This document shows, one piece after another, positions 1 to 64,000 of a stretch of 64,000 bases of DNA. Made by a program: the position numbers and the translations under genes. Location: the NCBI GenBank assembly GCA_964567265.1, contig CAZMLK010000002.1:138813-202812 (forward strand). The letters are read 5' to 3'. The DNA comes from an uncultured Candidatus Saccharibacteria bacterium (GTDB lineage Bacteria > Patescibacteriota > Minisyncoccia > Phycocordibacterales > UBA12088). Within the stretch, counting starts at the first letter, position 1; every line of letters begins with the position of its first letter. A model generated the notes under the pieces. It saw only the letters and a list, made by a program, of their open reading frames with translations. It was not told the DNA's origin and did not search any database.

Positions 1-141
1 TGTGCTGAGGACATCGCGAAGCGCCTCAAGCACTCGCCAGGCTACTTGCCGGAAGGCATCCTCCTCGAGGATATCGTAAAACCGTCTCCGCATGCGGAGA
101 CGATCCTCAAGAATTTTTTGAGGACAGTCGCGAGCGATTAA
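1..141 (+). CDS. C-terminal fragment (46 codons) of a gene entering from the left, product unknown
   Basis: Frame 1 is open from position 1 to TAA at 139-141; too short to classify. Confidence 0.2.
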   Translation, partial: CAEDIAKRLKHSPGYLPEGILLEDIVKPSPHAETILKNFLRTVASD

Positions 142-1328
142 CGGCTCAAGACGTCGACCAGCGTTTTCGTAAGTTTTGGTGCAACGGCGGTGTTGAACGT
201 GCGCGCATAGGCAGCGAGATTGCTTTTAAGCAGGCTGTCGAGTGTGATGCCTGCGTTCTCGGAAAGATCCCGGTTCACATGCGCGAGCGTGATCGCGCGG
301 AGGTCGCGATCTTCCGTTTTTTCCGCGTCGGTGCTCGTGACGACGAGGCCGATCGCATCTCCGTTCGCATTGACCACGGTGCCGCCCGACGAGCCCTTCT
401 GCGCGATCACGGTGCCGCCGACCGACATGAGGTCGGCAGTGCCTTTCTGGAGATCGAACGTGTACATCTTCTTGACCGTCGAAATTGCCGAGGCGCTGTA
501 CAAATCTTTTTGGATCGTGATGCCTCCCAAGAATCCGGCAGGGTAGCCGGCGACGAGCACATTCGCGCCTTCGGCAGGCTCGTTGATTTCTGGATGGATG
601 AAGGGAACGGGGAAGGAGACGACGAGGTTCGGATCGGTGCGTCCTGTGATGCGGAGAAGCGCGTAATCATGCTCGCCGGTGCCGGTCGGATTCTGCTCGA
701 TGAGCGTCTCCTTGTTGTTCGCGATCCACTCCGGCGAGATGTACAGGAGCTCGAGCGTGTACATGTTGCGCGCGGGGCTGCCGGTCCGCGCCACGCACTC
801 GACGTAATTCGGCATGCCGTAATCCTTGAGGAGGAGATACTGGGCGACGTGCGCATTCGTGAGGATCACGCCCTCCGGGCCTATGACGAGTCCGCTCCCA
901 GAAATGGGATTCAGTGACCCGCCGCTTTTCGTCGTGCAGAGGATGTTCACGATGGCGTTCCGGACGGATGCGTTCACGTTCGTAAACGATGACGGGACAG
1001 GAGCGGTTTGAATCGGCGGCAGGAACGGTACCGTGATGGTCGTTGTTTCGGCCGGTTTTGTTTCCGTCTTTGGTTTTGTCTCTGGAAGCGCTTTTGGAAT
1101 CGGTGTCGCTTTCGTGACCTTCTTCGGAGTCGTCGTTGCTCGAATGGTCGATGACGCCACCTCCCCCACTCTTTCAGTGAGAGCGGTCACGATTGTGCTC
1201 GTTCCGGTCTGTGAAGTGCTCGTGGCCATGTTCTCGATCGGAGCCATCGGCCCAAACAAGACCATGGTCAGGGTTGTTACGACTGCCGTGAACGATGCAA
1301 GAAGTTGTAAGAGGAACGACGTAAACAT
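138..1328 (-). CDS. membrane-anchored trypsin-like (S1/HtrA-type) serine protease
   Basis: N-terminal TM helix, Thr/Pro-rich linker, then GSGLVIGPEGVILTNAHV and GSSGG motifs typical of chymotrypsin-fold S1C peptidases; no PDZ seen. Confidence 0.75.
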   Translation of the reverse strand: MFTSFLLQLLASFTAVVTTLTMVLFGPMAPIENMATSTSQTGTSTIVTALTERVGEVASSTIRATTTPKKVTKATPIPKALPETKPKTETKPAETTTITVPFLPPIQTAPVPSSFTNVNASVRNAIVNILCTTKSGGSLNPISGSGLVIGPEGVILTNAHVAQYLLLKDYGMPNYVECVARTGSPARNMYTLELLYISPEWIANNKETLIEQNPTGTGEHDYALLRITGRTDPNLVVSFPVPFIHPEINEPAEGANVLVAGYPAGFLGGITIQKDLYSASAISTVKKMYTFDLQKGTADLMSVGGTVIAQKGSSGGTVVNANGDAIGLVVTSTDAEKTEDRDLRAITLAHVNRDLSENAGITLDSLLKSNLAAYARTFNTAVAPKLTKTLVDVLSR

Positions 1329-1470
1329 GGACCCAGTATACCAAAGCCGGCGGGTTGCTTCCGCTTGCCGGTCATCTATGGTACAAACAGTGCACCTCTA
1401 GGTCGGAGGAGGGGTCCCTATTCGCCCGCTGTGCCCGAGCTTGTTCGGGACAGTTCTAACCACACACACC

Positions 1471-1608
1471 ATGTCTGATGTCACCACCACTCCTGCGGAT
1501 GTTGCCGCAGAGGAAGTAGCAGTCGCCCCTGAGGCGGAAGTTGCTGCTGAGGTTGAAGCGGAGGCCCCTGAGGCTGTCGTTGCCGAGGAGGCACCGGCTG
1601 CTGAGTAA
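1471..1608 (+). CDS. 45-aa highly acidic Ala/Glu/Val-rich small protein (MSDVTTTPADVAAEEVAVAPEAEVAAEVEAEAPEAVVAEEAPAAE)
   Basis: ATG at 1471, TAA at 1606-1608, high GC3, followed 15 nt later by a strong GC hairpin terminator; below the 60-aa cutoff of the ORF track. Confidence 0.3.
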   Translation: MSDVTTTPADVAAEEVAVAPEAEVAAEVEAEAPEAVVAEEAPAAE

Positions 1609-1622
1609 GCCGACCGACACTC

Positions 1623-1664
1623 AAAACGGAAGCGCCCCGCGATTTCGCGGGGCGCTTCCGTTTT
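1623..1664 (+). terminator. intrinsic terminator (aaaacggaagcgccccgcga-tttc-gcggggcgcttccgtttt)
   Basis: 16-bp GC-rich perfect stem followed by TTTT. Confidence 0.6.
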
Positions 1665-1713
1665 GGTCAGATTTTGCTAGGATAGCAAAGCGGTCGGGCA
1701 GAGACCCCAATTC

Positions 1714-1784
1714 GCGGGATTAGTTTAATGGTAGAACATCAGTTTTCCAAACTGAGAGCAGGAGTTCGATTCTCCTATCCCGCA
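1714..1784 (+). tRNA. tRNA-Gly (anticodon UCC)
   Basis: Cloverleaf GCGGGAT acceptor / TTTAATGGTAGAAC D-arm / anticodon stem CAGTT-TTTCCAA-AACTG (UCC) / GGAGTTCGATTCTCC T-arm / ATCCCGC + discriminator A; CCA not encoded. Confidence 0.85.
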
Positions 1785-2035
1785 CAGAAAGAGCGAAGCG
1801 ATTGAGGGGCAGGATAGGGAGCCGCCTTCGCGCCTCCCGTAGGAGAATCGAAGACCTTTTCGATGCTTCTGAGCGACTCTGTCGCGAGGAAACCGAAAAG
1901 GTGTACTGGTCCTGTAAGGACCGATCGGGCAGAGCGTTTCAAGCAAGACAAAATGTTTAGCACCTGTGACCGATTCTCCTATTTCTGGTATGCAGTACCA
2001 TATATAAACACCTGTAACGTTATTCCTGTTTACAC

Positions 2036-2068
2036 AAAGCCGCCGGTCGCGAAGCGACCGGCGGCTTT
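2036..2068 (-). terminator. hairpin aaagccgccggtcgcgaagcgaccggcggcttt downstream of minus-strand ORF 2087-2434
   Basis: 12-bp GC stem flanked by A-run/T-run (bidirectional geometry). Confidence 0.5.
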
Positions 2069-2086
2069 GCTTTGTACCCCACCTAT

Positions 2087-2434
2087 CTACACTCCCTTTC
2101 CTCCGTCACCTTCAGTCGCAGGCCGGACCTGGATGGGACTCGGCACGCCGTCCGACGGAAGCTCCGTTTCGAGGACGCCGTGTCGTTCCTCATACTCTTT
2201 CATGTTTTTCTGGAGCAAGAGGAGGAACCGCTTCGCATGTTTCGGTGACAAGATGTAGGGCGCGATGTGGTCGCCCGAACGGAGGACGAAATAGACTTCC
2301 TCGCCGGATGGTGGCAAGAGAAGTGCGATGTTGTCGCAGTAGATCCGTTCAGGTTCCATATGTTTTTCTGGCGGCATGCTGTGTGTGCTTATCGAATACC
2401 TGTTCTGTATGCGCCCATTTTGAAACGATGTCAA
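2087..2434 (-). CDS. hypothetical small protein
   Basis: ORF followed by its own hairpin terminator; protein-like composition (YCDNIALLLPPSGEEVYFVLRSGDHIAPYIL); true start may be the internal Met (MEPERIY). Confidence 0.4.
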   Translation of the reverse strand: MTSFQNGRIQNRYSISTHSMPPEKHMEPERIYCDNIALLLPPSGEEVYFVLRSGDHIAPYILSPKHAKRFLLLLQKNMKEYEERHGVLETELPSDGVPSPIQVRPATEGDGGKGV

Positions 2435-2488
2435 CGGAGGATTCGTATGCTAGGATACCCCCAGCCATAGAAAGAAAGGAGTCACCCT

Positions 2489-3172
2489 ATGAGTACGGCC
2501 GAAAGACAGACCGCGTTGATTGTAGGAGGTACTTCCGGCATAGGTTTCGAGCTCGCCTTGAAGCTCGTCGGAACTCACGATGTCATCGTGACGGGACGTC
2601 ATAACCCAAACCGGCAGGATCTCGAATATCTCCCTCTGAATCTGGATGGACTGCAGGTGAATGCAGACATTGCAAAAGTCTGTGCCACTCTTCCGAAGAT
2701 AGACTGTTTCATATATGCCGCTGGGTATCAGCAACCTCAGACAATTGCCGGACTTACAGAGCGAGACATTGATTCGATGACGAGCGTCGGCTTCACCGCC
2801 TGCGCAAAAATTATTGCACGGATACTACGCGAGCAGGACCACTTGCCGGGGCTCATACTGATCAGTTCTTCTGCACAGTGGAAGCCGCTCGAGCGACATA
2901 TTCTGTATCGGGTCACGAAGCATGCGCTCGGGTATCTTGGTGAGTGCCTCTCACTCGATCCCGCTATCAGCAAGGTCCTGGTGTTCGGACCTGGTGGGGT
3001 GAACGGTACGGGATTCCGCAAAGACCACGTACCTGGATACATGGACGCGTCGGTAGTGGCAGATGCAATACTATATGCGTTCAATGAGGACATCCCCGGT
3101 GCTCCATTCAAGTACCGTGAAGTAGAGATGCCCCATGATACCGGCATTCCGCGCACACATCAGTGCCGTTAA
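2489..3172 (+). CDS. short-chain dehydrogenase/reductase (SDR) family oxidoreductase
   Basis: N-terminal Rossmann motif ALIVGGTSGIGFELALKL (TGxxxGxG), catalytic YRVTK (YxxxK) region. Confidence 0.8.
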   Translation: MSTAERQTALIVGGTSGIGFELALKLVGTHDVIVTGRHNPNRQDLEYLPLNLDGLQVNADIAKVCATLPKIDCFIYAAGYQQPQTIAGLTERDIDSMTSVGFTACAKIIARILREQDHLPGLILISSSAQWKPLERHILYRVTKHALGYLGECLSLDPAISKVLVFGPGGVNGTGFRKDHVPGYMDASVVADAILYAFNEDIPGAPFKYREVEMPHDTGIPRTHQCR

Positions 3173-3259
3173 GATCTCGCGCACACCTCTCTCTGGGCAA
3201 CCAGCGAGAGGTGCTTTTTTGATACTCGCCAAAATTTTTGGGAAGCGTAGACTGAATGC

Positions 3260-4429
3260 ATGCAACCGCTCGCTGCAAAGATCAGGCCGGAATCACTCGA
3301 CGACTATGTAGGGCAGGATCATTTGGTCGGGGCAGGGAAGCCGCTCCGGATCGCGATCGAGAACCAGCACCGCTTCTCATTCATCCTGTGGGGCCCGCCC
3401 GGTTCCGGAAAGACGACGCTCGCGCGCATCTATGCACGTGCGCTTGATGCACACCTCCATGAGCTCTCTGCTGTCTCTGCCGGCAAGGAAGATATCCGTC
3501 AGCTCTTGAAAGAAGATACGGGCGGCAAGCCGCGCGTGCTTTTCCTCGATGAGATCCATCGGTTCAATAAAGCGCAGCAGGATTTTCTCTTGCCGTATGT
3601 CGAGTCGGGCGAGATCACCTTGATCGGCGCAACGACCGAGAATCCGAGTTTTGAAATCATCCCTGCGCTCCTTTCGCGGGCGCGCGTGTTCGTGCTCTAC
3701 GCGGTCTCGCCGGACGGCATGCGCCGCATACTGCATCGTGCCGGATACGACATCCCCGACGAAGCGCTCGACTGGCTCGTGGAGATGGCGAATGGTGATG
3801 CGCGCGCCGCGCTCTCCGTTCTTGGAAATGCGAAGGAGCTCTACGGCGACATCACGCTGTCGTCGCTGAAGGAATCGCTGCAGTCCACCTTCCTCCGGTA
3901 CGACAAGAAGGGTGAGGAACACTACGATACCGTGAGCGCGTTCATAAAAAGCATGCGCGCCTCGCAACCCGACGCCGCGCTCTACTATCTGTCGCGCATG
4001 CTCCAGGGCGGCGAGGACCCGAAGTTCATCGCGAGGCGCATGGTCATCTTCGCGTCCGAAGACATCGGGCTCGCCCAGCCGACCGCACTCGTCGTCGCAA
4101 ACGAAGTCTTCCGCGCGTGCGAGATCATCGGCCTTCCGGAATGTGCGATCAATCTCGCGCACGGCGTCGCGTATCTCGCGCTCGCCAAGAAGGACCGGTC
4201 GGCATACGATGCGCTCCGCGAAGCGGAAGCAGATGCGAAGAAGCACGGCAATCTCCCGATTCCGCTTCCGCTCAGGAATGCGCCGACCAAGCTCATGAAA
4301 GACCTCAAGTATGGAAAGGGGTACGAGATGTACAGTGCCGAATCATTCCTGCCTGAAAAATTAAAAGGAAAGAAATATCTGAAGGACGGCGTTCCGAAAT
4401 CAAAGAAGAAGCCGGATGCTGACATATGA
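3260..4429 (+). CDS. rarA: replication-associated recombination protein A (AAA+ ATPase RarA/MgsA)
   Basis: Walker [17 protein letters not shown], Walker [17 protein letters not shown], MgsA C-terminal helical domains. Confidence 0.9.
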
Positions 4430-4480
4430 ACAAGCGGCCCGCCTGGAAGGCGGGCCGCTTGTTTCGAAAAGAGATGGATG

Positions 4481-4753
4481 CTATTTGACAGCGTCCTTGA
4501 GGGCCTTTGCAGCGCGGAACTTCGGTACGCGCATCGAGGGAACCTTGATGGATTCACCGGTGCGCGGATTGCGGCCGGTGCGTGCCGGACGGACCTTCGT
4601 TGAGAAGATGCCGAGTCCTGCGATCGAGACTTCGTCGCCTGCCTTCAGGGTCTTCACGATTGATTCGATGACCATTTCGACTGCGCGCTCAGCATCCGCT
4701 TTCGTGGTGCCGATGACGCCCTGTACTTTTTCTGCGAGATCTTGTTTGTTCAT
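4481..4753 (-). CDS. hup: DNA-binding protein HU
   Basis: 90 aa, MNKQDLAEKV...GLGIFSTKVRPARTGRNPRTGESIKVPSMRVPKFRAAKALKDAV, canonical HU/IHF fold signature. Confidence 0.9.
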   Translation of the reverse strand: MNKQDLAEKVQGVIGTTKADAERAVEMVIESIVKTLKAGDEVSIAGLGIFSTKVRPARTGRNPRTGESIKVPSMRVPKFRAAKALKDAVK

Positions 4754-4983
4754 TGCATTTTTCTTAAAAAAGAATAAACCGTCGACCCAACCTGCACTCT
4801 TCTTGGCGGTGTGCCGGTACGGGGTGCCTTGAGGCAGTGCCCGACCCTAAAAGAATTATATAGTAGGCCATTTTTCACGCAATACATAGCCGTTTGCCGG
4901 GAAATTCATACTGCGCCTGTCAAATCGGAGCCGGCATAGCGGCGCTTGTGCCCCCTTTGACTCTCAAGGTATGCTTATTTCCT

Positions 4984-5541
4984 ATGAAACTTGGAATCTC
5001 AGGGGCAAAAGGCAGTTTTTCAGAGGAGGCGGCTGGTGAATACTGTAGAAAAGAAGGGATCGGGGACGCAGAGATCCAATACCTGGTGAGTGTCGAGAAT
5101 GTGCTCGAATCGGTAGAAAATGGCTCTATAGAGCTGGGAATTTTCCCTATCGAGAACTCGAACGGGGGCATCGTCATCGAAGCAGTCTACGCCATGGCCA
5201 AACACCGCTTCTCAGTCCTCAAGATGTTCGAGATCGACGTCCACCACATGCTCCTTGCGCTTCCGGGTACCAATCCCGACCAGATCACCCTCATTACTTC
5301 CCACGATCAGGCCTTGAAGCAGTGCCGGATGTACTTGAAACGGAAATGGCCGAGTGTGGATATCCAACCCTATCCGGACACCGCGAAGGCCGCAAAAGAC
5401 CTTTCCGAAGGAAATCTGCCGAAAACGGCCGCGGTCATCGCCCCCAAGTCTTGCGCTGCACTCTACAAACTCGACATTCTTGAAGAAAGCATCCAGGATC
5501 TCAAATTCAACTTCACGACGTTCGTCGCGGCGGCTAAATAG
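4984..5541 (+). CDS. prephenate dehydratase (PDT) domain protein, no ACT domain
   Basis: MKLGISGAKGSFSEEAA...ITSHDQALKQCRMYL resembles the PheA PDT domain; ORF-track start at 4894 trimmed to the ATG at 4984. Confidence 0.55.
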   Translation: MKLGISGAKGSFSEEAAGEYCRKEGIGDAEIQYLVSVENVLESVENGSIELGIFPIENSNGGIVIEAVYAMAKHRFSVLKMFEIDVHHMLLALPGTNPDQITLITSHDQALKQCRMYLKRKWPSVDIQPYPDTAKAAKDLSEGNLPKTAAVIAPKSCAALYKLDILEESIQDLKFNFTTFVAAAK

Positions 5542-5587
5542 TGTGTGTTTCTCATAAAAAAGTCGCGGGCGCCCAGGGCGCCCGCTT

Positions 5588-6037
5588 CTACTTTTTCGTC
5601 TTGTTGAACCTGAGAGTAGTTGGCGTCATTCTGCCTCTGACGTAGATGTCCATCTCTGCGTACTCTAAAACATGAGGGTCAGCGTTCGTCATATCCATGT
5701 GGATCGCGCACATGCGTGTGAATATCCCAGTCTCCTCGAGGTGTGTGATCACGATCACGTGGGGAAGTGGGAGCACCTTCTCTCGAAATAGGACTGTCGA
5801 TTCAGCCCAATTTGTGTCTATACGCCAGAGTTTGCGTATGTCCAACCCCCCAAAGACCCTGGAAACGATTTCGGCGGTCTCAATACCGCGACCCCATTCG
5901 GAGCAGATGATGACCGGATTTGTTTCGAGAAAGAATCGACGTGCGAATCGTGCTGAAAACAGTATCTCGTTCCTGCCGTATGGAGTGACCGCGTCATCCC
6001 AGTCCTGACCATGCCGCAGGATAGCAGCGATTTCCAT
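5588..6037 (-). CDS. histidine phosphatase (phosphoglycerate mutase-like) family protein
   Basis: N-terminal IAAILRHGQ (RHG catalytic signature) and later ITHLEETG; start trimmed to MEIAAIL. Confidence 0.55.
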   Translation of the reverse strand: MEIAAILRHGQDWDDAVTPYGRNEILFSARFARRFFLETNPVIICSEWGRGIETAEIVSRVFGGLDIRKLWRIDTNWAESTVLFREKVLPLPHVIVITHLEETGIFTRMCAIHMDMTNADPHVLEYAEMDIYVRGRMTPTTLRFNKTKK

Positions 6038-6154
6038 GTGCCTGTCCTCCTTGGTGCTCGGACAAAGATGCCATTTCATGCGAAGGAAGTCAATTCATTG
6101 ACAACATACAAAGCCCCGCCAGCGCAAAGCGCTGGCGGGGCTTTGGTACGGTCA

Positions 6155-7684
6155 CTATCTTGCCATCTCGAGCACGCGCTGTTCGCGGATGACCAAGACG
6201 CGGATTTCTCCTGGGTATTTGAGCTCCTGTTCAATCTTGAGCGCGATATTGCGCGCGAGATCGCGTGCTTCAAGGTCAGAGATCGCATCAGGACGTACAA
6301 ACACGCGGATTTCGCGGCCCGCCTGGATCGCATACGCTTTATCGATCCCATTGAATGAGTTCGCGATCGCTTCGAGGTCAGCAAGGCGCTTGATGTAGTT
6401 CTCGACGGAATCGCGGCGCGCGCCCGGGCGCCCGCCCGAAATCGCGTCCGCAACCTGCACGATCACCGATTCGATGGTGTCATACGGATATTCCTCGTGA
6501 TGGGCGCGCATCGCGTGGATGATGGCCTCGCTCGCGCCGAATTTCTGGAGGATGCGGATGCCGATCTCGACATGCGAGCCCTGGACCTCATGGTCGACCG
6601 CCTTCCCGAGATCATGGACGAGCGCGCCTGCCCGCGCGACCGCTGGGTCAGCGCCGAGCTCTGAGGCCAGCATGCCTGAGATGTGCGCCATTTCAACCGA
6701 GTGCTGGAGGACATTCTGGCCGTAGCTGGTACGGAAGTAGAGGCGGCCGAGGACCGCGAGAATGCGCGGGTCGAGGTTGAGGACTCCGGCTTCGTACGCT
6801 GCCTGCTCGCCTTTTTCCTTGATAATGCGGCCAATCTCTTCTTCAGCTTTCCGTACCATCTCCTCGATCTTCGCAGGCTGGATGCGTCCATCGAGTATGA
6901 GGTTCTCGAGCGCGATCCGCGCGATCTGCCGGCGGACCGGGTCGAAGGATGAAAGGGTGATGGTACCTGGGGTATCGTCGATGATGACTTCGACGCCGGT
7001 CGCACGCTCGAAGGCCTTGATGTTGCGGCCCTCCTTGCCGATGATCTTTCCCTTGATCTCATCGTTCGGGATGGTGATGGTGGTCGTGAGCACGTCCGAA
7101 TTCACTGAATTCCCGAGCCGGTGGATGATCGAGGTCAGGATTTCCTGCGCCTTCTTTTCCAACTTCTCCCGTCCGACGCCTTCGAGCTTGCGCATGCGGA
7201 TGCCGAGGTCTTCCTCTTCCTCGCGCTCGATGCGCTTCATGAGCTCGTTCTTCGCTTCTTCGGTCGTGAGCTTCGCAACGCGCTCAAGTGCTGCATGCTG
7301 CTCCTCTTCCGCCTTCGCGATCTTCTCGCGGATGACCTTGATCTCCTCGATCTTCGATTTCACATGCTCGACTTCGCGCGTCACATCATTCTGGCGCTGC
7401 TCGAGGGTCTCCTCCTTCTTGATGAGGCGCTGCTCGCTCTTCTTGATCTCGTCTTCCTTTTCTTTCAATTCCGCGAGCTTCGCCTTCGCGGCGATCTCGC
7501 CCTTCCGCTCGCCTTCGTCGGTCAGCCGCTTCGCCTCCTCCTTGGCTTCGAGCATCATCTTCTTGATCTCGAGCTCGACCGAACCCTTCTTCCCGAGGGA
7601 GACGATCAGGCGGAGGAAGTAGCCGAACCCTATGCCGAAGAGGCCAGCGAGGCCGAGGAGCATCAGTATTAATTTTAGGGACAT
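6155..7684 (-). CDS. rny: ribonuclease Y
   Basis: N-terminal TM, long coiled coil, KH domain (IGKEGRNIKAFERATGVEVIIDD), HD domain (HSVEMAHISGMLA...LVHDLGK). Confidence 0.9.
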   Translation of the reverse strand: MSLKLILMLLGLAGLFGIGFGYFLRLIVSLGKKGSVELEIKKMMLEAKEEAKRLTDEGERKGEIAAKAKLAELKEKEDEIKKSEQRLIKKEETLEQRQNDVTREVEHVKSKIEEIKVIREKIAKAEEEQHAALERVAKLTTEEAKNELMKRIEREEEEDLGIRMRKLEGVGREKLEKKAQEILTSIIHRLGNSVNSDVLTTTITIPNDEIKGKIIGKEGRNIKAFERATGVEVIIDDTPGTITLSSFDPVRRQIARIALENLILDGRIQPAKIEEMVRKAEEEIGRIIKEKGEQAAYEAGVLNLDPRILAVLGRLYFRTSYGQNVLQHSVEMAHISGMLASELGADPAVARAGALVHDLGKAVDHEVQGSHVEIGIRILQKFGASEAIIHAMRAHHEEYPYDTIESVIVQVADAISGGRPGARRDSVENYIKRLADLEAIANSFNGIDKAYAIQAGREIRVFVRPDAISDLEARDLARNIALKIEQELKYPGEIRVLVIREQRVLEMAR

Positions 7685-7950
7685 AGTGCGTCAGAACTTG
7701 CCGACACAGAGCATCCACTTTCAAACGTATCGCAAAATTTCCACGCGCGGTGAAGCAAGAAAAACCATATGTGGAGCGTTCATTTGAAGCATAGGCTAGA
7801 GGTAAGCAAGTTTGAGATTACAATATTTCAAATAAGGACAGCATCCTCGTTGGCGGTCAGGAGAGAGGGAGTCCGGGTGATACCGGCCGTCCATCACTTC
7901 GTCGGAGACATCAAGGATACATTCACACTGTACCAGTTTTTCCGGCTTTT

Positions 7951-7996
7951 TCAACAAACCCCCGCCCATAGCCTCGAGGGCTAAGGGCGGGGGTTT
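7951..7996 (-). terminator. clpP terminator hairpin (cccccgccc...gggcggggg with nested palindromic loop)
   Basis: 9-bp GC stem, T-run on minus strand; sits 25 nt downstream of the clpP stop. Confidence 0.5.
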
Positions 7997-8019
7997 CGGC
8001 GACTCCCTGAAAGGAAACC

Positions 8020-8607
8020 CTATTTCTTCGACTTGTGGATCTCGTCGATGATGCCGTATTTCTTTGCCTCGTCCGCGTCCATGAAGTAGTCACGGTCGAC
8101 GTCCTTCTCGATCTTCGAGAGCGGCTGGCCGGTAGCCTTCGAAAGCATCTTGTTGAGGCGGTCCTTGGTCTTCAGGATCTGCTTCGCGGTGATCTCGATG
8201 TCAGTCGCCTGGCCCTGCGCGCCGCCCCATGGCTGGTGGATCATGATTTCGGCGTTCGGGAGCGCGTAGCGCTTGCCCTTGGCACCGCCGGCAAGGAGGA
8301 TGGCCCCGCCTGAAGCCGCGATGCCGACGCAAACCGTCGCGACATCCGGTTTCACGTAGTTCATGGTGTCGAGCATGGCCAGGGTCGCGGTCACCGAGCC
8401 GCCCGGAGAGTTGATATAGAGGAAGATGTCTTTCTTCGCATCCTCGCTCTCAAGGAAGAGAAGTTGGGCGATCACGAGGTTGGCGGTCGTATCCTCAATC
8501 GGGCCGCCCATGAAGATGATGCGGTCGCGGAGCAGGCGGGAGTAAATGTCGTATGCGCGCTCGCCAAATGGCGACTTCTCGATGACGGTGGGTACCAGAT
8601 AGCTCAT
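8020..8607 (-). CDS. clpP: ATP-dependent Clp protease proteolytic subunit
   Basis: [26 protein letters not shown]...[14 protein letters not shown]...MIHQP, full ClpP signature. Confidence 0.92.
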
Positions 8608-8732
8608 ATATTGAATGATTAGGTGGCTAGTCGTGTCGTTCGTGTGGGCAGTGTATCAAATTCCGCTAATTTCGGGAATCCAAAAGAAGAATGCCCGGGC
8701 GCTGACGCGCCGGGGCACACATGCCGACATAT

Positions 8733-9392
8733 TTAGAATTCCGCCGTTCTCACCGAGCTCCGGGGACCAATGCTCGGAACCTCCTCGATCGTAGAGTACA
8801 GACAATCGATGCGGCGGATTACTTCCGCAGTGCCGACTGCCCACTGGTGAGTGACCCACCCGTCTCCTTCCCAAATCTGCATATTGCTTCCGAAGAAAGT
8901 GGGGAGGATGCGCATGTACAAAAGTGGGAGACGAGCATGATCGTGCTCTTCAGCGTACGGATTCCGCGTCCGTAGATCAAGGAAGACCACGATGCCTTCG
9001 GCGACCACCCACTTTCCGTCCACGCGCGTGTGGACCGGAGAACCCTCGATTTCCCAGGACACCGTTTGCCCGCGCTGCCTTATGCGCACGCTTGCTCGCC
9101 GCTCGAGGTTGTCGAGCGAGGCTAAGAGCGTTCCTTTGAGAATTTCAGCAGACCGGGTGGCGGTTCTCTTGAGAAGCCAGAATTTGAACCGATTTTGTAC
9201 CTGCTGTATGCCTCCGAATCGTATAGCCGCACCAATGGCCGTGGAAAATATCCCGAGAAAAAAAGCATAGTACGAGAATATGCCCCCTCCGTAGCCGATT
9301 CCGTCCCGATAGAGGGGAAAGCCGAGCAGCACGGCACCAAGAAATAAGGGTCCATAGCCAAAATCTCGTGTTTGCATCGGAAAGTCCTCCAA
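8733..9392 (-). CDS. hypothetical membrane protein
   Basis: Two N-terminal TM helices (GPLFLGAVLLGFPLY, YYAFFLGIFSTAIGAAI) then soluble domain; no recognisable motif. Confidence 0.45.
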   Translation of the reverse strand: MEDFPMQTRDFGYGPLFLGAVLLGFPLYRDGIGYGGGIFSYYAFFLGIFSTAIGAAIRFGGIQQVQNRFKFWLLKRTATRSAEILKGTLLASLDNLERRASVRIRQRGQTVSWEIEGSPVHTRVDGKWVVAEGIVVFLDLRTRNPYAEEHDHARLPLLYMRILPTFFGSNMQIWEGDGWVTHQWAVGTAEVIRRIDCLYSTIEEVPSIGPRSSVRTAEF

Positions 9393-9473
9393 CCACCGCC
9401 CCCAATAGCGGGGCCGATATCTGGTCTGAGGTGACTATACCTTCAGCGCCATTAATTTCAATAGGCAAGCTAC

Positions 9474-9504
9474 TTGACTCTGACGTTGCGTGATAGTTTA
9501 TGCT
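9474..9504 (+). promoter_or_regulatory. MerR-type promoter TTGACT-N19-TATGCT upstream of the merR/tipA-like gene
   Basis: -35 TTGACT (9474-9479), 19-nt spacer, -10 TATGCT (9499-9504); the 19-bp spacer is the hallmark of MerR-regulated promoters. Confidence 0.35.
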
Positions 9505-9561
9505 CTGGTAGGGTGAGGTCGTCACTCAATATAGGAGTATCAGCCGGAGTCTCGCATCGAC

Positions 9562-10320
9562 ATGTACTACACCGTCCAACAACTTGCTACGCTCGCGAAT
9601 ATCAGCGTGCGCACGCTCCATCACTACGATGCGATCGGGCTTTTGCGGCCCTCGCGCGAGGAGAAGAACGGCTACCGCCGCTATGGGGAGGCAGAACTCC
9701 TTCGGCTCCAGCAGATACTCTTCTTCCGAGAGCTCGATTTTCCGCTTCCGGAGATAAAAGTAATCCTTGCTTCACCCACCTTCGACATGCGGGCAGCGCT
9801 CCGGGACCAGCGGAATCTCATCGAGATCAAGAGGAAACGTCTCACCGACCTCATGCAGACGATCGACGAGACGATTACCAGACTCAATACCAACAGCAAT
9901 ATGGACGACAAGAAACTCTATGACGGGTTCGATACCGGGGAGCAGGATCAATATGCGGACGAGGTGAAAGCGCGCTGGGGCAACACCGAAGCATACAAGC
10001 AGTCCAAGGAACGGACCAAGAACTGGACCAAGGCCGACTACGATCGGCTGAAGCAGGATGCTGACACCTGGATGAAAGCATTCGTGCTTGAGGTGCCGAA
10101 AGGCGCGAAGAGCCCGGAGGTGCAGAAGATGATCGCCGAGCATTACAACGCGCTCCGCAAATTCTACGAGCCGAACCTCAAGATGTACCGCGGCCTCGCC
10201 GACATGTACGTCGATGATCCGCGTTTCAGTGCCTACTATGAGAAGTACATGCCCGGGCTCGCGCTCTTCATGCAGGAGGCGATGCATTTCTACGCGGATA
10301 CTGAGGAGGCGAAGCAATAA
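9562..10320 (+). CDS. MerR-family transcriptional regulator with TipAS-like C-terminal domain (TipA/Mta-like)
   Basis: MYYTVQQLATLANISVRTLHHYDAIGLL HTH, coiled-coil dimerisation, C-terminal TipAS-type domain. Confidence 0.85.
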   Translation: MYYTVQQLATLANISVRTLHHYDAIGLLRPSREEKNGYRRYGEAELLRLQQILFFRELDFPLPEIKVILASPTFDMRAALRDQRNLIEIKRKRLTDLMQTIDETITRLNTNSNMDDKKLYDGFDTGEQDQYADEVKARWGNTEAYKQSKERTKNWTKADYDRLKQDADTWMKAFVLEVPKGAKSPEVQKMIAEHYNALRKFYEPNLKMYRGLADMYVDDPRFSAYYEKYMPGLALFMQEAMHFYADTEEAKQ

Positions 10321-10383
10321 GCCGAAGACCCCGGCAAAACAAAAAGCCCTTCAGGGCTTTTTGTTTTGCCGGGGTCTTCGGCT
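10321..10383. terminator. long perfect inverted repeat (29-bp arms) forming a bidirectional terminator between the convergent merR-like and SET genes
   Basis: gccgaagaccccggcaaaacaaaaagccc-ttca-gggctttttgttttgccggggtcttcggc. Confidence 0.6.
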
Positions 10384-10774
10384 ACCGATAGTACGCCGCC
10401 TTCTCGTCTTCCGGCTCTTCGAGCGAGTTGTAGTCGATCAGGATTTCCTCGTCAGCCGCGATGTCGCGTGCAGCGAAATAGAGGAAGTCCGTATGGATCG
10501 CATTCGGCTCTTTCGAATGGTTCAGATACCAGCCGATCTGCATCTTGCCGAAATCCATCGGGCAGTGGAGCTCATTACCTTCGATGATGCAGTGCTGGAT
10601 GAATGATTCCGGGATATCGCTCCGCTTCAAGATGCGTACTTCCTCGCCCGCGTCGGCATGATCGCCGAAGAGTCGGAGCGGAGCGCCCTTTGCGATTGCA
10701 TGGGTCGCGAAGACGCCGACGCCGTGAGCGCCGGGCCTGAGGACGAATGAGAATTCAGTGGTCGTTGTTTCCAT
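10382..10774 (-). CDS. SET-domain protein (putative protein-lysine methyltransferase)
   Basis: GWYLNHSKEPN matches the NHSCxPN SET motif; EEILIDY matches the EELxxDY post-SET motif; 130 aa. Confidence 0.65.
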   Translation of the reverse strand: METTTTEFSFVLRPGAHGVGVFATHAIAKGAPLRLFGDHADAGEEVRILKRSDIPESFIQHCIIEGNELHCPMDFGKMQIGWYLNHSKEPNAIHTDFLYFAARDIAADEEILIDYNSLEEPEDEKAAYYR

Positions 10775-10843
10775 GAGGTCAGTATATACAATCCCCCGCC
10801 GTTTTTGCTTCGCAAAAACGGCGGGGGATTGTATTTCCTCTAA

Positions 10844-11410
10844 CTATCGAATCCCGCTGTCACACGAGATATGCGCCTCGGTCGCTTGTCCTGCGGTGAC
10901 GGTTATCATCACATCCATGCAACTCGGAAGCACTTCAGCAGCTATGGGGTGGAGCGTGTATGCGCCTGGGGCGAGCGATACCATGAACCTGCCGGACTTG
11001 TCGCTTTTCACGGTCCCTGCGAGTACCATCGACTCCTGCCGATATATCTCAATTGTGGTGGAGTACGGCCGCGGCGCGCAGCCTGGCTCCGGCGGCACCC
11101 TCTCGACAGGGCATGTCGGCGAGACATCGACAAGACCGGTCACATCGCCCTTGGCGACGGTGCTGCCGATGCGGCCGGTAGTGCCTGCGGAGGTGCCAGG
11201 GCACTCAGCAAAGCTGCAGTTCGGGCCCGTGCGTCCAACGGAGCTTCCATCGGGGCATATCTTCGCATCAGCATCGCAGACCTGGCCGCCGATTACGTCC
11301 GGTCCGGGTGCCATCGCGTGACGGACGCTCGCACCATAGAGGGCGAAGATGCCGACACAGAAGAGAAGGAGTCCCGATACGATGATGCCGAATAAATGCT
11401 TGTGGTTCAT
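10844..11410 (-). CDS. secreted/anchored protein with N-terminal Cys4 module (C-x6-C-x12-C-x4-C) and C-terminal beta-sandwich (carboxypeptidase-regulatory/Cna-B-like) region; paralog B
   Basis: Signal-anchor LFGIIVSGLLLFCVGIFALYGA; motif CDADAKICPDGSSVGRTGPNCSFAECPG; later GTVKSDKSGRFMVSLAPGAYTL. Confidence 0.65.
   Translation of the reverse strand: MNHKHLFGIIVSGLLLFCVGIFALYGASVRHAMAPGPDVIGGQVCDADAKICPDGSSVGRTGPNCSFAECPGTSAGTTGRIGSTVAKGDVTGLVDVSPTCPVERVPPEPGCAPRPYSTTIEIYRQESMVLAGTVKSDKSGRFMVSLAPGAYTLHPIAAEVLPSCMDVMITVTAGQATEAHISCDSGIR
11196..11290. repeat. nucleotide-level repeat copy 1 (encodes the Cys4 module of paralog B)
   Basis: 32-nt exact identity (cactcagcaaagctgcagttcgggcccgtgcg, 11202-11233) with 11453-11484, about 80% identity over roughly 95 nt; third diverged copy at 18086-18180. 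Confidence 0.7.
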
Positions 11411-11682
11411 TGGATTTCGATTGATCCTTCAACGGCGGCGCCAGCTCCCGGACACTCAGCAAAGCTGCAGTTCGGGCCCGTGCGGCTTACATAACTTCCA
11501 TCCGGGCACTGCTTCGCGTCCTGTGTACAGATCTGACCGCCCGTGAATTCCTCGGGACCATTTCCTATCCCGCGATTTACCTTTGCCGCATAGAGCGCGA
11601 GGACGCCGACCCCGAAGAGAAGGAGGCCGACCACGATCATGATAAAGAGTGAATGAGGCTTCATGCGGGTCATACGATTCAA
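11407..11682 (-). CDS. small (91 aa) secreted/anchored Cys4-module protein; paralog A
   Basis: Signal-anchor then CTQDAKQCPDGSYVSRTGPNCSFAECPG; 4-nt overlap (ATGA) with the downstream paralog B. Confidence 0.6.
   Translation of the reverse strand: MNRMTRMKPHSLFIMIVVGLLLFGVGVLALYAAKVNRGIGNGPEEFTGGQICTQDAKQCPDGSYVSRTGPNCSFAECPGAGAAVEGSIEIQ
11447..11541. repeat. nucleotide-level repeat copy 2 (Cys4 module of paralog A)
   Basis: See copy 1. Confidence 0.7.
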
Positions 11683-11684
11683 GA

Positions 11685-12074
11685 TTACGAAATAAGGGTA
11701 CTAAAATATCCCTGCGAGAAATATGCACCTGCGAGGCCGACAATGACCGCGACGACGAAGTACGCGAAACTCTTGAGAGTCCGGACCGACGACAGCTGCC
11801 TGACGACCATGCCCCCCAAGGGAGCAAGGATGATGTACGGGGCCGCCATTGTCGCGAATCCGTATGCCGCCATCTGTCCGCCATTATAGCCTGAGAGCTT
11901 GATAATTTCCCCGGCCAGCTTCGATCCATACTCGAGGACCTCCTTCGGGCCGAAGAAGAGCATGAGACCGGCAACGAATCCGAACGCGATATTGATAATG
12001 ATGCTGAGCAGGTTAGTTTCATCCGGAGACGCGAACGCATTCGGCATCATGGGGTTCATCTGGAACGGGTCCAT
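11685..12074 (-). CDS. small hypothetical membrane protein (3 predicted TM helices)
   Basis: Hydrophobic segments IINIAFGFVAGLMLFF, AAYGFATMAAPYIILAPLGGMVV, YFVVAVIVGLAGAYF. Confidence 0.5.
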   Translation of the reverse strand: MDPFQMNPMMPNAFASPDETNLLSIIINIAFGFVAGLMLFFGPKEVLEYGSKLAGEIIKLSGYNGGQMAAYGFATMAAPYIILAPLGGMVVRQLSSVRTLKSFAYFVVAVIVGLAGAYFSQGYFSTLIS

Positions 12075-12175
12075 ATAGGTAGAGTATATTGGCGAACCAC
12101 TGTTTCAGGAACAGGCGTTATGCACCGAGAGGGGGAGCATTGCATGCGCACCCGTTCGGCATATACTGTCGGCAT

Positions 12176-12526
12176 ATGGAAACAAACACACAGATGGTGC
12201 CGCACAACATGGTGACGACAGGCTTCGAGCTCCCGGAGCACAAGGTCATTAAGAACCTCGGGATGACGCGGGGGATTGTCGTCCGCTCGCGCTCGATCAT
12301 CGGCTCGATCGGTGCCGGCCTCCAGACCATCCTCGGCGGAGACATCACCCTCTTTACCAGTCTCTGCGAGAAGACGCGCGAGGATGCGTACAATCTCATG
12401 CTCCAGCATGCTGCTGCAATGGGCGCGAACGCGGTCATCGCGGCCCGCTATGACGCCACCGAGCTCGGCGGCGGCATCACCGAAGTCCTCGCGTACGGCA
12501 CGGCAGTTGTTGTGGAGTCGAAATAG
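12176..12526 (+). CDS. YbjQ/UPF0145 family protein
   Basis: [86 protein letters not shown] is the typical YbjQ fold sequence; start trimmed to METNT. Confidence 0.75.
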
Positions 12527-12539
12527 TTTCCGTACGTTT

Positions 12540-12583
12540 GAAACGGCAGAAGCCCGCGCGTGAGCACGGGCTTCTGCCGTTTC
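12540..12583. terminator. hairpin gaaacggcagaagcccg...cgggcttctgccgtttc after ybjQ
   Basis: 17-bp stem. Confidence 0.5.
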
Positions 12584-12602
12584 AACACATCCAAAATAGA
12601 AA

Positions 12603-12628
12603 GCCCCGGATGCGTGCGCATCCGGGGC
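12603..12628 (-). terminator. hairpin gccccggatgcgtgcgcatccggggc with T-run on the minus strand, downstream of ORF 12646-13326
   Basis: 10-bp GC stem, preceded on the plus strand by aaaataga. Confidence 0.5.
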
Positions 12629-12645
12629 CACTTCACGATCTCGAT

Positions 12646-13326
12646 TCAGCTTCCAGTGCGGACGGTTCTCCCGCCATCGATCACTTGAAGTTGAGTGGAA
12701 CTATTCGGCGCGAGTAGTTGGTTATAGAGACTCTCCAGAGCCGCAATCGCCTTCGGGTAGGTGGGATACTCGCTCCAGCTCTTCCCGTCCCAGATCCACC
12801 ACGTACGTCTTTCCGAAATGGTGCTCGAGTTAAGCGGGAGCACTTGCACCCGGATCAATTCCTGCGCCCTCTGAAGAGGATCGCCGTTGCTGTTTCCGGG
12901 GTCCGGCACCTTGTAGGTGAGGGAGATACGGAACTCTTCACCTTGGAGCCACTGCCTGGTACTGCTCCGGCGGTCGAGTAGTGCGACGGGGATGCCGACG
13001 CACTTCAAGTGGATTGATGTCGAATGGGGGAAGTTGGCCTCCCATCGTTTCTCGACTCCCCTGGAGAAATCGACCAAGGCTTCCTCAAGAAGTACCGCGG
13101 TCCGTTTCGCCGCATATGATCGTTTGAAATACCCGAAGGTGTTTCGGAACATCCGGGCCCACTTGGGGTACGTGGCACTAGCGAGCGACATGCCAGCCAA
13201 TGTCCAGGTGTGCCAAGTAAAGCCACCTGACCAGGTCCACTTGGCGGTAGAGGCGAAGAGAAACCCAAGCAGGATTGAACCCATGATGTAGGCATTCTGC
13301 TCAACCCAGTCACGCAGAGCGTCCAT
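12646..13326 (-). CDS. hypothetical protein with N-terminal TM/signal
   Basis: ILLGFLFASTA hydrophobic start, Trp-rich; no recognisable motif. Confidence 0.5.
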   Translation of the reverse strand: MDALRDWVEQNAYIMGSILLGFLFASTAKWTWSGGFTWHTWTLAGMSLASATYPKWARMFRNTFGYFKRSYAAKRTAVLLEEALVDFSRGVEKRWEANFPHSTSIHLKCVGIPVALLDRRSSTRQWLQGEEFRISLTYKVPDPGNSNGDPLQRAQELIRVQVLPLNSSTISERRTWWIWDGKSWSEYPTYPKAIAALESLYNQLLAPNSSTQLQVIDGGRTVRTGS

Positions 13327-13385
13327 TCACATTCCTCCAGTCGGGCCGACCTCACCACGAGGTGGCGTCTGAATCTGTCAGGATT

Positions 13386-13410
13386 TTGACATATTCCTAA
13401 GAAATGTCAA
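13386..13410. promoter_or_regulatory. perfect palindrome TTGACAT-N11-ATGTCAA in the promoter region of ORF 12646-13326
   Basis: 7-bp inverted half-sites, each containing a TTGACA -35-like hexamer. Confidence 0.3.
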
Positions 13411-13422
13411 ATAGTCGGAGCT

Positions 13423-13944
13423 TTACGGCACGTAGATTTCCTCGATCTTCGTCACGATGTTCCCTTGGACCGTGAGGTGGTAGGGAAGGGTGTTCCAGTG
13501 GAGGGACTTGTCGTCGATGAGCTTGGCGAATGCCGCAATGTCGATCTCGTGCGGAGCGACACCCTTGGTCTCCATGTCCAAGGTCTGCATGATGACTTTC
13601 GCAGACGGGCTGGTCTCATAGAGAAGCGGGGTCGAGGTCGACGGGTTGTCGATGAAGTAGTCATTCGGGAGGCATTCATCGCGTGTTTCCTCGGTACAGA
13701 CGCCGGCCCGGATCGCCGCATCCTCGCCCGCCTTGCCCGAAAGCCACTCGGCTTCATCAAACGCGATCCGGACATCCTTCGAGGTATCAACGTAGCGGAT
13801 GAATCCGAGCGTCGTGGTCGCGCTCTCAGTGTCCTCAGGAGTCGGCACCTCAGCCTGCTGCTTGAGAGTGTTCGCATACCAAAACCCAGCTCCAGCGATG
13901 CAGAGGATGAAAAGCGAAGCAGATAGAAAAAAGCGTTTAGACAT
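13423..13944 (-). CDS. hypothetical secreted protein
   Basis: Signal peptide MSKRFFLSASLFILCIAGAGFWYA; the ATG sits inside the terminator hairpin of the upstream gene; ORF-track TTG start at 13950 is also possible. Confidence 0.5.
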   Translation of the reverse strand: MSKRFFLSASLFILCIAGAGFWYANTLKQQAEVPTPEDTESATTTLGFIRYVDTSKDVRIAFDEAEWLSGKAGEDAAIRAGVCTEETRDECLPNDYFIDNPSTSTPLLYETSPSAKVIMQTLDMETKGVAPHEIDIAAFAKLIDDKSLHWNTLPYHLTVQGNIVTKIEEIYVP

Positions 13945-13964
13945 GTACAAAGTCTAAACGCTTT
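13930..13964 (-). terminator. 13-bp perfect hairpin aaagcgtttagac-atgtacaaa-gtctaaacgcttt followed by T6 on the minus strand
   Basis: Terminates ORF 13986-14624; its loop and left arm overlap the start codon of ORF 13423-13944. Confidence 0.55.
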
Positions 13965-13985
13965 TCCAAAGACTGGCTATAGATT

Positions 13986-14624
13986 CTAATCAAGCAATTT
14001 GAAGCTTTTCCAGATCCGATCAAGATCTGCCATCGGAATTCCGCGTGTCGTTATGCGGTAAAAATATCCTTTCCAAATGAAAAGTGTTGTGCGCTCCTCA
14101 TCTTGCTCAGCCACGGTATGTACGGGATCTTTGGACATGTCGAACTTCCTCGTCAACGCAGGAACGCCAGAAACGGTCGTCTGCCCGATAAGATAATTTT
14201 CTTCATTGCCAACCCAGTGGTGGTATTCATCCGACAGTGATCCAGTCGCTGCTTGGGAGTTTACGGTAAGGATCCTCTCCTTCCCGGTCATATCATTTGC
14301 AATGAGCGCATAGGATGTATATTGATTCGGGTCGCCTTCGCCTACTAACATGCCGGAGGGGCGAAATTCCATATCGGAAGGCGCGTCAACGGAAAAGTGA
14401 AGAAAGTCATTTTTGTAGCGAACCCATTCACTAGAGAGCTGGGTGGATGACCCAGTGAATGATGTCGGAAGTTCATCTGCGCGTAATGTCCGACTTCCTT
14501 GCATACTCACACTCTGTGGAGCCTTACCAGAGTTCATTTTTGCAGCGAAATAAATAATACCCCCTGCGATAACGAGGGCCCCGAGAAAAATAAATGTAGC
14601 GACGCTGAGGTTTGATTTTTTCAT
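13986..14624 (-). CDS. hypothetical N-terminally anchored protein (low-GC island gene 1)
   Basis: MKKSNLSVATFIFLGALVIAGGIIYFAA anchor; about 45% GC versus about 60% background. Confidence 0.5.
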   Translation of the reverse strand: MKKSNLSVATFIFLGALVIAGGIIYFAAKMNSGKAPQSVSMQGSRTLRADELPTSFTGSSTQLSSEWVRYKNDFLHFSVDAPSDMEFRPSGMLVGEGDPNQYTSYALIANDMTGKERILTVNSQAATGSLSDEYHHWVGNEENYLIGQTTVSGVPALTRKFDMSKDPVHTVAEQDEERTTLFIWKGYFYRITTRGIPMADLDRIWKSFKLLD

Positions 14625-14692
14625 GTGGATGCAATGATAGCAATAAGAAATTTTGGATTTAAAAAAAGTAGTTGCCCTATCTTACATGGAAC

Positions 14693-15553
14693 TTAATGCA
14701 ATTCGACATGTCCAAATGGTGATTTTTCCACTCTAACGCAAGGCAATGTCTGGGCAATTTCGTTGATCGTTTCCAATTGCGCTTGGCTCTTGGATGGGGG
14801 CCATGCTCCCTCAATCGACAATGCCCATTCACCCACATCCTCCAAAACATAAGTGTAAGTCACTATTTTTGCACCTCGTTTCTCGTGGATGATGATGGTT
14901 TGCGTCGTAACCTCTTTGATGGAGTCAACCAACTGCTGAACGACCTCACTGCGTGCATCTGGTGGAATTTCAAAAATAATGCTTGGCGCGTCAGCAGTTG
15001 TTGCTCGGTCGTAGTAGGAAGTCACTACTGCAATATTCCTTGAGTCAATTTTCTTACTGGTGATTGATTTCCAGATTGCAATAATTATTCCGTCTCGCAC
15101 TATTTCCCACATTGCTGAATCTATATCAGCTTGAATGTGAGCAATGGCCCAGTCTTTTATAGGAATGAGTATTGTTATGGCGTGGGAAGCGAAGTCCACC
15201 AGACCTATCATTTCTGCGCTCACCCCTCCTCCATATCCATGGGTATGCCAATTTAGCTCGTATTGATACTTCCCATCTATGTGTTCTTTGGCATGCTCAA
15301 CAGCCGCATCATCCACAATTGTCACCTCCAACCCCGTTTGTTTTGAGGTCAATTCAGAGACTAAGGGTGTAAGTAGGGAGTTCTCGATTTTTATGCGAAG
15401 TTTCAAGTCCCCGTTGCCAATAATGTTCTGGGCCGATTCTCTTGCCGCCTCAAGTTCTGCGTAATATTTTTGTGAAAAATCAAACACTCTAGCAGATTTT
15501 CGCTGTTCTAGGATACGGAGTAAAAAATTTTCGAGTTGTTCAAAAATTCGCAT
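14693..15553 (-). CDS. hypothetical cytoplasmic protein (low-GC island gene 2), contains NWHTHGYGGG motif
   Basis: 286 aa, no TM, no recognisable family; lower GC than surroundings. Confidence 0.5.
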   Translation of the reverse strand: MRIFEQLENFLLRILEQRKSARVFDFSQKYYAELEAARESAQNIIGNGDLKLRIKIENSLLTPLVSELTSKQTGLEVTIVDDAAVEHAKEHIDGKYQYELNWHTHGYGGGVSAEMIGLVDFASHAITILIPIKDWAIAHIQADIDSAMWEIVRDGIIIAIWKSITSKKIDSRNIAVVTSYYDRATTADAPSIIFEIPPDARSEVVQQLVDSIKEVTTQTIIIHEKRGAKIVTYTYVLEDVGEWALSIEGAWPPSKSQAQLETINEIAQTLPCVRVEKSPFGHVELH

Positions 15554-15594
15554 ATATTCGTAAACAGGCCTCCTTGCGGAAGCCTGTTTCTTTT

Positions 15595-16746
15595 CTACTC
15601 TTCTTTTTTGTCAGCTTTGCCTTCGAGGATTTCAAACACTTTCTCGTTACGCATGATGGTTTCGACGTACATGCGGACCGAGTCGGGGTTTGCTTCCTTG
15701 TAGTGCTCGAGGACGTGGTTCACGTCGCGGGCGACCTTGTCCTCAGGGAGGAGGATGGTCTCCTTCTCGCTGATCGCGTTCAGGATGAGCTGGAGCTTGG
15801 CGCGCTTCTCGGCTTCTGGCTCCCATTCCTTGCGGATGTCCTCAGGCGATTTGCCGAGGTGCTGGAAGTAGGTTTCCGGCTCGACGCCCATGCGCTCGAT
15901 CTCGGAGCGGAACTCGCCCATCATCTTGTCGAGCTCTGAGTCCTTGAGGATCTTCGGGAGGGCGATCGTTGCTTTCTCGACGAGCGCTTCGACGATGGCG
16001 AGGCGACGCTTCTCCTTTTCCTTCATTTCTTTCTCGGATTTGATGTTCTCACCAATCTTGGTGCGGAACTCGGCGACGGTGCCGAATGAGCCGAGCTTCT
16101 GGACGAACGCGTCGTCGAGCGCAGGAAGGTCCTCGTCCTTGATGTCGCTGCCGTCGTGCGCGCCGTGTTCGCCGGCTTCGTGACCTTCTTCGTCCTCATG
16201 CGCGTGATGCTGCTCGTAGTGCGCCATGCGGCGGCGGATGGCGAGAATGGCCTCATCCACTTCTGCTTCGGTTGGGTCGGCGACCGTGCTCTCCATCTTC
16301 TTCACGATCTTCTCGGAGATTGCCTTGTAGTCGGGGAGCTCGAAGGTCGGGACGACCGCCGTTTTCGCGACGAAGGAGACGGGGTTGCCGCGCGCGAGCT
16401 TGGTGATCGAGATATGCGGCCGGCCGATCACATCGAGCTCGTTGTCGATGATGATCGCGGGATACACGTCGGCGAGCGCTCGCTCGGCCATTTCTTCCAT
16501 GATCGCCATCTCGCCCACCTGCTTCACGAGCACCTCCTCAGGAACATGTCCTTTGCGGAAGCCGTCGATCTCTACCCGCTCGCTGACATACTTCACGGCC
16601 GCCTTCCGGTAGCTGTTGATGACTTCGACCGGGATATCGCCGCGGATTTCAAGCTCTGACTGCTCGAGCTTGATGATCTCGAGGTTGGTATATGGCTGAT
16701 TTCCTGGCTTCTTTACTTCGTTTGTTTCCTCGTGTGAGTCTTGCAT
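15595..16746 (-). CDS. tig: trigger factor lacking the PPIase domain (His/Glu-rich linker instead)
   Basis: Ribosome-binding signature GFRKGHVP in the N-domain, TF C-terminal chaperone domain; middle region HYEQHHAHEDEEGHEAGEHGAHDGSD replaces the FKBP domain. Confidence 0.8.
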   Translation of the reverse strand: MQDSHEETNEVKKPGNQPYTNLEIIKLEQSELEIRGDIPVEVINSYRKAAVKYVSERVEIDGFRKGHVPEEVLVKQVGEMAIMEEMAERALADVYPAIIIDNELDVIGRPHISITKLARGNPVSFVAKTAVVPTFELPDYKAISEKIVKKMESTVADPTEAEVDEAILAIRRRMAHYEQHHAHEDEEGHEAGEHGAHDGSDIKDEDLPALDDAFVQKLGSFGTVAEFRTKIGENIKSEKEMKEKEKRRLAIVEALVEKATIALPKILKDSELDKMMGEFRSEIERMGVEPETYFQHLGKSPEDIRKEWEPEAEKRAKLQLILNAISEKETILLPEDKVARDVNHVLEHYKEANPDSVRMYVETIMRNEKVFEILEGKADKKEE

Positions 16747-16828
16747 AGGCCCGACTATAGCAGAAAAACCACGCGCCCGTCCATGTGTGGACGGGCGCGT
16801 GGTTTTCGTCTATTTCAGGTCGTGGACA

Positions 16829-17269
16829 CTAGTTCCCGGACGTAGTATTGACTCCCTGCATGTCGCCATCGAGCGATTCGACATTGGTTGCGTTCAAGTC
16901 TGCTTCGATCGATGAGGTCTCGTCTGACGAGCTCTGCGTTTGAAGGGCTTTCACTGCCGGATCCTCTGAAGCGCCATTGCTGGTGCTGGTCGGCGGCGTC
17001 TGCGCCTTCTGATCTGGGACCGCACTGTTCTGCTCGTCGGAGAGCATCTGCTGGTTGAGGCGCATGCCCCAATAGTAGAGGCCTCCGATCGCGACCAGTG
17101 CGACGATGATGATCGCGCCGATCATCTGGCCGACGCTCGAGGAACCTTTCGGTGCCTCTGGAGGGGCGGCAGGCGGGACCATCATGTTCGGCACGCTGGT
17201 CGCCGGGGCAGGGGTTGGCGCTGCGGGAGCCGGAGCTACTCCTGGGGCGGAAGGCGTTTGTTCGTCCAT
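16829..17269 (-). CDS. hypothetical membrane protein with Pro/Ala-rich N-terminus
   Basis: APAPAAPTPAPATS low complexity, one TM (IGAIIIVALVAIGGLYYW), Ser/Thr-rich tail. Confidence 0.45.
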   Translation of the reverse strand: MDEQTPSAPGVAPAPAAPTPAPATSVPNMMVPPAAPPEAPKGSSSVGQMIGAIIIVALVAIGGLYYWGMRLNQQMLSDEQNSAVPDQKAQTPPTSTSNGASEDPAVKALQTQSSSDETSSIEADLNATNVESLDGDMQGVNTTSGN

Positions 17270-17295
17270 AGCGGATGTTTTACGGATTTTTAATA

Positions 17296-18285
17296 CTATT
17301 CACCGGCATGCTCACCCTCATTGCTCTCCCTAGTCGTCGTCGCGGTCGGAGCTTTTTTCTTCGGTTCGAACGTTTTGAGGAGTCGGACGGCAGCTTCGAG
17401 CTCGCTCTGCGCTGTCTTCAGGTTCCCCTTGATGCTCTCGACAAGGTCGCGCACCTTCGAGAACTCGCCTTCAGGATCATCGGATGCAATCACGGTGGCG
17501 AAAGTCGTCTTGATGTTCCCGATGCTCGACTGTGCTGCCGCAAGCGCTGCGCGGGCAGTGATGACATGGGACTTCGCTTCCCCGACATCCTTGCCGTCGG
17601 CTTCAAGCTTCGCGATCCGTGAATCGATACGGTCTGCGATCTTGAGGAGGCGGCCGTACGCGACATCGAGGCGCGCGGCGACATGGCTCACTTCATCGGC
17701 AACCTTCGCCTTTATGCGCTCCCTTGTCGACGACGCGATCTTCTGCCACATCTCCTGGCGCTTCTCGCGAAGCTCATCGAGCGGTCCGCCGTTCCCCTTC
17801 ATCTGGCCAGGGAATACTGCTGGCCGCGTGCCGGTCGCCATGCCCGGCTTGGTCGTTGAGGCCATGCGCATGCGCATCTCCTTCTCGCGCATTTCCATCA
17901 TATTTGAAGCCGTCGTTGATGCTTGGATCTTCTTCAACATCTCTGGGGTCGGCTTCTGGAGCGGACGATTCGTCGTTGACCCTTCTGATCCCCTTGCCGG
18001 CGGCATCGGAGGCGGGGGTACGTCGCCCTCAACATGGTCTCCGCCAGTCCGTGCTCCCGTCGGAGGCTTCGCGGTGGCCGCTCCCGGACACTTCGCGAAT
18101 TCGCAGTGCGGGCCGGTGCGTCCGACGGCGCTGCCGTCTGGACACATCTTCGCTTCCGCGGTACAGATTACGCCGGCACTCGCGTCGGCGTCCGCCGTCT
18201 CGTCAGCAAGCGCGAACGATACGCCGAACAAAAAAACAAATCCAATGGACAGGAAAGTACTGCCCAGTACGCGCATTCTCGTCAT
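17296..18285 (-). CDS. secreted Cys4-module protein with long coiled-coil/Met-rich C-terminal region; paralog C
   Basis: Signal peptide, then CTAEAKMCPDGSAVGRTGPHCEFAKCPG, then Pro-rich spacer and alpha-helical heptad region. Confidence 0.6.
   Translation of the reverse strand: MTRMRVLGSTFLSIGFVFLFGVSFALADETADADASAGVICTAEAKMCPDGSAVGRTGPHCEFAKCPGAATAKPPTGARTGGDHVEGDVPPPPMPPARGSEGSTTNRPLQKPTPEMLKKIQASTTASNMMEMREKEMRMRMASTTKPGMATGTRPAVFPGQMKGNGGPLDELREKRQEMWQKIASSTRERIKAKVADEVSHVAARLDVAYGRLLKIADRIDSRIAKLEADGKDVGEAKSHVITARAALAAAQSSIGNIKTTFATVIASDDPEGEFSKVRDLVESIKGNLKTAQSELEAAVRLLKTFEPKKKAPTATTTRESNEGEHAGE
18086..18180. repeat. nucleotide-level repeat copy 3 (Cys4 module of paralog C), more diverged
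   Basis: gcagtgcgggccggtgcgtccgacggcgctgccgtctggacacatcttcgc aligns with copies 1 and 2. Confidence 0.55.
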
Positions 18286-18414
18286 AGCTATTACCTTAGT
18301 AGTAAGAATCTTCTCAGAGATTGAAAAGATCGGGAACCAGTGGTGTTGTATGTAGTATACAAACGAGCGCTCGCATATGCGAGCGCTCGTTTGTTGATAA
18401 CTCAGGGGTTTCGC

Positions 18415-18939
18415 CTACTTCGCGAACTTCTCGTTGTAAAGCTCGAGGCTCTTCTCGAAGTCCTTCTTTGCGTCAGCGGCGCCGCGGAAGCCCTTTACCT
18501 CCACTTCCTTGTTCTGGAGCTTCTTGTAGGTCGAGAAGAAGTGCTCGATTTCCTTGAGGGTGTGCTTGTTGATGTCGGAAAGGTCCTTCACATCGCTCCA
18601 CCGTGGGTCTTTGACCGGCACGGCGATTATCTTGTTGTCGGATTCGCCGTCATCCACCATGTCCATGACTGCGACTGGCCGGACGCGGACCAGGATGCCG
18701 GGCGCGAGCGGGTAGGTCGTGAGGACGAGCGCGTCGAGCGCATCCTCGTCGTACCAGTACGACTGCGGAATGAAGCCATAATCGAACGGATAGTCCTGGG
18801 AAGTATGCATCGCGCGGTCGAGGGCGATCAAGCCCGTTTCCTTGTCGATCTCGTACTTGTTCTTCGAGCCCTTCGGGATCTCGATGATGACATTCATCTC
18901 GTCAGCCGTTCCCGGCTTCACATCGTGCCAATAGTTCAT
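18415..18939 (-). CDS. ppa: inorganic pyrophosphatase (family I)
   Basis: YPFDYGFIPQSY..DGDALDALVL..., 174 aa. Confidence 0.9.
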   Translation of the reverse strand: MNYWHDVKPGTADEMNVIIEIPKGSKNKYEIDKETGLIALDRAMHTSQDYPFDYGFIPQSYWYDEDALDALVLTTYPLAPGILVRVRPVAVMDMVDDGESDNKIIAVPVKDPRWSDVKDLSDINKHTLKEIEHFFSTYKKLQNKEVEVKGFRGAADAKKDFEKSLELYNEKFAK

Positions 18940-19002
18940 AGTTCTAGTCTTTAAGTGCTTAGTCTGTAGTCTATAACCAGTCCTTTGGAGGAGAAAGGGG
19001 GA

Positions 19003-20193
19003 TTACTCCTCGGTTTTCTCTGCTGCTGCCTCCTCAGTCGCGGCTTCTGCCGGCGCTTCCGGGGCGGCTTCCTCTTCCGAAGCTTCATCTGCGGCTACGG
19101 TCGGCGCTTTTGCGGAGTGGATGTCGATCTTCCAGCCGGTCAGCTTTGCGGCGAGGCGGACATTCTGTCCGGCCTTGCCGATCGCGAGAGACTGCTGGTC
19201 TTCCGCGACCTCGACGAGCGCGCGGTGCGCGCCGTCGTCGATGACGACATTCATGACCTTTGCAGGGGAGAGTGCGTCCTCGACGAACTGCTTCTGGTTC
19301 TCAGACCACTCGATGATGTCGATCTTCTCGCCACCGAGCTCGCTCATGACGGTCGAGACGCGCACTCCGCGCTGGCCGACGAGGGAACCGACTGGGTCGA
19401 TGTGGGTATCGGTCGACGCGACGGCGATCTTGGAGCGGCTTCCCGGCTCGCGGGCGATCGCCTTCACGACGACGGTGCCGGAAACGAGCTCAGGCGCCTC
19501 GAATTCGAAGAGCTTCTCGAGGAATTTCGGGTGTGAGCGTGAAAGGCGGAGGAAGACGCCGCGTGGTCCTTCCTCGACATTGTAGAGGTAAGCGCGGAGG
19601 CGCTCTCCCTGGCGGAATCGCTCGCCGGGGATCTGTTCGTCATACGGGAGGATGCCGGTCGCGCGGCCAAGGTCGATGTAGATGTTGCCGCGCTCGATGC
19701 GCTGGACCGAACCGCTCACGATATCGCCTTCGCGCTCGCCGAATTCGTTGAGCACGGAGACCTTTTCCGCTTCGCGGATCTTCTGGATGATGACCTGCTT
19801 GGCAGTCTGGGCGGCGATGCGTCCAAAATCATCCTGCGGCTCGAGCGGGAAGACGATCTCGTCGTCGAGCTCGGCGCCTTTCTTGATGCGGCGTGCATCC
19901 TCGAGGAGGATGTGGTGTTCCGGGTTGAAGCGGACGCGCTCGTCGTCTTCCGGAGCGTCTTCCTCGTCCATGCGGACCTGGGTATCATCAACGACCAGCT
20001 TTACCTGGTAGAACTCGGTCGAACCGGTGCCAATGTCGAACTTGGCACGCACGATCTGGCCGCGCTTGCCGAATTCCTTGCGGTACGCGGTCGCGAGCGA
20101 CTGCTCGATCGCCTCGATGACTTTCGCGCGGGGGATGCCGCGCTCTTCCTCGAGCTGGTCGAGGACGGAATTGATTACTTTGAGATCAAACAT
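19003..20193 (-). CDS. nusA: transcription termination/antitermination factor NusA
   Basis: NusA N-domain, S1 and tandem KH domains (IDPVGSLVGQRGVRVSTV...), acidic C-terminal tail. Confidence 0.9.
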   Translation of the reverse strand: MFDLKVINSVLDQLEEERGIPRAKVIEAIEQSLATAYRKEFGKRGQIVRAKFDIGTGSTEFYQVKLVVDDTQVRMDEEDAPEDDERVRFNPEHHILLEDARRIKKGAELDDEIVFPLEPQDDFGRIAAQTAKQVIIQKIREAEKVSVLNEFGEREGDIVSGSVQRIERGNIYIDLGRATGILPYDEQIPGERFRQGERLRAYLYNVEEGPRGVFLRLSRSHPKFLEKLFEFEAPELVSGTVVVKAIAREPGSRSKIAVASTDTHIDPVGSLVGQRGVRVSTVMSELGGEKIDIIEWSENQKQFVEDALSPAKVMNVVIDDGAHRALVEVAEDQQSLAIGKAGQNVRLAAKLTGWKIDIHSAKAPTVAADEASEEEAAPEAPAEAATEEAAAEKTEE

Positions 20194-20362
20194 GGTTGTG
20201 TTGGTTATGAATTGGGTGGGCTCTTAAAAAAACGTGCCCGCCAAAGGCGGACAGGTCAGATAGCAAAACTATAGGCTTGCATCCGGCTTCTGTCAAGTCT
20301 GTCTGTGTTCCCCGATATCCGCATTGTAAGCCTGCTGTACACAAAAGAGAATCAACACCCTT

Positions 20363-20371
20363 TGCTATACT
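20363..20371 (+). promoter_or_regulatory. possible extended -10 element TGcTATACT upstream of pilB
   Basis: TGnTATACT 23 nt before the GTG start. Confidence 0.25.
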
Positions 20372-20393
20372 AATGAACGAATAGAAACTTGCT

Positions 20394-22145
20394 GTGTACG
20401 TTAATACAGAACAACTGAAGGAGTTTGTCCTCGATTCGGGCCTGGTGTCCCGGAAAGACTTTGAGGCTGCGGAAAAGGCGGCTGAAGAGAAGGGGGTGAC
20501 GGTCGAGCAGGCGCTCATGAATGCGGGCAAGGCGAGCGAGGACGACATCCGCCGTGTCCAAGCCTACGTGCTCGGGATCCCGTTCATCAACCTCAAGAAG
20601 CAGAAGATCGATTTCGATATCCTCTCCCTGATCCCCGAGCCGATCGCCCGGAAGCACAACATCGTCGCCTTCAAGAAGGCGGAAGGGGCGCTCGAGGTCG
20701 CGATGCTCGACATCGACAACCTCCAGGCGATCGAGTTCGTGAAGAAGAAGGTGGGTCTCAAGATCTTGCCACGCCTCACCGACGCGGATTCCATCAAGGA
20801 ACTCCTCCTGCAGTACCAGAAGACACTCAAGGACGAATTCGGCGACCTCATCAAGAAAGAATCTGCAACACTCGACGTGCTGCCGGAAGGGGAGGACGCG
20901 TCCGTCTCCGAGAAGGACCTCAAGAAGATCGCGGAGGACCTGCCGGTGGTGCGCATCGTGAATTCGCTCCTCAAGCATGCGATCATCCAGGACGCATCCG
21001 ACATCCACATCGAGCCCATGGAGAACGAGGTGCTGGTGCGGTACCGCATCGACGGCCTCCTCCATGACGCGATGACGCTTCCGAAGAACGCAGGCGCGTC
21101 GATCACCGCGCGCATCAAGGTGCTTTCGAACCTGAAATTGGATGAGAAGCGCCTCCCGCAGGACGGCCGCTTCAAGATGCGCATCGACAACGACAAGGTG
21201 TCATTCCGCGTCTCGATCCTCCCGACGTATTTCGGCGAGAAGACCGTGATGCGCCTCCTTCGCGAGTCGGGCGGCGGCTTCACACTCGAAAGTCTCGGCT
21301 TCCACGGCGAAGGACTGGAACGCATCCATGCAGCGACCAAGCTCGCCACCGGCATGATCCTCACGACCGGACCGACCGGAAGCGGCAAGACGACGACGCT
21401 CTATACCGTGCTTGATATCTTGAATACGCCGGATGTGAACATTTCTACTATCGAGGACCCGATCGAGTACCAGATGGCGCGTGTCAACCAGACGCAGGTC
21501 AAGCCGGAGATCGGATTCACGTTCACGAACGGCCTCCGCTCGCTGGTGCGCCAGGACCCGGACATCATCATGGTGGGAGAAATTCGCGACGGAGAGACGG
21601 CGTCGCTCGCCATCAATGCGTCTTTGACCGGCCACTTGGTGCTTTCGACGCTCCACACCAACAGCGCTACGGGAACCATGCCGCGCCTCATCGACATGGG
21701 CTGCGAGCCGTTCCTGATCGTTTCCACCTTGAATGTGGTCATTGGCCAGCGCCTCGTGCGCAAGCTGACCGGGGGGAAGGAGGAATACAATCTCTCGTCC
21801 GCGGAAATCAAATCATTGTCCGAGCATGCCGATCTCGACCTAGTCTTGAAGACATTGAAGGATGAGAGCATCGTCCCCAAGAACGCCACCTTCGACAAGA
21901 TCCCGTTCTACAGGCCGGTCGCCTCTCCCGAAGCAGGGGATGGCTACAAGGGTCGTATCGGCATCCACGAGGTGTTCAAGATGACGCCGACCATCCGCGA
22001 GATGGTGATGCAGGGAAAGACCGCGGCTGATATCGAGGTGCAGGCGAAGAAAGAAGGTATGCTCACGATGCTCGAGGACGGCATCTTCAAGGCTGTCGAG
22101 GGCGTGACGACGATCGAGGAGGTCTTGCGCGTCGTCAGCGAATAA
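20394..22145 (+). CDS. pilB: type IV pilus assembly ATPase PilB (GspE family)
   Basis: GSPII_E N-domain, Walker A GPTGSGKTTTLYTVL, Asp box, His box, tetracysteine-less variant. Confidence 0.9.
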   Translation: MYVNTEQLKEFVLDSGLVSRKDFEAAEKAAEEKGVTVEQALMNAGKASEDDIRRVQAYVLGIPFINLKKQKIDFDILSLIPEPIARKHNIVAFKKAEGALEVAMLDIDNLQAIEFVKKKVGLKILPRLTDADSIKELLLQYQKTLKDEFGDLIKKESATLDVLPEGEDASVSEKDLKKIAEDLPVVRIVNSLLKHAIIQDASDIHIEPMENEVLVRYRIDGLLHDAMTLPKNAGASITARIKVLSNLKLDEKRLPQDGRFKMRIDNDKVSFRVSILPTYFGEKTVMRLLRESGGGFTLESLGFHGEGLERIHAATKLATGMILTTGPTGSGKTTTLYTVLDILNTPDVNISTIEDPIEYQMARVNQTQVKPEIGFTFTNGLRSLVRQDPDIIMVGEIRDGETASLAINASLTGHLVLSTLHTNSATGTMPRLIDMGCEPFLIVSTLNVVIGQRLVRKLTGGKEEYNLSSAEIKSLSEHADLDLVLKTLKDESIVPKNATFDKIPFYRPVASPEAGDGYKGRIGIHEVFKMTPTIREMVMQGKTAADIEVQAKKEGMLTMLEDGIFKAVEGVTTIEEVLRVVSE

Positions 22146-22346
22146 CTCACCATACTAAAAAGATTCGCCGCGGGCCCCTTTGGGGCCCGCGGCGTTTCGC
22201 TACGATACAGGTTCTTCCATATCGAACTCTATCTGGCGCACGGGGATACTAGTGCCCGGTATTCGCTCGCAAGCAGCGAAGAAGTCGCGATTATCCGCAT
22301 TTCTCGCGTAGCGAGAAATGCGGATTGCTCTTACAATTGAAATGCA

Positions 22347-23567
22347 ATGGCGATCTTTACGTACAAGGCGACGAACAAGGAAGGGGAAGAGTATGAAGGG
22401 ACCGCGACCGTCGCCGACCGATTCGAGCTCTACTCGCATATCCAGAAGGAAGGCGGCACGATCATTTCCTATGCCGAGGGTAGTGCGGGCGGCGGTTTCA
22501 CGCTCGATGCGCTCATTAGCAAGATTTTCGGCCGCGTGAAGGAAACGGACAAGATCGTTCTTACAAGGAATCTCTCCGCGATGCTTACGGCAGGACTCTC
22601 GCTCACGCGCGCGATGGCCGTGATGAACCGCCAGACCAAGAACAAGAAGCTCAAAACCATCCTTGGGATGGTCGAGGGCTCGATCGAGAAGGGCGGCACC
22701 TTCCATGAGGCGCTGATCCCGTACCCGAACGTATTCAGTCCGCTCATGGTCGCCATGGTGAAGGCGGGCGAGGAAGGCGGCCGCCTCGCGGAATCGCTCT
22801 CGACGATCTCGAACCAGCTCGACCGCTCGTACAACCTCAAGAAGAAGATCCGCGGCGCGCTCATCTATCCCTCGATCGTCATCTTCGCGCTCGTGGTCGT
22901 CGGCATCCTGATGCTCATCTTCATCGTGCCGACCTTGACGAAGACCTTCACCGAGCTCCATGTTGAGCTCCCGGCCAGCACGAAGTTCGTCATCGCGTCG
23001 AGCAATTTCCTCACGCACCATACAGCCACCGCCGTCGCGATCGCCCTCCTCATCGCGGGCGGGGTCTGGATGGCGCTGCGGACCAAGAACGGCCGGCGCA
23101 CGTTCGAGTGGCTCCTTCTCCGCATCCCGATCATCGGCACGCTGGTCCGCGAGACGAATGCCGCCCGCACTGCGCGCACGCTCTCCTCGCTGCTTTCGTC
23201 GGGCGTCGAGATCGTCCGCTCGCTCGAGATCACCGTCGAGGTGGTGCAGAACTCGTACTACAAGGAAGTGATCGTCGAGGCGGGGGAGCGCATCCAGAAA
23301 GGACTCCCGCTCTTCGAGGTGTTCAACAAGTACGAGTCGTTGTACCCGCCCTTGGTCGCGGAACTGATCGCGGTCGGCGAGGAGACTGGAAAGCTCCCGG
23401 ACATGCTGCTCCAGATCGCGGATTTCTACGAGCGCGAAGTCGAGCAGAAGACGAAGGATATGTCGACCATCATCGAGCCGTTCCTCATGATCATCGTGGG
23501 CTCGGTCGTCGGCTTCTTCGCGGTCTCGATGATCACGCCGATCTACTCCATCACGGAGAATATTTAA
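22347..23567 (+). CDS. pilC: type IV pilus inner-membrane platform protein PilC (GspF family)
   Basis: Two T2SSF repeats, three TM segments. Confidence 0.9.
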   Translation: MAIFTYKATNKEGEEYEGTATVADRFELYSHIQKEGGTIISYAEGSAGGGFTLDALISKIFGRVKETDKIVLTRNLSAMLTAGLSLTRAMAVMNRQTKNKKLKTILGMVEGSIEKGGTFHEALIPYPNVFSPLMVAMVKAGEEGGRLAESLSTISNQLDRSYNLKKKIRGALIYPSIVIFALVVVGILMLIFIVPTLTKTFTELHVELPASTKFVIASSNFLTHHTATAVAIALLIAGGVWMALRTKNGRRTFEWLLLRIPIIGTLVRETNAARTARTLSSLLSSGVEIVRSLEITVEVVQNSYYKEVIVEAGERIQKGLPLFEVFNKYESLYPPLVAELIAVGEETGKLPDMLLQIADFYEREVEQKTKDMSTIIEPFLMIIVGSVVGFFAVSMITPIYSITENI

Positions 23568-23596
23568 TGCAGGCGTAATCCTGGCATTCTGCCGCA

Positions 23597-25357
23597 ATGA
23601 CTTTTCGCACCACACATTCGGCCGCGCGCGGCTTCTCACTCATCGATACCATCATCGGCATCGCGCTCATGACCATCGTCTTCTTCGCGCTCTTCGGCGC
23701 GTTCCGCTTCAGCTTGATCCTACTCGGCATCGCGAAGGCAAAGATCAGCGCGATCGCGCTCGCGAACGAGCAGATGGAATACATCCGCTCCATCGATTAC
23801 GACTCGGTCGGTACCGTGTCCGGCATCCCGGCAGGCGCGATCCCTCAGATAGAGAATTTCACCTACAACAATATCGCCTACACGCGGCGCGTGCTGGTGC
23901 AGTACGAGGATGCGCCGCAGGACGGGCTCGGCGCCGCCGACTCGAACAGTCTCACCGCCGACTACAAGCGCATCAAGGTCACGGTCTCGTGGACGGCGCG
24001 CGGCCGCGCGTTCGAGTACTCGCTCATCTCGACCATGGTGCCGCGCGGCGTCGAGAGCGTCGCGGGCGGCGGTACGCTCCGCATTTATGCGCTCTCAGCG
24101 CTCGGCGCGCCGCTCGATGATGCGACCGTACGAATCCAGAACCCGTCAACAACGCCCGCGATCGACGTCACGGTGAATACGAACAGCGCCGGCAAGGTCG
24201 AATTTCCGGGCGGCACGCCGGCCGCGAGCGGCTACCAGATCACCGTCTCGAAGAGCGGATACAGCACGGCGAAGACGTATTCGGTCACGGCCGCGAACCC
24301 GAGCCCAAGCCCTGGCCATCTCACGGTGGTCGCCGGCGGCACCACGAGCTCGACCTTCTCGATCGATCAGACGGCGACGAATACCATCCGCACCTTCATC
24401 CCGCTCCAGGCAGGCAGCTTCTCGGATTCGTTCCCGAACAGCGCGCAGACATCGCTCCTCGCCTCGACGACGGTTGCGGGAGGCGAGGTGGATCTCGTGA
24501 TTGATCCAGATACCAGCGATTATGCGCCGCAGGGGGAGGTGCGCTCGACGACTGTGAATCCGTCATACCTGTACTCGTGGGAATCGTTCTCCTGGACCGA
24601 CGACCGGCCAGCGGGCACGGATATCCGTTATCGCGTGTACTACGATACCGGTTCTGGATACGCGCTCGTGCCGGATAGCGCCCTGCCGGGAAATGCGCTC
24701 GGCGCGACGACTTCACCGATTGTGCTCACGACGCTTGCAACGACCACCTATCCGCGCCTCCGGCTCTCGGCAACACTTGCGGCCTCTGTGGGATCAACTA
24801 CGCCGAGCGTCCATGACTGGGATCTCTCATACAAAGGCGGCCCGACGCCGCTTCCGAATATCGCATTCACGCTCCAGGGTGCGAAGACTATCGGCACCAA
24901 TGGCGTCGGCACGCCTATATATAAGTACTCGCAGAGCCTGAATACGGGCGCGAGCTCCGTGGTTGCGGTTCCCGGCCTCGAGTGGGACAACTACACCATC
25001 ACGCTTTCAGGCGGCACCTATGACATCGCGGAATCCTGCAAGCCGCAGCCGGTCGGCGTGACGCCCGGGAGCATGATCACGACTGATCTCACACTTGCGG
25101 CGCATACCACGAACTCGCTCCTGGTCGCGGTCCGTGACAATGCCGGCGCACTCGCTTCTGGCGCGACGGTGCGCCTCTATGGCGGCGCGACCGACATCAC
25201 GAAGACAAGTTCCGAATGCGGGCAGGCCTTCTTCAGCAGCCTCTCTTCAAGCCTTCCGTACACGCTCGAGGTGTCGAAGTCTGGCTTCCAGACGACCACC
25301 ATCACGCCGGTCAATGTGGGCGGGAACCAGAGTATGAGCGCGACCATCAATCCGTAA
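23597..25357 (+). CDS. large prepilin-like (pseudopilin/minor pilin) protein
   Basis: Leader MTFRTTHSAARG then FSLIDTIIGIALMTIVFFALF (class III signal-like, D at +5), 586 aa Thr/Ser-rich beta-type body. Confidence 0.55.
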   Translation: MTFRTTHSAARGFSLIDTIIGIALMTIVFFALFGAFRFSLILLGIAKAKISAIALANEQMEYIRSIDYDSVGTVSGIPAGAIPQIENFTYNNIAYTRRVLVQYEDAPQDGLGAADSNSLTADYKRIKVTVSWTARGRAFEYSLISTMVPRGVESVAGGGTLRIYALSALGAPLDDATVRIQNPSTTPAIDVTVNTNSAGKVEFPGGTPAASGYQITVSKSGYSTAKTYSVTAANPSPSPGHLTVVAGGTTSSTFSIDQTATNTIRTFIPLQAGSFSDSFPNSAQTSLLASTTVAGGEVDLVIDPDTSDYAPQGEVRSTTVNPSYLYSWESFSWTDDRPAGTDIRYRVYYDTGSGYALVPDSALPGNALGATTSPIVLTTLATTTYPRLRLSATLAASVGSTTPSVHDWDLSYKGGPTPLPNIAFTLQGAKTIGTNGVGTPIYKYSQSLNTGASSVVAVPGLEWDNYTITLSGGTYDIAESCKPQPVGVTPGSMITTDLTLAAHTTNSLLVAVRDNAGALASGATVRLYGGATDITKTSSECGQAFFSSLSSSLPYTLEVSKSGFQTTTITPVNVGGNQSMSATINP

Positions 25358-25364
25358 GAGCGAT

Positions 25365-25988
25365 ATGAACCCTTTTTTCAAACATGAGGATACCGGCGGG
25401 GTGCGCGGCATGACGCTCATCGAGATGCTCGTCGTGATCGCGGTCGGTACCGCCGCGTCTCTCGTCCTCAGCGCGAACATCATCTATCTCTACAAGATCA
25501 ACCAGATCAGCTACGAGCAGGGCTTCGCCCTCGAGAGCGCGCGCCGCGGCATCGAGCTTTTGGTGCGCGATATCCGCGAGGCGACCTATTCCGACGACGG
25601 CTCGTTCCCGATCGTCGCCATGAGCCCGTACTCCTTGATCGTCTACAGCGACACCGACCGCGATTCGAGCGTCGAGCGCATACGCTATTTCATTTCAGGA
25701 ACCAACCTGAAGCGCGGTATTGTAGATGCGACGGGCACGCCGCTCACGTATCCGACTGCAAATGAGAAGGTGACGCTCGTTTCCGACTACGTGCGCAATT
25801 CCGAGCAGAGCATTCCTTCGTTCACGTACTACAACGCGGCAGGGGCGGAGATCACCGATTTCACCGATGTCTCCGACGTGACCTTCGTGAAAGTGAATCT
25901 CATCGTCAACATCAGCCCGACGCACCTGCCTGACGAATTCCTACTCCGCTCGAGCGCGGCGGTGAGAAACCTTCGCCCAAACCCTTAA
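25365..25988 (+). CDS. type IV pilin-like protein (PilW/GspJ-like pseudopilin)
   Basis: Canonical prepilin signal MNPFFKHEDTGGVRG|MTLIEMLVVIAVGTAA. Confidence 0.7.
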   Translation: MNPFFKHEDTGGVRGMTLIEMLVVIAVGTAASLVLSANIIYLYKINQISYEQGFALESARRGIELLVRDIREATYSDDGSFPIVAMSPYSLIVYSDTDRDSSVERIRYFISGTNLKRGIVDATGTPLTYPTANEKVTLVSDYVRNSEQSIPSFTYYNAAGAEITDFTDVSDVTFVKVNLIVNISPTHLPDEFLLRSSAAVRNLRPNP

Positions 25989-25993
25989 CAGGT

Positions 25994-27421
25994 ATGCACT
26001 TCTTCCCAAAAGCAGGACGCGAGAAGGGGAGTCTCATCCTCCTCACCTTGGTATTCGCGGGCATCTTCACCATGATCGTCGCGTCCTTGGCATCATTCCT
26101 CATCGTCCAGCAGAAGGTGGAGCGCGGGAAGGAAGCGCGCGAGCAGGCGATCCAGATCGCAGAAGGCGGGCTCGACTATTACAAATGGTTCCTCGCGCAT
26201 TACCCGAACGACCTCAAGGACGGCACAGGCGTCGCAGGACCGTATGTTCACGACTATACCGATCCGGAGGGCGGCTCGATCGGCAAGTTCTCGCTCTCGG
26301 TGTCAGGAAATTCTCAGTGCGGGTCGGTCGCGTCTATCGACATCACTTCGACCGGCTGGACCAATGACCGGGCCGAGCTGAAGCGTACGGTCTACGGACG
26401 CTATGCGCGGCCATCAGTCGCGGAATTCTCACATATATTGAACAGCAGTGTCTGGGCCGGAAGCGACCGTGAGATCTACGGGCCCTACCACTCGAACGGC
26501 GGCATCCGCATGGATGGCACCAACTATTCGAAGGTCACGAGCGCCGTCTCGACCTGGTCGTGCACCGCGAGCTTCGGCTGCTCGCCGACGGCGACCAAGA
26601 ACGGCGTATTCGGGAGCGGGCCGAACGCGAGCCTTTGGCAGTTCCCGGTCGCGCCGGTCGATTTCAACGGGCTCACGGTGGACCTGGTCGCGATGAAGAA
26701 TCTCGCGCAGACCCAGGGCGGCGTCTATTATCCGCCGGCAGGAAAGGGATATCACATCATCTTCAACGCGAATGGCACCATGACGGTGTACCGCGTGAAT
26801 AACACTTCCACGGTCTGGAGCTATTCCACTGAGGATGGGTGGGTACAAGACCCGCAGATCATCACGAACCAGACAAATCTCGGGACCATTGCCGTTCCGG
26901 CGAACTGCAAGGTCATCTTCGTCGAGGACAATCTGTGGCTTGAAGGGATCGTTTCTGGGAAAGTTGCGATCGCTGCCGCGAACGTGATCAACGCGACCAT
27001 CTCGCCGCGCATCCTCCTTTCGGGAAATATCACGTACGTGACCGGCGGCACGACGGATGGCCTTACCGCGATCGCCGAGGATTCCGTGTTGATCCCGCTC
27101 CAATCGCCGACGAACATGGAGCTCCACGGCGTATTCATTGCCCAGAATGGACGGTTCGCGCGCGACCACTATGTGACCTCGGGTACCAACCAAGTGCCGA
27201 GCGCCTACGATTCCTACGTGCAGCAGAATGACCTCATCATGTACGGCACCATCGTCTCGAATGGCCGCGTCGGGACCCAGTGGACCTGCGGCGGCACCTT
27301 CTGCTCCGGCTATGCGAACCGTGAGAATTACTACGACCGCAATCTCGCGACCTCGCCGCCGCCCCTTACCCCGCACACGAGCGAGGACTACCGGTTTATC
27401 GAGTGGCGGGAGAATGACTAA
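25994..27421 (+). CDS. PilX-like minor pilin/pilus tip-associated protein
   Basis: N-terminal GSLILLTLVFAGIFTMIVASLASFLIV hydrophobic helix as in PilX_N, large Thr/Gly/Asn-rich body. Confidence 0.5.
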   Translation: MHFFPKAGREKGSLILLTLVFAGIFTMIVASLASFLIVQQKVERGKEAREQAIQIAEGGLDYYKWFLAHYPNDLKDGTGVAGPYVHDYTDPEGGSIGKFSLSVSGNSQCGSVASIDITSTGWTNDRAELKRTVYGRYARPSVAEFSHILNSSVWAGSDREIYGPYHSNGGIRMDGTNYSKVTSAVSTWSCTASFGCSPTATKNGVFGSGPNASLWQFPVAPVDFNGLTVDLVAMKNLAQTQGGVYYPPAGKGYHIIFNANGTMTVYRVNNTSTVWSYSTEDGWVQDPQIITNQTNLGTIAVPANCKVIFVEDNLWLEGIVSGKVAIAAANVINATISPRILLSGNITYVTGGTTDGLTAIAEDSVLIPLQSPTNMELHGVFIAQNGRFARDHYVTSGTNQVPSAYDSYVQQNDLIMYGTIVSNGRVGTQWTCGGTFCSGYANRENYYDRNLATSPPPLTPHTSEDYRFIEWREND

Positions 27422-27440
27422 GAGTGCGCGCTGCCTCGCA

Positions 27441-27477
27441 AGGCCAGCCGGACCCTTCGGGTCCGGCTGGCCTTTTC
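27441..27477 (+). terminator. intrinsic terminator aggccagccggaccc-ttc-gggtccggctggcct + TTTT
   Basis: 15-bp GC stem followed by a T-run. Confidence 0.6.
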
Positions 27478-27499
27478 TAAACATGGTATTATAGGCCGG

Positions 27500-28270
27500 A
27501 TGAAAAAGCCGAAACGGATCGTCGCCGCCAACTGGAAAATGAACCCGGACACCCTGTTCCGGGCCAAGAAGATATTCGAGCCCTTGAAGCGGAACGCCTC
27601 CAAACTCCGGAATGTGAATCTCCTCCTCCTGCCGCCCTTCCCGTACCTGGCACCGCTCCGCGAATCCTACAAAGGGAAGAGTGTCGCGTTCGGGGCGCAG
27701 GACGTCTTCCCTGAGCTCCGCGGTTCGTTTACCGGCGAAGTCTCGCCGCTCATGCTCCAGAGCGTCGGTGCGTCTCATATATTGGTAGGCCATTCCGAGC
27801 GCCGGGCGCTCGGCGATACCGACGAGAAGGTCCACAAGAAGCTCCGCGGCGCGCTTGATAACAAGTTCGCAGTCATTCTTTGCATTGGGGAACATGAGCG
27901 CGACCATGGCGGCCACTATCTCGGCTTCCTGCGCGACCAGATCGTGGCTGCCCTCAAAGGTGTCACCGTGAAAGAATTGAAGGACATCACGATCGCGTAC
28001 GAGCCGATCTTCGCGATCGGCAAATCCGCCGACAACGCGATGAAGCCGTTCGAGATCCACGAGACCGTCCTCTTCATCCGTCGCGTCCTCACCGAGATCT
28101 ATGATCGGGACAGCGCGTTCCGCCTTCCGATTCTGTATGGTGGTTCTGTCGAGGTGTCGAATGCTGAAGGGATTCTCCGCGACGGGGAAGTGCAAGGATT
28201 TCTCGTCGGCCACGCGTCGCTCGTCCCGGACGAATTCCTGGAAATCCTCCGCATCGCGGACCGAACATGA
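27500..28270 (+). CDS. tpiA: triosephosphate isomerase
   Basis: IVAANWKMN, LVGHSERR, AYEPIFAIG(T) motifs. Confidence 0.92.
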   Translation: MKKPKRIVAANWKMNPDTLFRAKKIFEPLKRNASKLRNVNLLLLPPFPYLAPLRESYKGKSVAFGAQDVFPELRGSFTGEVSPLMLQSVGASHILVGHSERRALGDTDEKVHKKLRGALDNKFAVILCIGEHERDHGGHYLGFLRDQIVAALKGVTVKELKDITIAYEPIFAIGKSADNAMKPFEIHETVLFIRRVLTEIYDRDSAFRLPILYGGSVEVSNAEGILRDGEVQGFLVGHASLVPDEFLEILRIADRT

Positions 28271-29409
28271 ATCTTCCAACACTTGAAAGTCTGGGTGATC
28301 TCTCCGGCAAGCGTGTCCTCCTGCGTACGTCTTTGAATGTGCCCCTCGATGAAGGCGATGTCCGCAACGACTACCGGCTCCAGAAAGCACTTCCGACCAT
28401 CGACTATTTGAGAAACGCCGGGGCGAAAGTGCTGATCCTCGCGCACCTCGGCCGCGACGGCAACTCGCTCCTCCCGATTTTCGAGGCGCTCACAAAGACG
28501 CACCCGATGCTGTTCGCCCATGATTTTGAGAGCGATGAGACGAAAGTGCGGGTCGGTGGCATGAAGAATGGCGACGTGCTCCTCTTCGAGAATGTCCGCC
28601 GCGACCCCCGTGAGGAAGCGAACGATCCCGCATTTGCGGCGATGCTCGCGCACTTCGGCGATGCGTACGTGAACGACGCCTTCGCGGATTCGCATCGCGC
28701 GCATGCGTCGATCGTCGGCATCCCCCCGCTCCTTCCGTCTGCTGCAGGACTCCTCATGATCGAGGAAGTGCAGCATCTTTCGCGCGCGCTCAGCCCCGTC
28801 CACCCATCCCTCTTCATCCTCGGAGGCGCCAAGTTCGAGACGAAACGGCCGCTCCTCGAGAAATGCCTCCCGCTGTATGACCATGTCTTCACCGGCGGCG
28901 CGATCGCGAACGATTTCTTCAAGGCAATGGGCTACGAAACGGGTACCTCGCTCGTGTCTCCGAACATCGCGGGCGCCTTCGACACCTTGCGCGCGCATGG
29001 CAATCTTCTCCTCCCGCTCGACGTCACCGTCACGAAAGATGGAGCCGCACGCACCGCGACTCCGGAGACCGTGGCGCGCGATGAGATGATCGTCGATGCC
29101 GGCCCGGCGACCTTGGAAGCCCTAACCCATCACATTAACGAAGGGAAGTTCATCCTCTGGAACGGCCCCTTAGGGAACTACGAGCTCGGATTCAATACCA
29201 ACACCGAAGCGGTGGCGCACGCGATTGCAGGATCGAGCGCGACCTCGATCGTCGGCGGCGGCGACACCGTCGCAGCGATCGCGAAACTCGGCCTCTCTGA
29301 CAAATTCACCTTCCTCTCGACCGGTGGCGGCGCGATGCTCGACTTCCTCGCGACGGGTACGTCACCCGCGATCGATGCGCTCCTTGCTCCAAAAACTTCT
29401 GCCGCCTAG
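28267..29409 (+). CDS. pgk: phosphoglycerate kinase
   Basis: RVLLRTSLNVP, ILAHLGR N-domain motifs, full-length 380 aa; 4-nt overlap with tpiA. Confidence 0.92.
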   Translation: MNLPTLESLGDLSGKRVLLRTSLNVPLDEGDVRNDYRLQKALPTIDYLRNAGAKVLILAHLGRDGNSLLPIFEALTKTHPMLFAHDFESDETKVRVGGMKNGDVLLFENVRRDPREEANDPAFAAMLAHFGDAYVNDAFADSHRAHASIVGIPPLLPSAAGLLMIEEVQHLSRALSPVHPSLFILGGAKFETKRPLLEKCLPLYDHVFTGGAIANDFFKAMGYETGTSLVSPNIAGAFDTLRAHGNLLLPLDVTVTKDGAARTATPETVARDEMIVDAGPATLEALTHHINEGKFILWNGPLGNYELGFNTNTEAVAHAIAGSSATSIVGGGDTVAAIAKLGLSDKFTFLSTGGGAMLDFLATGTSPAIDALLAPKTSAA

Positions 29410-29430
29410 TCATTTTCCATACCAAGCAAT

Positions 29431-29991
29431 ATGTTTCTCGATATCGGCGTCGGCATCCTGGTCGCTCTCTTCGTCGGAAAAGTGTTCGCGCTCCCGGTAA
29501 GTGCAGCGCTTGTACTCGTCGGCATCTTATTCTCGCTCCTCGTTGACGCTGATTTCATCATCCACAAGCTGAATCCGCACATCATCGGCAAGGACCACCA
29601 GCACCGCGACCTCTTCCACTACCCACTCCTCTACATCTCGATCGGCGCCGTCCTTCTCTCGGTGATCGCGAGTCCGGCGATCGTCCTCATCTTCGTACTC
29701 TCTTCCTTCCTCCACTTCGTCCACGACAGCATCGGGATCGGCTGGGGCGTGCAGTGGCTGTACCCATTCGACACCCGGCACTTCTCATTCCTGTACATCT
29801 ACCAGCCGCGCCACAAGGAGCCGCACCCGAAACAGCTCGTCTATATCTGGAAGCATGAGGAGATCAATGAGATCAACCACAAGTTCGGCGATCCGGAGTG
29901 GGTCAAGAATGTCTACTTCAAGCTCCATCCGTATGCGCTCGTCGAATTCCTCGTGTTCGTCGTGGCGCTCATCGCGCTTTTGTCCTCATAA
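29431..29991 (+). CDS. membrane protein, possibly membrane-bound metal-dependent hydrolase (YdjM/DUF457-like)
   Basis: Four or five TM helices with conserved His (HKLNPHIIGKDHQHRDLFHYP, HFVHDSIG). Confidence 0.45.
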   Translation: MFLDIGVGILVALFVGKVFALPVSAALVLVGILFSLLVDADFIIHKLNPHIIGKDHQHRDLFHYPLLYISIGAVLLSVIASPAIVLIFVLSSFLHFVHDSIGIGWGVQWLYPFDTRHFSFLYIYQPRHKEPHPKQLVYIWKHEEINEINHKFGDPEWVKNVYFKLHPYALVEFLVFVVALIALLSS

Positions 29992-30217
29992 TTTTTTCAT
30001 CGGCGTTTTGCTTTCATACGCGTAGGGTGTACCAAATCCCTAAGGATGCTTCCCATGTATCCAACACGGGAGAGCGCTGGCAAGCTTTTGAGCATAGGAG
30101 GTCTGCGAAATCGGTCGCTGCATGACCGCCGAGTGTTAAGGCCGACACACGGACTCGAAAGAAGCGTCAGCGCTTCTTCTTGCCTCACTCCGGAAAACAG
30201 AAGATACTGGGCGGTAC

Positions 30218-30706
30218 ATGCAAGATCCTCATCCAACGGTCGCAAAGATAGAAGCGCTCCTCACGGAGCGCGGCGTCGCGTATGAGAAGTTTGAGCACGA
30301 GCCGGTTCGCACGAGCGAGGAGGCGGCTGCGATCCGTCCCGGCTTCACGCTTCAGGAAGGGGCGAAGGCACTCATCATCCGCGTGAAGAAGGGCGGCGAG
30401 AAGTCGTTCGCGATGGTCGTCGTCCCCGGCGACAAGAAGTTCGACTCCGGGAAGGTGAAAGCGATCCTCAGCGCCTCGGACATCCGCTTCGCGACTCCTG
30501 AAGAAGTCGGAGCCATCACTGACGGCGTCCAGCCTGGCGGAGTGCCTCCGTTCGGGAATCTCTGGAATCTCCCGGTTCTCGCTGACGAATCACTGTTCAA
30601 GAACGACCGCATCATCTTCAATGCGGGCGACCGCGGCGTTTCGATCACCATTCCGTCCGAAGTGTATCGAGCAGTCGTCGCGCCCAGAACGGCAGATATT
30701 TGCTAA
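30218..30706 (+). CDS. YbaK/ProX-type aminoacyl-tRNA deacylase (Cys-tRNA(Pro)/Ala-tRNA(Pro) editing)
   Basis: Conserved GGVPPFG and KALIIRVKK motifs of the YbaK domain. Confidence 0.7.
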   Translation: MQDPHPTVAKIEALLTERGVAYEKFEHEPVRTSEEAAAIRPGFTLQEGAKALIIRVKKGGEKSFAMVVVPGDKKFDSGKVKAILSASDIRFATPEEVGAITDGVQPGGVPPFGNLWNLPVLADESLFKNDRIIFNAGDRGVSITIPSEVYRAVVAPRTADIC

Positions 30707-30720
30707 CCAGACAACAATCC

Positions 30721-31287
30721 ATGAATAAAAATCAGGTCATCGCGTTCGCAGTTTTTGCTGTCTTCCTCAATCTTGGCGTATTTTTCCTTTTGAATAGGTC
30801 AGAAGAGGTGGTTCCAACTCCGAATCCGGAGAACAACCCACCTGTAACATCGGCAACGACCACGTCGCCGATCGGAACAACGTCTGTGAAGATCGCGCTT
30901 CTCGATACCACCGGGAACGGAACCGGCAAATCACGAGGCTGCGACACGGTGACCGTGGTCACGCGTACCGTGGCGACTACAACCGCGCCCCTCACTGCAG
31001 CGCTCAAGGAATTGTTCGCATACCCCGAAGGAATGCAGCCAAGCACAACGTACAATTTCATTGCCCGGACGAAGGGAACACTCAAATTCGATCATGCGAC
31101 CGTAGAGAATGGAGCCGCGAATATCTATCTCACGGGCTCGCTCTCAGGTCTCGCAGGCGTCTGCGATGACCCGCGTGCCGCCATCCAGCTCGAAGAAACC
31201 GCGCTCCAGTTTCCAACCGTCGAGAAAGTGCAGCTCTATCTGAACGGAACGGCGACCACGCTCACACCGAACGAAAAAGGGGAATAG
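30721..31287 (+). CDS. GerMN-domain protein with N-terminal anchor
   Basis: IALLDTTG..GCDTVTVVTR..LKELFAYP..GTLKFDHATVENGAANIYLTGSL..LYLNG pattern typical of GerMN/Gmad2; start trimmed to MNKNQ. Confidence 0.5.
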   Translation: MNKNQVIAFAVFAVFLNLGVFFLLNRSEEVVPTPNPENNPPVTSATTTSPIGTTSVKIALLDTTGNGTGKSRGCDTVTVVTRTVATTTAPLTAALKELFAYPEGMQPSTTYNFIARTKGTLKFDHATVENGAANIYLTGSLSGLAGVCDDPRAAIQLEETALQFPTVEKVQLYLNGTATTLTPNEKGE

Positions 31288-31342
31288 GCGCCGTAGGAGG
31301 GATCCACACTTTGAAGATTATCGCTTTTGTTATACTTACCGC

Positions 31343-31795
31343 ATGCAAAAGATACACCTTACAACGTTTATCAATGCCCCGCGGGAGAAGGTTTGGAACA
31401 CGATGCTTGAGGATGCGACGTACCGGGAATGGACGAGCGTGTTTAGCCCGGGCGGGTATTACAAAGGTAGCTGGGAAACGGGCTCGAAAATACTTTTTGT
31501 CGGCACTGACCCGGTAACCGGACTCGAGGGCGGCATGGTGAGCCGCATTGCGGAAAATCGGTTACACGAATTTGTCTCGATTGAGCATCTGGGTATTGTT
31601 GCAAACGGTGTCGAGGACACCACCAGCGAGTTGGCAAAAAAGTGGACCCCTGCATTTGAAAACTATACCTTCGCCCACAAAGACGGCGGTACGGAGCTGA
31701 CCATCGACATGGATATTACAGAGGAAGAGAAAGAACCGATGGAAGAGATGTGGAAGAAAGGACTCGAGAAGCTCAAAGAGATTTCGGAACAATAG
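31343..31795 (+). CDS. SRPBCC (Bet v1-like/AHSA1-type) domain protein
   Basis: FINAPREKVWNTMLEDATYREWTSVF resembles AHSA1/polyketide-cyclase SRPBCC. Confidence 0.6.
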   Translation: MQKIHLTTFINAPREKVWNTMLEDATYREWTSVFSPGGYYKGSWETGSKILFVGTDPVTGLEGGMVSRIAENRLHEFVSIEHLGIVANGVEDTTSELAKKWTPAFENYTFAHKDGGTELTIDMDITEEEKEPMEEMWKKGLEKLKEISEQ

Positions 31796-31863
31796 CGGAC
31801 AAAGCAAGAAAACGCCTAGGCGTTTTCTTGCTTTGTAATCGAGTTATTCTCAGCAGCATTCAG

Positions 31864-32274
31864 CTATTCGAATGCGTGGCGGATTTGCTCGGCAAGTTGT
31901 TCGAGTTCAACATCGTCGGCCATCGCGCCGGGGTGCGGATCGAGTGGCTCGCCTGCGGGGACAGGGTAGAGGCGGATGTGGGTATGGGGCACCTGGAATC
32001 CTTCGATGACGACGCAGACGCGCTTCGGCTTGAAAGCGGCGTCGAGCGCCTTTGCGATCTTCTTTGATACTTCGAAAAGATGTGAGTATAGGGGATCGGG
32101 GATGTCGAAGATATAGTCTATCTGTTCCTTCGGGATCACCAGCACCTGACCCTTCGTGGAAGGGAACTTGTCCATGAGGACGATGACGGACTCATCCTCG
32201 AAGACACGGACGCCGGGGATTTCGCCCTTGATGATCTTGGTGAAAATGGATGGCTCGGGGGTGTTTTCCATCGC
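31864..32274 (-). CDS. HIT (histidine triad) family hydrolase
   Basis: GFQVPHTHIRLYP contains the HxHxHxx histidine triad; start trimmed to MENTPEPSIF. Confidence 0.8.
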   Translation of the reverse strand, partial: AMENTPEPSIFTKIIKGEIPGVRVFEDESVIVLMDKFPSTKGQVLVIPKEQIDYIFDIPDPLYSHLFEVSKKIAKALDAAFKPKRVCVVIEGFQVPHTHIRLYPVPAGEPLDPHPGAMADDVELEQLAEQIRHAFE

Positions 32275-32701
32275 TCCAGTATACCGAGTTTTAGAGAGTG
32301 GAAAAGAAAACCGGCGCGCCACACTGAGGTGGCGCGCCGAGTTCAGGGAGCGACTGCATCCGAGGGTTGGACTTTGAACGCTGCTTGGAGTGCTTCAAAG
32401 AGATGGGCACTTTTCCGCTCTTCGCGGAGGATTCCCATTACGTATTCGATGTACCGCACCGGCACTCGGATTCCTTGGGTCCCATAGAGCGTGAATTGAA
32501 AAAGACGCGTGTCCATCAGCTCGAGGAGAAGATAGACCAGCTGCTTCCGCTCTGCGGGGTCAATGACCAGAAGGTCGACTTCTTGCCCGACGATGACGAC
32601 TTGGTTCTGCACGTTCTGCATGAGTGGTCTCCAGTTGCTGGCTTCATACTAGCGGAAGCGCGCATTTCTGCAAGGATTTATATTTCAGGTACAATACCCC
32701 G

Positions 32702-34399
32702 ATGAGTTACACCGTCCGCGAGGCAGTTCCTGAAAGCGTGAGTACCGAACTCTCCGCGTACGACCCCTTGCTGCAATCCCTCCTCTACGGACGCGGTATC
32801 GAGACGGCAACTGATGCCGCTTTCTTCCTCAATCCCGACTACGAGCTCCATACCCATGATCCGTACCTCTTCCTCGACATGGAGAAAGCGGTTCAGCGTA
32901 TCGTGACTGCAATTAAAAAAGACGAGCGTATCGTCATTTGGAGCGACTATGACACCGACGGCATCCCGGGCGCGGTCATCCTCCATGACTTCTTCAAGAA
33001 GATCGGCTATGACAATTTCGAGAATTACATCCCGCACCGGACGCTCGAAGGCTTCGGGCTCAATATCGCGGGCATCGAGGAACTCAAAGAGCGCGGCGCG
33101 AACGTAATCATCTCGATCGACTGCGGCATCACCGATGTCGCTCCGGTCGCCCGCGCCCGCGTGCTCGGCATCGACGTCATCATCACCGACCACCACCTTC
33201 CGCATGGCGTGATCCCGGATGCCTTCGCGATCGTGAACCCGAAGCAGGAAGCGTGCGCGTATCCGGAGAAGATGCTCTGCGGTGCGGGCGTCGTCTACAA
33301 GCTGGTGCAAGGGCTCGTGAAGAGCGGCGCATTTGATGTGCCCGTCGGCTGGGAAAAATGGCTTCTCGATATGGCTGGCCTCGCGACGCTCTCCGACATG
33401 GTGCCGCTCCGGGGCGAGAACCGCGTCTTCGCACGCTACGGCATGCAGGTGCTTCGGAAGTCACGTCGGCCAGGACTCCAGACCTTGCTTCGGAAACTCA
33501 AGATCGACCAGCGGACCCTCTCAGAAGACGACATCGGATTCATGATCGCGCCGCGCATCAATGCGGCGTCGCGCATGGGCGTGCCGCAGGATGCGTTCCG
33601 CCTGCTCGCGACGAGCGATACAGGCGAAGCAAGTGTCCTCGCCGCGCACCTCGACCAGATCAACAACGAGCGGAAAGGCCATGTTGCTGCGATGGTGAAG
33701 GAAGCGAAGCATCGACTTGAGGAACTCGGCGAGCCGCGTGCGGTCATTGTGCTCGGGAGCATCGATTGGAAGCCTTCCTTGCTTGGGTTGGTCGCGAACA
33801 CGCTCGTCGAAGCCTACGGCCGGCCGGTGTTCCTTTGGGGCCGCGAGACGGGTACCGTCATCAAGGGCTCATGCCGCTCAGATGGTTCGGTGAACTTGGT
33901 CACGCTCATGGACGGCGCACGCGAGATATTCATCGACGCGGGCGGCCATGCGTTCTCCGGCGGATTCTCGATCACCTCGGAAATGCTGCATCTTCTTGAA
34001 GATCGGCTCGTCGAGGCATATCCGAAAGCCCGCGACGCAGACGGCGGGCTCCAGGTACTCCGCGCGGATGCGGAGGTGACGCTCGGCATCGTGAACGAGA
34101 AGACCTGCAAGGTCTTGGATCAGCTTGCGCCGTTTGGGGAAGGGAATCCGAAGCCGATCTTTCTGTTCAAGGGTTCGCGCATTGCGTCCATGCGACAGTT
34201 CGGGAAGGAGGCGAATCATTTGGAATTGATGCTTGAGGACGGCGGCCCCGCGAAAAAGGCGATCGCCTTTTTCGCGGGGCCCGCGAGCTTCGCGAAGCCC
34301 GCCGAAAAAGGAACGGTTGCCGACATCCTCGGCACCATTGAGCGCTCCAGTTTCGGCGGCAAGACCGAGGTCCGGCTCCGACTTCTTGGCATCTTTTGA
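32702..34399 (+). CDS. recJ: single-stranded-DNA-specific exonuclease RecJ
   Basis: DHH motifs (IWSDYDTDGIPG, ITDHHLPHG), DHHA1 domain, C-terminal OB fold; start trimmed to MSYTVREAV. Confidence 0.85.
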   Translation: MSYTVREAVPESVSTELSAYDPLLQSLLYGRGIETATDAAFFLNPDYELHTHDPYLFLDMEKAVQRIVTAIKKDERIVIWSDYDTDGIPGAVILHDFFKKIGYDNFENYIPHRTLEGFGLNIAGIEELKERGANVIISIDCGITDVAPVARARVLGIDVIITDHHLPHGVIPDAFAIVNPKQEACAYPEKMLCGAGVVYKLVQGLVKSGAFDVPVGWEKWLLDMAGLATLSDMVPLRGENRVFARYGMQVLRKSRRPGLQTLLRKLKIDQRTLSEDDIGFMIAPRINAASRMGVPQDAFRLLATSDTGEASVLAAHLDQINNERKGHVAAMVKEAKHRLEELGEPRAVIVLGSIDWKPSLLGLVANTLVEAYGRPVFLWGRETGTVIKGSCRSDGSVNLVTLMDGAREIFIDAGGHAFSGGFSITSEMLHLLEDRLVEAYPKARDADGGLQVLRADAEVTLGIVNEKTCKVLDQLAPFGEGNPKPIFLFKGSRIASMRQFGKEANHLELMLEDGGPAKKAIAFFAGPASFAKPAEKGTVADILGTIERSSFGGKTEVRLRLLGIF

Positions 34400-34969
34400 A
34401 ATATTCTCGGACTCTGTTCTGTAAGAAAGGGGAGAGGAGTGCGTCACCCCAAATAGGACCACTCTATAAATGGCTAAGTTGAGCCATAACTGGGAGCTAC
34501 ACAATGCTTGCCACCGTTCTTTCTCGAATCGTCGCCGTTACTGGTTTGACCACGAAAAGTCCCCCCACCACCACTGATTTCACTATGAGCATCAAATCTC
34601 ATGTGGGAGCGCCTTTCGACGCCAAACTCATTGAACGCCGCCGCAATCGCCGACCGCGCATAGGAAGCACTCGCCACCTCATCGCCGTCTGGTGTCATGA
34701 GACGAAGCAGCAGTACCGCATCATCGTCCGCCGTTCGTTGATCGAAAAATTGGCTCGCGGCAAGTCGGTCATCGCCAACGTCTATCATCCTGATCTTGGA
34801 CGTGCAGGCGCGCTTCCCGCCGAGCTTATACTCCGCTTCAACCACGCCGAGCCCGGTCTCGGCGCGACTACCGCGCAGCTCTTACATCTGCTTCACTAAC
34901 CTGAAGCATTCCCACATCCCGTGGCCGCATCCTGCGGCCACGGGATTCCTTTTTGCTATACTGCTCAGC

Positions 34970-35404
34970 ATGGAATCACCAAAACAGACAATCACGGTCT
35001 ACACTGACGGCGGCGCGAGAGGAAATCCGGGTCCCTCCGGCATCGGCGTCTTCATCGTCGGTGCAGACGGGAAGCCGCTCAAGGCCGTTTCAAAATATCT
35101 CGGCAAGCAGACCAACAACTTCGCTGAATACGAGGGCGTTGCGCTCGGACTCGAGACCTTGAAGAAAATGTTCGGTACAAAAACGAAGTCGATCCACGTT
35201 TCCGTGAAGCTCGACAGCGAGCTCATAAAGAAGCAGCTTACGAACGAATACCAAATCAAAGAAGAGACGCTCTGGCCGCAGTACATCAAGGTGCACAACC
35301 TCATCGTCTCCTCGTTCCCGCACATCTCATTCACCCATATCCCGCGCGCGGAGAACGCGAAAGCAGATGCGCTCGCGAACGAAGCGATGGACAGGGCTGC
35401 GTAG
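34970..35404 (+). CDS. rnhA: ribonuclease HI
   Basis: TVYTDGGARGNPGPSGIGV..NNFAEYEGVALGLE..ENAKADALANEAMD (DEDD catalytic residues); start trimmed to MESPKQ. Confidence 0.8.
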   Translation: MESPKQTITVYTDGGARGNPGPSGIGVFIVGADGKPLKAVSKYLGKQTNNFAEYEGVALGLETLKKMFGTKTKSIHVSVKLDSELIKKQLTNEYQIKEETLWPQYIKVHNLIVSSFPHISFTHIPRAENAKADALANEAMDRAA

Positions 35405-35419
35405 GAAAGCAACGCAGGA

Positions 35420-36925
35420 ATGCACACGCCGCCGGGCATACTTGCCCGGCGGCTTTGTATAATGATTCCCATGTTTCTCTATCCACTCATCGGTGGATTC
35501 GCAACAGGCGTCCTCCTCCGGTCCTTCCTCGTGATCGGGCTTCCGGGAGTCGGTTTCGGTGCCGTGATCGCGGCTGCACTCCTCGCGCTCGGTTTCCGCC
35601 GGGGCGAGCGATCGCTCACCCTCGCGGCGATTGTCTGTTTCGGTATCGTGCTCGGCATCTGCCGCTACACGCTTGCAGAGGATGCGCTCCCGTACGCGCT
35701 CGTCGATTCTCTTGGCGAAGGGCGCATGGTCGGGGCGGGCGTCATTGTCGCCGACCCGGATCTCCGCGAAGGGAACACCAAGCTCACCATCGATCTCGAT
35801 ACCATGAACAGCGCGACGACGACGCTCCGCATCCTCGCAACCGTGGATCGTTTCCCTCGCTTTGCATACGGGGATCGTGTGCAGTTGAATGGCATCCTCA
35901 AAAAACCCACAGCATTTTCCGGCGACACGGAGCGCGTCTTCGATTATCCCGCATGGCTCAAGAAAGATGGCATTGTCGCCGTCATGTCATATCCGCGCAT
36001 CGAACGCATCGAGGACGGAGGAGGCAACATCATTTTTCGATACCTGTTCCGCATCAAGCACGCCTTCCTCTCGAATATCGAGGAGCGCATTCCGGAACCG
36101 GAATCGGGACTCCTCGCGGGGCTCTTGGTTGGCTCGAAGCAGTCCTTGGGGAAGGAGCTCCAGGATACGTTCCGCGTCGCGGGTGTCATCCATATCGTCG
36201 TCCTCTCAGGCTACAACGTGACCATTGTCGCGGAAGCCATCATGCGGGCGCTCGCATTCCTGCCGCGCATGCTCTCCTATGCCGCAGGAGGGGTAAGTAT
36301 CATCCTCTTCGCGATCATGGCGGGCGGCTCGGCGACGGTGGTCCGTGCGAGCATCATGGCGGTCCTTGTCCTCATCGCGCGTGCGACGGGACGCACCAAT
36401 GATCTCCTTCGCGCGCTCCTTGTGACCGGCTTCGTGATGCTGATCCACAACCCCTTCATCTTGGCGTTCGATCCCTCGTTCCAACTCTCGTTCCTCGCGA
36501 CCTTCGGCCTCATATTGATCGCCCCGAAGCTTGAGACGCGGGTCACGTGGATTCCGGCAAGATTCGGCATTCGCGAGATTGTCGTCGCGACGCTCTCGAC
36601 GCAGCTCATCGTCTTGCCGCTCCTCCTCTGGATGACCGGTATCTTCTCGGTCGTCGCGCTTCCGGCGAACCTCCTTATCCTCGGCGCGGTGCCGCCCGCG
36701 ATGCTGTTCGGCTTCCTCGCCGGAATGCTCGGGTTCGTGAGTACCTGGCTCGCGCTCCCGTTTGCGCTCATCGCGGATGCGATCCTCCGTTACCAGCTTT
36801 TCGTCGTCCACGTGCTTGCTGGGCTTCCGTTCGCGGCCTTCACGCTCCCTGCCTTTCCGTTCTCAGTATCGCTGGTTGCGTACGTGCTCTTGGCGCTCGT
36901 CTATGTGCGCGTGTCGAAAAAATAA
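35420..36925 (+). CDS. comEC: ComEC/Rec2 DNA-uptake channel protein (N-terminal OB/DUF4131 plus competence membrane domain; no MBL domain in this ORF)
   Basis: AGVIHIVVLSGYNVTIVAEAIM matches the competence-domain signature (HxxxxSGxN), many TM segments; start may be 35420 or 35462. Confidence 0.7.
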   Translation: MHTPPGILARRLCIMIPMFLYPLIGGFATGVLLRSFLVIGLPGVGFGAVIAAALLALGFRRGERSLTLAAIVCFGIVLGICRYTLAEDALPYALVDSLGEGRMVGAGVIVADPDLREGNTKLTIDLDTMNSATTTLRILATVDRFPRFAYGDRVQLNGILKKPTAFSGDTERVFDYPAWLKKDGIVAVMSYPRIERIEDGGGNIIFRYLFRIKHAFLSNIEERIPEPESGLLAGLLVGSKQSLGKELQDTFRVAGVIHIVVLSGYNVTIVAEAIMRALAFLPRMLSYAAGGVSIILFAIMAGGSATVVRASIMAVLVLIARATGRTNDLLRALLVTGFVMLIHNPFILAFDPSFQLSFLATFGLILIAPKLETRVTWIPARFGIREIVVATLSTQLIVLPLLLWMTGIFSVVALPANLLILGAVPPAMLFGFLAGMLGFVSTWLALPFALIADAILRYQLFVVHVLAGLPFAAFTLPAFPFSVSLVAYVLLALVYVRVSKK

Positions 36926-36963
36926 GAACGGCCGCGCGAAGCGCGGCCGTTCTTATTTTTTTT
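36917..36963. terminator. bidirectional terminator aaaaaataagaacggccgcgcgaagcgcggccgttcttatttttttt between comEC and sodA
   Basis: 17-bp stem flanked by A6/T8 runs. Confidence 0.65.
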
Positions 36964-36971
36964 AGAAAGTA

Positions 36972-37556
36972 TTACGCAATCTTCTCGAACCTTGCGGCGA
37001 TCGTCTCCATATTGAGCGCCGCGAGATACGCGTCGACATACTTCATCTTGTCGCCAGGAAGATAGTCGACCATATAGGCGTGCTCCCACACATCGAGGGC
37101 GACGACGACGGGAAGCGTGGCGAGCTGACCCTCGTCGTGATTGGTAACCCAGTTCATGTGGAGGCACTTCGCGATCGGATCGTAATTGAGGAGCGCCCAG
37201 CCGCTGCCGCGCGCGACGATCTTCTTGAATGACTCCTTCCAGGCATCCACCGATCCGTATTCGGCGATGAGGAGGTTCGAGAGCGGGCTTGCGGGTAGTA
37301 CTTTCGGGCCGCCTTCCAAATCCCCGAAATAGTATTCGTGGAGGCGCATGCCGTTGAACTCGAATCCGAGCCGGCGGCGGAGTTCCTGCATCAGGTGGCC
37401 GTTCTTCGCGGCATCCGCTCCGAGTTCCTTGAGTTCGTCATCGATCAGGTTCACGTGCTTCACGTAGCCCTGGTACAGCTTCACATGTTCCTCGATCTGC
37501 TTTGCGGAGACGCCGGGCACTTCGGGAAGTGTGAATATTTTGGCTTCGTATTTCAT
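36972..37556 (-). CDS. sodA: Fe/Mn superoxide dismutase
   Basis: DVWEHAYY-type motif (DVWEHAYMVDY), HVNL...H metal ligands. Confidence 0.9.
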   Translation of the reverse strand: MKYEAKIFTLPEVPGVSAKQIEEHVKLYQGYVKHVNLIDDELKELGADAAKNGHLMQELRRRLGFEFNGMRLHEYYFGDLEGGPKVLPASPLSNLLIAEYGSVDAWKESFKKIVARGSGWALLNYDPIAKCLHMNWVTNHDEGQLATLPVVVALDVWEHAYMVDYLPGDKMKYVDAYLAALNMETIAARFEKIA

Positions 37557-37598
37557 GGACGGGTTTGGTTAGCTGGTCTCGAAAAGTATACACCAAAG

Positions 37599-37628
37599 AA
37601 AAAAGCCAGGGTCCGGGTGGACCCTGGC
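37599..37628 (-). repeat. hairpin repeat copy 1 (gccagggtccgggtggaccctggc preceded by A6), reads as an intrinsic terminator on the minus strand
   Basis: 24/24 identity with 37814-37837 except one loop base; flanking similarity extends to ...gggaggc. Confidence 0.6.
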
Positions 37629-37745
37629 AAGTAAGATCAGGGAGGCTAAACGTCTGGGAGGAGATAAGCACGCGGCAATGCGTGTGCCCCAAGTCATGTG
37701 AATGACCAGGTGGGCTTGAAGCCCAGGAACCGCAAGTCCACTGAC
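37600..37745 (-). ncRNA. candidate small RNA (about 140 nt) with its own promoter TTGACA-N17-TACAAA (37749-37777, minus strand) and terminator (copy-1 hairpin)
   Basis: No protein-like ORF; internal hairpins (GACAC...GUGUC; CACGC...GCGUG); bracketed by promoter and terminator; class unknown. Confidence 0.3.
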
Positions 37746-37807
37746 ACCTTTGTACCAGTGTCTTGGAATGCTGTCAATGCCGCGTGAGTGAGGGGTGCGG
37801 GGGAAAT

Positions 37808-37837
37808 GAAAAAGCCAGGGTCCGGAGGGACCCTGGC
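37808..37837 (-). repeat. hairpin repeat copy 2 (gccagggtccggagggaccctggc)
   Basis: See copy 1. Confidence 0.6.
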
Positions 37838-37981
37838 AGTCAGTCGAGGAACTGGGAGGCACGATTACCATAGCAGTCTTCATGATATTTTGTCAATTAA
37901 CCAGGCGTTTTTACAGGTAATCCACATGACAGGCCAAGCGATTCCTAGAGCGGAAACGGGGCCATGGTACCATTTCCAGAT

Positions 37982-38185
37982 ATGCGTACCGCCCTTTTCT
38001 TCATTACTATCCTTGCGGTCGTCGTCGGCGCCTTTCTCTATCTGAACCGGACGCCGTGCGAGGGGAAGTGCCCTGAATCAGCGGGCAAGGAATACTGCCG
38101 AAGCCTCGACAAACGCCGCAAGAATACAGAATTCAACCTCTCATATGGCGACCGTGTCCGCATGGTCATAAACGGCTGCTACTAG
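37982..38185 (+). CDS. possible 67-aa small membrane protein with Cys-rich tail (MRTALFFITILAVVVGAFLYLNRTPCEGKCPESAGKEYC...)
   Basis: One clear TM helix, ends 6 nt before the ComEC-MBL gene. Confidence 0.3.
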   Translation: MRTALFFITILAVVVGAFLYLNRTPCEGKCPESAGKEYCRSLDKRRKNTEFNLSYGDRVRMVINGCY

Positions 38186-38191
38186 GCTTTC

Positions 38192-39049
38192 ATGACATTC
38201 TCTCCGCTCCGGATTCGGATCGGCACACTCGCGCTCCTCGCCGGCGTGACCATTTTCATCTGGTACCTCGCGCTCCAGGCGACGTCCTCTCAGCTCACGG
38301 TCGCATTCCTCGATATCGGACAAGGAGATGCGATTTATATCGAGGGGCCGAACGGGAATCAGATTCTCATCGACGGCGGTGCGGACACCAAGGTGCTTGC
38401 CCGCCTCGGGGAGGTGATGCCGCTCGGCGACCGCTCGATCGATGTCGTCATCGGGACGCATCCAGACAAGGATCATATCGGCGGACTGCCTGACGTCTTG
38501 AAACGCTACGATGTTTCCTATGTATTCGAGCCCGGCATGGCGAATGATACGGCCGCATGGGACGCGTTCCTTCAGGCGATCGCGGACGAACACGCCGGGC
38601 ACATCATCGCGCGCCGGGGAATGGAGATCGATCTCGGACAGGGTGTCATGCTTTCGATATTGTTCCCGGACAAGCAGATCGCCGGCAAGGAGACGAACGC
38701 GGCTTCGATCGTCGCGAAGCTCTCGTATGGCGCCGTCGGCGTGATGCTGACTGGCGATGCGCCGCAGTCAGTCGAAGATCATCTTGTTACCTTGGATGGC
38801 GGGAATCTGAAAAGCGACATCCTCAAGGCAGGGCACCATGGATCGAAAACCTCAAGCGCTCCGCAGTTTCTCGATGCGGTCCGCCCGGCGTACGGGATCA
38901 TTTCCGCAGGGAAGGGAAATTCCTATGGCCATCCGCACAAGGAGGTCGTGAGCGCGCTCACGGAACGGAATGTGCGCACTCTGAGCACCATCGACAGGGG
39001 GACCATCATCTTTACTTCGGATGGGACGGCCGTCGCCTTACAGGAGTAG
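38192..39049 (+). CDS. ComEC-type metallo-beta-lactamase domain protein (stand-alone C-terminal nuclease domain of ComEC/Rec2)
   Basis: Signal/TM then VAFLDIGQGDAIYIE...VVIGTHPDKDHIGG...KAGHHGSKTSS (HxHxDH and later His of the ComEC MBL fold). Confidence 0.75.
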   Translation: MTFSPLRIRIGTLALLAGVTIFIWYLALQATSSQLTVAFLDIGQGDAIYIEGPNGNQILIDGGADTKVLARLGEVMPLGDRSIDVVIGTHPDKDHIGGLPDVLKRYDVSYVFEPGMANDTAAWDAFLQAIADEHAGHIIARRGMEIDLGQGVMLSILFPDKQIAGKETNAASIVAKLSYGAVGVMLTGDAPQSVEDHLVTLDGGNLKSDILKAGHHGSKTSSAPQFLDAVRPAYGIISAGKGNSYGHPHKEVVSALTERNVRTLSTIDRGTIIFTSDGTAVALQE

Positions 39050-39055
39050 GGCTCC

Positions 39056-39105
39056 AAAACAAAACCCCGCCGCAAGCACTCGTGCTTGCGGCGGGGTTTT
39101 GTTTT
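39056..39105. terminator. bidirectional terminator aaaacaaaaccccgccgcaagcactcgtgcttgcggcggggttttgtttt
   Basis: 16-bp GC stem with AAAACAAAA/TTTTGTTTT arms. Confidence 0.65.
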
Positions 39106-39108
39106 GGC

Positions 39109-39351
39109 CTAGATAACCCCTGCGTCCTTGAGCGCCTTGAACGGGCCCTTCTTGGTGATGGTCCGGAGACCCTTCGTGGAGACGGTGATCGTCACAAACT
39201 TCTTGAGTTCAGGGACGTAGAAGCGCTTCTTCATAAGGTTGGAGTGGCGCGTGACCTTTCCAGTCGGGTTGAACTGGGTAGCGCGAACACGGTTGGAGTA
39301 GCGGCCTCCGACCTGGGTTCCTTTATTGGTGATTGCGCAGACACGTGCCAT
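39109..39351 (-). CDS. rpmB: 50S ribosomal protein L28
   Basis: MARVCAITNKGTQVGGRYSNRVRATQ...; start trimmed to MARVC (80 aa). Confidence 0.8.
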   Translation of the reverse strand: MARVCAITNKGTQVGGRYSNRVRATQFNPTGKVTRHSNLMKKRFYVPELKKFVTITVSTKGLRTITKKGPFKALKDAGVI

Positions 39352-39457
39352 AGCCAGAAGACTGTACCACAGCCCTAAAAAAGAGACAAATCGAGAGGGT
39401 GGTCGGCAATCCTCTTCGATTCGGGGCAAAGGGGTTTCGTGCTACAAATAGTGGTGC

Positions 39458-40087
39458 ATGGATCCGTTCGTCATATTCCATCTCCTGGTGCTCATCCTCT
39501 CCATCGTCATCCACGAGGTGTCGCACGGCTATGCCGCGCTCGCGCTTGGGGACGCGACAGCCAAGTATCAGGGCCGCCTGACCCTGAATCCGTTGAAGCA
39601 CATTGACCCGGTCGGCTCTGTCGCTATCCCCGCCATTCTCATCCTCACGCATTCTTCCTTCCTCTTTGGATGGGCGAAGCCAGTACCCTATAATCCATAT
39701 AATCTCCGCAATCAGCGCTGGGGCGAGGCCTTTGTTGCTGCTGCCGGCCCCCTGGTAAACCTCACGATCGCGCTCTGTTTCGGGCTCCTCATCAAGTTCG
39801 GGGGAGGGGCACTCTCTTCGTCATTTGTGGATCTCGCCGCCCAGATCGTCTACATCAACCTCCTTCTCGGGATCTTCAACCTCATGCCGATCCCGCCCAT
39901 GGATGGGTCAAAGATCCTTCGCGCCGCGCTTCCATTCCGCCTGGCATTGTCCTTCCAGCGCCTCGAGGATCGCCTGTTCATGTTCGGCCCGGTCGCGGGA
40001 TTCATCCTCGTCTTCCTGGTCGTCTCCTTCCTCTGGCCGATCTTTTCGCCTCTCGTCGGTGCCCTATTCACCCTGCTTGTCGGGTAG
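39458..40087 (+). CDS. site-2 protease family (M50) zinc metalloprotease
   Basis: HEVSHGY (HExxH) in TM1, second ligand region [14 protein letters not shown] (LDG motif). Confidence 0.8.
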
Positions 40088-40200
40088 ATTGCGACTCTCT
40101 GGCATTTGCCTGCAACAAAGCGTCTTGCCTTTTTAGAGCGCACATAGTAGAGTATTCGGCGTGGGCATTTGGCCCTTTTCTTTTATCGAAGCCAGGCGAA

Positions 40201-40614
40201 ATGACAACAATCAACCAGCTCATCCGCAAGAATCGCAAGACCCCGGTCAGGAAATCCAAGACCGTGGTGCTTCGCCGTGGTTTCAACACTCTCGAGAACC
40301 GTCCAACCTTCTACCCATCGCCTTTCAAACGCGGTGTCTGTACGAAGGTCACGACCAAGACTCCTCGTAAGCCGAACTCAGCTATCCGTAAGATCGCCCG
40401 CGTCCGCCTCACGAACGGCATGGAAGTGACTGCATACATCCCGGGTATGGGCCACAACCTCCAGGAGCACTCTGTGGTGCTTCTCCGCGGCGGCCGCGTT
40501 AAGGACATTGGCGTCCGCTACACTGTGGTTCGTGGCAAGCTCGATGCAACCGGCGTTGCCAACCGTAAGACCTCACGCTCAAGCTATGGCGCAAAGCGTG
40601 CTAAGAAAGCATAA
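40201..40614 (+). CDS. rpsL: 30S ribosomal protein S12 (with about 13-aa insertion near the N-terminus)
   Basis: [60 protein letters not shown]. Confidence 0.92.
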
Positions 40615-40619
40615 TCACC

Positions 40620-41087
40620 ATGCGACGCCCACTCAAGAAAAAACTGACCGTAGCTCCGGATGTCATCTACCAGTCTGAAAAGGTAGCGAAATTCGTAAAC
40701 TCGATCATGCAGGACGGCAAGAAGGTTGCTGCCCGCAAGATCGTGTACGGCGCGCTCGACATCATCAAGGAAACGGATGGACTCGATCCTCTCGAAGTCT
40801 TCGAGACGGCGCTCCGCAATGTCGGTCCGTCTGTCGAAGTCCGCTCACGCCGCGTCGGCGGTGCCAACTACCAGGTGCCCCGCGAAGTCCGTCCTGAGCG
40901 CCGTTCAGCACTCGCGATGCGCTGGATCATCACCGCGGTCCGCGCAAAGAAGGGCGTGAAGACCGCAAAGTCCCTGGCCGAAGAACTCATCGCCGCATCG
41001 AAGAACGAAGGAACGGCCGTGAAGAAGAAGGAGGATACGCACAAGATGGCAGAATCGAACCGCGCGTTCGCTCACTTCGCCTGGTAA
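40620..41087 (+). CDS. rpsG: 30S ribosomal protein S7
   Basis: Full-length uS7, ...[24 protein letters not shown]... Confidence 0.92.
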
Positions 41088-41095
41088 TTTCACAA

Positions 41096-41141
41096 AATCA
41101 AAACAAAACCACGCCGGCTCCGCCGGCGGGGTTTTGTTTTG
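41096..41141. terminator. bidirectional terminator aaaacaaaaccacgccggctccgccggcggggttttgtttt after rpsG
   Basis: GC stem with conserved AAAACAAAA/TTTTGTTTT arms. Confidence 0.55.
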
Positions 41142-41154
41142 AGACGCCAATCAA

Positions 41155-41994
41155 TTACTCTGCCTCCGCATGCACCTCGTGGATGCGCTCGACGTCATCA
41201 TGGAGCCGTGAGAGCCGCGGCCCGATCCGATCGACGAGCTCGCTTCCAAATACCACAAAGGGGACGAGATCCTTGCTCTGGAACAGTGTTCCGTTCTCGA
41301 TCACGTACATGCGCTTGTCGCGCATCTCGATCGAGTAGGCGCTCCCGCGATCGATGAGGAATTCCATGATCTCCGGCGTGAGGATTTCGAGTGCCTCGAT
41401 CTCCAGATCTTCAGCGACGTACAGGTTGAACCGCTTCGCGAATCCCGCATCCAGGGTCAGCGATTTGTGATAGGTGTCTGCAAGCGCCTCTCCCTCAAAA
41501 AACCGATTTTCCTCGAGGATGAGATCAGGCAGGGGACCACTGAAATCGAAGCAGCAGACGGTATAGAAATGGCTCTGGCTGTTCTTCCCGCTCCCGGTGG
41601 TGTACTGGAAATGGAACAGCTCGAAGGCAGTCGCCCCGTATTCACCGCTCACCACGTTCGCGATTGCACGGGAGTGACCCTTCTTAAAGAGCATGCTCGC
41701 GTAGGAATCGTCGAGGTCAGAGTACGACGCGTACTCAAAGCCGCACGCGTCGGCAAAACGGCGCATGGACTCTGCCTGGTACCGGCTCGCCCGGTAGCTC
41801 GCGTAGAGGAAGAGGGGAAGGAGGACTCCGTACAGGAACACGTTCAGCGGCTGGCCAAGCCCGAACAGCGAAAGGAAGAGTGCAATGACTCCGAGCACGA
41901 TCCCGATAAGCGCGATCTTCCGGAGTTCTCCGACCACCATGGCACGTGTCATATTCGCGGGGAATGATGCGCCGGGTTTGGGGCCGATTGGCAT
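41155..41994 (-). CDS. hypothetical membrane protein (inserted between rpsG and fusA)
   Basis: Two N-terminal TM helices, then soluble domain (YTTGSGKNSQSHFYTVCCFDFSGPLP); no family recognised. Confidence 0.5.
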   Translation of the reverse strand: MPIGPKPGASFPANMTRAMVVGELRKIALIGIVLGVIALFLSLFGLGQPLNVFLYGVLLPLFLYASYRASRYQAESMRRFADACGFEYASYSDLDDSYASMLFKKGHSRAIANVVSGEYGATAFELFHFQYTTGSGKNSQSHFYTVCCFDFSGPLPDLILEENRFFEGEALADTYHKSLTLDAGFAKRFNLYVAEDLEIEALEILTPEIMEFLIDRGSAYSIEMRDKRMYVIENGTLFQSKDLVPFVVFGSELVDRIGPRLSRLHDDVERIHEVHAEAE

Positions 41995-42040
41995 AGATAG
42001 CGTCAGTATAGGCTAATTGCGGATTTGGTAAATAAAGAAA

Positions 42041-42068
42041 GCGCCGGCCCGAATTTTCGGGCCGGCGC
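42041..42068 (-). terminator. hairpin gcgccggcccgaattttcgggccggcgc plus T-run on the minus strand
   Basis: Located 6 nt downstream of the stop of ORF 42074-42544. Confidence 0.5.
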
Positions 42069-42073
42069 GGCGG

Positions 42074-42544
42074 CTAGCAGGTGCCAGAACAGATGTACAT
42101 GGCCATAAGTCTGTGGGACGTGCGCAAGGCGCGCTCACCGATTGCTGTCCCAGGATAGCGCTCGGAAAGATCCTTATAATACTTTGCCAGCTTCCAGAGC
42201 GACCTTCGCGCTTCTCCAAGGTGAACATAGAGGTCGATCTCAGGGAGACCGGCGTCGCCATTTCTCCCGTGTGGATCCCTCCAGGTTGTCGTTCTCAGGT
42301 GGATCGGTTTCGGCATCCCCCCGCGCCAAAAATAGAAATCGATGCGACGGCGGAGCAGGCTTTGGAGTGGACTTACGATGACCACTGTTTCCGGGGGTGC
42401 CGCCACCTTCGCGAGGAGGTCTTTGCAGAGAGCGATTCCCAAGCCGTCCATTTTGTCTAAGGATGCGGACTGGGCCCTCCATGTAATCAAATCGAGCTTG
42501 GGGCGATGATATCCCCTGAGGGAGGTGGTTGAGTTCGATGACAC
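42074..42544 (-). CDS. hypothetical protein
   Basis: ORF with its own terminator; no motif recognised. Confidence 0.4.
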   Translation of the reverse strand: MSSNSTTSLRGYHRPKLDLITWRAQSASLDKMDGLGIALCKDLLAKVAAPPETVVIVSPLQSLLRRRIDFYFWRGGMPKPIHLRTTTWRDPHGRNGDAGLPEIDLYVHLGEARRSLWKLAKYYKDLSERYPGTAIGERALRTSHRLMAMYICSGTC

Positions 42545-42605
42545 GCATGCGGCCTTCTCCTGATGCTCTGAGGTCTGTGAAGCAATCTCTCACAGCTCCT
42601 CTATA

Positions 42606-42634
42606 TTGTCTATTTCCCGAATTTGATTTATAGT
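42606..42634 (+). promoter_or_regulatory. candidate fusA promoter TTGTCT-N17-TATAGT
   Basis: 65 nt upstream of fusA. Confidence 0.35.
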
Positions 42635-42699
42635 CCTCCTACAAGCGCAAAGCGCCTTTTTGTTTCTTATAAGCCGCCGCCTCATCATTTAGCACCACT

Positions 42700-44853
42700 A
42701 TGGAAGGAAGAGATTATCCGCTCGAGAGAGTACGAAACTTCGGGATCATCGCCCACATCGACGCCGGAAAGACCACCACGTCCGAGCGTATTCTGTATTA
42801 CACCGGCGAATCCCATAAGATCGGCGAGGTGCACGAGGGCGAGACGGTCACCGACTGGATGGAACAGGAGCGCGAGCGCGGCATCACCATCACTGCAGCG
42901 GCCATCACCTGCTTCTGGACCAAGACGGATGAGGATCCAGCAGACAAGGCCAAGAAGCAGCGCTTCAACATCATCGACACCCCGGGACACATCGACTTCA
43001 CCGTCGAGGTGAAGCGCTCACTCCGTGTGCTCGACGGCGCGGTCGTCGTCTTCGACGGCGTTGCCGGCGTCGAACCGCAGTCTGAGACCAACTGGCGCTA
43101 CGCAGACGAGGCAAAGGTGCCGCGTATCTGCTTCATCAACAAGCTCGACCGCACCGGCGCATCATTCGAGCGCTCGTACCAATCCATCCTCGACCGCCTC
43201 AACAAGAAGGCGGTCCGCATGCAGCTCCCGATTGGCGACGAGGATGCCTTCTCAGGCGTCATCGACCTCCTCAAGATGAAGGCATTCACCTTCACCGGCG
43301 AGCTCGGCAAGATCGTCGTCGAAGGCGAGATCCCTGCAAACATGATGGCCGAAGCGGAGAAGTACCGCGCAGAACTCATCGAGCGCATCGTCGAACACGA
43401 TGACGAGCTCATGAGCGGCTACCTCGAAGGGAAGATCCCGACGATGGAAGAACTCAAGAAGACGCTCCGGAAGGCAGTGATCGCGAACGATATCTTCCCG
43501 GTCTACACCGGCTCAGCGCTCAAGAACAAGGGCGTCCAGCTCGTCCTCGACGCGGTCGTCGACTATCTCCCGTCTCCCTTGGACATGCCGCCGGTCACAG
43601 GCATCAACCCGAACAACGGCGAGGCGATCGAGCGCCATGCGGATGATTCCGAGCCGTTCTCAGCGCTCGCCTTCAAGCTCCAGGCAGACCCGTTCGTGGG
43701 CCAGCTCACCTTCTTCCGTGTCTACTCAGGTACGATCGAAGCGGGTTCATATATCTACAATTCAACCACCGGCGACAAGGAGCGCCTCGGCCGCATCGTC
43801 CGCCTCCAGGCGAACGACCGCGAAGAAGTAAAGAAGGTCTACGCCGGCGAGATCGCCGCAGCCGTCGGGCTCAAGAACACCCGTACCTCGCACACGCTCT
43901 GCGACGAGAATGATCCGATCATCCTCGAAGAGATCGTCTTCCCGGAGCCAGTCGTGTCGCTTCGCATCGAACCGAAGACAAAGGCTGACCAGGAGAAAAT
44001 GGGCATCGCGCTCAAGAAGCTTTCCGATGAGGATCCAACCTTCCGCGTCACCTCTGATGCTGAGACCATGGAAACCATCATCGCGGGCATGGGCGAGCTC
44101 CATCTCGAGATCCTCGTCGACCGCATGAAGCGCGAATTCAACGTCGAAGCGAATGTCGGCAAGCCGCAGGTCGCGTACCGCGAGACCATCCAGCGCGAAG
44201 CCGAGGCAGAACACAAGTACATAAAGCAGACCGGCGGTCGCGGCCAGTACGGTCACGTGAAGATCCGCGTGAAGCCGATGGAAGCATGGCCGGAAGACAA
44301 GAAGATGCCAAACAACGTGAAGCGCGAAGATCACTTCGAGTGGATCAACAACATCAAGGGAGGCGTCATTCCGCAGGAATACATCCCGGCTGTCGAGAAG
44401 GGCGTGAAGGAAGCAATGGAGCGCGGTATCGTCGCCGGCTACAAGCTCGAGGATGTCTCATGCGAACTCTACGATGGCTCGTACCACGATGTGGACTCAT
44501 CCGAAATTGCCTTCAAGATCGCAGGATCCCAGGCGTTCCAGGAGGCAGCCAAGAAGGCGGGCGCCGTCATCCTCGAACCGATCATGCGCGTCGAAGTCGT
44601 CATCCCGGAGAAATTCATGGGCGACATCAACGGCAACCTTTCCTCGAAGCGCGGTCAGATCGAAGGCATGGAAGATCGCGGCATGCTCCGCGTCGTGAAG
44701 GCCAAGGTCCCGCTCTCCGAAATGTTCGGATACACGACGGCGCTTCGCTCCATGACGGAGGGTCGCGGTTCCATGACCATGGAATTCGACCACTACGAAG
44801 TGGTTCCGAAGAACGTCTCCGACACCATCGTCGCGGCACGCGGAGGGAAGTAA
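42700..44853 (+). CDS. fusA: elongation factor G
   Basis: [11 protein letters not shown]1, DTPGHIDF G3, full five-domain EF-G, 717 aa. Confidence 0.95.
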
Positions 44854-44870
44854 CTCTGAATCAAACAACA

Positions 44871-44907
44871 CAAAGCCGGCGCGAGCTTTGCTCGCGCCGG
44901 CTTTGTT
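44871..44907 (+). terminator. terminator aaagccggcgcgagctttgctcgcgccggcttt + TGTTTT
   Basis: 13-bp GC stem after the fusA stop. Confidence 0.6.
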
Positions 44908-44971
44908 TTCACCCTCCATACAAAAAACACCCCGGAAATTGGCTGAAAGCCAATTTCCGGGGTGCAAAGAC

Positions 44972-45406
44972 TCAAGCAATAATCCGCTTCCGCACCCTCT
45001 CAAAGTAGAGAAGAGAGGCGAGGAAAGTGGCGATGGTGGGGAGCATTGTTGCACCGATTATAAATCCAATCGGATCCTGTATTGCTTCTGTCCGAGTAGC
45101 CACGTTTACCCAGCTCAGGTGAAGCATTATGGATCCCACCGCAGCCACCAGCAAACTTAAGGCGATCTGCAGGAGAAAGGAGTCGCCCTCAACGACATAG
45201 TCAGCGATGACCAATGACGCGAAGACCAAGATCGTCACAATGAGGACTGTCGAGATAGCCCCTCCGCCGAGCTGCCACCCGGGCCGGTCCAAGACCACGG
45301 CCATGGTTTCTGGGGCACTGTTTCTGAGAAAGAGCACCAGCATCGTCAAGCAGGTGAGTATGCTGGCGATTAACGAGCGCACAAAAGCACCTCTCATTTT
45401 CGGCAT
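44972..45406 (-). CDS. hypothetical 4-TM membrane protein (inserted between fusA and tuf)
   Basis: Four hydrophobic helices; no motif recognised. Confidence 0.45.
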   Translation of the reverse strand: MPKMRGAFVRSLIASILTCLTMLVLFLRNSAPETMAVVLDRPGWQLGGGAISTVLIVTILVFASLVIADYVVEGDSFLLQIALSLLVAAVGSIMLHLSWVNVATRTEAIQDPIGFIIGATMLPTIATFLASLLYFERVRKRIIA

Positions 45407-45506
45407 CCTTCCGTCGGTTCAGTACTCGTGCCAGCATGCCGGCGTCTCCGCGACGAATCAAGCCGTCCTCCGGGAGGGTACCGAAGCCTTCACCCCTGCC
45501 CGTTTA

Positions 45507-45535
45507 TTGACGTACCCCTTGCTTTCCGCTATTAT
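45507..45535 (+). promoter_or_regulatory. tuf promoter TTGACG-N17-TATTAT
   Basis: Near-consensus sigma-70 promoter 175 nt upstream of tuf; purine-rich leader. Confidence 0.45.
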
Positions 45536-45709
45536 CTCGCTACCGCAGTTGTTGCGTCCTTTTTTGTCATTGGACCTTGTCATTTGGAGGGCCTTGGGAG
45601 AAAGGGAGGTAGAAAAGGTGGTAGGTGTTCATTATAAATCGCTACCGTCTCGAATTGAGCCCTGGTTCTCGCGCGCTCATACGGGACAGTAGCCAAACAA
45701 GAAAATCAT

Positions 45710-46909
45710 ATGGCAGGTACATTCGATCGCTCGAAGCCCCATGTCAACGTCGGCACCATCGGCCACGTCGACCACGGCAAGACGACCCTCACAGCCGGCA
45801 TCCTCCACGTGCTCCACATGGCGGGGAATGGCTTTGGCGCATCCGAGAAGGGTGTTGACCAGATTGACAACGCGCCTGAAGAAAAGGCACGTGGTATTAC
45901 GATTTCGCTCTCGCACTCTGAGTACGAGACCCCGAACCGTCACTACGCGCACATCGACGCGCCAGGTCACGCTGACTACATCAAGAACATGATCACGGGC
46001 GCAGCCCAGATGGACGGTGCGATCCTCGTGGTCGCAGCGACCGACGGCATGATGCCCCAGACGCGCGAACACGTCCTCCTTGCAAAGCAGGTTGGCGTGC
46101 CTCGCATGATCGTCTTCATCAACAAGGTGGACATGGTCGAAGACCAGGACCTCGTTGACCTCGTCGAAGAGGAAATCCGCGACCTTCTCACGAAGCAGGG
46201 TTTTGATGGCGCAAACGCACCGATCATTCGCGGTTCAGGCCTCAAGGCCCTCGAATCGAAGTCGGTTGACGATCCGTACGCTCAGAAGATCATCGAACTC
46301 GCAAAGGCACTCGATGAATACATCCCGATGCCGGTTCGCGAGACTGAGAAGCCGTTCCTCATGCCGATCGAAGACATCTTCTCGATCGAAGGACGCGGTA
46401 CCGTCGTTACCGGACGCATCGAGCGCGGCCAGGTGAAGGTGGGCGAGGATGTTGAAATCATTGGCCTCCAGCCAACCGCGAAGACGACCATCACGGGTAT
46501 CGAAATGTTCAACAAGCAGCTTGATAGCGGTATGGCAGGCGACAACGCCGGCATCCTCCTCCGCGGAACCAAGAAGGAAGACGTGCACCGCGGACAGGTC
46601 CTCGCAAAGACGGGATCAGTTACGCCGCACACTGAATTCGAGGCAGAAGCATACATCCTCAAGAAGGAGGAAGGAGGCCGCCACACGCCGTTCTTCACCG
46701 GTTACAAGCCGCAGTTCTATGTCCGCACCACGGACGTGACGGGCGACGTGACCCTCCCAGAAGGTGTTGAAATGGTCATGCCAGGCGACACCACGAAGTT
46801 CAAGGTGAAGCTCGTCGCACCAATCGCGCTCGAAGAGCAGACCCGTTTCGCCATCCGCGAGGGCGGCAAGACGGTCGGTGCAGGCGTCGTCACCAAGGTG
46901 ATCGCCTAA
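45710..46909 (+). CDS. tuf: elongation factor Tu
   Basis: [22 protein letters not shown]; 399 aa. Confidence 0.95.
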
Positions 46910-46958
46910 CCCACAAAGTACTTACCAAAACCACTACTAGGACCTTTGACAACACGAT

Positions 46959-47339
46959 ATGGCAACGAAAGAAACTACAGAAGCTCCGAAGCGCGCCAAG
47001 CGCGCGGCGAAAGCTGTCAAAGGAGTTGAAGCCGTCTCCAAGCTCCGCATTCGCGTGCGCGCCTATGAGCACAAGCTCCTCGACGCATCCGTAAAGCAGA
47101 TCATGGACACCGCGCTTCGCTTCGATGCCACCATCGTCGGTCCGATCCCGCTTCCGACGGAAATCAAGAAGTACACGGTGAACCGCGCCGCATTCGTCTA
47201 CAAAGACGCGCGAGAACAATTTGAAATGCGAGTGCACAAGCGCCTCATCGACATCCTGAATCCGTCCGCGAAAGTCATCGAGTCCCTGACCAACCTCACC
47301 CTCCCATCCGGCGTCAACATCGACGTCAAGATGGTTTAG
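46959..47339 (+). CDS. rpsJ: 30S ribosomal protein S10 (with about 25-aa basic N-terminal extension)
   Basis: KLRIRVRAYEHKLLDASVKQIMDTA...RLIDILNPSAKVIESLTNLTLPSGVNIDVKMV. Confidence 0.9.
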   Translation: MATKETTEAPKRAKRAAKAVKGVEAVSKLRIRVRAYEHKLLDASVKQIMDTALRFDATIVGPIPLPTEIKKYTVNRAAFVYKDAREQFEMRVHKRLIDILNPSAKVIESLTNLTLPSGVNIDVKMV

Positions 47340-47384
47340 GTAAAAGGAGTCAAACAAAAAATCCCCTCACGGGGATTTTTTGTT
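47319..47384 (+). repeat. direct repeat, left copy (last 21 nt of rpsJ + stop + terminator)
   Basis: atcgacgtcaagatggtttaggtaaaaggagtcaaacaaaaaatcccctcacggggattttttgtt. Confidence 0.75.
47352..47384 (+). terminator. rpsJ terminator aaacaaaaaatcccc-tcac-ggggattttttgtt
   Basis: Hairpin 13 nt after the rpsJ stop; this is the part duplicated at 48221-48270. Confidence 0.55.
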
Positions 47385-47426
47385 ACACTATGGAGGATTT
47401 CTTTTACATACTAACCGTTCAATCTC

Positions 47427-48131
47427 ATGTCAGAAGGATTCCACGAGGCGAGTGCAGAAAAATCACCCAAGGAGGCATTTACAGAAAAATTCCTTGATCA
47501 GCCTTACGGGAACCTGACAGAAGAACAGCAGGCGATGCTTCGTACGCATGTTGAGGGGCGGGAGGGTCCATGGACAACGGTGCCGAACATATTCGATGTA
47601 ACTTGGGATGATGAAGCGAAACGGATTGTCATCGAGCTGTCTGAGGGAGGAAGCCAAACGTTTATATACGACCCCTTCGTGCCGAAGGTGCCACAAGCTG
47701 CACCACCTGTAGAATCAAGAGGAGACTCCGAGCCGAGTGGCGCAGTAAAAGTCGGGGAAGAACCCGTCTCAGTTGTGACTCAGAGCAACGAGGCGTTGCG
47801 CACCGTGATCCCTGGCGGGGAATGGATCGATTTGTCTGGGAAAAAGATCGTAACCGATCAGGCTGGCTTGTATTCAGGCAAAGAACTGGTCATGAAAACG
47901 GGTGCCGCGAACACGATGAATTTTGTCGGCAAATATAATTTCCACGAGGGAACGATGATCGTTGGAGGGCCCGATGGCTCACTGCACGCGGCTCCGTACT
48001 CGGCAGAGAGAGAGGAGGCGCTCAAAAGCGCAGGGTACAAGCAAGAGTTCGAGCTGGTGCCGAGTTTAACAGGTCATCAAAGGTTCGAAGACGAGGAGAC
48101 CCAGAGGGTATTTGAAGCGCTAAAAAACTAG
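47427..48131 (+). CDS. hypothetical soluble protein (island gene a)
   Basis: 234 aa, no TM, no recognisable motif; lies between the two direct repeats. Confidence 0.5.
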   Translation: MSEGFHEASAEKSPKEAFTEKFLDQPYGNLTEEQQAMLRTHVEGREGPWTTVPNIFDVTWDDEAKRIVIELSEGGSQTFIYDPFVPKVPQAAPPVESRGDSEPSGAVKVGEEPVSVVTQSNEALRTVIPGGEWIDLSGKKIVTDQAGLYSGKELVMKTGAANTMNFVGKYNFHEGTMIVGGPDGSLHAAPYSAEREEALKSAGYKQEFELVPSLTGHQRFEDEETQRVFEALKN

Positions 48132-48191
48132 CTTCACTCTTCCTAGAAGTCAGGCGCTTCACGTGCGGGTGTTCTGTGTCACGGTACCGGA

Positions 48192-48270
48192 ATCGACGTC
48201 AAGATGGTCTAGGCGAAGGAGTCAAACAAAGAATCCCCCCAAGATAATTTCTCTAGGGGATTTTTTGTTT
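48192..48270 (+). repeat. direct repeat, right copy (degenerate rpsJ 3' end ...GIDVKMV* + terminator-like hairpin with enlarged loop)
   Basis: atcgacgtcaagatggtctaggcgaaggagtcaaacaaagaatcccc[ccaagataatttctcta]ggggattttttgtttttt; about 85% identity to the left copy outside the loop insertion. Confidence 0.75.
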
Positions 48271-48401
48271 TTTAAGAAAATAGAGATTCCGCAGAAAGGG
48301 AGGATCGGATCAAATAGAGACATTGACAAATCTATTATATGTGGTATATAATACCGCCAGATAAAGTCCTTCAATCATCGCGCTTCGGACGGAGAAAACC
48401 C

Positions 48402-48866
48402 ATGCGCCTTTCCTTGATTCTGGCCTTCGTACTCGGTCTCCAGAGCGGTTTTGTCGGCAATTCTGCTCACGCAGAGATTGCGACACCCGCCGATCTGCCC
48501 GCAGACTATGCTACCTGGCAAACGTTGCATGAACTCTCTTGTGAACCGCTGTCGATCAAAGTGTATTCGACAATCACGCCGGATGCCGAGATGGAGCTTC
48601 TGACCTACACCCTCGGCAAGAATCTGGTCGCGTACTCGATGTCATCATCCACAAATGCTGGCAAGGTAATCACCGACCATGGCCTCTACAAAGGGGAATG
48701 GAAATCGGTCGATGGCACCGATGCCAATAAGGAGAAATCGGAGCGTCTCGTGAATGCCGCCCTTCTCGATAACGGTGGACAGCCTGCTCTCGTTGCGTTC
48801 GGCCAGTGTAAGCAGGAGCTTGTGCGTAAAATCATAAAGGCTTTCTTTGCACCACTTGGCAGGTAA
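48402..48866 (+). CDS. hypothetical secreted protein (island gene b)
   Basis: Signal peptide MRLSLILAFVLGLQSGFVGNSAHA; start trimmed from ORF-track 48339. Confidence 0.45.
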   Translation: MRLSLILAFVLGLQSGFVGNSAHAEIATPADLPADYATWQTLHELSCEPLSIKVYSTITPDAEMELLTYTLGKNLVAYSMSSSTNAGKVITDHGLYKGEWKSVDGTDANKEKSERLVNAALLDNGGQPALVAFGQCKQELVRKIIKAFFAPLGR

Positions 48867-48912
48867 AACGGAGCCCATTGCATCAGTGTGTGTTCCTCGC
48901 CGTTGATACCCG

Positions 48913-48950
48913 CCCCCAGTCCACGCATGGACTGGGGGCTTCATTTTTTT
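48913..48950 (+). terminator. terminator cccccagtcca-cgc-atggactggggg + TTCATTTTTTT
   Basis: 11-bp stem followed by T7. Confidence 0.55.
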
Positions 48951-49155
48951 GCCTCATGGGGATTTTTTGATTTTTGTTGAAAATAGAAAAAGCCGAAATG
49001 CGCTGTTTCGGCTTTCTTCCTCGTGCATGAGGGTCACGGGTTCGGTGGTTAGTATAGTCTGCCACGAACAGGCATTGGTACAGCTTCTCATTGGACGTAG
49101 CGTTGCTAAAGCAAAAGAAAATCGCTGCGGGCCCGATGGTCCGCAGCGACATCCG

Positions 49156-49803
49156 TCATGCGCTCTGAGGGAATGAGGGCGTCAGAGTGGTGCGACGTCC
49201 CCAGAGATACATACAGAGGAGGATAAGTCCCGAAACGACGAGCAGGATCCCGCCAATTGCAGGGATGAGCCATGCTTGGCGCGTTCCGTCCGAATAGAAA
49301 TCGAACGTGAGATTTTCTCGGTCAACGCGCACTTTCCCCACGTAGGTGAAAAAAGTGTAGTCAGGAAGTGGCACTGCCGCGCTGATGTAGGTCGATAGGC
49401 CGTTCTCCAGCCTGACCAATGCGGTATATTCGACCACCCCATGGAGACCTTTGCCGTCCATGCTCCCGTCGTCCCGCCACCCATTCTGGATTACCACGAA
49501 TGTTGGAACGCTATTCCCCGTTCGTTGCTGAAAATCCTGCATTGGCAATTCTGCCGAAGGCGTACCGTTCTCGAAGGAAAGCACGCTGAGGGTCGTTGAA
49601 TTGTTCGGCTTCCACAACTCGACGTGTATCGGATCAGGCATAGGACTTGCAGTCCATCCAATCAGCATCCATGCACCGAGGGCAAAAATGCCCAGAGGCC
49701 ATCGATAGGTTTTCCACGCACATTTCAGTATCTTTCGAAACGGCTTTCTCTTCGAATTACCAGTCATCTTCCATGCTCCATGGATAGAGTGAACCCACGC
49801 CAC
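49156..49803 (-). CDS. hypothetical membrane protein (island gene c; TM at each end, extracytoplasmic middle)
   Basis: LGIFALGAWMLIGW and AIGGILLVVSGLILLCMYLW helices; hairpin aagccgaaatgcgctgtttcggctt downstream. Confidence 0.45.
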   Translation of the reverse strand: MAWVHSIHGAWKMTGNSKRKPFRKILKCAWKTYRWPLGIFALGAWMLIGWTASPMPDPIHVELWKPNNSTTLSVLSFENGTPSAELPMQDFQQRTGNSVPTFVVIQNGWRDDGSMDGKGLHGVVEYTALVRLENGLSTYISAAVPLPDYTFFTYVGKVRVDRENLTFDFYSDGTRQAWLIPAIGGILLVVSGLILLCMYLWGRRTTLTPSFPQSA

Positions 49804-49915
49804 CGTACCATCCGATCTTCAAAATGTAAATAAATATCTTCGCCCTCTGTGCGTAGACCGAGGGCTCCGTCGTTCCATGGTTCCTGAAAGCCGTTTGGTG
49901 CTATGCTACGGAGTC

Positions 49916-50377
49916 ATGAAGCAGAAGCTGAAAGCGCTATTCAAGTTCGCCTCCCCGGCCATCCTGCTGGTATTCCGGACGTACTACTTCATCTTCCGCC
50001 CGAAGGGGGAGAGCGTGAAGTGCGTGATCCGGAACGGTGGCAACATCCTCCTCATCCGCAATTCGTACGGCGCGAAGTTCTGGACGCTTCCCGGTGGCGG
50101 CGTGAAGTCGAGCGAGACCCTGGAACAGGCGGCCGTCCGCGAAGCACATGAGGAAGTCGGCATCGAGATCCGCGAGCAGGACCTCACCAAGCACGGCAAG
50201 GTGCGCTACCTCCTCGACTTCCGCCGCTCCACGGTCTGGGTGTTCAGCGTCACGGTGCCGTCTCCCGCATTCCACCTTCATGGCGTCGAGATCGAGGAAG
50301 CGAAGTGGTTTCCCGAGAACGCAATCCCCGGCATGCGCTCGCATCTCCTGGAACGTTTCCTCGATTTGGCGAAATAA
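49916..50377 (+). CDS. Nudix hydrolase (island gene d)
   Basis: Nudix box GGGVKSSETLEQAAVREAHEEVGI (Gx5Ex7REUxEExGU); start trimmed to MKQKLK. Confidence 0.75.
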   Translation: MKQKLKALFKFASPAILLVFRTYYFIFRPKGESVKCVIRNGGNILLIRNSYGAKFWTLPGGGVKSSETLEQAAVREAHEEVGIEIREQDLTKHGKVRYLLDFRRSTVWVFSVTVPSPAFHLHGVEIEEAKWFPENAIPGMRSHLLERFLDLAK

Positions 50378-50433
50378 CCGACCGATTTTAGAGTCGGTAT
50401 TGACTATGAAATTAAATTCGTCATGCTGGCACA

Positions 50434-51069
50434 ATGACTAGGTCCACAGAGGAATCACTTGAAATCATCTCAAACCAATTTGTCGTGAAGCGTCGGTTTA
50501 CCACGGGTACATTCAACCTTATATTGGGTGCGGTACTAGGCGCCACTTTGACTTTTTTAGTAGGAGCTATTAATTCTTACATCTCCAACCAAACCTTACG
50601 TCAAGCGGTTGCAAAGAGCATCTACATTGAAATTGAGCATAATAAAATTTTTTTAAATAGCTCTGTATCTGATTTAAACAGCGCAGTTTTAGATTGGAAA
50701 GGCAACAAAGGAAATAAATTAAATATGCAAGTATTCGCCCTGCATAGAGAAGACTTCTACCAAATTTATCTCCAAGATTTAACTCTATTAGATAAAAACA
50801 CTCTAGATGAAACCTACGAATTTTACGGAAGACTTAGGACCATTGATTACCTAACAAAATTAATCACTGATGATTTTGATCTCTATTACAGAAATGAAAA
50901 TCTAATTTCTAGAGCTGATATCTTGTCCCGACTAATGGAATTACAGCAGGATGTGGATGAGGCGCTTCGGAATGCTGACAAAATCCAAAGAGATTTAATT
51001 ACTAAATATGATGTTAACAGTGTTCAGAGTTCCTGTAATCCAACCAATTGTCTAACAAACTCTTGGTAA
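50434..51069 (+). CDS. hypothetical protein with N-terminal TM, very low GC (about 38%) (island gene e)
   Basis: Asn/Ile/Leu/Tyr-rich, AT-rich codons, in strong contrast to the about 60% GC host. Confidence 0.5.
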   Translation: MTRSTEESLEIISNQFVVKRRFTTGTFNLILGAVLGATLTFLVGAINSYISNQTLRQAVAKSIYIEIEHNKIFLNSSVSDLNSAVLDWKGNKGNKLNMQVFALHREDFYQIYLQDLTLLDKNTLDETYEFYGRLRTIDYLTKLITDDFDLYYRNENLISRADILSRLMELQQDVDEALRNADKIQRDLITKYDVNSVQSSCNPTNCLTNSW

Positions 51070-51075
51070 AGAGAG

Positions 51076-51104
51076 TTGCATCCTTTCAGACCTTCCTGTA
51101 TAGT
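51076..51104 (+). promoter_or_regulatory. candidate rplC-operon promoter TTGCAT-N17-TATAGT
   Basis: 145-nt leader follows with nested hairpins (gtccatt...aatggac enclosing gtccc-aata-gggac). Confidence 0.4.
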
Positions 51105-51249
51105 CCATTTACTCTCGTTCTGAGAGATTCTATGTCCCAATAGGGACCAATGGACTGAAATCCGCAAGGGATTCGTCCTTGGCGGTATTTTTAATACCAA
51201 AAACGATCAAAAGACGGTAGAAATCTTCAAAAAACCTATAAAACTCAAC

Positions 51250-51861
51250 GTGAAATTCATCCTCGGCACAAAAGAAGAAATGACGCAGGTCTTCGATGAG
51301 AAGGGCGTCGTCCACGCAGGAACCATCCTCAATGCAGGTCCTTTGACCGTCACCAAGGTCCTCACCAAGGACTCTGACGGATATGAGGCAGTCCAGGTCG
51401 GATACGGCGTCCGCAAGGAAAAGCATGCATCGAAGCCAGTCATGGGCCAGACCAAGGCGTTCGGTATCTTCCGGACCCTCAAGGAGTTCCGCGATGTCGA
51501 GGGCATGACCGCAGGCGACAAGATCGATGTCTCGGTCTTTGCCCCAGGCGACACCATCCAGGTCTCAGCGATCTCGAAGGGTAAGGGCTTCCAGGGCGTC
51601 GTGAAGCGTCATGGTTTCCATGGCGGTCCGCGTTCGCACGGCCAGAAGCACTCCGAGCGCTCCCCGGGTTCTATCGGCGGCGGCGCGCGTGCCGGAGGCC
51701 GTGTCGCGAAGGGCATGAAAATGGGTGGCCGCATGGGTACTGACCGCGTCACGGTCAAGAATCTCAAGGTGCTCGTTGTCGATGCTGCCGCGAACACCAT
51801 CATCGTGTCAGGAGCCGTTCCGGGTCGTCGCGGAACGCTCGTTGAAGTAGTTTCAAAATAA
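51250..51861 (+). CDS. rplC: 50S ribosomal protein L3 (GTG start)
   Basis: MKFILGTKEEMTQVFDEKG... Confidence 0.9.
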   Translation: MKFILGTKEEMTQVFDEKGVVHAGTILNAGPLTVTKVLTKDSDGYEAVQVGYGVRKEKHASKPVMGQTKAFGIFRTLKEFRDVEGMTAGDKIDVSVFAPGDTIQVSAISKGKGFQGVVKRHGFHGGPRSHGQKHSERSPGSIGGGARAGGRVAKGMKMGGRMGTDRVTVKNLKVLVVDAAANTIIVSGAVPGRRGTLVEVVSK

Positions 51862-51865
51862 AATC

Positions 51866-52642
51866 ATGGAAGCGACAATTTACAGCATGGACGGAAAGAA
51901 GACGGGCGCTCTCACGCTCCCGGAGAGCCTCTTCGCGCTTCCGTGGAACGCAGACCTCGTGCACCAGGTGACCGTCTCTGAGGCGGCAAACCTCCGCACG
52001 CCGGTTGCAGACACCAAGGGACGCGGCGAAGTACGCGGCGGCGGCAAGAAGCCGTGGCAGCAGAAGGGTACGGGCCGCGCACGCGCAGGTTCCCGTCGTT
52101 CACCAATCTGGAAGGGAGGTGGTGTTTCTCATGGTCCAAAGGCTGAGAAGGTCTTCGCACAGAAGATCAACAAGAAGATGAAGTCGAAGGCGCTCTTCAC
52201 CGTCCTCTCGAAGAAGTTCAAGGATGGCGAGGTTCTCTTCGTCGACCAGCTTTCATTCTCAGCACCAAAGGCGAAGCTCGCCAAGGAGACGCTGTTTGCA
52301 CTCGCAAAGGTCTCTGGTTTCGAGAAGCTCGCAACCAAGCGGAAGAATGCAGCACTCATCGGCCTCGGTACGCATGATTTGAATGCAAAGAAGAGCTTCC
52401 GCAACTTCGGCAATGTCGAACTCGGCGAGATCCGCAACTGGACCGCGTCTGACCTCCTCAAGTACAAGTTCCTCATCGTCGGGACTCCGGACGCGTCGAT
52501 CGCGCTCCTCCAGTCACGTGCAGAGGGTGGTGCCGCACCGGCAGCAGCTGTGGTTGCACCGAAGAAGTACGCTCCGAAGAAGGTTGCGGCAAAGAAGCCG
52601 GCAGCCAAGAAAGCGGTAAAGCCTGCAAAGGCCGCAAAATAA
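51866..52642 (+). CDS. rplD: 50S ribosomal protein L4 with Lys/Ala-rich C-terminal tail
   Basis: uL4 core plus about 45-aa tail AAPAAAVVAPKKYAPKKVAAKKPAAKKAVKPAKAAK. Confidence 0.9.
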   Translation: MEATIYSMDGKKTGALTLPESLFALPWNADLVHQVTVSEAANLRTPVADTKGRGEVRGGGKKPWQQKGTGRARAGSRRSPIWKGGGVSHGPKAEKVFAQKINKKMKSKALFTVLSKKFKDGEVLFVDQLSFSAPKAKLAKETLFALAKVSGFEKLATKRKNAALIGLGTHDLNAKKSFRNFGNVELGEIRNWTASDLLKYKFLIVGTPDASIALLQSRAEGGAAPAAAVVAPKKYAPKKVAAKKPAAKKAVKPAKAAK

Positions 52643-52646
52643 ACAT

Positions 52647-52994
52647 ATGGCACTCTTCAGCAAGAAAAAGGAATCAGGAGCAGCACCGAAAACGACAACC
52701 GGCACCATTCGTGATATCGGCAGCGCGATCATCCGCCCGCACATCACGGAGAAGGCGGCTATCCAGACCGGCAACGATGTCTATGTCTTCGAGGTGACCT
52801 CGAAGGCGACCAAGATGGAGATCGCGAAGGCAATCGTCGCCCTCTACAAGGTCGTTCCGGTGAAGGTCAACATCGTCACCAAGTCGCCACGCCGCGTCGC
52901 ATCACGCACGCGCCGCGGGATCATGGGCACAAAGACGGGCATGAAGAAGGCCTACGTCTACCTGAAGAAGGGCGACAAGATCGAATTTGTATAA
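52647..52994 (+). CDS. rplW: 50S ribosomal protein L23
   Basis: IIRPHITEKA...YVFEVTSKATKMEIAKAI. Confidence 0.9.
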   Translation: MALFSKKKESGAAPKTTTGTIRDIGSAIIRPHITEKAAIQTGNDVYVFEVTSKATKMEIAKAIVALYKVVPVKVNIVTKSPRRVASRTRRGIMGTKTGMKKAYVYLKKGDKIEFV

Positions 52995-53841
52995 ACATAT
53001 GAAGACCTACAAGCCAACAACACCGTCGCGCCGCCACATCTCGAATCCGAACTACAAGGAGCTTTTGTCTGCGACGACTCCGCACAAGGCGCTCACGAAG
53101 GGACGGAAGCGGAACATGGGCCGCAACAAGGACGGACGCATCACCACCCGCCACAAGGGAGGAGGCAGCAAGCGCCGTTTCCGCGATGTGGATTTCCTCT
53201 ACTCCAAGAAGGACATCGTCGCGAAGATCGAGAGCATCGAATACGATCCGAACCGTACTGGCTTCATCGCGCTCGCGCTCTATGCTGACGGAACCCGCTC
53301 GTACGTCCTCGCACCGAAGTCTCTCAAGGCCGGCTCAACCTTCCTCGTTTCAGAGAAGGCCAAGATCCAGCCGGGGAACCGCCTCCCGCTCGCGAATATC
53401 CCGGTTGGTACCTTTGTGTACAACCTCGAGATCAAGCCGGGAAATGGCTCGAAGATGGTCCGCTCAGCAGGAAACTACGCTGAGGTCATTGCGCAGGACG
53501 GCATTTATGCCCTCGTGAAGATGCCATCGACCGAAGTTCGCAAGTTCCTCGGAAGCGCATGGGCATCGGTTGGTGAGGTCTCAAACGATGAGCACCACCT
53601 CGCGAATGTCGGAAAGGCAGGACGCTCACGCAACAAGGGTATCCGCCCAACGGTTCGCGGTACTGCCATGAACCCAGTCGACCACCCACACGGAGGCGGC
53701 GAAGGAAAGTCTGGACGCGGTCACCGCCGCGCACGCTCTCTCTGGGGCAAGCCGACCGGCAAGGGTCACAAGACTCGCACGCCGAAGAAGTACTCGAACC
53801 ACCTCGTCGTTTCTCGCCGCAAGGTTGGAAAGAAGAAATAA
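52987..53841 (+). CDS. rplB: 50S ribosomal protein L2
   Basis: NPVDHPHGGGEGKSGRG signature; 8-nt overlap with rplW. Confidence 0.95.
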   Translation: MYKHMKTYKPTTPSRRHISNPNYKELLSATTPHKALTKGRKRNMGRNKDGRITTRHKGGGSKRRFRDVDFLYSKKDIVAKIESIEYDPNRTGFIALALYADGTRSYVLAPKSLKAGSTFLVSEKAKIQPGNRLPLANIPVGTFVYNLEIKPGNGSKMVRSAGNYAEVIAQDGIYALVKMPSTEVRKFLGSAWASVGEVSNDEHHLANVGKAGRSRNKGIRPTVRGTAMNPVDHPHGGGEGKSGRGHRRARSLWGKPTGKGHKTRTPKKYSNHLVVSRRKVGKKK

Positions 53842-53859
53842 GATCAAGACACGGGAAGA

Positions 53860-53899
53860 AACAAAAGGGCCGCGCGAACGCGCGGCCCTTTTGTTTTTG
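53860..53899 (+). terminator. terminator aaacaaaagggccgcgcgaacgcgcggcccttttgttttt after rplB
   Basis: 13-bp GC stem plus TTTTGTTTTT. Confidence 0.65.
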
Positions 53900-53911
53900 A
53901 TTGGAAATGAT

Positions 53912-53957
53912 CATAAAAAGATGAAGCCGCCGGCGTGCGTACGTGCGCCGGCGGCTC
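53912..53957 (-). terminator. hairpin aagccgccggcg-tgcgtacgtg-cgccggcggctctt with T-run on the minus strand
   Basis: Downstream of minus-strand ORF 53981-54289. Confidence 0.45.
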
Positions 53958-53980
53958 TTCAATTACACCCGGAAGGGGAG

Positions 53981-54289
53981 CTATCTTTTGCCGTTCTCGG
54001 CCGATAGCAGAAACGCCGTCTTGTCGTTGCGGACGGGACGCGCAGTCATCCTGTTGCCTGTAAGGGCTGCTAGGAGACGCGCAATCTGCTGGAGCTGGCC
54101 TTCGTCGGCGATCGTCACATCAGAACGCATTCCATCCACCAAAAGGTAGATTTGATTATTGCCCCTCATGATGAGCAGGGTGCCGCCGGGAGCCGAGACA
54201 ACGTCCCCCTCTTGGGGTGCTGTGGATCCGAGCTCACCATTGCATCTCAGTTCACATGCCACAATTAGTACCTTCCTGCAGTTTTCCAA
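53981..54289 (-). CDS. hypothetical 102-aa protein (inserted between rplB and rpsS)
   Basis: ORF with its own terminator; LLIMRGNNQIYLLVDG; possibly a small alpha/beta regulatory (roadblock-like) fold, uncertain. Confidence 0.45.
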   Translation of the reverse strand: MENCRKVLIVACELRCNGELGSTAPQEGDVVSAPGGTLLIMRGNNQIYLLVDGMRSDVTIADEGQLQQIARLLAALTGNRMTARPVRNDKTAFLLSAENGKR

Positions 54290-54861
54290 GTGACATTAAG
54301 AAGCAATCTGACGATTTGTCAAATTTCTTCTTTAGGGAAGCCCTAAAAAGATACGCCCCCGAGCTGCTCTGCAGCTCGGGGTACGTGTGTTCAGTAGGGG
54401 AGGGTCATTTCTCCCTGACGCGGCATCTGTGGTTCAAGAGGGACGGAGGACTTGAGCTCCTTCAGCTTGCAAACAAGCCTGAACGCCCTACCTATTTCCT
54501 GCGCCATGCGGTACTTCTGCTTGCCCTTCAGCAATATCGGCGTTTCCAAATAGAAGCTTGCTTCTGCCCTGGACCAGAAACAACGTCGTACCCGTTTCCG
54601 GCCAAGTATCCTGATGGCAACCGCAATTGCCACGGCTTCGAAGTAAGGACGCTCGACAACATAAAGCCCTTTGCACCGGATGAGGAGAAACTCGCAATTG
54701 GTCGTGGCATCTCGGCACCCAAAGTCGCGAACGCTCACGCGCTTGGGGGAAAACGCCTTGGTCATCCACTTTCCTCCAGAAAAGGCGGTAAAGAACAGCC
54801 GATATTAAAAACTCTATACGCCAATCTGTCAAGGGTAAGGAAAGAGGAAAGCGCCTTTTGT

Positions 54862-54890
54862 TTGACAGAAACCCCCGTTTTGCGTACTAT
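54862..54890 (+). promoter_or_regulatory. rpsS-operon promoter TTGACA-N17-TACTAT
   Basis: Consensus -35, 17-nt spacer, near-consensus -10, 40 nt upstream of rpsS. Confidence 0.5.
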
Positions 54891-54929
54891 GCTTCCCAAG
54901 CTCTCTCGCGAGCTATTTTCTTTACAGAA

Positions 54930-55280
54930 ATGACACGATCACTCAAAAAAGGCCCATACGTCGACGAAAAGCTCCTCAAGAAGATCGAGGGGAAGAAGGC
55001 TGGCACCACCGGCCCGATTAAGACGTGGGCACGCCGCTCGCAGATCGCCCCAGAGATGGTCGGCTTCACGTTTGGCGTTCACAATGGCAAAGACCATGTC
55101 CCGGTCCTTGTGAGCGAAGAAATGGTCGGCCATCGCCTTGGAGAGTTCTCTCCGACAACCAAGTTCGTCCGCCACGGCGGTAAGATGCAGAAGGAGCTTG
55201 AATCCAAGCGCAAGGAGGCAGAAGTCGCAGCAGCAAAGGCCGCAAAGGCTCCCGCAGCCGCGCCTGCTAAGAAGAAATAA
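54930..55280 (+). CDS. rpsS: 30S ribosomal protein S19 with Ala/Lys-rich C-terminal tail
   Basis: [20 protein letters not shown]...[10 protein letters not shown]; tail [17 protein letters not shown]; start trimmed to ATG 54930. Confidence 0.9.
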
Positions 55281-55285
55281 GGCAT

Positions 55286-55720
55286 ATGAAGGCTTCCCTC
55301 AACAACTACCGCCAGGCACCTCGCAAGGTCCGCCTCATCACCGATTCCGTCAAAGGGAAGCGCGTTGAGGTCGCACTTGTCGAACTGACCCATGCCCAGA
55401 AGAAGGGAGCCGACCAGATCAAGAAGCTCGTCGCCTCAGCCGTCGCGAACGCGAAGGTCCAGGACAGTGGCCTCAATGTCGCCGAGCTCGTCATCAAGAA
55501 CATCACCGTCGACCAGGGCGTCACTCTCCGCCGCTTCCGTCCGCGCGCCCGCGGACGCGCAGCGCCGATCAATCACGAATCCAGCCATGTCCGCGTGGTC
55601 CTGATGAAGGCAGCGGTCAAGGAAAAGGTCCGTGAGGTCTCTGGAAAGGAGGAGGCAGCAGCGCCAAAGGCAGCCAAGAAATCTGCCAAGATGGCTCCAA
55701 AGGCGGAGACCACCGAGTAA
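55286..55720 (+). CDS. rplV: 50S ribosomal protein L22
   Basis: uL22 core plus basic C-terminal extension. Confidence 0.9.
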   Translation: MKASLNNYRQAPRKVRLITDSVKGKRVEVALVELTHAQKKGADQIKKLVASAVANAKVQDSGLNVAELVIKNITVDQGVTLRRFRPRARGRAAPINHESSHVRVVLMKAAVKEKVREVSGKEEAAAPKAAKKSAKMAPKAETTE

Positions 55721-55741
55721 TTTTCCTATACACCAGACACC

Positions 55742-56515
55742 ATGACACACATTGTCCATCCATATGCACACCGCCTCGGAATCCTTCGCGAATGGAAGTC
55801 GCGCTGGTTTGCCGGCAATCCGAAGATGTTCGCGGAATATTTGAAGTGCGACACCATGCTCCGTGAGTACCTCACGAAGCGCCTTCGTACCATGTACATT
55901 GGCGGACTCGAGTTCGAACGGAATGGTAATACGCTCCGCATCATCATCAAGACATCCCGCCCGGGCATGATCATCGGACGCTCAGGCGAGGGTGCAACCA
56001 AGCTGAAGAGCGACATCGAGAAGGTCCTCTCGAAGCTCAAGCTCTCTGAGAAGCCGGAGCTCAAGATCGACGTCGAGGAAATCCGCAATCCGGAGGCAAA
56101 TGCTGCCATCGTCGCCTACATGGTCGCTGAAGGACTCGAGAAGCGCCTCCCATTCCGCCGCGTGATGAAGCAGACCATGGAGAAGGTTATGGCGAGCCGT
56201 GATGTGCTCGGCTGCCGCATCGTTCTCTCTGGCCGCCTCGGCGGTGCTGAAATGGGTCGCCGCGAAGAGCTCAAGAAGGGACGCATTCCTCTTCAGACCC
56301 TGCGCGCGGACATCGACTTCAAGCGTGAGAAAGCCTACCTTCCGTACGGCGTCGTCGGCGCGAAGGTGTGGATCTACCGCGGCGATGTCTTTGATGCATC
56401 TTCGAAGGACACCCAGGCCCCAAGCAATGACCGCCGCCCGTCATCATCTGACCGCCGCGATTCAGCTCCTCGGAGCGACCGCCCGCGTTCAAGCGCCCCA
56501 GTAAAGCGCTCATAA
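55742..56515 (+). CDS. rpsC: 30S ribosomal protein S3
   Basis: KH domain IIGRSGEGATKLKSDIEKV, uS3 C-domain, Ser/Arg/Asp-rich tail. Confidence 0.92.
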   Translation: MTHIVHPYAHRLGILREWKSRWFAGNPKMFAEYLKCDTMLREYLTKRLRTMYIGGLEFERNGNTLRIIIKTSRPGMIIGRSGEGATKLKSDIEKVLSKLKLSEKPELKIDVEEIRNPEANAAIVAYMVAEGLEKRLPFRRVMKQTMEKVMASRDVLGCRIVLSGRLGGAEMGRREELKKGRIPLQTLRADIDFKREKAYLPYGVVGAKVWIYRGDVFDASSKDTQAPSNDRRPSSSDRRDSAPRSDRPRSSAPVKRS

Positions 56516-56522
56516 AAACACC

Positions 56523-56948
56523 ATGCTTTTCCCAAAGAAAGTAAAATTCAGGAAGTGGCAGCGCCAGCGGAAGAACCCGCTCAAGGATACTTCGGCGTCC
56601 CGCGGCACCAAGCTCGCATTCGGCTCGTTCGGCATGAAGGCGATCACCCCTGCGCGCATACGCTCGAATCAGATCGAGGCTGCTCGCAAGGTCCTCGCCC
56701 GCCACATGGGCAAGACCGGCCGCACCTGGATCCGTATCTTCCCGGACCGCCCATGGACCCAGAAGGCCGCGGAAGTGGGCATGGGCAAGGGAAAGGGTGA
56801 TGTGCAGGGCTTCGAGTTCGAAGTCTGGCCAGGACGCCTTCTCTTCGAAATCGATGGCGTGCCCGAGAAGGTCGCCATGGAAGCCCTCATATCGGCATCG
56901 TCGAAACTGCCGGTGAAGACAAAGATTGTGCGTAGAACCGAAGCATAG
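56523..56948 (+). CDS. rplP: 50S ribosomal protein L16
   Basis: MLFPKKVKFRKWQRQR... Confidence 0.92.
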   Translation: MLFPKKVKFRKWQRQRKNPLKDTSASRGTKLAFGSFGMKAITPARIRSNQIEAARKVLARHMGKTGRTWIRIFPDRPWTQKAAEVGMGKGKGDVQGFEFEVWPGRLLFEIDGVPEKVAMEALISASSKLPVKTKIVRRTEA

Positions 56949-56952
56949 TAGT

Positions 56953-57138
56953 ATGGCCGACACTCAGAACAAAACAGTCGAAGAGCTCCAGAAGCTCCTG
57001 GCAGAGAAGCGCGAAGGCCTTCGAAGCTTCCGCTTCGGGATTACCGGCTCAGGAACGAGGAACGTCAAGGACGGACGGAACTCGAAGCGGGACATCGCAC
57101 GCATCCTGACCGAGCTCCGGAAGCGCGAGCAGGCATAA
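56953..57138 (+). CDS. rpmC: 50S ribosomal protein L29
   Basis: [28 protein letters not shown]; start trimmed to ATG 56953. Confidence 0.85.
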
Positions 57139-57158
57139 GACGGAAGAAACCAAACACC

Positions 57159-57419
57159 ATGGCAACCAAAACCACAACAGAACAGGTAGAAAAGGCGGGC
57201 AAGCGCTTCAGTGGCGTTGTCGTGTCGACCAAGATGAAGGACACGGTTGTGGTGTCTGTGGAGCGCTACGTGAAGCACCCGAAGTACCAGAAGTACATCA
57301 AGCGCGCGAAGAAGCTCCATGCGCATGATCCAGGGAACACCAAGGCGCTTGGCGACAAGGTGACCATCAAGGAGACTCGCCCGATTTCGAAGACGAAGAA
57401 TTTCATCGTCGTAAACTAA
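57159..57419 (+). CDS. rpsQ: 30S ribosomal protein S17
   Basis: [31 protein letters not shown]. Confidence 0.9.
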
Positions 57420-57420
57420 T

Positions 57421-57792
57421 ATGATCCAGCCACAATCACTCGTGAAGATCGCAGATAACTCCGGCGCCAAGATCGGACGCGTCTTCAAGATTCTTGGCGG
57501 CTCGAAGAAGCGCTACGCGGAGATCGGCGAGATCGTGGTCTTTTCAGTACAGACGGCAGAGCCGCGCAAGATGGTCAAGAAGAAGGACATCCTTTATGGC
57601 CTCGTCGTCCGCCAGACCAAGCCGCTTCGCCGAAAGGATGGCTCGTACATTCGCTTCGACGAGAATGCGGTCGTCGTGATGGAAAAGGGAAAGCCAGAGC
57701 CACGCGCAGGACGCATTTTCGGCCCGATCCCACGCGAGATCGCAGAACTCGGCTACCAGACCATCGTGTCTCGGGCCCCGGAAATCGTGTAG
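57421..57792 (+). CDS. rplN: 50S ribosomal protein L14
   Basis: MIQPQSLVKIADNSGAK... Confidence 0.92.
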   Translation: MIQPQSLVKIADNSGAKIGRVFKILGGSKKRYAEIGEIVVFSVQTAEPRKMVKKKDILYGLVVRQTKPLRRKDGSYIRFDENAVVVMEKGKPEPRAGRIFGPIPREIAELGYQTIVSRAPEIV

Positions 57793-57808
57793 TCGATTCT
57801 ATAAATAT

Positions 57809-58117
57809 ATGAAGATCAAGAAAGGCGACAAAGTAATCGTTTCAACCGGCAAGGACAAGGGCAAGACAGGCTCTGTGCTCAAGGTCTTTCCTCGTGAGGA
57901 TCTCGTCCTCGTTGAAGGGGTGAATATTCGCAAGCGCCATCAGAAGGGCACCCGCACCGGACAGAAGGGCCAGATCGTCGAGAAGGCGATGCCGATCCAC
58001 ATTTCAAACGTGATGGTGAAGGACGACAAGACCGGCAAGGGAACCCGCGTCCAGTACAAGATGGAAGGAGACAAGAAAATCCGCGTCGCTCAGAAGAGCG
58101 CTGCTAAGATCGGCTAA
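57809..58117 (+). CDS. rplX: 50S ribosomal protein L24
   Basis: MKIKKGDKVIVSTGKDKGKTGSVLKV (KOW motif). Confidence 0.9.
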   Translation: MKIKKGDKVIVSTGKDKGKTGSVLKVFPREDLVLVEGVNIRKRHQKGTRTGQKGQIVEKAMPIHISNVMVKDDKTGKGTRVQYKMEGDKKIRVAQKSAAKIG

Positions 58118-58126
58118 TCTACCACT

Positions 58127-58660
58127 ATGGAAATGGTTCAGGAAAAACAGAATAGCGCCTTCGCAACCCTCAAGGGAGATTTCGGATACACGAACAAGAT
58201 GCAGTCACCGAAGCTCGTGAAGGTGGTCATCTCGGTCGGAACCGGCTCAAACAAGGATAAGGAGAAGATCAAGGTCATCGAGAACCGCCTGCCGAAGATT
58301 ACAGGCCAGAAGGCTGCACAGCGGACGGCGAAGAAGGCTATCGCCTCATTCAAGACACGCACCGGCATGGTGATCGGCTACCAGGTGACGCTCCGCGGCC
58401 AGCGCATGATGGACTTCCTCAACAAGCTCATCCACGTCGCCCTCCCGCGTACGCGCGACTTCCGCGGCCTCTCCGCAAAGTCTATCGATGACATGGGCAA
58501 CTACACCCTCGGCATCAAGGAGAACACCATTTTCCCAGAGACATCGGACGAAGACTTGAAGGATGTGTTTGGTCTCGCGATCACGATTGTGACGACTGCG
58601 AAGTCGAAGCCGGAAGCAGAAGCCTTCCTCCGCCACATCGGCATGCCGCTTCAGAAATAG
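58127..58660 (+). CDS. rplE: 50S ribosomal protein L5
   Basis: DFRGLSAKSIDDMGNYTLGIKENTIFPE. Confidence 0.92.
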   Translation: MEMVQEKQNSAFATLKGDFGYTNKMQSPKLVKVVISVGTGSNKDKEKIKVIENRLPKITGQKAAQRTAKKAIASFKTRTGMVIGYQVTLRGQRMMDFLNKLIHVALPRTRDFRGLSAKSIDDMGNYTLGIKENTIFPETSDEDLKDVFGLAITIVTTAKSKPEAEAFLRHIGMPLQK

Positions 58661-58677
58661 ACCCAGAAATTTTAAAG

Positions 58678-58720
58678 AAACAAAAGGCCCCCGGCGCTTC
58701 GCGCCGGGGGCCTTTTGTTT
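58678..58720 (+). terminator. terminator aaacaaaaggcccccggcgcttcgcgccgggggccttttgttt after rplE
   Basis: 16-bp GC stem, TTTTGTTT tract that runs directly into the next promoter's -35. Confidence 0.65.
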
Positions 58721-58747
58721 GACAAGCCGCCAAATCATCAGTACCAT
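58719..58747 (+). promoter_or_regulatory. promoter TTGACA-N17-TACCAT
   Basis: -35 overlaps the terminator U-tract; drives small ORF 58804-58986. Confidence 0.45.
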
Positions 58748-58803
58748 CGATTTTTGGAACGATAGCCGGGCAATTCCGCCCCTATCCATCCGGAGAGTTT
58801 CAG

Positions 58804-58986
58804 ATGCCGACCAAGGGTTCGCCGATGAAGCGGTTCCGTCCGAATCGGGGCCAGCAAACACCAGGACAGCGTGCTTCAGCGCTCCGAAAACTGCGGCAAC
58901 GAGGGCACAAAGTAGCAACCCGGACCATCGAGGACGCGAGACGCGCGGCATATGGCGCTCGAAAGGCAAATTTGACTGCCGACTGA
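58804..58986 (+). CDS. hypothetical 60-aa basic protein
   Basis: Own promoter and own terminator; Arg/Lys-rich (pI high); no motif. Confidence 0.35.
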   Translation: MPTKGSPMKRFRPNRGQQTPGQRASALRKLRQRGHKVATRTIEDARRAAYGARKANLTAD

Positions 58987-59012
58987 TCATTCACGCTAGG
59001 AGCTGGTAACGT

Positions 59013-59043
59013 ACACCGGCCGAGGTTCCCTCGGCCGGTGTTT
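59013..59043 (+). terminator. terminator acaccggccgagg-gttc-cctcggccggtgt + TTGCTTTT
   Basis: 13-bp stem. Confidence 0.55.
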
Positions 59044-59047
59044 GCTT

Positions 59048-59075
59048 TTGACAATGGCTGAGAAGGTCGTACTAT
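59048..59075 (+). promoter_or_regulatory. promoter TTGACA-N16-TACTAT
   Basis: Drives ORF 59109-59516. Confidence 0.45.
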
Positions 59076-59108
59076 CGTCAGTAGTGTGCTCTGTGCGGAG
59101 GGGATGAG

Positions 59109-59516
59109 ATGACACAGGTAAGCATGTTCGGGTTGCCGACGCTCGCAGTCGAGATCGTGGGTGACCATGTCCACAGCCTTACGCACTACTTGTTCGAGAC
59201 GAGTCGGATGGTCGGGGAGGATGGGGCCGTTTCCCATTACGCAGCAGTCGTGTACGCCAGGCTTCCGTTCGGATTAGATGCGGTGTATCGGAATGAGGGA
59301 GCTGCCAGCGTTCCAACCAGCAGGCTGATCGAATCCGGCTCCCGTGACCCCATTTTGGCGGCGGTACCAGGGCTTTTCAAGTATCAGGCCGATACGAAAG
59401 CATCCTGGGACGCATTTCTCCGGGAAAAGCTCCTGCCGTATGTGCCTGCCGGCAGAATTCTAGTCCTTTGGATCAGTGAAGACGGCGCCACTGAGACCTC
59501 GTTTGTCGTATCGTAG
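59109..59516 (+). CDS. hypothetical 135-aa protein
   Basis: Own promoter and terminator; no motif recognised. Confidence 0.45.
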   Translation: MTQVSMFGLPTLAVEIVGDHVHSLTHYLFETSRMVGEDGAVSHYAAVVYARLPFGLDAVYRNEGAASVPTSRLIESGSRDPILAAVPGLFKYQADTKASWDAFLREKLLPYVPAGRILVLWISEDGATETSFVVS

Positions 59517-59532
59517 CCGCCCCTTGAGACTA

Positions 59533-59570
59533 CGCCGCCGGCCAGGTTTCCTGGCCGGCGGCTCTCTTTT
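59533..59570 (+). terminator. terminator cgccgccggccagg-tttc-ctggccggcggc + TCTCTTTT
   Basis: 13-bp GC stem. Confidence 0.55.
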
Positions 59571-59580
59571 CCGCCTTTGT

Positions 59581-59609
59581 TTGACAATGTATATTCAGGC
59601 TGTTAGTAT
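59581..59609 (+). promoter_or_regulatory. promoter TTGACA-N17-TAGTAT for the rpsN-secY block
   Basis: 57 nt upstream of rpsN. Confidence 0.5.
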
Positions 59610-59666
59610 AGCCGGAAGCTCGTTTAGGGCTTTCTTTTTTAGTTAGGCCTCGAAGAAGCACGCCAC

Positions 59667-59852
59667 ATGGCAAAGACATCAGTAAAGGTCCGGGCAGCCC
59701 GGACACCGAAGTTCGCAAGCCGCGTCGTACGACGCTGTTTCCGTTGTGGCCGCAAGCATGCGTTCATGCGCGATTTCGGACTTTGCCGCATCTGCTTCCG
59801 CGAACAGGCTAACGAAGGAAATATCCCAGGAATCAAGAAATCATCATGGTAA
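59667..59852 (+). CDS. rpsZ: 30S ribosomal protein S14 type Z (zinc-binding)
   Basis: 61 aa, [21 protein letters not shown]4 zinc knuckle. Confidence 0.92.
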
Positions 59853-60241
59853 CCGACCCGGTAGCAGACCTGATCACGCAGATCAACAATGCGAGCCGCG
59901 CCAAGAAGGCGCTGGTGTCGGTTCCGTACTCTGCCCTCAAGTTCGCGATCGCGCTCAAGCTCGTCGAGACAGGGTACGTGAAGACTGCCGTGAAGCACGG
60001 CAAGAAGGCGCGCAAGAATCTCGACATCGAGCTCAGCTACGATGCTGCAGGTGTTCCTCGCATCGAAAAGATGATTCGCGTCTCGAAGCCAGGAAAGCGC
60101 GCATACAAGAAGGTCGCTGACATGCAGCCGGTCAAGGGTGGTATGGGGTCTCTTTTCCTCACCACGCCGAAAGGAATCCTCACGAATGACGAAGCCCGCA
60201 AGGAAAAAGTCGGCGGCGAAGCCCTCTTCACTGTTTGGTAA
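59846..60241 (+). CDS. rpsH: 30S ribosomal protein S8
   Basis: [21 protein letters not shown]... Confidence 0.92.
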
Positions 60242-60247
60242 AAACAT

Positions 60248-60793
60248 ATGAGCCGCGTAGGAAAACAACACATCCAAATCCCAGCACAGACAACCGTGAC
60301 CCTCGCGGACGGCGTGCTTTCGGTGAAGGGTCCACTGGGCGCGCTCTCGAAGCCGGTCAAGGATACGATCGTCATCACCATTGCTGAGAAGGAAGTCACC
60401 TTCATGCCGAAGGGCGGAGAAGAAGCAAAGAAGGCAGACCGCTCCCTCTGGGGCACCTACGCCTCGCACCTCGACAACATGATCGAGGGTGTCACGAAGG
60501 GATTCTCGAAGAAGCTCATCCTCGAAGGCATCGGCTACCGCGCCGAAGTGCAGGGCAGCACCATGGTGTTCGCGCTCGGCCTCTCGCATCCGGTCCGCCT
60601 CCCGATCCCGGAAGGCATCAAGGTCCTCGTCGAGAAGACGGCGATCACGATCTCAGGAATCAACAAGGAGCAGGTCGGCCAGTTCGCCGCGACCGTCCGC
60701 GACCTGAAGCCGCCAGAGCCGTACAAGGGCAAGGGCATGCGCTATGACGGAGAAATCATCCGCCGCAAGCAGGGCAAGAAGTCCACCGCATAG
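60248..60793 (+). CDS. rplF: 50S ribosomal protein L6
   Basis: MSRVGKQHIQIP..., two uL6 repeats. Confidence 0.92.
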   Translation: MSRVGKQHIQIPAQTTVTLADGVLSVKGPLGALSKPVKDTIVITIAEKEVTFMPKGGEEAKKADRSLWGTYASHLDNMIEGVTKGFSKKLILEGIGYRAEVQGSTMVFALGLSHPVRLPIPEGIKVLVEKTAITISGINKEQVGQFAATVRDLKPPEPYKGKGMRYDGEIIRRKQGKKSTA

Positions 60794-60827
60794 GCAACAC
60801 CTCCAACGCGTTTCAAACCAACCGACC

Positions 60828-61181
60828 ATGAACCACAAAGCAACGACAAAGAAAGAGAAGCGAGACATGCGCCACAACCGCATCCGGGCGCGTGTGTCTG
60901 GTACGGCTGACAAGCCGCGCCTCGCGCTCTACAAGTCGAACAAGGCGGTATACGTCCAGCTTATCGACGACACGGTCGGCAAGACCATCGCGGCGGCTTC
61001 AAGCATGAACGAGAAGAAGGGTACGATGACCGAGAAGGGAACCGCAGTCGGCGTCGCGATCGCGAAGGCTGCTGCTGAAAAGAAAATCACCACCGCAGTA
61101 TTCGATCGCGGCGGCTTCCTCTATACGGGAGTCGTAAAGGCGGTCGCTGACGGCGCGCGCGCCGGCGGACTCAACTTTTAA
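60828..61181 (+). CDS. rplR: 50S ribosomal protein L18
   Basis: RHNRIRARVSGTADKPRLALYKSNKAVYVQLIDD; start trimmed to ATG 60828. Confidence 0.85.
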   Translation: MNHKATTKKEKRDMRHNRIRARVSGTADKPRLALYKSNKAVYVQLIDDTVGKTIAAASSMNEKKGTMTEKGTAVGVAIAKAAAEKKITTAVFDRGGFLYTGVVKAVADGARAGGLNF

Positions 61182-61184
61182 TAT

Positions 61185-61817
61185 ATGGCAGAGGAACCCA
61201 TGACAACAGAAGACACACTCGTGACCCCGACAGAAACGGATGCGGTTCCGGCCGTGGACGGTGTTGCCGATGAAGTTGCCGCTCCTGAGGCTGCTCCCGC
61301 AGAAGCTGTACGCGCACCACGCGCTGCATTTTCGAAGAACCGCCGCGAGCCGAGCCGCTCACGCCGCACTCCGCGCGAGCGCGTCCGTCCTGAATTCGAT
61401 CAGAAGATGATCTCGATCCGTCGCGTTGCCCGAGTGGTCGCCGGAGGCCGCCGCTTCAGCTTCTCCGTCGCGCTCGTCGCGGGAGATCGCCGCGGACGCG
61501 TCGGTGTCGGACTCGGGAAGGCGGGCGATACGTCGCTCGCGATCGAGAAGGCGCTTCGCGCCGCAAAGAAGGCGATGATCACTGTTTCTCTCACTGAAAA
61601 CAAGTCTATTCCGCATGATGTCGACGCCAAGTATGCGAGCGCGCGCATCATGATGCGCCCGGCTCCAGGTCGCGGTCTCGTCGCCGGCAGTGCCGCTCGT
61701 ACGGTCCTTGAACTCGCAGGCATCACCGATGTCTCCGCAAAGATCCTCTCCGGCAGCAAGAACCGCCTCTCGAATGCGATGGTTGCGATCGAAGCGCTTA
61801 AGAAATTCAGCGCGTAA
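61185..61817 (+). CDS. rpsE: 30S ribosomal protein S5 with about 60-aa acidic/Ala-rich N-terminal extension
   Basis: uS5 dsRBD and C-domain (GRRFSFSVALVAGDRRGRVGVGLGKA). Confidence 0.9.
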   Translation: MAEEPMTTEDTLVTPTETDAVPAVDGVADEVAAPEAAPAEAVRAPRAAFSKNRREPSRSRRTPRERVRPEFDQKMISIRRVARVVAGGRRFSFSVALVAGDRRGRVGVGLGKAGDTSLAIEKALRAAKKAMITVSLTENKSIPHDVDAKYASARIMMRPAPGRGLVAGSAARTVLELAGITDVSAKILSGSKNRLSNAMVAIEALKKFSA

Positions 61818-61826
61818 CCTACTATC

Positions 61827-62276
61827 ATGCAAAGCAACACACTCAAGCGTCATACACCGAACGAGGGATCGCGCCGCGTTGGACGTGGCGGCAAGCGCGG
61901 AAAGACCTCGGGTCGCGGCGGCAAGGGCCAGACCGCGCGCGCAGGCTCACGCCTCCGCCCGGAAATGCGAGATACGATCAAGCGCCTTCCGAAGCTCCGC
62001 GGTCACGGCAAGAACCGTTCGCACACCGTGAAGAGCGAGATGGCGCGCATCGTCCCGGTGAATCTCCGCGTGCTTGAGACCCATGTCTCAGTCGGCGACA
62101 CCGTGAACCCGGCATACCTCGTCCAGAAGGGTATCGTGAATGCAGCCCGCGGCCGCGCGCCGAAGGTGAAGATCCTCGGTGTCGGCGAGCTCACGAAGAA
62201 GATCACGATCTCCGGATGCGCAGTCTCCGAGTCCGCGAAGGCGGCAGTCGAGAAGGCAGGCGGTACGGTACTCTAG
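61827..62276 (+). CDS. rplO: 50S ribosomal protein L15
   Basis: GRGGKRGKTSGRGGKGQTARAG... Confidence 0.92.
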   Translation: MQSNTLKRHTPNEGSRRVGRGGKRGKTSGRGGKGQTARAGSRLRPEMRDTIKRLPKLRGHGKNRSHTVKSEMARIVPVNLRVLETHVSVGDTVNPAYLVQKGIVNAARGRAPKVKILGVGELTKKITISGCAVSESAKAAVEKAGGTVL

Positions 62277-62298
62277 ACCAACACTCCCCAGAAACCCC

Positions 62299-63570
62299 AT
62301 GTCGGTTTTCATACAGAAACTCAAACTCATTTTCTCAGACCGGGTGCTCCGCTCCCGGGTTCTGTTCGTGGTCGCGATGCTCGGCCTTTTCCGCCTCTTG
62401 GCAGCCATCCCAGTTCCAGGCATTGATGCGGCGCAGCTGAAGGCCCTCCTCGAAGGCAACCAGTTCCTCGGCCTCCTCAATATTTTCTCGGGAGGCGGCC
62501 TTTCGACCCTCTCGATCATGATGCTCGGCGTCTCGCCGTACATCACCGCGTCGATCATCATGCAGCTCTCGACCATCATGGTCCCGCAGCTCAAATCGAT
62601 GTACCAGGAAGAAGGGGAAGCGGGCCGCGCGCGCTTTGCGCAGTACACACGCCTCCTCTCGGTCCCGATGGCGCTCCTCCAGGGCTTCGGCTATGCGGTC
62701 CTGCTTTCACGCCAGGGCGTCCTCGTCGGGCTTGATACCTTCGGCTTCGCGACGGTCATCATCGTCATGACTGCCGCTTCCGTCCTCCTCATGTGGATCG
62801 GCGAGCTGATCACTGAATTCGGCATCGGCAACGGCGTTTCCCTCATCATCTTCGCCGGTATCGTCGCGCACCTCCCGACCGTGGCTGGCCAGGCGCTCTT
62901 CAGCTTCGATGTCTCCCAGATACCGCTCTACATCGGCTTCCTCGTCGCCGCACTCCTTGTCGTGACTGCAGTCGTTGTCATTACCGAAGCAGAACGCCCG
63001 ATCCCGATCACCTACGCGAAGAGCGTCCGCGGCGCAAAGAGCTTCGGCGGCTCCTCGACGTACCTGCCGCTCCGCGTGAACCAGGCCGGCGTGATCCCGA
63101 TTATCTTCGCGCTCTCGATCCTCCTCTTCCCGCAGATGATCCTCAACCTCGCGATTCGATTCATGACCGGCCCCGCTGCGGGGTACGCCACGGAGGCGCT
63201 CCAGTTCCTCTCGAATCAGTACGTCTACGGCATCCTCTACTTCATCCTCGTCTTCTTCTTCACGTACTTCTACACCGCCGTCACCTTTGATCCGGATTCC
63301 ATCGCCAAGAACCTCCAGCAGACGGGCGCGTTTGTGCCGGGTGTCCGCCCAGGTGCTCCGACGTCCGAATACATTGCCAACATCCTGACCCGCATCACGC
63401 TCGTCGGCGCGGTCTTCCTCGGACTCATCGCGATCCTCCCGCTCGTCATGCAGGCCATCACCGGCCTCCAGTCGCTCGCTATCGGCGGCACGGCGCTCTT
63501 GATCGCGGTCTCCGTGATCCTCGACCTCGTTCGAAAGATTGACGCGCAAATCTCAATGCGCGAGTATTAG
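62299..63570 (+). CDS. secY: preprotein translocase subunit SecY
   Basis: 10 TM helices, AIPVPGID, GVSPYITASIIMQL motifs; start trimmed to MSVFIQKL. Confidence 0.92.
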   Translation: MSVFIQKLKLIFSDRVLRSRVLFVVAMLGLFRLLAAIPVPGIDAAQLKALLEGNQFLGLLNIFSGGGLSTLSIMMLGVSPYITASIIMQLSTIMVPQLKSMYQEEGEAGRARFAQYTRLLSVPMALLQGFGYAVLLSRQGVLVGLDTFGFATVIIVMTAASVLLMWIGELITEFGIGNGVSLIIFAGIVAHLPTVAGQALFSFDVSQIPLYIGFLVAALLVVTAVVVITEAERPIPITYAKSVRGAKSFGGSSTYLPLRVNQAGVIPIIFALSILLFPQMILNLAIRFMTGPAAGYATEALQFLSNQYVYGILYFILVFFFTYFYTAVTFDPDSIAKNLQQTGAFVPGVRPGAPTSEYIANILTRITLVGAVFLGLIAILPLVMQAITGLQSLAIGGTALLIAVSVILDLVRKIDAQISMREY

Positions 63571-63584
63571 AAGAATGGATACCA

Positions 63585-64000
63585 ACACTATCGTTTTCAT
63601 GGGGCGGCCCGGTTCTGGCAAGGGCACGCAGGCAAAGCGCATTGCTGCGCATTTCGGCTACGACTACTTCGGCACGGGCGCGCTCTTCCGCGAACTCAAG
63701 GCGGAAGACTCCATGCTCGGGCGTAAAGTCGCCTCGACCATCGATGAGGGACACCTCATGCCCCATTGGTTCGCGTCCCATCTCGTCGTCGACAAGCTTG
63801 TCACGACGCCGCTTGAGACCGGCATCGTCTTCGATGGTTCCAACCGAACGCTCGCGGAAGCGGAACTCTTCTTCGAGGTCGCGACCTGGCTCGGGCGTCC
63901 GTACCGCGTCATCTGCCTCGCGGTAAGCGAGGAGACGATCGCGAAGCGGATCCAGATCCGTGGAGAGCAAAGCGGCCGCCCAGAGGACGCGCTCGCGATC
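63585..64000 (+). CDS. adk: adenylate kinase (N-terminal part; runs off the window)
   Basis: FMGRPGSGKGTQA P-loop; no stop before window end. Confidence 0.85.

Follow-up and report, generated by a model that had tools for sequence, protein, structure and literature searches.

In the window (the whole 64-kb stretch of DNA that was analysed), ComEC is, as read from the sequence, encoded by two intact genes: one for a membrane channel, the other for a nuclease anchored in the membrane. sodA lies between them. The elements of the locus are as follows:

35462..36925, plus strand: ComEC channel subunit, with N-terminal TM helices, DUF4131/OB fold and Competence polytopic channel
36917..36961, both strands: predicted bidirectional intrinsic terminator, with 21-nt arms (100% complementary) and a 3-nt loop
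36972..37556, minus strand: sodA, Fe/Mn superoxide dismutase of 194 aa (Sod_Fe_C 68 bits, DVWEHAY ligand motif)
37598..37752, minus strand: sRNA-like unit 2, upstream of sodA, with CCUCCC motifs and a terminator hairpin at 37628-37605
37806..37896, minus strand: sRNA-like unit 1, a short CCUCCC-containing RNA with a terminator hairpin at 37837-37814
37982..38185, plus strand: small conserved ORF of 67 aa (73 aa if the start is 37964), which has a TM helix at its N-terminus and a tail rich in Cys
38192..39049, plus strand: ComEC nuclease subunit of 285 aa, with a basic N-terminus, one TM helix and an extracytoplasmic MBL nuclease domain
38219..38278, plus strand: TM segment that anchors the nuclease subunit (residues ~10-29, IGTLALLAGVTIFIWYLAL), with R7 and R9 ahead of it
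38459..38476, plus strand: metal-binding motif H90-P-D92-K-D94-H95 (HxDxDH) in the predicted nuclease active site

The channel gene corresponds to a longest ORF of 501 aa (35420-36925, plus strand), whose true start is likely the homologue-supported ATG at 35462. The protein would then have 487 aa, the same length as P0121, a called homologue that is 92% identical. The ORF matches Pfam DUF4131 (PF13567; 58 bits, cut-off 31.6, residues 39-196) and Competence (PF03772; 158.3 bits, cut-off 23, residues 235-498), as well as TIGR00360 ComEC_N-term (64.5 bits, cut-off 36.5) and, over model positions 82-369, TIGR00361 ComEC_Rec2. The AF2 model places a beta-rich segment at residues 87-184, within the DUF4131/OB-fold region, a part that most ComECs carry, though not all of them. 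The C-terminus is a basic, cytoplasmic tail (VRVSKK). The 3' end of the ORF lies 0-40 nt ahead of the inverted repeat at 36917-36961, which folds with -35.4 kcal/mol on the plus strand and -34.2 on the minus strand (z of -7.6 and -8.6) and is followed by U-runs on both strands. This terminator is predicted to be common to the channel gene and the convergent sodA. With such a strong bidirectional terminator and the inserts that follow the channel gene, the two subunits would now be made from separate transcripts.

Between the channel gene and the nuclease gene lies a gap of 1.27 kb that holds the terminator, the antisense sodA, the two small-RNA-like units and the small ORF. NCBIfam Mn-SOD models also match sodA, below their cut-offs. 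The gene occupies the same position, in the same orientation, between the halves in 23 of the 88 loci classified (window included), and its insertion is old and common to many lineages. What had been called a repeat region is a 35-nt direct repeat (37595-37629 and 37804-37838), whose copies are the two minus-strand terminator hairpins. Unit 2 has a promoter-like TTGACA-17-TACAAA immediately upstream and folds with -59.9 kcal/mol (z -3.45); its promoter, CCUCCC motif and terminator are kept in two close relatives (L001 and L002) and recognisable in a third (L003), while its Rfam match, to suhB/mmgR, is sub-threshold (28 bits vs 41, E 1e-3). Unit 1, with the second repeat copy as its terminator region, has a promoter-like site at 37896-37867 (TTGACA-18-TATGGT with TG), folds with -25.8 kcal/mol (z -4.67), and is kept in L001 and L002 and absent from L003. 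The small ORF ends 6 nt upstream of the nuclease gene, with which it is probably co-transcribed. It is called as a gene in L001-L003 and found only in these close relatives, with a dN/dS of 0.02 against L001 and 53% identity to a 64-aa ORF of L003; a Pfam search gave no match for it.

Pfam Lactamase_B matches the ORF at 38192, whose top NCBIfam match is ComEC_Rec2 itself (TIGR00361, positions 413-662 of 663, 134.4 bits, E 3.7e-39). The best Foldseek match of the MBL part of the AF2 model is the ComEC beta-lactamase-like domain 9ic4 (TM 0.85), which the ORF also matches in the solved-structure sequence comparison. Other identities scored lower than the 134 bits of ComEC_Rec2: the next best, the B3-like beta-lactamase blaAHM, reached 87 bits (cut-off 590), and the defence MBLs Avs1a and 6A-MBL reached 63.7 (cut-off 420) and 34 bits (cut-off 220). 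The TM anchor has a Kyte-Doolittle maximum of 2.13 over 19 residues, corresponds to helix 492-516 in the AF2 model of the concatenated halves and has a predicted N-in, C-out topology. It aligns with the pre-MBL TM helix of fused ComECs, conserved Trp included, and is the homologue of ComEC's last TM helix. Such a segment is present in 129 of 137 stand-alone nuclease representatives. The HxDxDH motif, together with D189, H215, H216, H247 and H249, is invariant in 21 homologues, and the characterised ComEC nuclease domain carries the same variant (H598-x-D600-x-D602-H603; PMC12455585).

Comparison with the solved full-length ComEC of Moorella/Neomoorella (30bt_A, 801 aa) relates the two ORFs to each other. 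Residues 148-494 of the channel ORF match residues 143-486 of the structure (E 8e-28), and residues 8-279 of the MBL ORF match residues 509-789 (E 1.7e-36); the matches are non-overlapping and colinear, which identifies the two ORFs as complementary pieces of one ComEC. Neither reaches the TIGR00361 cut-off of 190.05 bits as a single polypeptide (73.6 bits for the channel, 134.4 for the nuclease), and no further Competence or ComEC-type MBL ORF was found in the 64-kb window. The initial annotation, which had proposed a ComEC split into two genes with sodA and a repeat region between them, is upheld in its elements and their coordinates: a channel part with the N-terminal and competence domains; a strong terminator at its end; sodA on the opposite strand; and an MBL nuclease domain in a separate TM-anchored ORF. 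It had also considered that this ORF might lie closer to stand-alone hydrolases of the same fold, and both its best alignment and its best fold proved to be those of ComEC.

The initial annotation had further asked whether relatives carry fused or split versions. In a set of 88 loci (the window plus L001-L087), every Patescibacteria locus sampled (~65) is split, while fused ORFs of ~800 aa occur in 13, in Chloroflexi only. Among the others, the halves are adjacent or overlapping in 13, separated by sodA in 23 and by another insert in 18; the remaining 21 have a nuclease without a channel gene in the stretch covered and are counted among the split. The best 120 homologues (90%-clusters) of each half are all half-sized. 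Among the top 150 nuclease representatives at 50% clustering, 137 measure 260-330 aa and only 4 exceed 600 aa. Conversely, a fused Chloroflexi query recovers almost only ~800-aa three-domain proteins, the few shorter entries being probably partial. Two splits (L057 and L067) are nested inside Chloroflexi.

The arrangement of the window recurs in relatives down to 49-66% identity, in independent assemblies, and the synteny block RecJ-RNaseH-channel...MBL-L28 is conserved. A DedA-like gene lies between the halves in some loci, and in some relatives they are 5-8 kb apart; no channel gene was found in ~10 kb upstream of the nuclease gene in L014, L018, L045 and L083, or in ~6 kb in L006. Junctions of adjacent pairs include the ATGA overlap, overlaps of 8-26 nt and spacers of 0-40 nt, in all frame offsets, and adjacent or overlapping halves are probably the older gene order. 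The fission point lies in the cytoplasmic linker, described as flexible in cryo-EM work, that joins the last channel helix to the nuclease TM helix; fused Chloroflexi ComECs have 30-50 residues there. For the ultra-small Patescibacteria a split ComEC is the regular and conserved arrangement rather than a broken gene, and would be ancestral to, or very old in, this group.

We consider a functional two-subunit ComEC the best reading of the locus, and a probable one. The data show which domains the two genes encode, that these are colinear with ComEC, that the catalytic motifs are intact, that selection is purifying and that the split is conserved across the clade; we infer that the subunits associate or reassemble, that the nuclease is active and that both serve DNA uptake. 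Mechanistically, the first gene would provide the OB-fold and Competence-domain DNA channel, and the second the ComEC nuclease domain. An N-terminal TM helix of its own would hold this MBL domain in the membrane and put it on the outer side of the cytoplasmic membrane, where fused ComEC also has it. Incoming dsDNA, probably brought by a type IV pilus (encoded 13 kb upstream), would be bound by the OB fold at the outer mouth of the channel, where the separately anchored nuclease would dock and degrade the non-translocated strand. The other strand would cross the channel towards recombination or breakdown to nucleotides; RecJ and RNase H genes lie just upstream. In the window's lineage, sodA, the sRNA-like units and the small ORF would have been inserted between once adjacent or overlapping genes. 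The AF2 model of the concatenated halves, in which the covalent link is forced, has a mean pLDDT of 92.7 and a pTM of 0.70, with only 65-71 pLDDT at the TM helix and junction. The separate transcription units of the window genes count against this reading, as do the relatives with distant halves or no channel gene near the nuclease gene, the ComEC-type MBLs that are independent surface proteins in Firmicutes, and the lack of an annotated MBL partner in the transformable S. epibionticum. A trans arrangement would need membrane co-localisation as compensation.

The canonical three-domain ComEC/Rec2 (B. subtilis; Moorella/Neomoorella 30bt and 9ic4; TIGR00361) has the same modules in the same order, namely OB fold/DUF4131, Competence channel, and TM helix plus MBL nuclease, with the same HxDxDH metal site. 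In the window, by contrast, two polypeptides share these modules, with the cut inside the cytoplasmic linker, and their genes are 1.27 kb apart on what are predicted to be separate transcripts. The channel ORF fits exactly the 'DC-profile' ComEC (DUF4131 and Competence, without Lactamase_B; Pimentel & Zhang 2018). That CPR bacteria lack the ComEC-MBL fusion had already been noted (Méheust 2019, CPR ComEC family). In those studies the domain counts as missing or lost ('gains and losses'), whereas here it is kept as a TM-anchored gene that is conserved and, probably, ancestrally adjacent to the channel gene. Our literature search found no description of such a retained, separately anchored nuclease partner.

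Two experimental systems bear on the division of labour between channel and nuclease. In the cultivated Saccharibacterium S. epibionticum, which belongs to a different class of the phylum than the window's organism, the ComEC SEML1_0777 (1449 bp, PF03772 and PF13567), which likewise has the DC-profile, is required for natural transformation (PMC10633639), so that a channel-only ComEC is functional in this phylum. No ComEC-type MBL partner is annotated in S. epibionticum, and the channel may therefore not strictly need the nuclease. In S. pneumoniae, the EndA nuclease works in trans with a catalytically degenerate ComEC MBL domain (PMC12455585), likewise a separate membrane-bound strand-degrading nuclease beside the channel, as we infer for the window. 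EndA, however, is unrelated to the MBL fold, while the window's trans nuclease is ComEC's own domain with its own TM helix. Finally, stand-alone MBLs of Firmicutes (B. cereus SLH-MBL, Lysinibacillus MBL-LTD), of the same subfamily, ~39% identical to the nuclease ORF and likewise extracytoplasmic, carry an SLH anchor or Lamin-tail domain instead of the ComEC TM helix, and no channel gene lies within 10 kb of them.

Seen in the window alone, a canonical one-gene protein lies in two pieces with foreign DNA between them, and the initial annotation had offered, besides separate production of nuclease and channel, the decay of one part. That a once-fused gene was broken by the sodA insertion and left non-functional in part or whole is nevertheless very improbable. 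The dN/dS values of the channel (0.11, against L001) and the nuclease (0.08) are comparable with the 0.04 of sodA, lengths are conserved without internal stops or truncations, the catalytic motifs are invariant, and the arrangement is kept, identically in relatives down to the divergence given above, across many independently assembled genomes and contigs. The selection and conservation data refute a pseudogene, and separate production of nuclease and channel is supported. Nor was a local rearrangement scar borne out, the split being clade-wide and ancient in Patescibacteria and the sodA insertion old and common to many lineages. Adjacent overlapping pairs such as L005 could superficially resemble a frameshift error, but the junctions vary in overlap, spacer and frame offset, every nuclease gene starts with an ATG of its own and encodes a basic N-terminus and a TM helix, and no Pfam intein domain matched either half. 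That the split is an artefact of assembly, sequencing or gene calling, or that recoding or trans-splicing restores a fused protein, has a negligible probability, and is refuted for the window by the 1.27 kb with antisense gene and terminator and by the same arrangement in independent assemblies.

A more serious alternative, though an unlikely one, is that the MBL protein works by itself as a surface nuclease anchored in the membrane, descended from ComEC's nuclease domain but now acting outside any ComEC complex, with the channel working alone or with another nuclease; it may serve nucleotide scavenging in an organism unable to make nucleotides. The separate transcription units, the loss of linkage to the channel gene in several lineages, the stand-alone ComEC-like MBLs with SLH or Lamin-tail domains in Bacillus and Lysinibacillus, the transformation of S. 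epibionticum with its channel-only ComEC and the separate EndA of S. pneumoniae (PMC12455585) all speak for it. Against it stand the anchor itself, the homologue of ComEC's last helix with its conserved Trp and kept in nearly all representatives, the many lineages in which the gene adjoins the channel gene or overlaps it in translational coupling, and the conserved synteny. The two roles are not mutually exclusive.

To our knowledge, natural transformation universally passes through ComEC as its gate. In species whose ComEC 'lacks' the nuclease domain, the way in which the non-transforming strand is broken down is still debated in the field (PMC12455585). For a very large bacterial radiation, the finding shows that the nuclease is present, encoded in trans and carrying the membrane helix of ComEC itself. 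Published reconstructions of gains and losses among ComEC domains accordingly need re-reading, and Patescibacteria genes called 'MBL fold metallo-hydrolase' should be annotated as probable ComEC subunits. The flexible cytoplasmic linker is a natural split site that could be used to reconstitute or dissect ComEC biochemically, for instance to see if a cis arrangement of OB fold and nuclease is needed. The finding further bears on whether DNA uptake in Patescibacteria serves genetics or nucleotide supply. More tentatively, with less than even confidence, we suggest that ComEC in Patescibacteria, and possibly in other 'Lactamase_B-lost' lineages, is a modular machine whose membrane-anchored nuclease is dissociable and separately regulated, many 'losses' being gene fissions. 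Were this so, the splits of L057 and L067 within Chloroflexi, as independent events, would show that fission recurs, and nucleotide-auxotrophic cells could tune or reuse the nuclease for DNA scavenging apart from the channel.

The two halves of ComEC are encoded in the window by separate plus-strand genes, a channel gene and a nuclease gene, arranged as follows together with their neighbours:

about 32702-34399, plus strand: RecJ gene
34970-35404, plus strand: RNase H gene
35420-36925, plus strand: channel ORF (Pfam DUF4131 and Competence)
36917-36961: perfect 21-nt inverted repeat
36972-37556, minus strand: sodA, a 194-aa ORF (Pfam Fe/Mn superoxide dismutase)
37557-38191: 635-nt gap between sodA and the nuclease ORF, holding two sRNA-like units and a small ORF
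37964/37982-38185, plus strand: small ORF
38192-39049, plus strand: nuclease ORF (Pfam Lactamase_B)
downstream of the nuclease ORF: rpmB (L28), minus strand, then an M50 peptidase gene, rpsL and rpsG
32702-35404 and 39109-39351: flanks belonging to the block of conserved gene order

The initial annotation had described a channel ORF with N-terminal and competence domains that ends at a strong terminator, a separate ORF for the metallo-beta-lactamase (MBL) domain and sodA between them on the opposite strand, all of which is borne out by the Pfam matches and by the inverted repeat. Both strands of this repeat give a fold of about -35 kcal/mol and carry U-runs, so it is a bidirectional terminator that serves the channel gene and the convergent sodA. 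According to NCBIfam, the channel ORF covers positions 82-369 and the nuclease ORF positions 413-662 of the 663 in TIGR00361 (ComEC_Rec2), which is also the best NCBIfam match of the nuclease ORF (134 bits), far above the non-ComEC MBL families. Alignment to the solved 801-aa full-length ComEC (30bt_A) likewise places the two ORFs on distinct stretches, residues 143-486 and 509-789, respectively. A defence-system MBL (Avs1a or 6A-MBL) was rejected as the identity of the nuclease ORF.

The initial description is thus accurate throughout, the sole adjustment being the start of the channel gene. The stretch from the RNase H stop to position 35462 contains a strong GC hairpin at 35428-35453 (-27.4 kcal/mol, z -5.4) with UUUGUAUAAUG after it, and the longest-ORF version of the channel gene would include this hairpin. 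This hairpin is probably the RNase H terminator and argues for a start at 35462 (or 35471). The probable start is the ATG at 35462, which yields 487 aa, the length at which the homologue P0121 is called.

The order channel (plus), sodA (minus), small ORF, nuclease (plus), L28 (minus), M50, rpsL, rpsG is found exactly in the homologous loci L001/L002 and in L003, a 514-kb contig of GCA_964411375.1 whose proteins are only 49-66% identical to those of the window. The linkage takes other forms elsewhere: the two genes overlap by 4 nt (ATGA) in L005, are separated by five genes in a Campbellbacteria contig, lie 7.9 kb apart in a Kaiserbacteria contig (with the channel gene upstream), and are unlinked in L006. 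To extend the sample, 80 further loci were taken from a nuclease-alignment scan with one genome per GTDB species and, together with L001-L007 and the window, classified by profile HMMs of each half. Fused ORFs occur in 13 of these 88 loci, every one in records labelled as Chloroflexi classes; outside them, the relatives have only split versions. Among the split loci, 13 have adjacent or overlapping genes, 23 carry sodA on the opposite strand between the halves, and 18 have another insert; the available stretch of a further 21 loci, mostly short contigs, contains no channel gene. Taxon names of metagenome-assembled genomes are often unreliable, and the 'Saccharibacteria' and 'Gammaproteobacteria' labels of several binchicken-series records look like placeholders and were disregarded.

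The surroundings are conserved as well. Of 69 split loci, 39 have L28 on the minus strand no more than 3 kb after the nuclease gene, and RecJ and RNase H lie upstream of the channel gene in 26/51 and 24/51 loci, respectively. The window, L003, L005 and others share a block RecJ-(small ORF)-RNase H-channel…nuclease-L28 (minus)-M50-rpsL-rpsG-fusA. Besides sodA in 23 loci, the inserts include an opposite-strand ORF of about 196 aa recurring in six loci (L011, L012, L015, L016, L048, L054), a DedA/VTT-domain membrane protein by Pfam in L011, the one examined, and in L042 a same-strand IS200-like transposase (Pfam). Such recurrence suggests that the channel-nuclease junction is an insertion hot spot, usually for single genes on the opposite strand. 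In a rough, quick distance (neighbour-joining) tree of the MBL parts, the sodA-between loci fall mostly in one large subclade, the adjacent-type L005 is sister to the window's group, and the Chloroflexi sequences form one clade with all Patescibacteria sequences outside it.

The initial annotation had considered that one part of ComEC might be decaying, and had advised a look for a frameshift or rearrangement scar. Measured against L001 (89-92% identical), the channel gene has a dN/dS of 0.11 and the nuclease gene one of 0.08, compared with 0.04 for sodA and 0 for rpsL; strong purifying selection thus acts on both ComEC halves. Across 21 aligned nuclease homologues there is no variation in the HxDxDH motif (H90-P-D92-K-D94-H95) or in residues D189, H215, H216, H247 and H249, and the biochemically characterised ComEC nuclease domain carries the identical motif variant, H598-x-D600-x-D602-H603 (PMC12455585). 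Decay of either gene into a pseudogene is effectively excluded. As to a frameshift or other artefact, adjacent pairs are joined by ATGA, by 8-26 nt overlaps, by an ATG straight after the stop or by 10-40 nt spacers, with all three frame offsets represented, and every nuclease gene of these pairs starts with an ATG of its own and encodes a basic N-terminus and a TM helix. This rules out sequencing frameshifts, and an artefact is effectively excluded. Two split loci labelled as Dehalococcoidia, L057 (68-2462) and L067 (8418-10846), consist of overlapping ORFs with MBL parts nested in the fused Chloroflexi clade, and represent either recent fissions that arose independently or else frameshift errors or pseudogenes.

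In database searches with each half, the best 120 clusters per half at 90% identity are uniformly half-sized, with nuclease clusters of about 266-357 aa (Lactamase_B only) and channel clusters of about 410-520 aa (DUF4131 and Competence only); where named, their sources are Patescibacteria/Parcubacteria (Kaiser-, Campbell-, Yonath- and Taylorbacteria, Paceibacteria). Among 1.84 billion representatives at 50% identity, the nuclease matched 7061 proteins with an E-value of 1e-30 or below. The top 150 of these include 137 of 260-330 aa and just four of more than 600 aa; the first form of three-domain size (about 812 aa, MBL match at 531-804) appears at about rank 85. A hydrophobic TM-like segment precedes the first MBL motif in 129 of the 137 stand-alone representatives. 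A search with a fused Chloroflexi ComEC as query, by contrast, yielded hardly anything but three-domain proteins of about 800 aa, the few shorter ones being probably partial. In NCBI, nuclease halves are labelled 'ComEC/Rec2 family competence protein' in some cases and 'MBL fold metallo-hydrolase' in others. A further close relative, the 721-aa protein P0363 of the representative library (285 bits to the nuclease), combines two MBL stretches with an N-terminus resembling that of lipoproteins, pointing to a ComEC-type nuclease that has been duplicated in tandem and is anchored by a lipid.

The cut was read from an alignment bridged with fused Chloroflexi ComECs, without which the channel halves (about 20% identity) are mis-aligned. 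Fused ComEC has a linker of 30-50 residues between the last channel helix and the TM helix preceding the MBL domain. The split channel protein ends (…VYVRVSKK) just past that last channel helix, the split nuclease begins (MTFSPLRIRIG-TM) 6-10 residues ahead of the pre-MBL TM helix, and a Trp at the outer helix end is kept in fused and split forms. Both new termini are basic and hence predicted to be cytoplasmic, and the MBL domain would therefore remain outside the membrane. Cryo-EM work describes the linker as flexible, and the MBL domain as held in orientation by nothing more than a conserved contact with a loop of the OB fold, one that is small and weak (PMC13539106); the cut thus falls where the structure tolerates one most readily. 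When the two window proteins were concatenated and modelled with AlphaFold2 (114 alignment rows including fused homologues), the model reached a mean pLDDT of 92.7 and a pTM of 0.70, with pLDDT falling to 65-71 only at the junction and the nuclease TM helix. Its best PDB match by Foldseek is the solved ComEC beta-lactamase-like domain 9ic4 (TM 0.85, rmsd 2.8 Å, E 1.8e-18), followed by Pce; the PDB set used holds no full-length ComEC, so that only this MBL-domain match is informative.

The region between sodA and the nuclease gene has features of its own. The repeat region at 37598-37896 (minus strand), upstream of sodA, consists of two tandem sRNA-like units. Each combines a promoter-like site of the TTGACA type with a CCUCCC motif (anti-Shine-Dalgarno-like), and their terminator hairpins, GCCAGGGUCC-N4-GGACCCUGGC plus a U-run, are nearly identical. 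L001/L002 retain both units, and in L003 unit 2 can be recognised. The hairpin occurs nowhere else in the window, where CCUCCC-type motifs are otherwise at chance level. Rfam gave no match in the intergenic region at the gathering threshold, and a permissive search only sub-threshold suhB/mmgR, hence no membership. The units could be trans-acting sRNAs or a sodA leader or attenuator. The small ORF (67-73 aa) encodes a TM helix and a Cys-rich tail (YLNRTPCxGxC…YCxSL…YGxRVxM…GC) and stops 6 nt upstream of the nuclease gene. It shows a dN/dS of 0.02 and 53% identity in L003, has no Pfam match, and in a jackhmmer search of all loci retrieved appeared in the window and L001-L003 alone. Its product may assist or inhibit the nuclease.

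Taken together, the best-supported reading, which we regard as probable, is a two-subunit ComEC in which an OB-fold/channel protein and a nuclease are co-tethered in the membrane by ComEC's own last helix. Mechanistically, the subunits would act jointly at the outer channel mouth, as in fused ComEC. In the window's lineage each subunit is expressed from its own transcript, as the halves are separated by an antisense gene and a strong bidirectional terminator. A type IV pilus cluster (20394-27421), which also includes a CarboxypepD_reg-domain protein, is located 13 kb upstream:

20394-22145: PilB-like ATPase
22347-23567: PilC
25365-25988: pilin-like protein with N-terminal methylation motif

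These genes, and RecJ beside the channel gene, match the usual uptake pathway; RecJ, an ssDNA exonuclease, adjoining an uptake channel is also consistent with nucleotide salvage from imported DNA.

The main rival, that the nuclease has turned into an independent surface enzyme, is compatible with the two-subunit reading and seems rather unlikely to us. It draws on the loss of channel-nuclease linkage in several lineages, on ComEC-like MBLs with SLH or Lamin-tail domains in Firmicutes, and on the phylum's only experimentally tested ComEC, the channel-only protein of S. epibionticum (SEML1_0777, 1449 bp, PF03772 and PF13567), which is needed for transformation (PMC10633639) in a genome where no ComEC-type MBL is annotated. 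The sole 'MBL fold metallo-hydrolase' listed for Southlakia epibionticum ML1 is SEML1_0132 (636 bp, PF13483; PMC10633639 supplement), located immediately upstream of L28 in opposite orientation, just where the nuclease gene sits in the window; it may be a positional counterpart that has diverged, or the shared position may be due to chance.

Stand-alone ComEC-subtype MBL proteins were also seen in Lysinibacillus (L071, 9959-11149, with a Lamin-tail domain) and Bacillus cereus (L073, 9407-10816, with SLH domains). Their MBL domains are about 39% identical to the window nuclease, and no channel gene lies within 10 kb. These proteins are probably surface nucleases that descend from the ComEC nuclease or are related to it.

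The two-gene ComEC is partly anticipated in the literature. Absence of the ComEC-MBL fusion in these bacteria is already recorded (Méheust 2019, PMC6744442), and DUF4131 plus Competence is a standard profile category, domain differences being read as gains and losses (Pimentel & Zhang 2018, PMC6299819). In a non-exhaustive search of reviews, structural papers and the CPR literature, we found no statement that the nuclease persists as a TM-anchored protein with a gene of its own, that this gene is ancestrally next to the one for the channel, or that it is conserved across the radiation. The two-gene ComEC is ordinary for the phylum, and its recognition is useful for ComEC biology and annotation.

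Follow-up and report, generated by a model that had tools for sequence, protein, structure and literature searches.

Small RNAs (sRNAs) such as the CcsR 'cuckoo' RNAs and RoxS/RsaE use unpaired C-rich motifs to target G-rich ribosome-binding regions, and sRNAs equipped with C-rich seeds (αr14/NfeR1, CcsR, RoxS/RsaE) are often present as multi-copy or tandem siblings and are often linked to stress or redox responses. The AbcR sRNAs of Brucella repress mRNAs by means of a CUCCCA motif in the loop of their first hairpin and a second, single-stranded motif (PMC5461406), and in S. meliloti AbcR1/2 the motifs CUCCUCCC and UUCCCCUC each act independently to shut off translation of numerous mRNAs for transporters (PMC8844928). 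MmgR and SuhB act in trans and depend on Hfq, and cells that lack SuhB are sensitized to stresses, oxidative stress included (PMC7143759; bioRxiv 10.64898/2025.12.09.693200). SorX, an sRNA of the oxidative-stress response, represses the translation of potA and confers protection from singlet oxygen as well as organic hydroperoxides (PMC9438474).

Our search of the literature yielded no described regulatory sRNA from the Patescibacteria/CPR. The locus described here, found upstream of the superoxide dismutase gene sodA, represents a concrete sRNA candidate from these bacteria that has defined (predicted) ends and is directly testable. Since it possesses clear alphaproteobacterial relatives, it offers an unusual opportunity to ask whether trans-acting sRNAs can pass from one phylum to another and remain functional. 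We consider it likely, on balance, that the locus consists of two tandem genes for trans-acting, base-pairing sRNAs, and that the 3' module of one of them (unit B) is of an alphaproteobacterial type and was probably acquired horizontally.

Genomic Setting of the Locus

The locus is contained in a 64-kb window, a term used here for the whole stretch of DNA that was analyzed. The closest named relatives of the SodA and EF-Tu proteins encoded by it are from bacteria designated 'Candidatus Paceibacterota', 'Patescibacteria group', and 'Candidatus Kaiserbacteria'; exact-protein look-ups with these two sequences returned no match. Judged by the SodA and EF-Tu relatives, the window genome belongs to the Patescibacteria (Paceibacterota/Parcubacteria). 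The cultured members of the Paceibacterota (CPR) group are obligate episymbionts.

The sRNA interval is a 407-nt gap between sodA and a plus-strand ORF of 73 aa on its other flank. The sodA gene (36972-37556, minus strand), whose assignment as an Fe/Mn superoxide dismutase gene is backed by Pfam (Sod_Fe_C, E 7e-19), is by synteny in relatives the conserved downstream neighbor of the RNA units and forms their context, not part of the RNA. Further out lie the two plus-strand halves of a split comEC, one with the Competence domain (35420-36925) and one with the MBL domain (38192-39049). Only about 40 nt separate the end of the unit B terminator from the sodA ATG (37556), and within this short segment we read a -10 box belonging to sodA itself (TATACT, 37590-37585, minus strand), which implies a leader of about 22 nt without a Shine-Dalgarno sequence. 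A sodA -10 box, often TGnTATACT or TATAAT, follows the terminator in all lineages examined; the counterparts are TGGTATAAT in L003, TGCTATACT in L006, and TGATATACT in L133, three relatives dealt with below. The RNA gene therefore appears to be independent of sodA.

In the window as a whole, Shine-Dalgarno-like 4-mers precede 10 of 69 ORFs, which corresponds to the 14% background and hence to no enrichment, and strict -10-like boxes are about 14-fold enriched 4-17 nt ahead of start codons. The position of these boxes suggests that many mRNAs of this genome are leaderless.

Two Tandem Promoter-to-Terminator Units Precede sodA

A sequence-only reading of the region had noticed a GC-rich hairpin that occurs twice, 209 nt apart, with GGGAGGC 10-20 nt past each copy, had interpreted both copies as intrinsic terminators of the minus strand, and had seen a single promoter, TTGACA-N17-TACAAA (37777-37749, minus strand), between them. 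All of these elements are present. A repeat search delimits a direct repeat of 35 nt (37595-37629 and 37804-37838; 89% identical, start-to-start spacing 209), and the 24-nt hairpin within it, GCCAGGGTCC-N4-GGACCCTGGC with up to three mismatches, has exactly two copies in the 64-kb window (37605-37628 and 37814-37837) and none in 100 shuffles. GGGAGGC is found at 37640-37646 and 37854-37860, 11 and 16 nt past the hairpins on the plus strand, and is the complement of the probable functional seed, GCCUCCC, which precedes each terminator on the minus strand. Minus-strand terminators are called at both hairpins; each has a 10-bp stem with eight G-C pairs and a 4-nt loop, and the stem-loops run into UUUUUUCUUU or UUUUUCAUUU. 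The same reading had taken the whole for one self-contained non-coding unit next to sodA. That the region runs from promoter to terminator and is non-coding is borne out by our data and strengthened by the comparison with relatives, but the gap contains two tandem minus-strand units, not one. A second promoter, TTGACA-N18-TATGGT at 37896-37867, had been overlooked; it would drive the upstream copy. In minus-strand order, the locus thus comprises promoter A, an RNA of about 55 nt, terminator A, a 25-nt spacer, promoter B, an RNA of about 145 nt, and terminator B.

Unit A is preceded by a promoter (37867-37896, minus strand) with the hexamers TTGACA (37896-37891) and TATGGT (37872-37867) and a TG upstream of the -10 region; the scanner credits it with 10 of 12 matches, and it is a better match than the promoter of unit B. 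From the presumed start site, the predicted transcript of about 55 nt (37804-37861, minus strand; fold -25.8 kcal/mol, z -5.1) would begin with the seed GCCUCCCAG (37860-37852) and continue through a hairpin, CAGUU-CCUC-GACUG, into the terminator stem-loop GCCAGGGUCC CUCC GGACCCUGGC (37814-37837, minus strand; U-tract 37813-37809). The promoter of unit B (37749-37777, minus strand), which we read directly, consists of TTGACA (37777-37772), a 17-nt spacer, and TACAAA (37754-37749), and possesses an extended -10 TG (TGGTACAAA). It was missed by the consensus scanner because its -10 hexamer ends in A, not in T; the lack of this canonical final T counts against it.

Two parts can be distinguished in unit B, a 5' domain of about 70 nt (37672-37743, minus strand; fold z -4.5) with the local hairpins UGGGCU-UCA-AGCCCA, GUCAU-UCAC-AUGAC, and CACGC-AUUGCC-GCGUG, and a 3' module of 75 nt (37597-37671, minus strand). 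Downstream of the 5' domain the unit reads CUCCUCCCAGACGUUUAGCCUCCCUGAUCUUACUU, which leads into terminator B. Within the 3' module, seed 1, CUCCUCCCAG (37663-37654), is followed by GACGUUUA, seed 2, GCCUCCCUG (37646-37638), the short, A/U-rich spacer AUCUUACUU, and the terminator stem-loop GCCAGGGUCC ACCC GGACCCUGGC (37605-37628, minus strand; U-tract 37604-37599). A 3-nt insertion turns the first C-rich motif, CUCCCA in relatives, into CUCCUCCCA and, together with a G-to-A change, leaves the seed-1 hairpin with 2 + 2 pairs; the motif sequence itself is kept. In the minimum-free-energy fold of unit B, CCCAG of seed 1 pairs with an upstream CUGGG. The folds of all pieces of the two units are more stable than those of shuffled sequences (z -4.5 to -5.3). 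We also considered a long-range stem of 12 nt in which 37669-37680, as an inverted repeat, would pair with 37775-37786 and enclose promoter B in a single large junction; this was rejected because the corresponding L001 sequence loses the complementarity without compensation and keeps the promoter hexamers.

Conservation Among Relatives

Comparison with homologous intergenic regions, a check suggested in the sequence-only reading together with the fold calculations, reveals that the entire arrangement with both units is kept in L004, L001, and L002, whose SodA proteins are 98, 93, and 93% identical to that of the window. Relative to L001, promoter A is identical at 30 of 30 positions (100%) and promoter B at 27 of 29 (93%); both hexamers of promoter B are invariant, and the two differing bases lie in its spacer. 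The transcribed parts, the unit A transcript and the unit B 5' domain among them, are 86% identical. The neutral level between these two sequences is given by the four-fold degenerate sites of sodA (60%) and by the two non-promoter spacers between the units (64-68%). Promoter and transcript sequences are thus retained well above the neutral rate, which by this comparison reflects purifying selection on them. The L001 sequence also bears on structure: in hairpin 2 of the unit B 5' domain, an A-U pair is replaced by G-C in a compensatory manner (GUCAU/AUGAC to GUCGU/ACGAC), in hairpin 1 a U-A pair becomes U-G, and the seed-1 hairpin is intact (CGUC-UCCCA-GACG).

Among relatives whose SodA is 67-98% identical, an sRNA is found beside sodA at the same position in four lineages. 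L003 (SodA 72%) has a single unit in the same place, with TTGACA-17-TACAAG, about 100 nt, GAUGCCUCCCUCGAUUU, and the terminator GCCGGGUC-UUCG-GACCCGGC; L006 (SodA 74%) retains the AUCUUACUU spacer with a different terminator; and L133 (SodA 67%) has TTGACA-17-TATTAT, a hairpin with a C-rich loop (CGUCC-UCCCCA-GGAC), and another terminator, again in the same place. In L007, L128, and L132, sodA is present without the sRNA element. Judged from these alignments, the RNA gene forms a transcription unit of its own, which evolves fairly fast and keeps its position within one clade.

Relationship of Unit B to an Alphaproteobacterial sRNA Family

The earlier reading had been unable to match the RNA by eye to RNase P, tmRNA, or SRP RNA motifs and had proposed a search against Rfam. 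When we ran it, no family reached its gathering score on the units; in the 64-kb window as a whole, one tRNA was found elsewhere. With E-values up to 10 allowed, the sRNA region yielded sub-threshold matches to suhB and ar14 and a spurious snoRNA only. The best of these, suhB/mmgR (RF00519), aligns over its full length to 37590-37670 on the minus strand with 28.2 bits (E 0.0015), short of the 41 bits that the family requires. The RNA is nevertheless no orphan, for the 3' module of unit B is homologous to an alphaproteobacterial sRNA family.

This family emerged when we searched GTDB, with each species represented by one genome, for a pattern derived from the 3' module of the window (GCCTCCC, gap, GCCRGG, gap, CCYGGCWKTTT). 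At least 119 loci were found, and about 95 of the matches listed are from Alphaproteobacteria, including Rhodospirillales, Thalassospira, Kiloniellales, Geminicoccales, and Emcibacter. Directly 5' of GCCUCCC, outside the pattern, the matched loci read ACGUCUCCCAGACGU(G/U)(A/U)A, as does the window sequence. Unit B has a 27-nt exact word in common with sRNAs of Geminicoccales and Rhodospirillales (CTCCCAGACGTTTAGCCTCCCTGATCT in the case of Benzoatithermus flavus, L056), L001 shares 28 nt with L056, and unit B differs from Geminicoccales-type sequences at few positions over about 45 nt. Its 5' domain, by contrast, has no sequence similarity to the 5' parts of the alphaproteobacterial RNAs.

We built a covariance model (R1) from 94 sequences, all alphaproteobacterial. 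Aligned across the family, the CUCCCA hairpin and the terminator show 96.5% pairing as well as compensatory changes. R1 gives 58.8 bits (E 6.8e-16) for the 3' module of unit B, 64 bits for L001, and 36.1 bits for L003, scores that are inflated over seed 2 and the terminator because the seed set of the model had been retrieved with the window-derived pattern. Alphaproteobacterial second copies that lie outside the seed set and carry other terminators score 53-73 bits; unit B, falling within this range, thus scores like a genuine family member. L133 is not hit by R1, and no further copy was found elsewhere in the 64-kb window. Unit A scores weakly, at 17.5 bits (E 1.3e-3), its second motif being deleted or degenerate; on this alignment, we regard it as a truncated derivative rather than a full member of the R1 family.

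Among the matches listed, the R1 family extends broadly over alphaproteobacterial orders with high conservation, and two or three tandem copies are often present at the alphaproteobacterial loci. These loci score up to 39.6 bits with suhB/mmgR (cut-off 41) and about 33 bits with SorX (cut-off 46.6); R1 accordingly represents a large alphaproteobacterial sRNA family on which no Rfam model reaches its gathering threshold. Taken together, the sequence comparisons indicate that the 3' module of unit B is homologous to this widespread family, which is related to suhB/mmgR (αr8) and SorX. Two of the five alphaproteobacterial loci checked for flanking genes (L037 and L042) have a LysR gene just upstream, a neighborhood that recalls the position of AbcR1/2 beside lsrB (PMC8844928). 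A scan of viral contigs recovered six high-GC contigs with the alphaproteobacterial form and other terminators; these say nothing on the route into the Paceibacterota.

Proposed Mode of Action and Targets

In the mechanism that we propose, units A and B would be transcribed separately, each from its own sigma-70-type promoter and ending at a strong Rho-independent terminator. The unit B RNA would combine a lineage-specific structured 5' domain with two C-rich seeds, one of the CUCCCA type and one of the CCUCCCU type, and the unit A RNA would offer the single seed GCCUCCCAG at its 5' terminus. Following the experiments on AbcR1/2, SorX, and SuhB with unpaired C-rich seeds, from which our proposal of base pairing in trans derives, these seeds would pair with GGGAGG-like stretches of target mRNAs and lower their translation or stability. 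The conserved adjacency to sodA suggests, by association, a function in oxidative stress.

Since Shine-Dalgarno sequences are not enriched in the window, a literal anti-Shine-Dalgarno role of the seeds is doubtful, and one has to ask which targets a classical 'anti-SD' seed would have in a genome of this kind. Where Shine-Dalgarno sequences are not in use, the seeds would act on a limited number of G-rich sites and not on ribosome-binding sites at large. Seed-complementary sites in the 64-kb window occur at chance level and include no credible targets. When we ran RNAduplex against the start regions of the 78 window ORFs, the top hits fell on Pfam-less and probably spurious antisense ORFs, and the best energy (-42.8) was not clearly better than that of shuffled seeds (-30.1 ± 3.9, shuffle minimum -44.6). 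Pairing with sodA or the neighboring genes is weak (-12.6 to -19.2 kcal/mol).

Alternative Explanations

The units lie on the sodA strand immediately upstream of this gene, the linkage is kept across five lineages, and terminator B ends about 40 nt ahead of the sodA ATG, an arrangement that would also be expected of a cis-acting leader or attenuator that tunes sodA through conditional, riboswitch-like or protein-mediated, terminator read-through. We consider such a leader unlikely, however. In all lineages examined, sodA has its own -10 box behind the terminator; the terminators are strong (10 bp, 8 G-C, 5-6 U); no conserved antiterminator is visible, the only upstream complements being 5-nt CCUGG sequences; and no Rfam riboswitch, leader, or cis-regulatory family matches. 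Moreover, the alphaproteobacterial homologues are free-standing and often in tandem, with none of the five loci checked adjoining sod, and in some relatives sodA occurs where the element is absent. One may also ask whether any stable RNA is made at all, given that transcription of the units is predicted from sequence and that a promoter scan of a 2.2-kb region found one site where 1.0 was expected from shuffles: the hairpins might be insulators or terminators only, or decaying transferred DNA, and the promoters chance matches. Yet the neighboring genes are divergent, so that no upstream minus-strand gene needs termination, the promoters are identical at 57 of 59 positions in L001, for which the neutral level is about 64%, TTGACA recurs in L003 and L133 with a spacing of 17-18 nt, and the duplicated unit has been retained, all of which renders the absence of a functional RNA very unlikely. 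That the hairpin is a REP-like or dispersed repeat, which the sequence-only reading had raised should many copies turn up, or that the region encodes a small protein, strikes us as extremely improbable. The hairpin is duplicated, but it has only two copies in the 64 kb, where R1 finds no more, and a metagenome scan for the 24-mer retrieved 13 unrelated matches without common flanks. A minus-strand ORF of 104 aa does span the region; since indels in L001 split it into pieces of 36 and 73 aa, the region is not coding.

A different objection concerns the relationship to the alphaproteobacterial sRNAs, which could be convergent if any anti-Shine-Dalgarno-like seed followed by a GC-rich terminator looks alike. 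The common motifs are indeed short C-rich seeds under functional constraint, the architecture is generic, as several Rfam families matched below threshold show (suhB and ar14, and on relatives SorX and SorY), the 5' domain of unit B is unrelated, and divergence within the clade is rapid, with 36 bits for L003 and no hit for L133. However, the exact identity of 27-28 nt spans non-seed positions (GACGUUUAG, UGAUCU), L001 and L027 agree at 23 of the 24 positions outside the search pattern, the ACUU spacer and the terminator base match as well, and the R1 score of unit B equals those of true alphaproteobacterial paralogs. Because positions outside the seeds match too, we judge convergence to be quite unlikely and prefer the reading of two tandem, base-pairing sRNA genes with an alphaproteobacterial-type module in unit B.

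Origin of the Module

For these tandem sRNA genes, horizontal acquisition of the 3' module by an ancestor of the clade is the most likely and simplest account that the sequence relationships suggest. It is favored, on the matches listed, because unit B is near the Geminicoccales type even though the RNA diverges fast within the Paceibacterota, as seen in L003 and L133. The donor would have been a Geminicoccales/Rhodospirillales-type alphaproteobacterium and the recipient an ancestor of this Paceibacterota clade, in which the 5' domain was later gained or replaced; unit A would have arisen by partial tandem duplication in the lineage of the window and L001. The chances seem about even that a trans-acting sRNA gene crossed between phyla and was subsequently rewired to new, endogenous targets. 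Capture of the sRNA from an alphaproteobacterial host or neighbor, and its retention for acting on the mRNAs of the partner or for mimicking a regulator of the partner, and not solely for effects on mRNAs of the symbiont itself, appears highly improbable to us.

Comparison with Described sRNA Systems

The faintest likenesses are those to the C-rich-seed RNAs of other groups. The ar14 model (αr14/NfeR1) gives a match of 16.2 bits (E 1.8), and CcsR and RoxS/RsaE match the units significantly neither in sequence nor in structure, so that all of these serve as functional analogies only. The AbcR1/2 sRNAs (αr15) resemble the locus in being tandem siblings, in presenting CUCCCA (Brucella M1) or CUCCUCCC (S. 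meliloti aSD1) in a hairpin loop where seed 1 of the window reads CUCCUCCCA, and in possessing a second single-stranded C-rich motif. This second motif is GUUCCC or UUCCCCUC in AbcR1/2 and GCCUCCCUG in unit B, so that unit B has an M1-like motif but lacks the M2 motif GUUCCC. Furthermore, the motif hairpin of AbcR1/2 is the 5'-most one and is followed by two stem-loops, their lsrB/vtlR neighbor is absent here, and the Rfam searches of the window and of L027 gave no αr15 (ar15) hit at E-values up to 10.

SorX (RF02784) and SorY (RF02651) of Rhodobacter sphaeroides share the consensus module CCUCCCUGUUGGAC(C/U)U and a GGCCGGGC-type terminator with the locus, and their Rfam models do not match the window at E-values up to 10. 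SorX is processed from the 3' UTR of an mRNA, whereas units A and B have promoters of their own. The role of SorX in oxidative stress suggests a thematic fit, by analogy, with the position of the units beside sodA. Closer in architecture is suhB/mmgR (RF00519, clan CL00108), in which, as in unit B, a small 5' hairpin precedes a single-stranded CGUUU..CUCCCU..ACUU segment and a Rho-independent terminator. Unit B differs from it in a score below the gathering cut-off (28.2 against 41), in being twice as long, in its phylum, in a C-rich first loop where the RF00519 consensus has UUCUU, and in having no evident link to PHB or nitrogen metabolism.

The closest counterpart is the R1 family, with the consensus ACGUCUCCCAGACGUGAAGCCUCCCUGUUCAACUU plus terminator and a hairpin, ACGUC/GACGU, that carries CUCCCA in its loop. 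Both have the CUCCCA motif, single-stranded GCCUCCCUG immediately 3' of it, the ACUU spacer, a GCC(A/G)GG...CC(U/C)GGC terminator, and tandem siblings; the hairpin around the CUCCCA motif is intact in L001 and reduced to 2 + 2 pairs in the window. Unit B is set apart by its host phylum, the Paceibacterota, by the unrelated 5' domain, by the expansion of the first motif to CUCCUCCCA with a stem weakened by the 3-nt insertion, and by its linkage to sodA without a LysR neighbor, which L037 and L042 have. Unit B would thus constitute a cross-phylum addition to the known C-rich-seed sRNAs (αr8/SorX-like) that lies outside the capture of Rfam.

Split comEC and gene organization around sodA

In the window, comEC is divided into two separate genes, one encoding the DUF4131 and Competence domains (35420-36925, + strand) and the other the metallo-beta-lactamase (MBL) domain (38192-39049, + strand). 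The region separating these two parts (36972-38185) contains sodA in the opposite orientation, the tandem sRNA units, and an ORF of 73 amino acids. This whole layout is also present in the SodA-encoding contigs of four relatives (L001, L002, L003, and L133) and in one JGI contig.

The product of the 73-amino-acid ORF (37964-38185, + strand) has several cysteines and a hydrophobic stretch at its N terminus, and a Pfam search yielded no match for it; an ORF of 64-73 amino acids occupies the same position in the relatives, immediately upstream of the gene for the MBL domain. Within 37890-37896, a TTGTCA motif on the plus strand overlaps the minus-strand -35 box of unit A (TTGACA), and this motif could be part of a divergent promoter for the ORF. 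Since this putative promoter overlaps the -35 box of unit A, the two promoters may compete with each other.

Translation initiation signals

We surveyed initiation signals across the whole window in 69 greedily called ORFs of at least 120 amino acids each; their start codons were set by a first-start rule, so the resulting figures are approximate. Shine-Dalgarno sequences were not enriched upstream of the start codons (10 of the 69 ORFs versus a background of 14%); TATACT-like -10 boxes positioned 4-17 nt before the ATG were enriched about 14-fold (5/69 versus 0.5%). This combination suggests that initiation in the window is often leaderless or Shine-Dalgarno-independent.

Related sRNAs in Alphaproteobacteria

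The sole Rfam match at gathering score in the whole window is a tRNA (1714-1784, + strand; 73.1 bits). The alphaproteobacterial sRNAs homologous to the 3' module of unit B form, among the matches listed (L010-L127), a large and highly conserved family with the consensus ACGUCUCCCAGACGUGAAGCCUCCCUGUUCAACUU followed by a terminator, which no Rfam 15 model catches at gathering score.

One copy comes from a contig whose label is 'Candidatus Acidoferrum sp.' (Acidobacteriota; L121, 4786-4830). Both this copy and its flanks are nearly identical to those in an alphaproteobacterial MAG of the Dongiaceae (L068, 93-161), and the L121 contig is possibly mis-binned. Six high-GC viral or proviral IMG/VR contigs (L147-L152) carry the alphaproteobacterial form of the core, followed by varying terminators; here, the core may be either truly phage-borne or located within host flanks.

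Examples of loci of the family are L037 (3577-3652 and 3952-4022) and L057 (6529-7312), and two to three tandem copies are frequent among the matches listed. In L037 and L042, a gene for a LysR-type regulator lies immediately upstream of the sRNA.

Follow-up and report, generated by a model that had tools for sequence, protein, structure and literature searches.

A probable mosaic of gene cassettes between rpsJ and rplC in a Paceibacteria ribosomal-protein cluster

In the 64-kb stretch of DNA analysed here (the window), the genes for ribosomal proteins S10 (rpsJ) and L3 (rplC) are separated by 3,910 bp that contain five ORFs: O1, O2, O3, a Nudix hydrolase gene (O4) and O5. This insert is probably pieced together from single-gene cassettes and is not one mobile island; we read it as a hypervariable islet that occupies a permissive boundary between operons, and put the probability of this reading at about 0.6. 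Gene order in the ribosomal-protein supercluster is the textbook case of a frozen arrangement, synteny between bacterial genomes is usually strongest there, and 16 syntenic ribosomal proteins form the backbone of metagenomic phylogenies.

Layout and limits of the insert

A first-pass annotation had placed five genes between rpsJ and rplC, and Pfam searches confirmed S10 and L3 on either side of them (Table 1). In E. coli K-12, the same gap measures 32 bp. The E. coli-type S10 operon, in which rpsJ comes first and is co-transcribed with rplC across a short gap, does not describe the window: rpsJ is followed by a terminator (hairpin 47356–47381, with arms at 47356–47366 and 47371–47381 and the loop TCAC) and then by the 3.9-kb spacer, and rplC has a promoter and leader of its own. 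The limits proposed for the insert, directly after the rpsJ terminator and before the rplC promoter and leader, turned out to be essentially exact, as the match of a related contig (L008) to the window ends at 47384 and restarts at 51070.

Table 1. Features from tuf to rplC, in window coordinates
Feature	Position	Strand	Description
tuf (EF-Tu)	45710–46909	+	From the ORF list; 49 bp upstream of rpsJ
rpsJ (S10)	46959–47339	+	Pfam PF00338, E 2.8e-31
DR1	47319–47384	+	Left, attL-like repeat copy: last 22 nt of rpsJ and its intrinsic terminator
O1	47427–48131	+	234 aa, no TM segment, orphan protein
DR2	48192–48284	+	attR-like; repeats the rpsJ 3′ end (22 nt at 95% identity), along with left and right terminator arms
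O2 promoter	48323–48352	+	TTGACA-18-TATAAT, 12/12 consensus matches
O2	48402–48866	+	154 aa, orphan, predicted secreted (signal-peptide-like N-terminus)
DR3	48947–48987	+	Third, partial copy: 3′ half of the terminator and GAAAATAGA; right repeat of O2
O3	49156–49803	-	Membrane orphan, 161–215 aa depending on the start codon chosen
Nudix hydrolase (O4)	49916–50377	+	Longest ORF from 49877; Pfam PF00293, E 5.9e-19
O5	50434–51069	+	211 aa, orphan, one TM segment, GC 0.36, GC3 0.34
rplC promoter	51076–51104	+	TTGCAT-17-TATAGT; kept in all strain variants; homology restarts at its -35 box
rplC leader	51105–51249	+	About 145 nt; conserved two-helix RNA motif at 51127–51198
rplC (L3)	51250–51861	+	Pfam PF00297, E 5.7e-13; heads the rplC-rplD-rplW-rplB block

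The rplC leader includes a terminator-like hairpin (51165–51181) followed by a U-run. A promoter and leader lie upstream of rplC regardless of what precedes them, and a conserved, covarying leader RNA precedes rplC in many Paceibacteria species. Rfam 15 covariance models found nothing at 51100–51250 even at E<=5, and nothing at gathering score in the corresponding loci of seven relatives. The S10 operon of E. coli has an L4-responsive leader/attenuator (PMC3616713). The rplC leader resembles it in being structured, in carrying a terminator-like hairpin and in directly preceding the first gene of an L4-encoding unit; it differs in standing before rplC instead of rpsJ and in matching no Rfam family in sequence or structure.

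The five genes differ in character. The domain of the Nudix protein scores 68.8 bits against a PF00293 cut-off of 21.1, with no NCBIfam equivalog at its cut-off. Its GC3 is 0.81, its dN/dS 0.03–0.04 and its dS 0.23–0.25, the last similar to that of rplC and rplD, and the gene was found in every strain whose contig covers this part of the insert, L008 being without it. By these measures, the Nudix gene behaves as a resident, vertically inherited host gene under strong purifying selection. For O1–O3, dN/dS is 0.17–0.65 and GC3 0.56–0.60. O1 had no match in Pfam, PADLOC or NCBIfam; over its C-terminal ~110 aa it falls into a small, uncharacterised family whose members elsewhere adjoin DUF3768 in small-ORF arrays, and relatives of O1 were found only in unrelated contexts resembling mobile elements. 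Of the O1 and O2 cassettes, only O2 has a clear promoter and terminator of its own (terminator at 48912–48939, just upstream of DR3), and O3 has a terminator on the minus strand at 49017–48987. PADLOC defence models matched neither O1, O2, O3 and O5 nor the alternative genes that occupy their slots in other strains, and O4 matched only the generic Nudix-type PDC-S07 (E 4e-12). The cargo consists of orphan secreted or membrane proteins, for which strain-specific surface or conflict functions would be the likeliest roles. A drop in GC content inside the insert had also been claimed; of the five genes, O5 alone is strongly AT-rich (window GC, 0.568), and the composition of the Nudix gene is host-like.

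Strain variation and the repeated rpsJ 3′ end

We compared the insert with contigs assembled from other samples, whose S10 protein is identical and whose nucleotide identity is 94–100%. Four modules vary independently among these strains. In L001, the O2 cassette (48240–48964) is missing and 1,129 bp of other sequence replaces 50380–51096. In L003 and L004, 233 bp of other sequence stands in place of the O3 slot (49105–49898), and 50379–51096 is also replaced. The O5 slot (50379–51096) thus has three unrelated occupants: (i) O5, (ii) a 338-aa gene with HATPase_c and DUF4325 domains (L001) and (iii) a 356-aa minus-strand ORF (L003 and L004). In L008, the whole of 47385–51069 gives way to ~590 bp with an unrelated 130-aa ORF. 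No strain with O2–O5 but without O1 occurs among the contigs compared. In L001, dS falls across O3, from 0.15–0.23 on its right to 0.02–0.05 on its left, which indicates a recombination tract. The insert therefore varies between near-identical strains, and close relatives do not all carry the same five genes with host-like composition, the observation that the first-pass annotation had named as the mark of an old, fixed block.

An att-like direct repeat of ~48–65 nt brackets O1 only (0.87 kb; 47385–48191). The two copies, 47319–47384 and 48192–48270, match in blastn with E 1.3e-9, and the core 21-mer of the rpsJ 3′ repeat occurs exactly twice in 64 kb where 0 copies are expected. No comparable repeat was detected by blastn at other junctions of the window, and no copy of the rpsJ 3′ end was found in the window near 51070, the right end of the 3.9-kb block. 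The terminator stem at rpsJ reads CCCC/GGGG in O1-bearing strains and CCGCC/GGCGG in L008, which has no O1, and the repeat copy after O1 in L001 is exactly the L008-type terminator. This geometry and these terminator variants fit an attL/attR pair. L008 is not a clean empty site, since a different gene sits downstream of its rpsJ. At 0.87 kb, the O1 unit is far below the size of any autonomous integrative element. A Tn7-like transposon was considered and rejected, as there are no transposase domains and the duplication is 48–65 nt, not 5 bp.

The 3′ part of DR2 (48256–48284) doubles as the left repeat of O2. The O2 flanking repeat is weaker; because it is short (~29 nt), 76% identical and overlaps T-rich terminator sequence, it could be convergent. 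L001 has a single copy of the ~29-nt repeat where O2 is missing.

Split junctions across Paceibacteria and known systems

The first-pass annotation took rpsJ and rplC to be neighbours in almost all bacteria, a premise that fails in Paceibacteria. We surveyed the ribosomal cluster in 74 Paceibacteria species (L010–L089), counting a junction as expanded when it exceeded 300 bp. Five junctions are often expanded, rpsG–fusA (57%), fusA–tuf (88%), rpsJ–rplC (49%), rplB–rpsS (66%) and rplE–rpsN (50%), and in the window, too, it is these five that are expanded. The corresponding figure is 8% for tuf–rpsJ (class median 27 bp) and 0–1% for fourteen other cluster junctions. The rpsJ–rplC gap exceeds 1 kb in 24% of the 74 species; the genes inside are unrelated, often housekeeping and heterogeneous (EF-Ts and PheT domains, for example). 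A terminator-like hairpin follows rpsJ at 26 of 38 split junctions as against 9 of 35 tight ones. Some genes in rplB–rpsS gaps are highly diverged homologues (31.6% identity) and not replacements. Even for the nearest genomes in the species-level collection, ribosomal-protein identity is just ~70%, so that history between the species and class levels is invisible in this comparison.

Duplications of a gene's 3′ end around short inserts were found at 4 of 124 expanded junctions in other species, as against 0 in the upstream controls: behind rpsJ (16 nt, L079), fusA (30 nt, L017; 20 nt around a HicA toxin cassette, L077) and rplE (76 nt, L035). Because such duplications are rare, most expansions at rpsJ–rplC may have arisen by another route.

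Several known systems resemble parts of this picture. CIMEs (cis-mobilizable elements) are integrase-less derivatives of integrative elements, and tandem accretions also occur. Elements with tyrosine integrases insert at the 3′ end of genes for ribosomal proteins, where they generate direct repeats of 2–60 bp (PMC4701971), and streptococcal ICEs and IMEs integrate at rplL, rpsI and rpmG (PMC4701971; see also PMC5704250). As in ICEs, IMEs and CIMEs, the insert directly follows the stop codon of a conserved ribosomal-protein gene, which stays intact; as in ICEs and IMEs, the direct repeats around O1 include the 3′ end of the gene and lie within the reported 2–60 bp. Three att-like copies in tandem (DR1, DR2 and DR3) recall accretions, and the lack of an internal integrase recalls CIMEs. 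In contrast to ICEs and IMEs, the units are single genes of 0.7–0.9 kb and not 5–100 kb, integrase, relaxase and oriT are all missing from the 64-kb window, the host belongs to the CPR, and the signature covers only part of the 3.9 kb (O1, perhaps O2). The literature searched held no report of rpsJ as an integration target.

Two further comparisons concern gene order. Bacterial pangenomes contain chromosomal hotspots or 'islets' of gene turnover between conserved core genes. The insert shares with these the presence of unrelated genes at the same core-gene position in near-identical strains, sharp breakpoints at gene or signal boundaries, atypical composition and orphan cargo; it differs in lying inside the ribosomal-protein supercluster, at one of five precise junctions shared across the class. 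The str-operon arrangement found in cyanobacteria, plastids and archaea places S10 behind EF-Tu and apart from L3. The window is similar in that rpsJ is joined to tuf and the break falls between rpsJ and rplC, not before rpsJ. It differs in that rplC is still local, within 0–6 kb, across a variably filled spacer, and in the extra breaks at rplB–rpsS and rplE–rpsN.

Origin of the insert

Chimeric assembly or binning could in principle have joined foreign DNA to rpsJ, as the window comes from a metagenome-derived genome and in one relative (L048) scaffolding did duplicate the rpsJ end across a stretch of Ns. The insert is not an assembly artefact, however, because the rpsJ–O1 junction recurs, identical or near-identical, in independent assemblies from at least eight separate sequencing runs. 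The window has no Ns and the repeat copies are diverged (88–96% identity) and not identical k-mer repeats, and we give an artefact next to no weight. The first-pass annotation read the 3.9 kb as a single mobile island integrated site-specifically into the 3′ end of rpsJ, with its integrase lost or located elsewhere. Parts of this reading stand: the region is accessory and varies between strains, it runs from the rpsJ terminator to a promoter and leader dedicated to rplC, and the rpsJ 3′ end is duplicated, the classical signature of such integration. L008 also lacks the entire block, with breakpoints exactly at terminator and promoter, and the composition of O1–O3 and O5 is atypical. A single element does not fit, as the window has just two copies of the rpsJ 3′ end, 0.87 kb apart and neither of them at the right end of the block, and as O2, O3 and O5 vary independently between strains. 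The host-like Nudix gene, with its strong purifying selection and host-like dS, also argues against a single island, as do the different gene at the L008 site and the failure to find an integrase in the window; we regard such an island as quite improbable.

The opposite account, an old, fixed and non-mobile lineage block whose strain differences reflect deletions and fast divergence of weakly constrained genes, explains why O1 and the Nudix gene occur in all strains but L008 and why the junction is split class-wide, and the diverged homologues in rplB–rpsS gaps are in keeping with it. It is unlikely in view of the three O5-slot occupants, which have no detectable similarity and differ in strand and size, and of the GC of O5 (0.36 vs 0.57 for the genome). 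Neither deletion nor divergence can produce an rpsJ 3′-end duplication with attL/attR-like terminator variants, and the relatives of O1 come only from the mobile-element-like contexts described above. An integron-like array, in which a recombinase encoded elsewhere captures promoter-ORF-hairpin cassettes at a site set by the rpsJ terminator, would account for the order DR1-O1-DR2-O2-DR3 with its hairpin-containing repeat behind each cassette, for the promoter and terminator of O2, and for similar mini-cassettes behind fusA, rpsJ and rplE in other species. We consider it improbable too: there is no intI-like gene or other recombinase in the window, the O3 and O5 cassettes share no end motif, the hairpin is an ordinary 7–11-bp terminator and not an attC-like imperfect palindrome, and the 64 kb contain no further copy of the repeat module.

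The explanation that we favour, and that more probably than any of these accounts for the whole, is a spacer between terminator and promoter that serves as a permissive landing pad for a mosaic of cassettes. In this lineage, the S10 operon is cut one gene later than in E. coli: tuf-rpsJ stops at an intrinsic terminator, and rplC-rplD-rplW-rplB forms a separate unit whose promoter is of the sigma-70 type and whose leader or attenuator is structured. The spacer would then be free of constraint from ribosomal-gene expression and could act as a landing pad, as in about half of the other Paceibacteria sampled. The Nudix gene would be a long-resident component of the mosaic. The O1 and O2 cassettes, each self-contained, may have arrived as circular DNA and integrated by Campbell-type recombination at the 3′ end and terminator of rpsJ, with the target duplicated upon entry to give the tandem accretion DR1-O1-DR2-O2-DR3. 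The contents of the O3 slot and of the promoter-proximal O5 slot would be swapped or lost between strains, most likely when DNA that has been taken up recombines homologously within the flanking genes, which are highly conserved; a competence gene in the window, ComEC (35420–36925), counts as support for uptake.

The layout of the insert, its repeats, the differences between strains and the pattern of junctions across the class are observed directly; we infer the recombination mechanism, the action of its enzyme in trans and the neutrality of the spacer. The enzyme is hypothetical, because no recombinase, integrase or transposase was detected in the window (Pfam, NCBIfam and PADLOC on the five island ORFs; Pfam on ~70 other window ORFs), as the first-pass annotation had already noted for an integrase. 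For O3 and O5, it is the pattern of variation that suggests the mechanism, since the slot ends of the strain variants compared have neither flanking repeats nor a shared end motif. A bolder and rather doubtful possibility is a trans-acting Paceibacteria system that would insert self-contained single-gene cassettes behind the stop codon and terminator of rpsJ, fusA and rplE with a 16–65-nt 3′-end duplication, so that orphan, toxin-antitoxin and surface genes would build up in tandem, differently in each strain, at five fixed docking junctions. It would be an integron-like platform without intI or attC, alongside an undescribed leader RNA controlling the rplC-rplB unit.

Within one large class of the CPR, five specific junctions of the ribosomal cluster are open to insertion, and at one of these the genes change between strains that are ~95% identical in DNA. 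These open junctions bear on the assembly and binning of ribosomal marker blocks and on the regulation of ribosomal operons in CPR bacteria, and they are places to seek strain-specific genes, possibly for host interaction or conflict, in very small genomes. In the conserved leader of rplC there is a candidate for a new autoregulatory RNA of ribosomal-protein genes. The rpsJ 3′ end, duplicated in an att-like manner without an integrase close by, points to an undescribed mobilisation route in CPR bacteria.

Gene content and strain variation between rpsJ and rplC

Five ORFs lie between rpsJ and rplC, as the first-pass annotation had reported, and separate two Pfam-identified genes that stand 32 bp apart in E. 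coli K-12 (see table). Its placement of the start of the insert at the rpsJ terminator and of the end at the rplC promoter and leader was also borne out. With the ORFs, the rpsJ hairpin and the rplC promoter and leader all found, that description of the sequence is therefore accurate, down to the missing integrase: no integrase, recombinase or transposase was detected in the island or among the ~70 other window ORFs scanned.

Features of the window (no locus prefix) and of other Paceibacteria loci (L numbers)
Feature	Position	Strand	Description
rpsG-fusA junction	41088-42699		1,612 bp; >300 bp in 57% of species
fusA-tuf junction	44854-45709		856 bp; >300 bp in 88%
rpsJ (S10)	46959-47339		Pfam
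rpsJ-rplC junction	47340-51249		3,910 bp; >300 bp in 49%, >1 kb in 24%
rpsJ terminator	47356-47384		hairpin and U-run
O1	47427-48131	+	234 aa, soluble
O2	48402-48866	+	N-terminus resembles a signal peptide; promoter (perfect TTGACA-18-TATAAT) and terminator of its own
O3	49156-49803	-	membrane protein, convergent with O2; terminator of its own
Nudix hydrolase (predicted)	49916-50377	+
O5	50434-51069	+	one TM helix; GC 0.36
rplC promoter	51076-51104		TTGCAT-17-TATAGT; then ~145-nt leader
rplC leader (candidate)	51105-51249		motif 51127-51198
rplC (L3)	51250-51861		Pfam
rplB-rpsS junction	53842-54929		1,088 bp; >300 bp in 66%
rplE-rpsN junction	58661-59666		1,006 bp; >300 bp in 50%
L024 rplC leader	12304-12387
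L080 rplC leader	15087-15165
L082 rplC leader	12142-12228
L086 rplC leader	16281-16357
L017 fusA 3' end	1292-1717		30-nt duplication; ~400-bp insert, no sizeable ORF
L035 rplE 3' end	18820-19052		76-nt duplication, 100% identical, 157 bp downstream in rplE-rpsN gap
L077 fusA 3' end	6135-7210		HicA toxin cassette (Pfam E 4.4e-9) directly after fusA; perfect 20-nt duplication
L079 rpsJ 3' end			16-nt duplication

The genome is of the CPR/Paceibacteria type (window GC 57%), and the closest species-level genomes, labelled Kaiserbacteria, Paceibacteria and similar, are ~70% identical in ribosomal proteins. uL30 is missing between uS5 and uL15, as reported for CPR bacteria (PMC9297842). rplO (L15; 61817-62260) lies directly 3' of rpsE without rpmD (L30), a known CPR trait. 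Since the longest SecY ORF (62179-63570) and rplO overlap at the rplO end, SecY probably has its true start at a more downstream site.

Nine contigs from eight other sequencing runs encode an S10 protein exactly identical to that of the window. Two of the nine are 100% identical to the window, and these independent contigs rule out a chimeric assembly. In the remaining contigs the flanks are 94-98% identical and the differences take the form of sharp-edged blocks. Contig L001 lacks 48240-48964 (O2), and its O5 interval (50380-51096) is taken up by 1,129 bp that code for a 338-aa HATPase_c+DUF4325 protein. In L003 and L004, 233 bp replace 49105-49898 (O3), and the O5 slot holds 1,574 bp with a 356-aa minus-strand ORF. 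In L008, ~590 bp with an unrelated 130-aa membrane ORF stand in place of 47385-51069. No mutual similarity was seen when the three O5-slot occupants and the L008 gene were compared. The edges of the O5 slot are exact: the stop codon of the Nudix gene on the left and, on the right, the -35 box of the rplC promoter. The first-pass annotation had set a mobile insertion against an old lineage feature, with the same five genes at the same place in close relatives; the latter is not what we found, since L001, L003, L004 and L008 differ.

The five ORFs are not of one kind. The Nudix gene occurs in every strain whose contig spans that part of the island and is absent from L008; its dN/dS is 0.03-0.04 and its dS (0.23-0.25) is close to that of rplC and rplD. 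By these measures it is a resident gene. Of the reported drop in GC, only O5 shows a strong form; GC3 is 0.56-0.60 in O1-O3 and a host-like 0.81 in the Nudix gene. The GC3 of O1-O3 and their dN/dS of 0.17-0.65 (from small substitution counts) fit real, weakly constrained genes that are probably young or foreign. Synonymous divergence of L001 is 0.15-0.23 to the right of O3 and 0.02-0.05 to its left; homologous recombination tracts thus end inside the region.

Other parts of the window are also variable or atypical. The rplB-rpsS gap holds two small minus-strand ORFs (53981-54289 and 54391-54765; variable blocks 53898-54280 and 54396-54762) that are hypervariable among strains with flanking ribosomal genes of 95-98% DNA identity: the 124-aa protein and its positional counterpart in L003 share only 31.6% identity, and unalignable sequence takes the place of the 102-aa ORF in L001 and L003. 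A second compositionally atypical patch, at 13986-15553 beside trigger factor, consists of two adjoining minus-strand ORFs (212 and 286 aa; GC 0.44-0.47, GC3 0.43-0.49) without a Pfam match.

The sole functional clue among O1-O5 is the Nudix fold, which predicts a hydrolase; PADLOC and NCBIfam scans of the cargo returned nothing beyond this generic match. O1 and O5 matched only themselves among 5.8 billion protein clusters. An exhaustive HMMER search placed the C-terminal domain of O1 in a small unnamed family without a Pfam match. The only detectable O1 relatives are proteins of ~120 aa, one of which adjoins a DUF3768 gene in a small-ORF array, a context that looks mobile-element-like. AlphaFold gave unusably poor models for O1 (pLDDT 56; fold search without a match at E<0.4) and for O5 (pLDDT 35). 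A viral origin was rejected, as searches of IMG/VR with O1, O5 and the L001 ATPase found no relative. Scanning JGI metagenomes for the 22-mer of the rpsJ 3' end gave no match, look-ups of the exact Tuf and RplC proteins for more strains found none on record, and the Nudix relatives in metagenomes are distant only, none of them near ribosomal genes. Orphan proteins of small size, secreted or in the membrane, make up most of O1-O5, and among the alternative slot occupants is a GHKL-type ATPase; speculatively, such cargo would fit strain-specific surface or conflict functions.

Duplicated gene ends

The final 22 nt of rpsJ (stop codon included) are repeated together with the terminator at 48192-48270, directly after O1 (blastn E-value 1.3e-9; copies 95% identical for the D7 repeat and 83% for the D3 repeat). 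The 21-nt core of the repeat is present precisely twice in 64 kb, where no occurrence is expected by chance. A dispersed repeat or MITE was rejected, the module being present only twice in the window, and no comparable repeat was found at the other four expanded junctions of the window. In every O1-bearing strain the terminator stem at rpsJ is CCCC-TCAC-GGGG; in L008, which is without O1, it is CCGCC-AGCAA-TGGCGG, and the copy 3' of O1 in L001 is exactly of the L008 type. The "native" terminator thus now lies behind O1, after a 22-nt fragment of rpsJ. The geometry of the copies is attL/attR-like, and the arrangement is what Campbell-type insertion of a circular DNA with an rpsJ 3'-end look-alike would give.

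O2 is flanked by a 29-nt repeat (48256-48284 and 48959-48987; 76% identical), which in L001 is present there as one copy only. From the O1 and O2 repeats follows the order DR1-O1-DR2-O2-DR3, an array that resembles tandem accretion; DR1 and DR2 are copies of the rpsJ 3' end and terminator, and DR3 is a partial one, of the 3' half of the terminator. The att-like duplication is clear only around O1 and is weak around O2. No rpsJ-end copy occurs near 51070 in the window, and no bounding repeat or shared motif, including an attC-like end motif, was seen at the O3 or O5 slots.

We infer that O1 entered when a circular DNA recombined with the rpsJ 3' end and terminator, and O2 probably did likewise. 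There would be two possibilities for this entry: (i) site-specific recombination by an enzyme encoded elsewhere and (ii) short-homology recombination. The O3 and O5 slots may instead have been exchanged through homologous recombination in the highly conserved flanks once DNA had been taken up; the window contains a ComEC gene. Of the site-specific integration proposed in the first-pass annotation, accessory, strain-variable DNA with an integration scar at the rpsJ 3' end remains, and a single 3.9-kb island does not.

In other Paceibacteria, duplicated 3' ends bracket short inserts at 4 of 124 expanded junctions and at none of the matched upstream controls (L017, L035, L077 and L079 in the table). 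The L035 duplication may mark a recent insertion, or it may be a repeat produced in assembly. L079 is an independent case of stacked insertions at rpsJ-rplC. There (4692-5600), a small membrane-protein cassette after rpsJ, with the 16-nt repeat on its flanks, is followed by a DUF559 gene that has ~45-nt inverted repeats on either side. In L077 a putative antitoxin ORF lies upstream of the HicA gene. L017 has, 3' of rpsJ (5486-5760), three tandem terminator-like modules with a common flank (cattcggac) and differing stems, and a 39-nt repeat of the sequence just past the rpsJ stop codon. A perfect 30-nt duplication of the rpsJ 3' end in L048 (2493-2592) was rejected as a scaffolding artefact in a public MAG because it spans a run of 100 Ns.

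Expanded junctions across the class

An S10 search recovered genomes of 74 Paceibacteria species (69-86% identity), in which the median rpsJ-rplC distance is 279 bp and the maximum 6 kb: 26 species have at most 100 bp, 20 have 100-500 bp, 15 have 500-1,500 bp and 13 more than 1,500 bp. We measured each of the 20 successive junctions of the rpsL-rplF stretch in about 70-74 species and took those above 300 bp as expanded. The junctions expanded in the window are exactly the five often expanded class-wide; of the other 15, fourteen exceed 300 bp in 0-1% of species and tuf-rpsJ in 8%. Apart from the Nudix gene, the expanded junctions of the window hold ORFs without a Pfam match, most on the opposite strand. 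The rpsQ-rplN junction, the S10/spc operon boundary in E. coli (164 bp), has a median of 10 bp in the class.

The rpsJ-rplC cargo of other species is mixed: glycosyltransferases, Pirin, DUF3141, DUF559, EF-Ts and PheT domains, one DDE transposase, one reverse transcriptase with bAvd, one Nudix/NrtR protein and a tRNA, with no relatives of O1-O5 among it. Most of this cargo does not have the appearance of a single type of mobile element. From the census and this heterogeneous cargo, the premise that rpsJ and rplC are adjacent in almost all bacteria therefore fails in this class. The tRNA gene (L086 14354-14426, minus strand) lies within a 6-kb gap. Paralogous ~360-aa proteins without Pfam domains fill the junction in three species (L017 5972-11097, four tandem copies; L047 3529-5762, two; L033 3610-4188).

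A candidate rplC leader at the operon boundary

A terminator-like hairpin lies within 90 nt after rpsJ at 26 of 38 split junctions and at 9 of 35 tight ones, and in many split-junction species rplC is preceded by a TTGCAT-17-TAnAGT promoter and a leader that can be recognised. The leader comprises a GU..AC-closed hairpin, CCAAUGG and a second helix or terminator with a U-run. When 11 diverse leaders were aligned, standard pairs filled 87% of cells against 65% in shuffles (reached by 0 of 500); the covariation score of 0.62 compares with 0.25 in shuffles and with no more than 0.23 when partners were slid by 1-3 columns, and 10 of 13 pairs carry compensatory changes. A covariance model from this alignment gave 20 matches in 1.2 Mb, 19 of them directly upstream of rplC and including loci outside its own alignment. 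A longer variant (AGACCUAYGU...GRACCAAUGGGCACAAA...) occurs in L010, L017, L033, L035, L037, L038, L047, L051, L060, L068 and L084. No Rfam family matched the leader, and its covariation makes it a candidate for a new leader or attenuator of the ribosomal-protein type. In E. coli, L4 controls the attenuator of the S10 leader (PMC3616713), and by analogy an autoregulatory leader for the rplC-rplB unit may be inferred. The spacer between the rpsJ terminator and the rplC promoter would be transcriptionally insulated, and for that reason insertions there are plausibly harmless.

In the literature, as far as our incomplete coverage reached, neither interrupted ribosomal clusters nor an rplC leader was found described for CPR, which is weak evidence of novelty. 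A hotspot of integration and turnover at the 3' end of a housekeeping gene is of a known type: streptococcal integrative elements target rplL, rpsI and rpmG at the 3' end, where direct repeats of 2-60 bp are left behind (PMC4701971). With its mosaic structure, its polymorphism among strains, its duplicated rpsJ end and its place in the five-junction pattern, the region is a patchwork of cassettes and a resident gene at a class-wide operon boundary, rather than one island; the first-pass interpretation is in part supported. What is unusual here is that the target is rpsJ, that the units are single genes without an integrase, that the host belongs to the CPR and that the site lies inside the ribosomal supercluster. 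Of the by-products, the five-junction pattern and the candidate rplC leader RNA have the greatest value.
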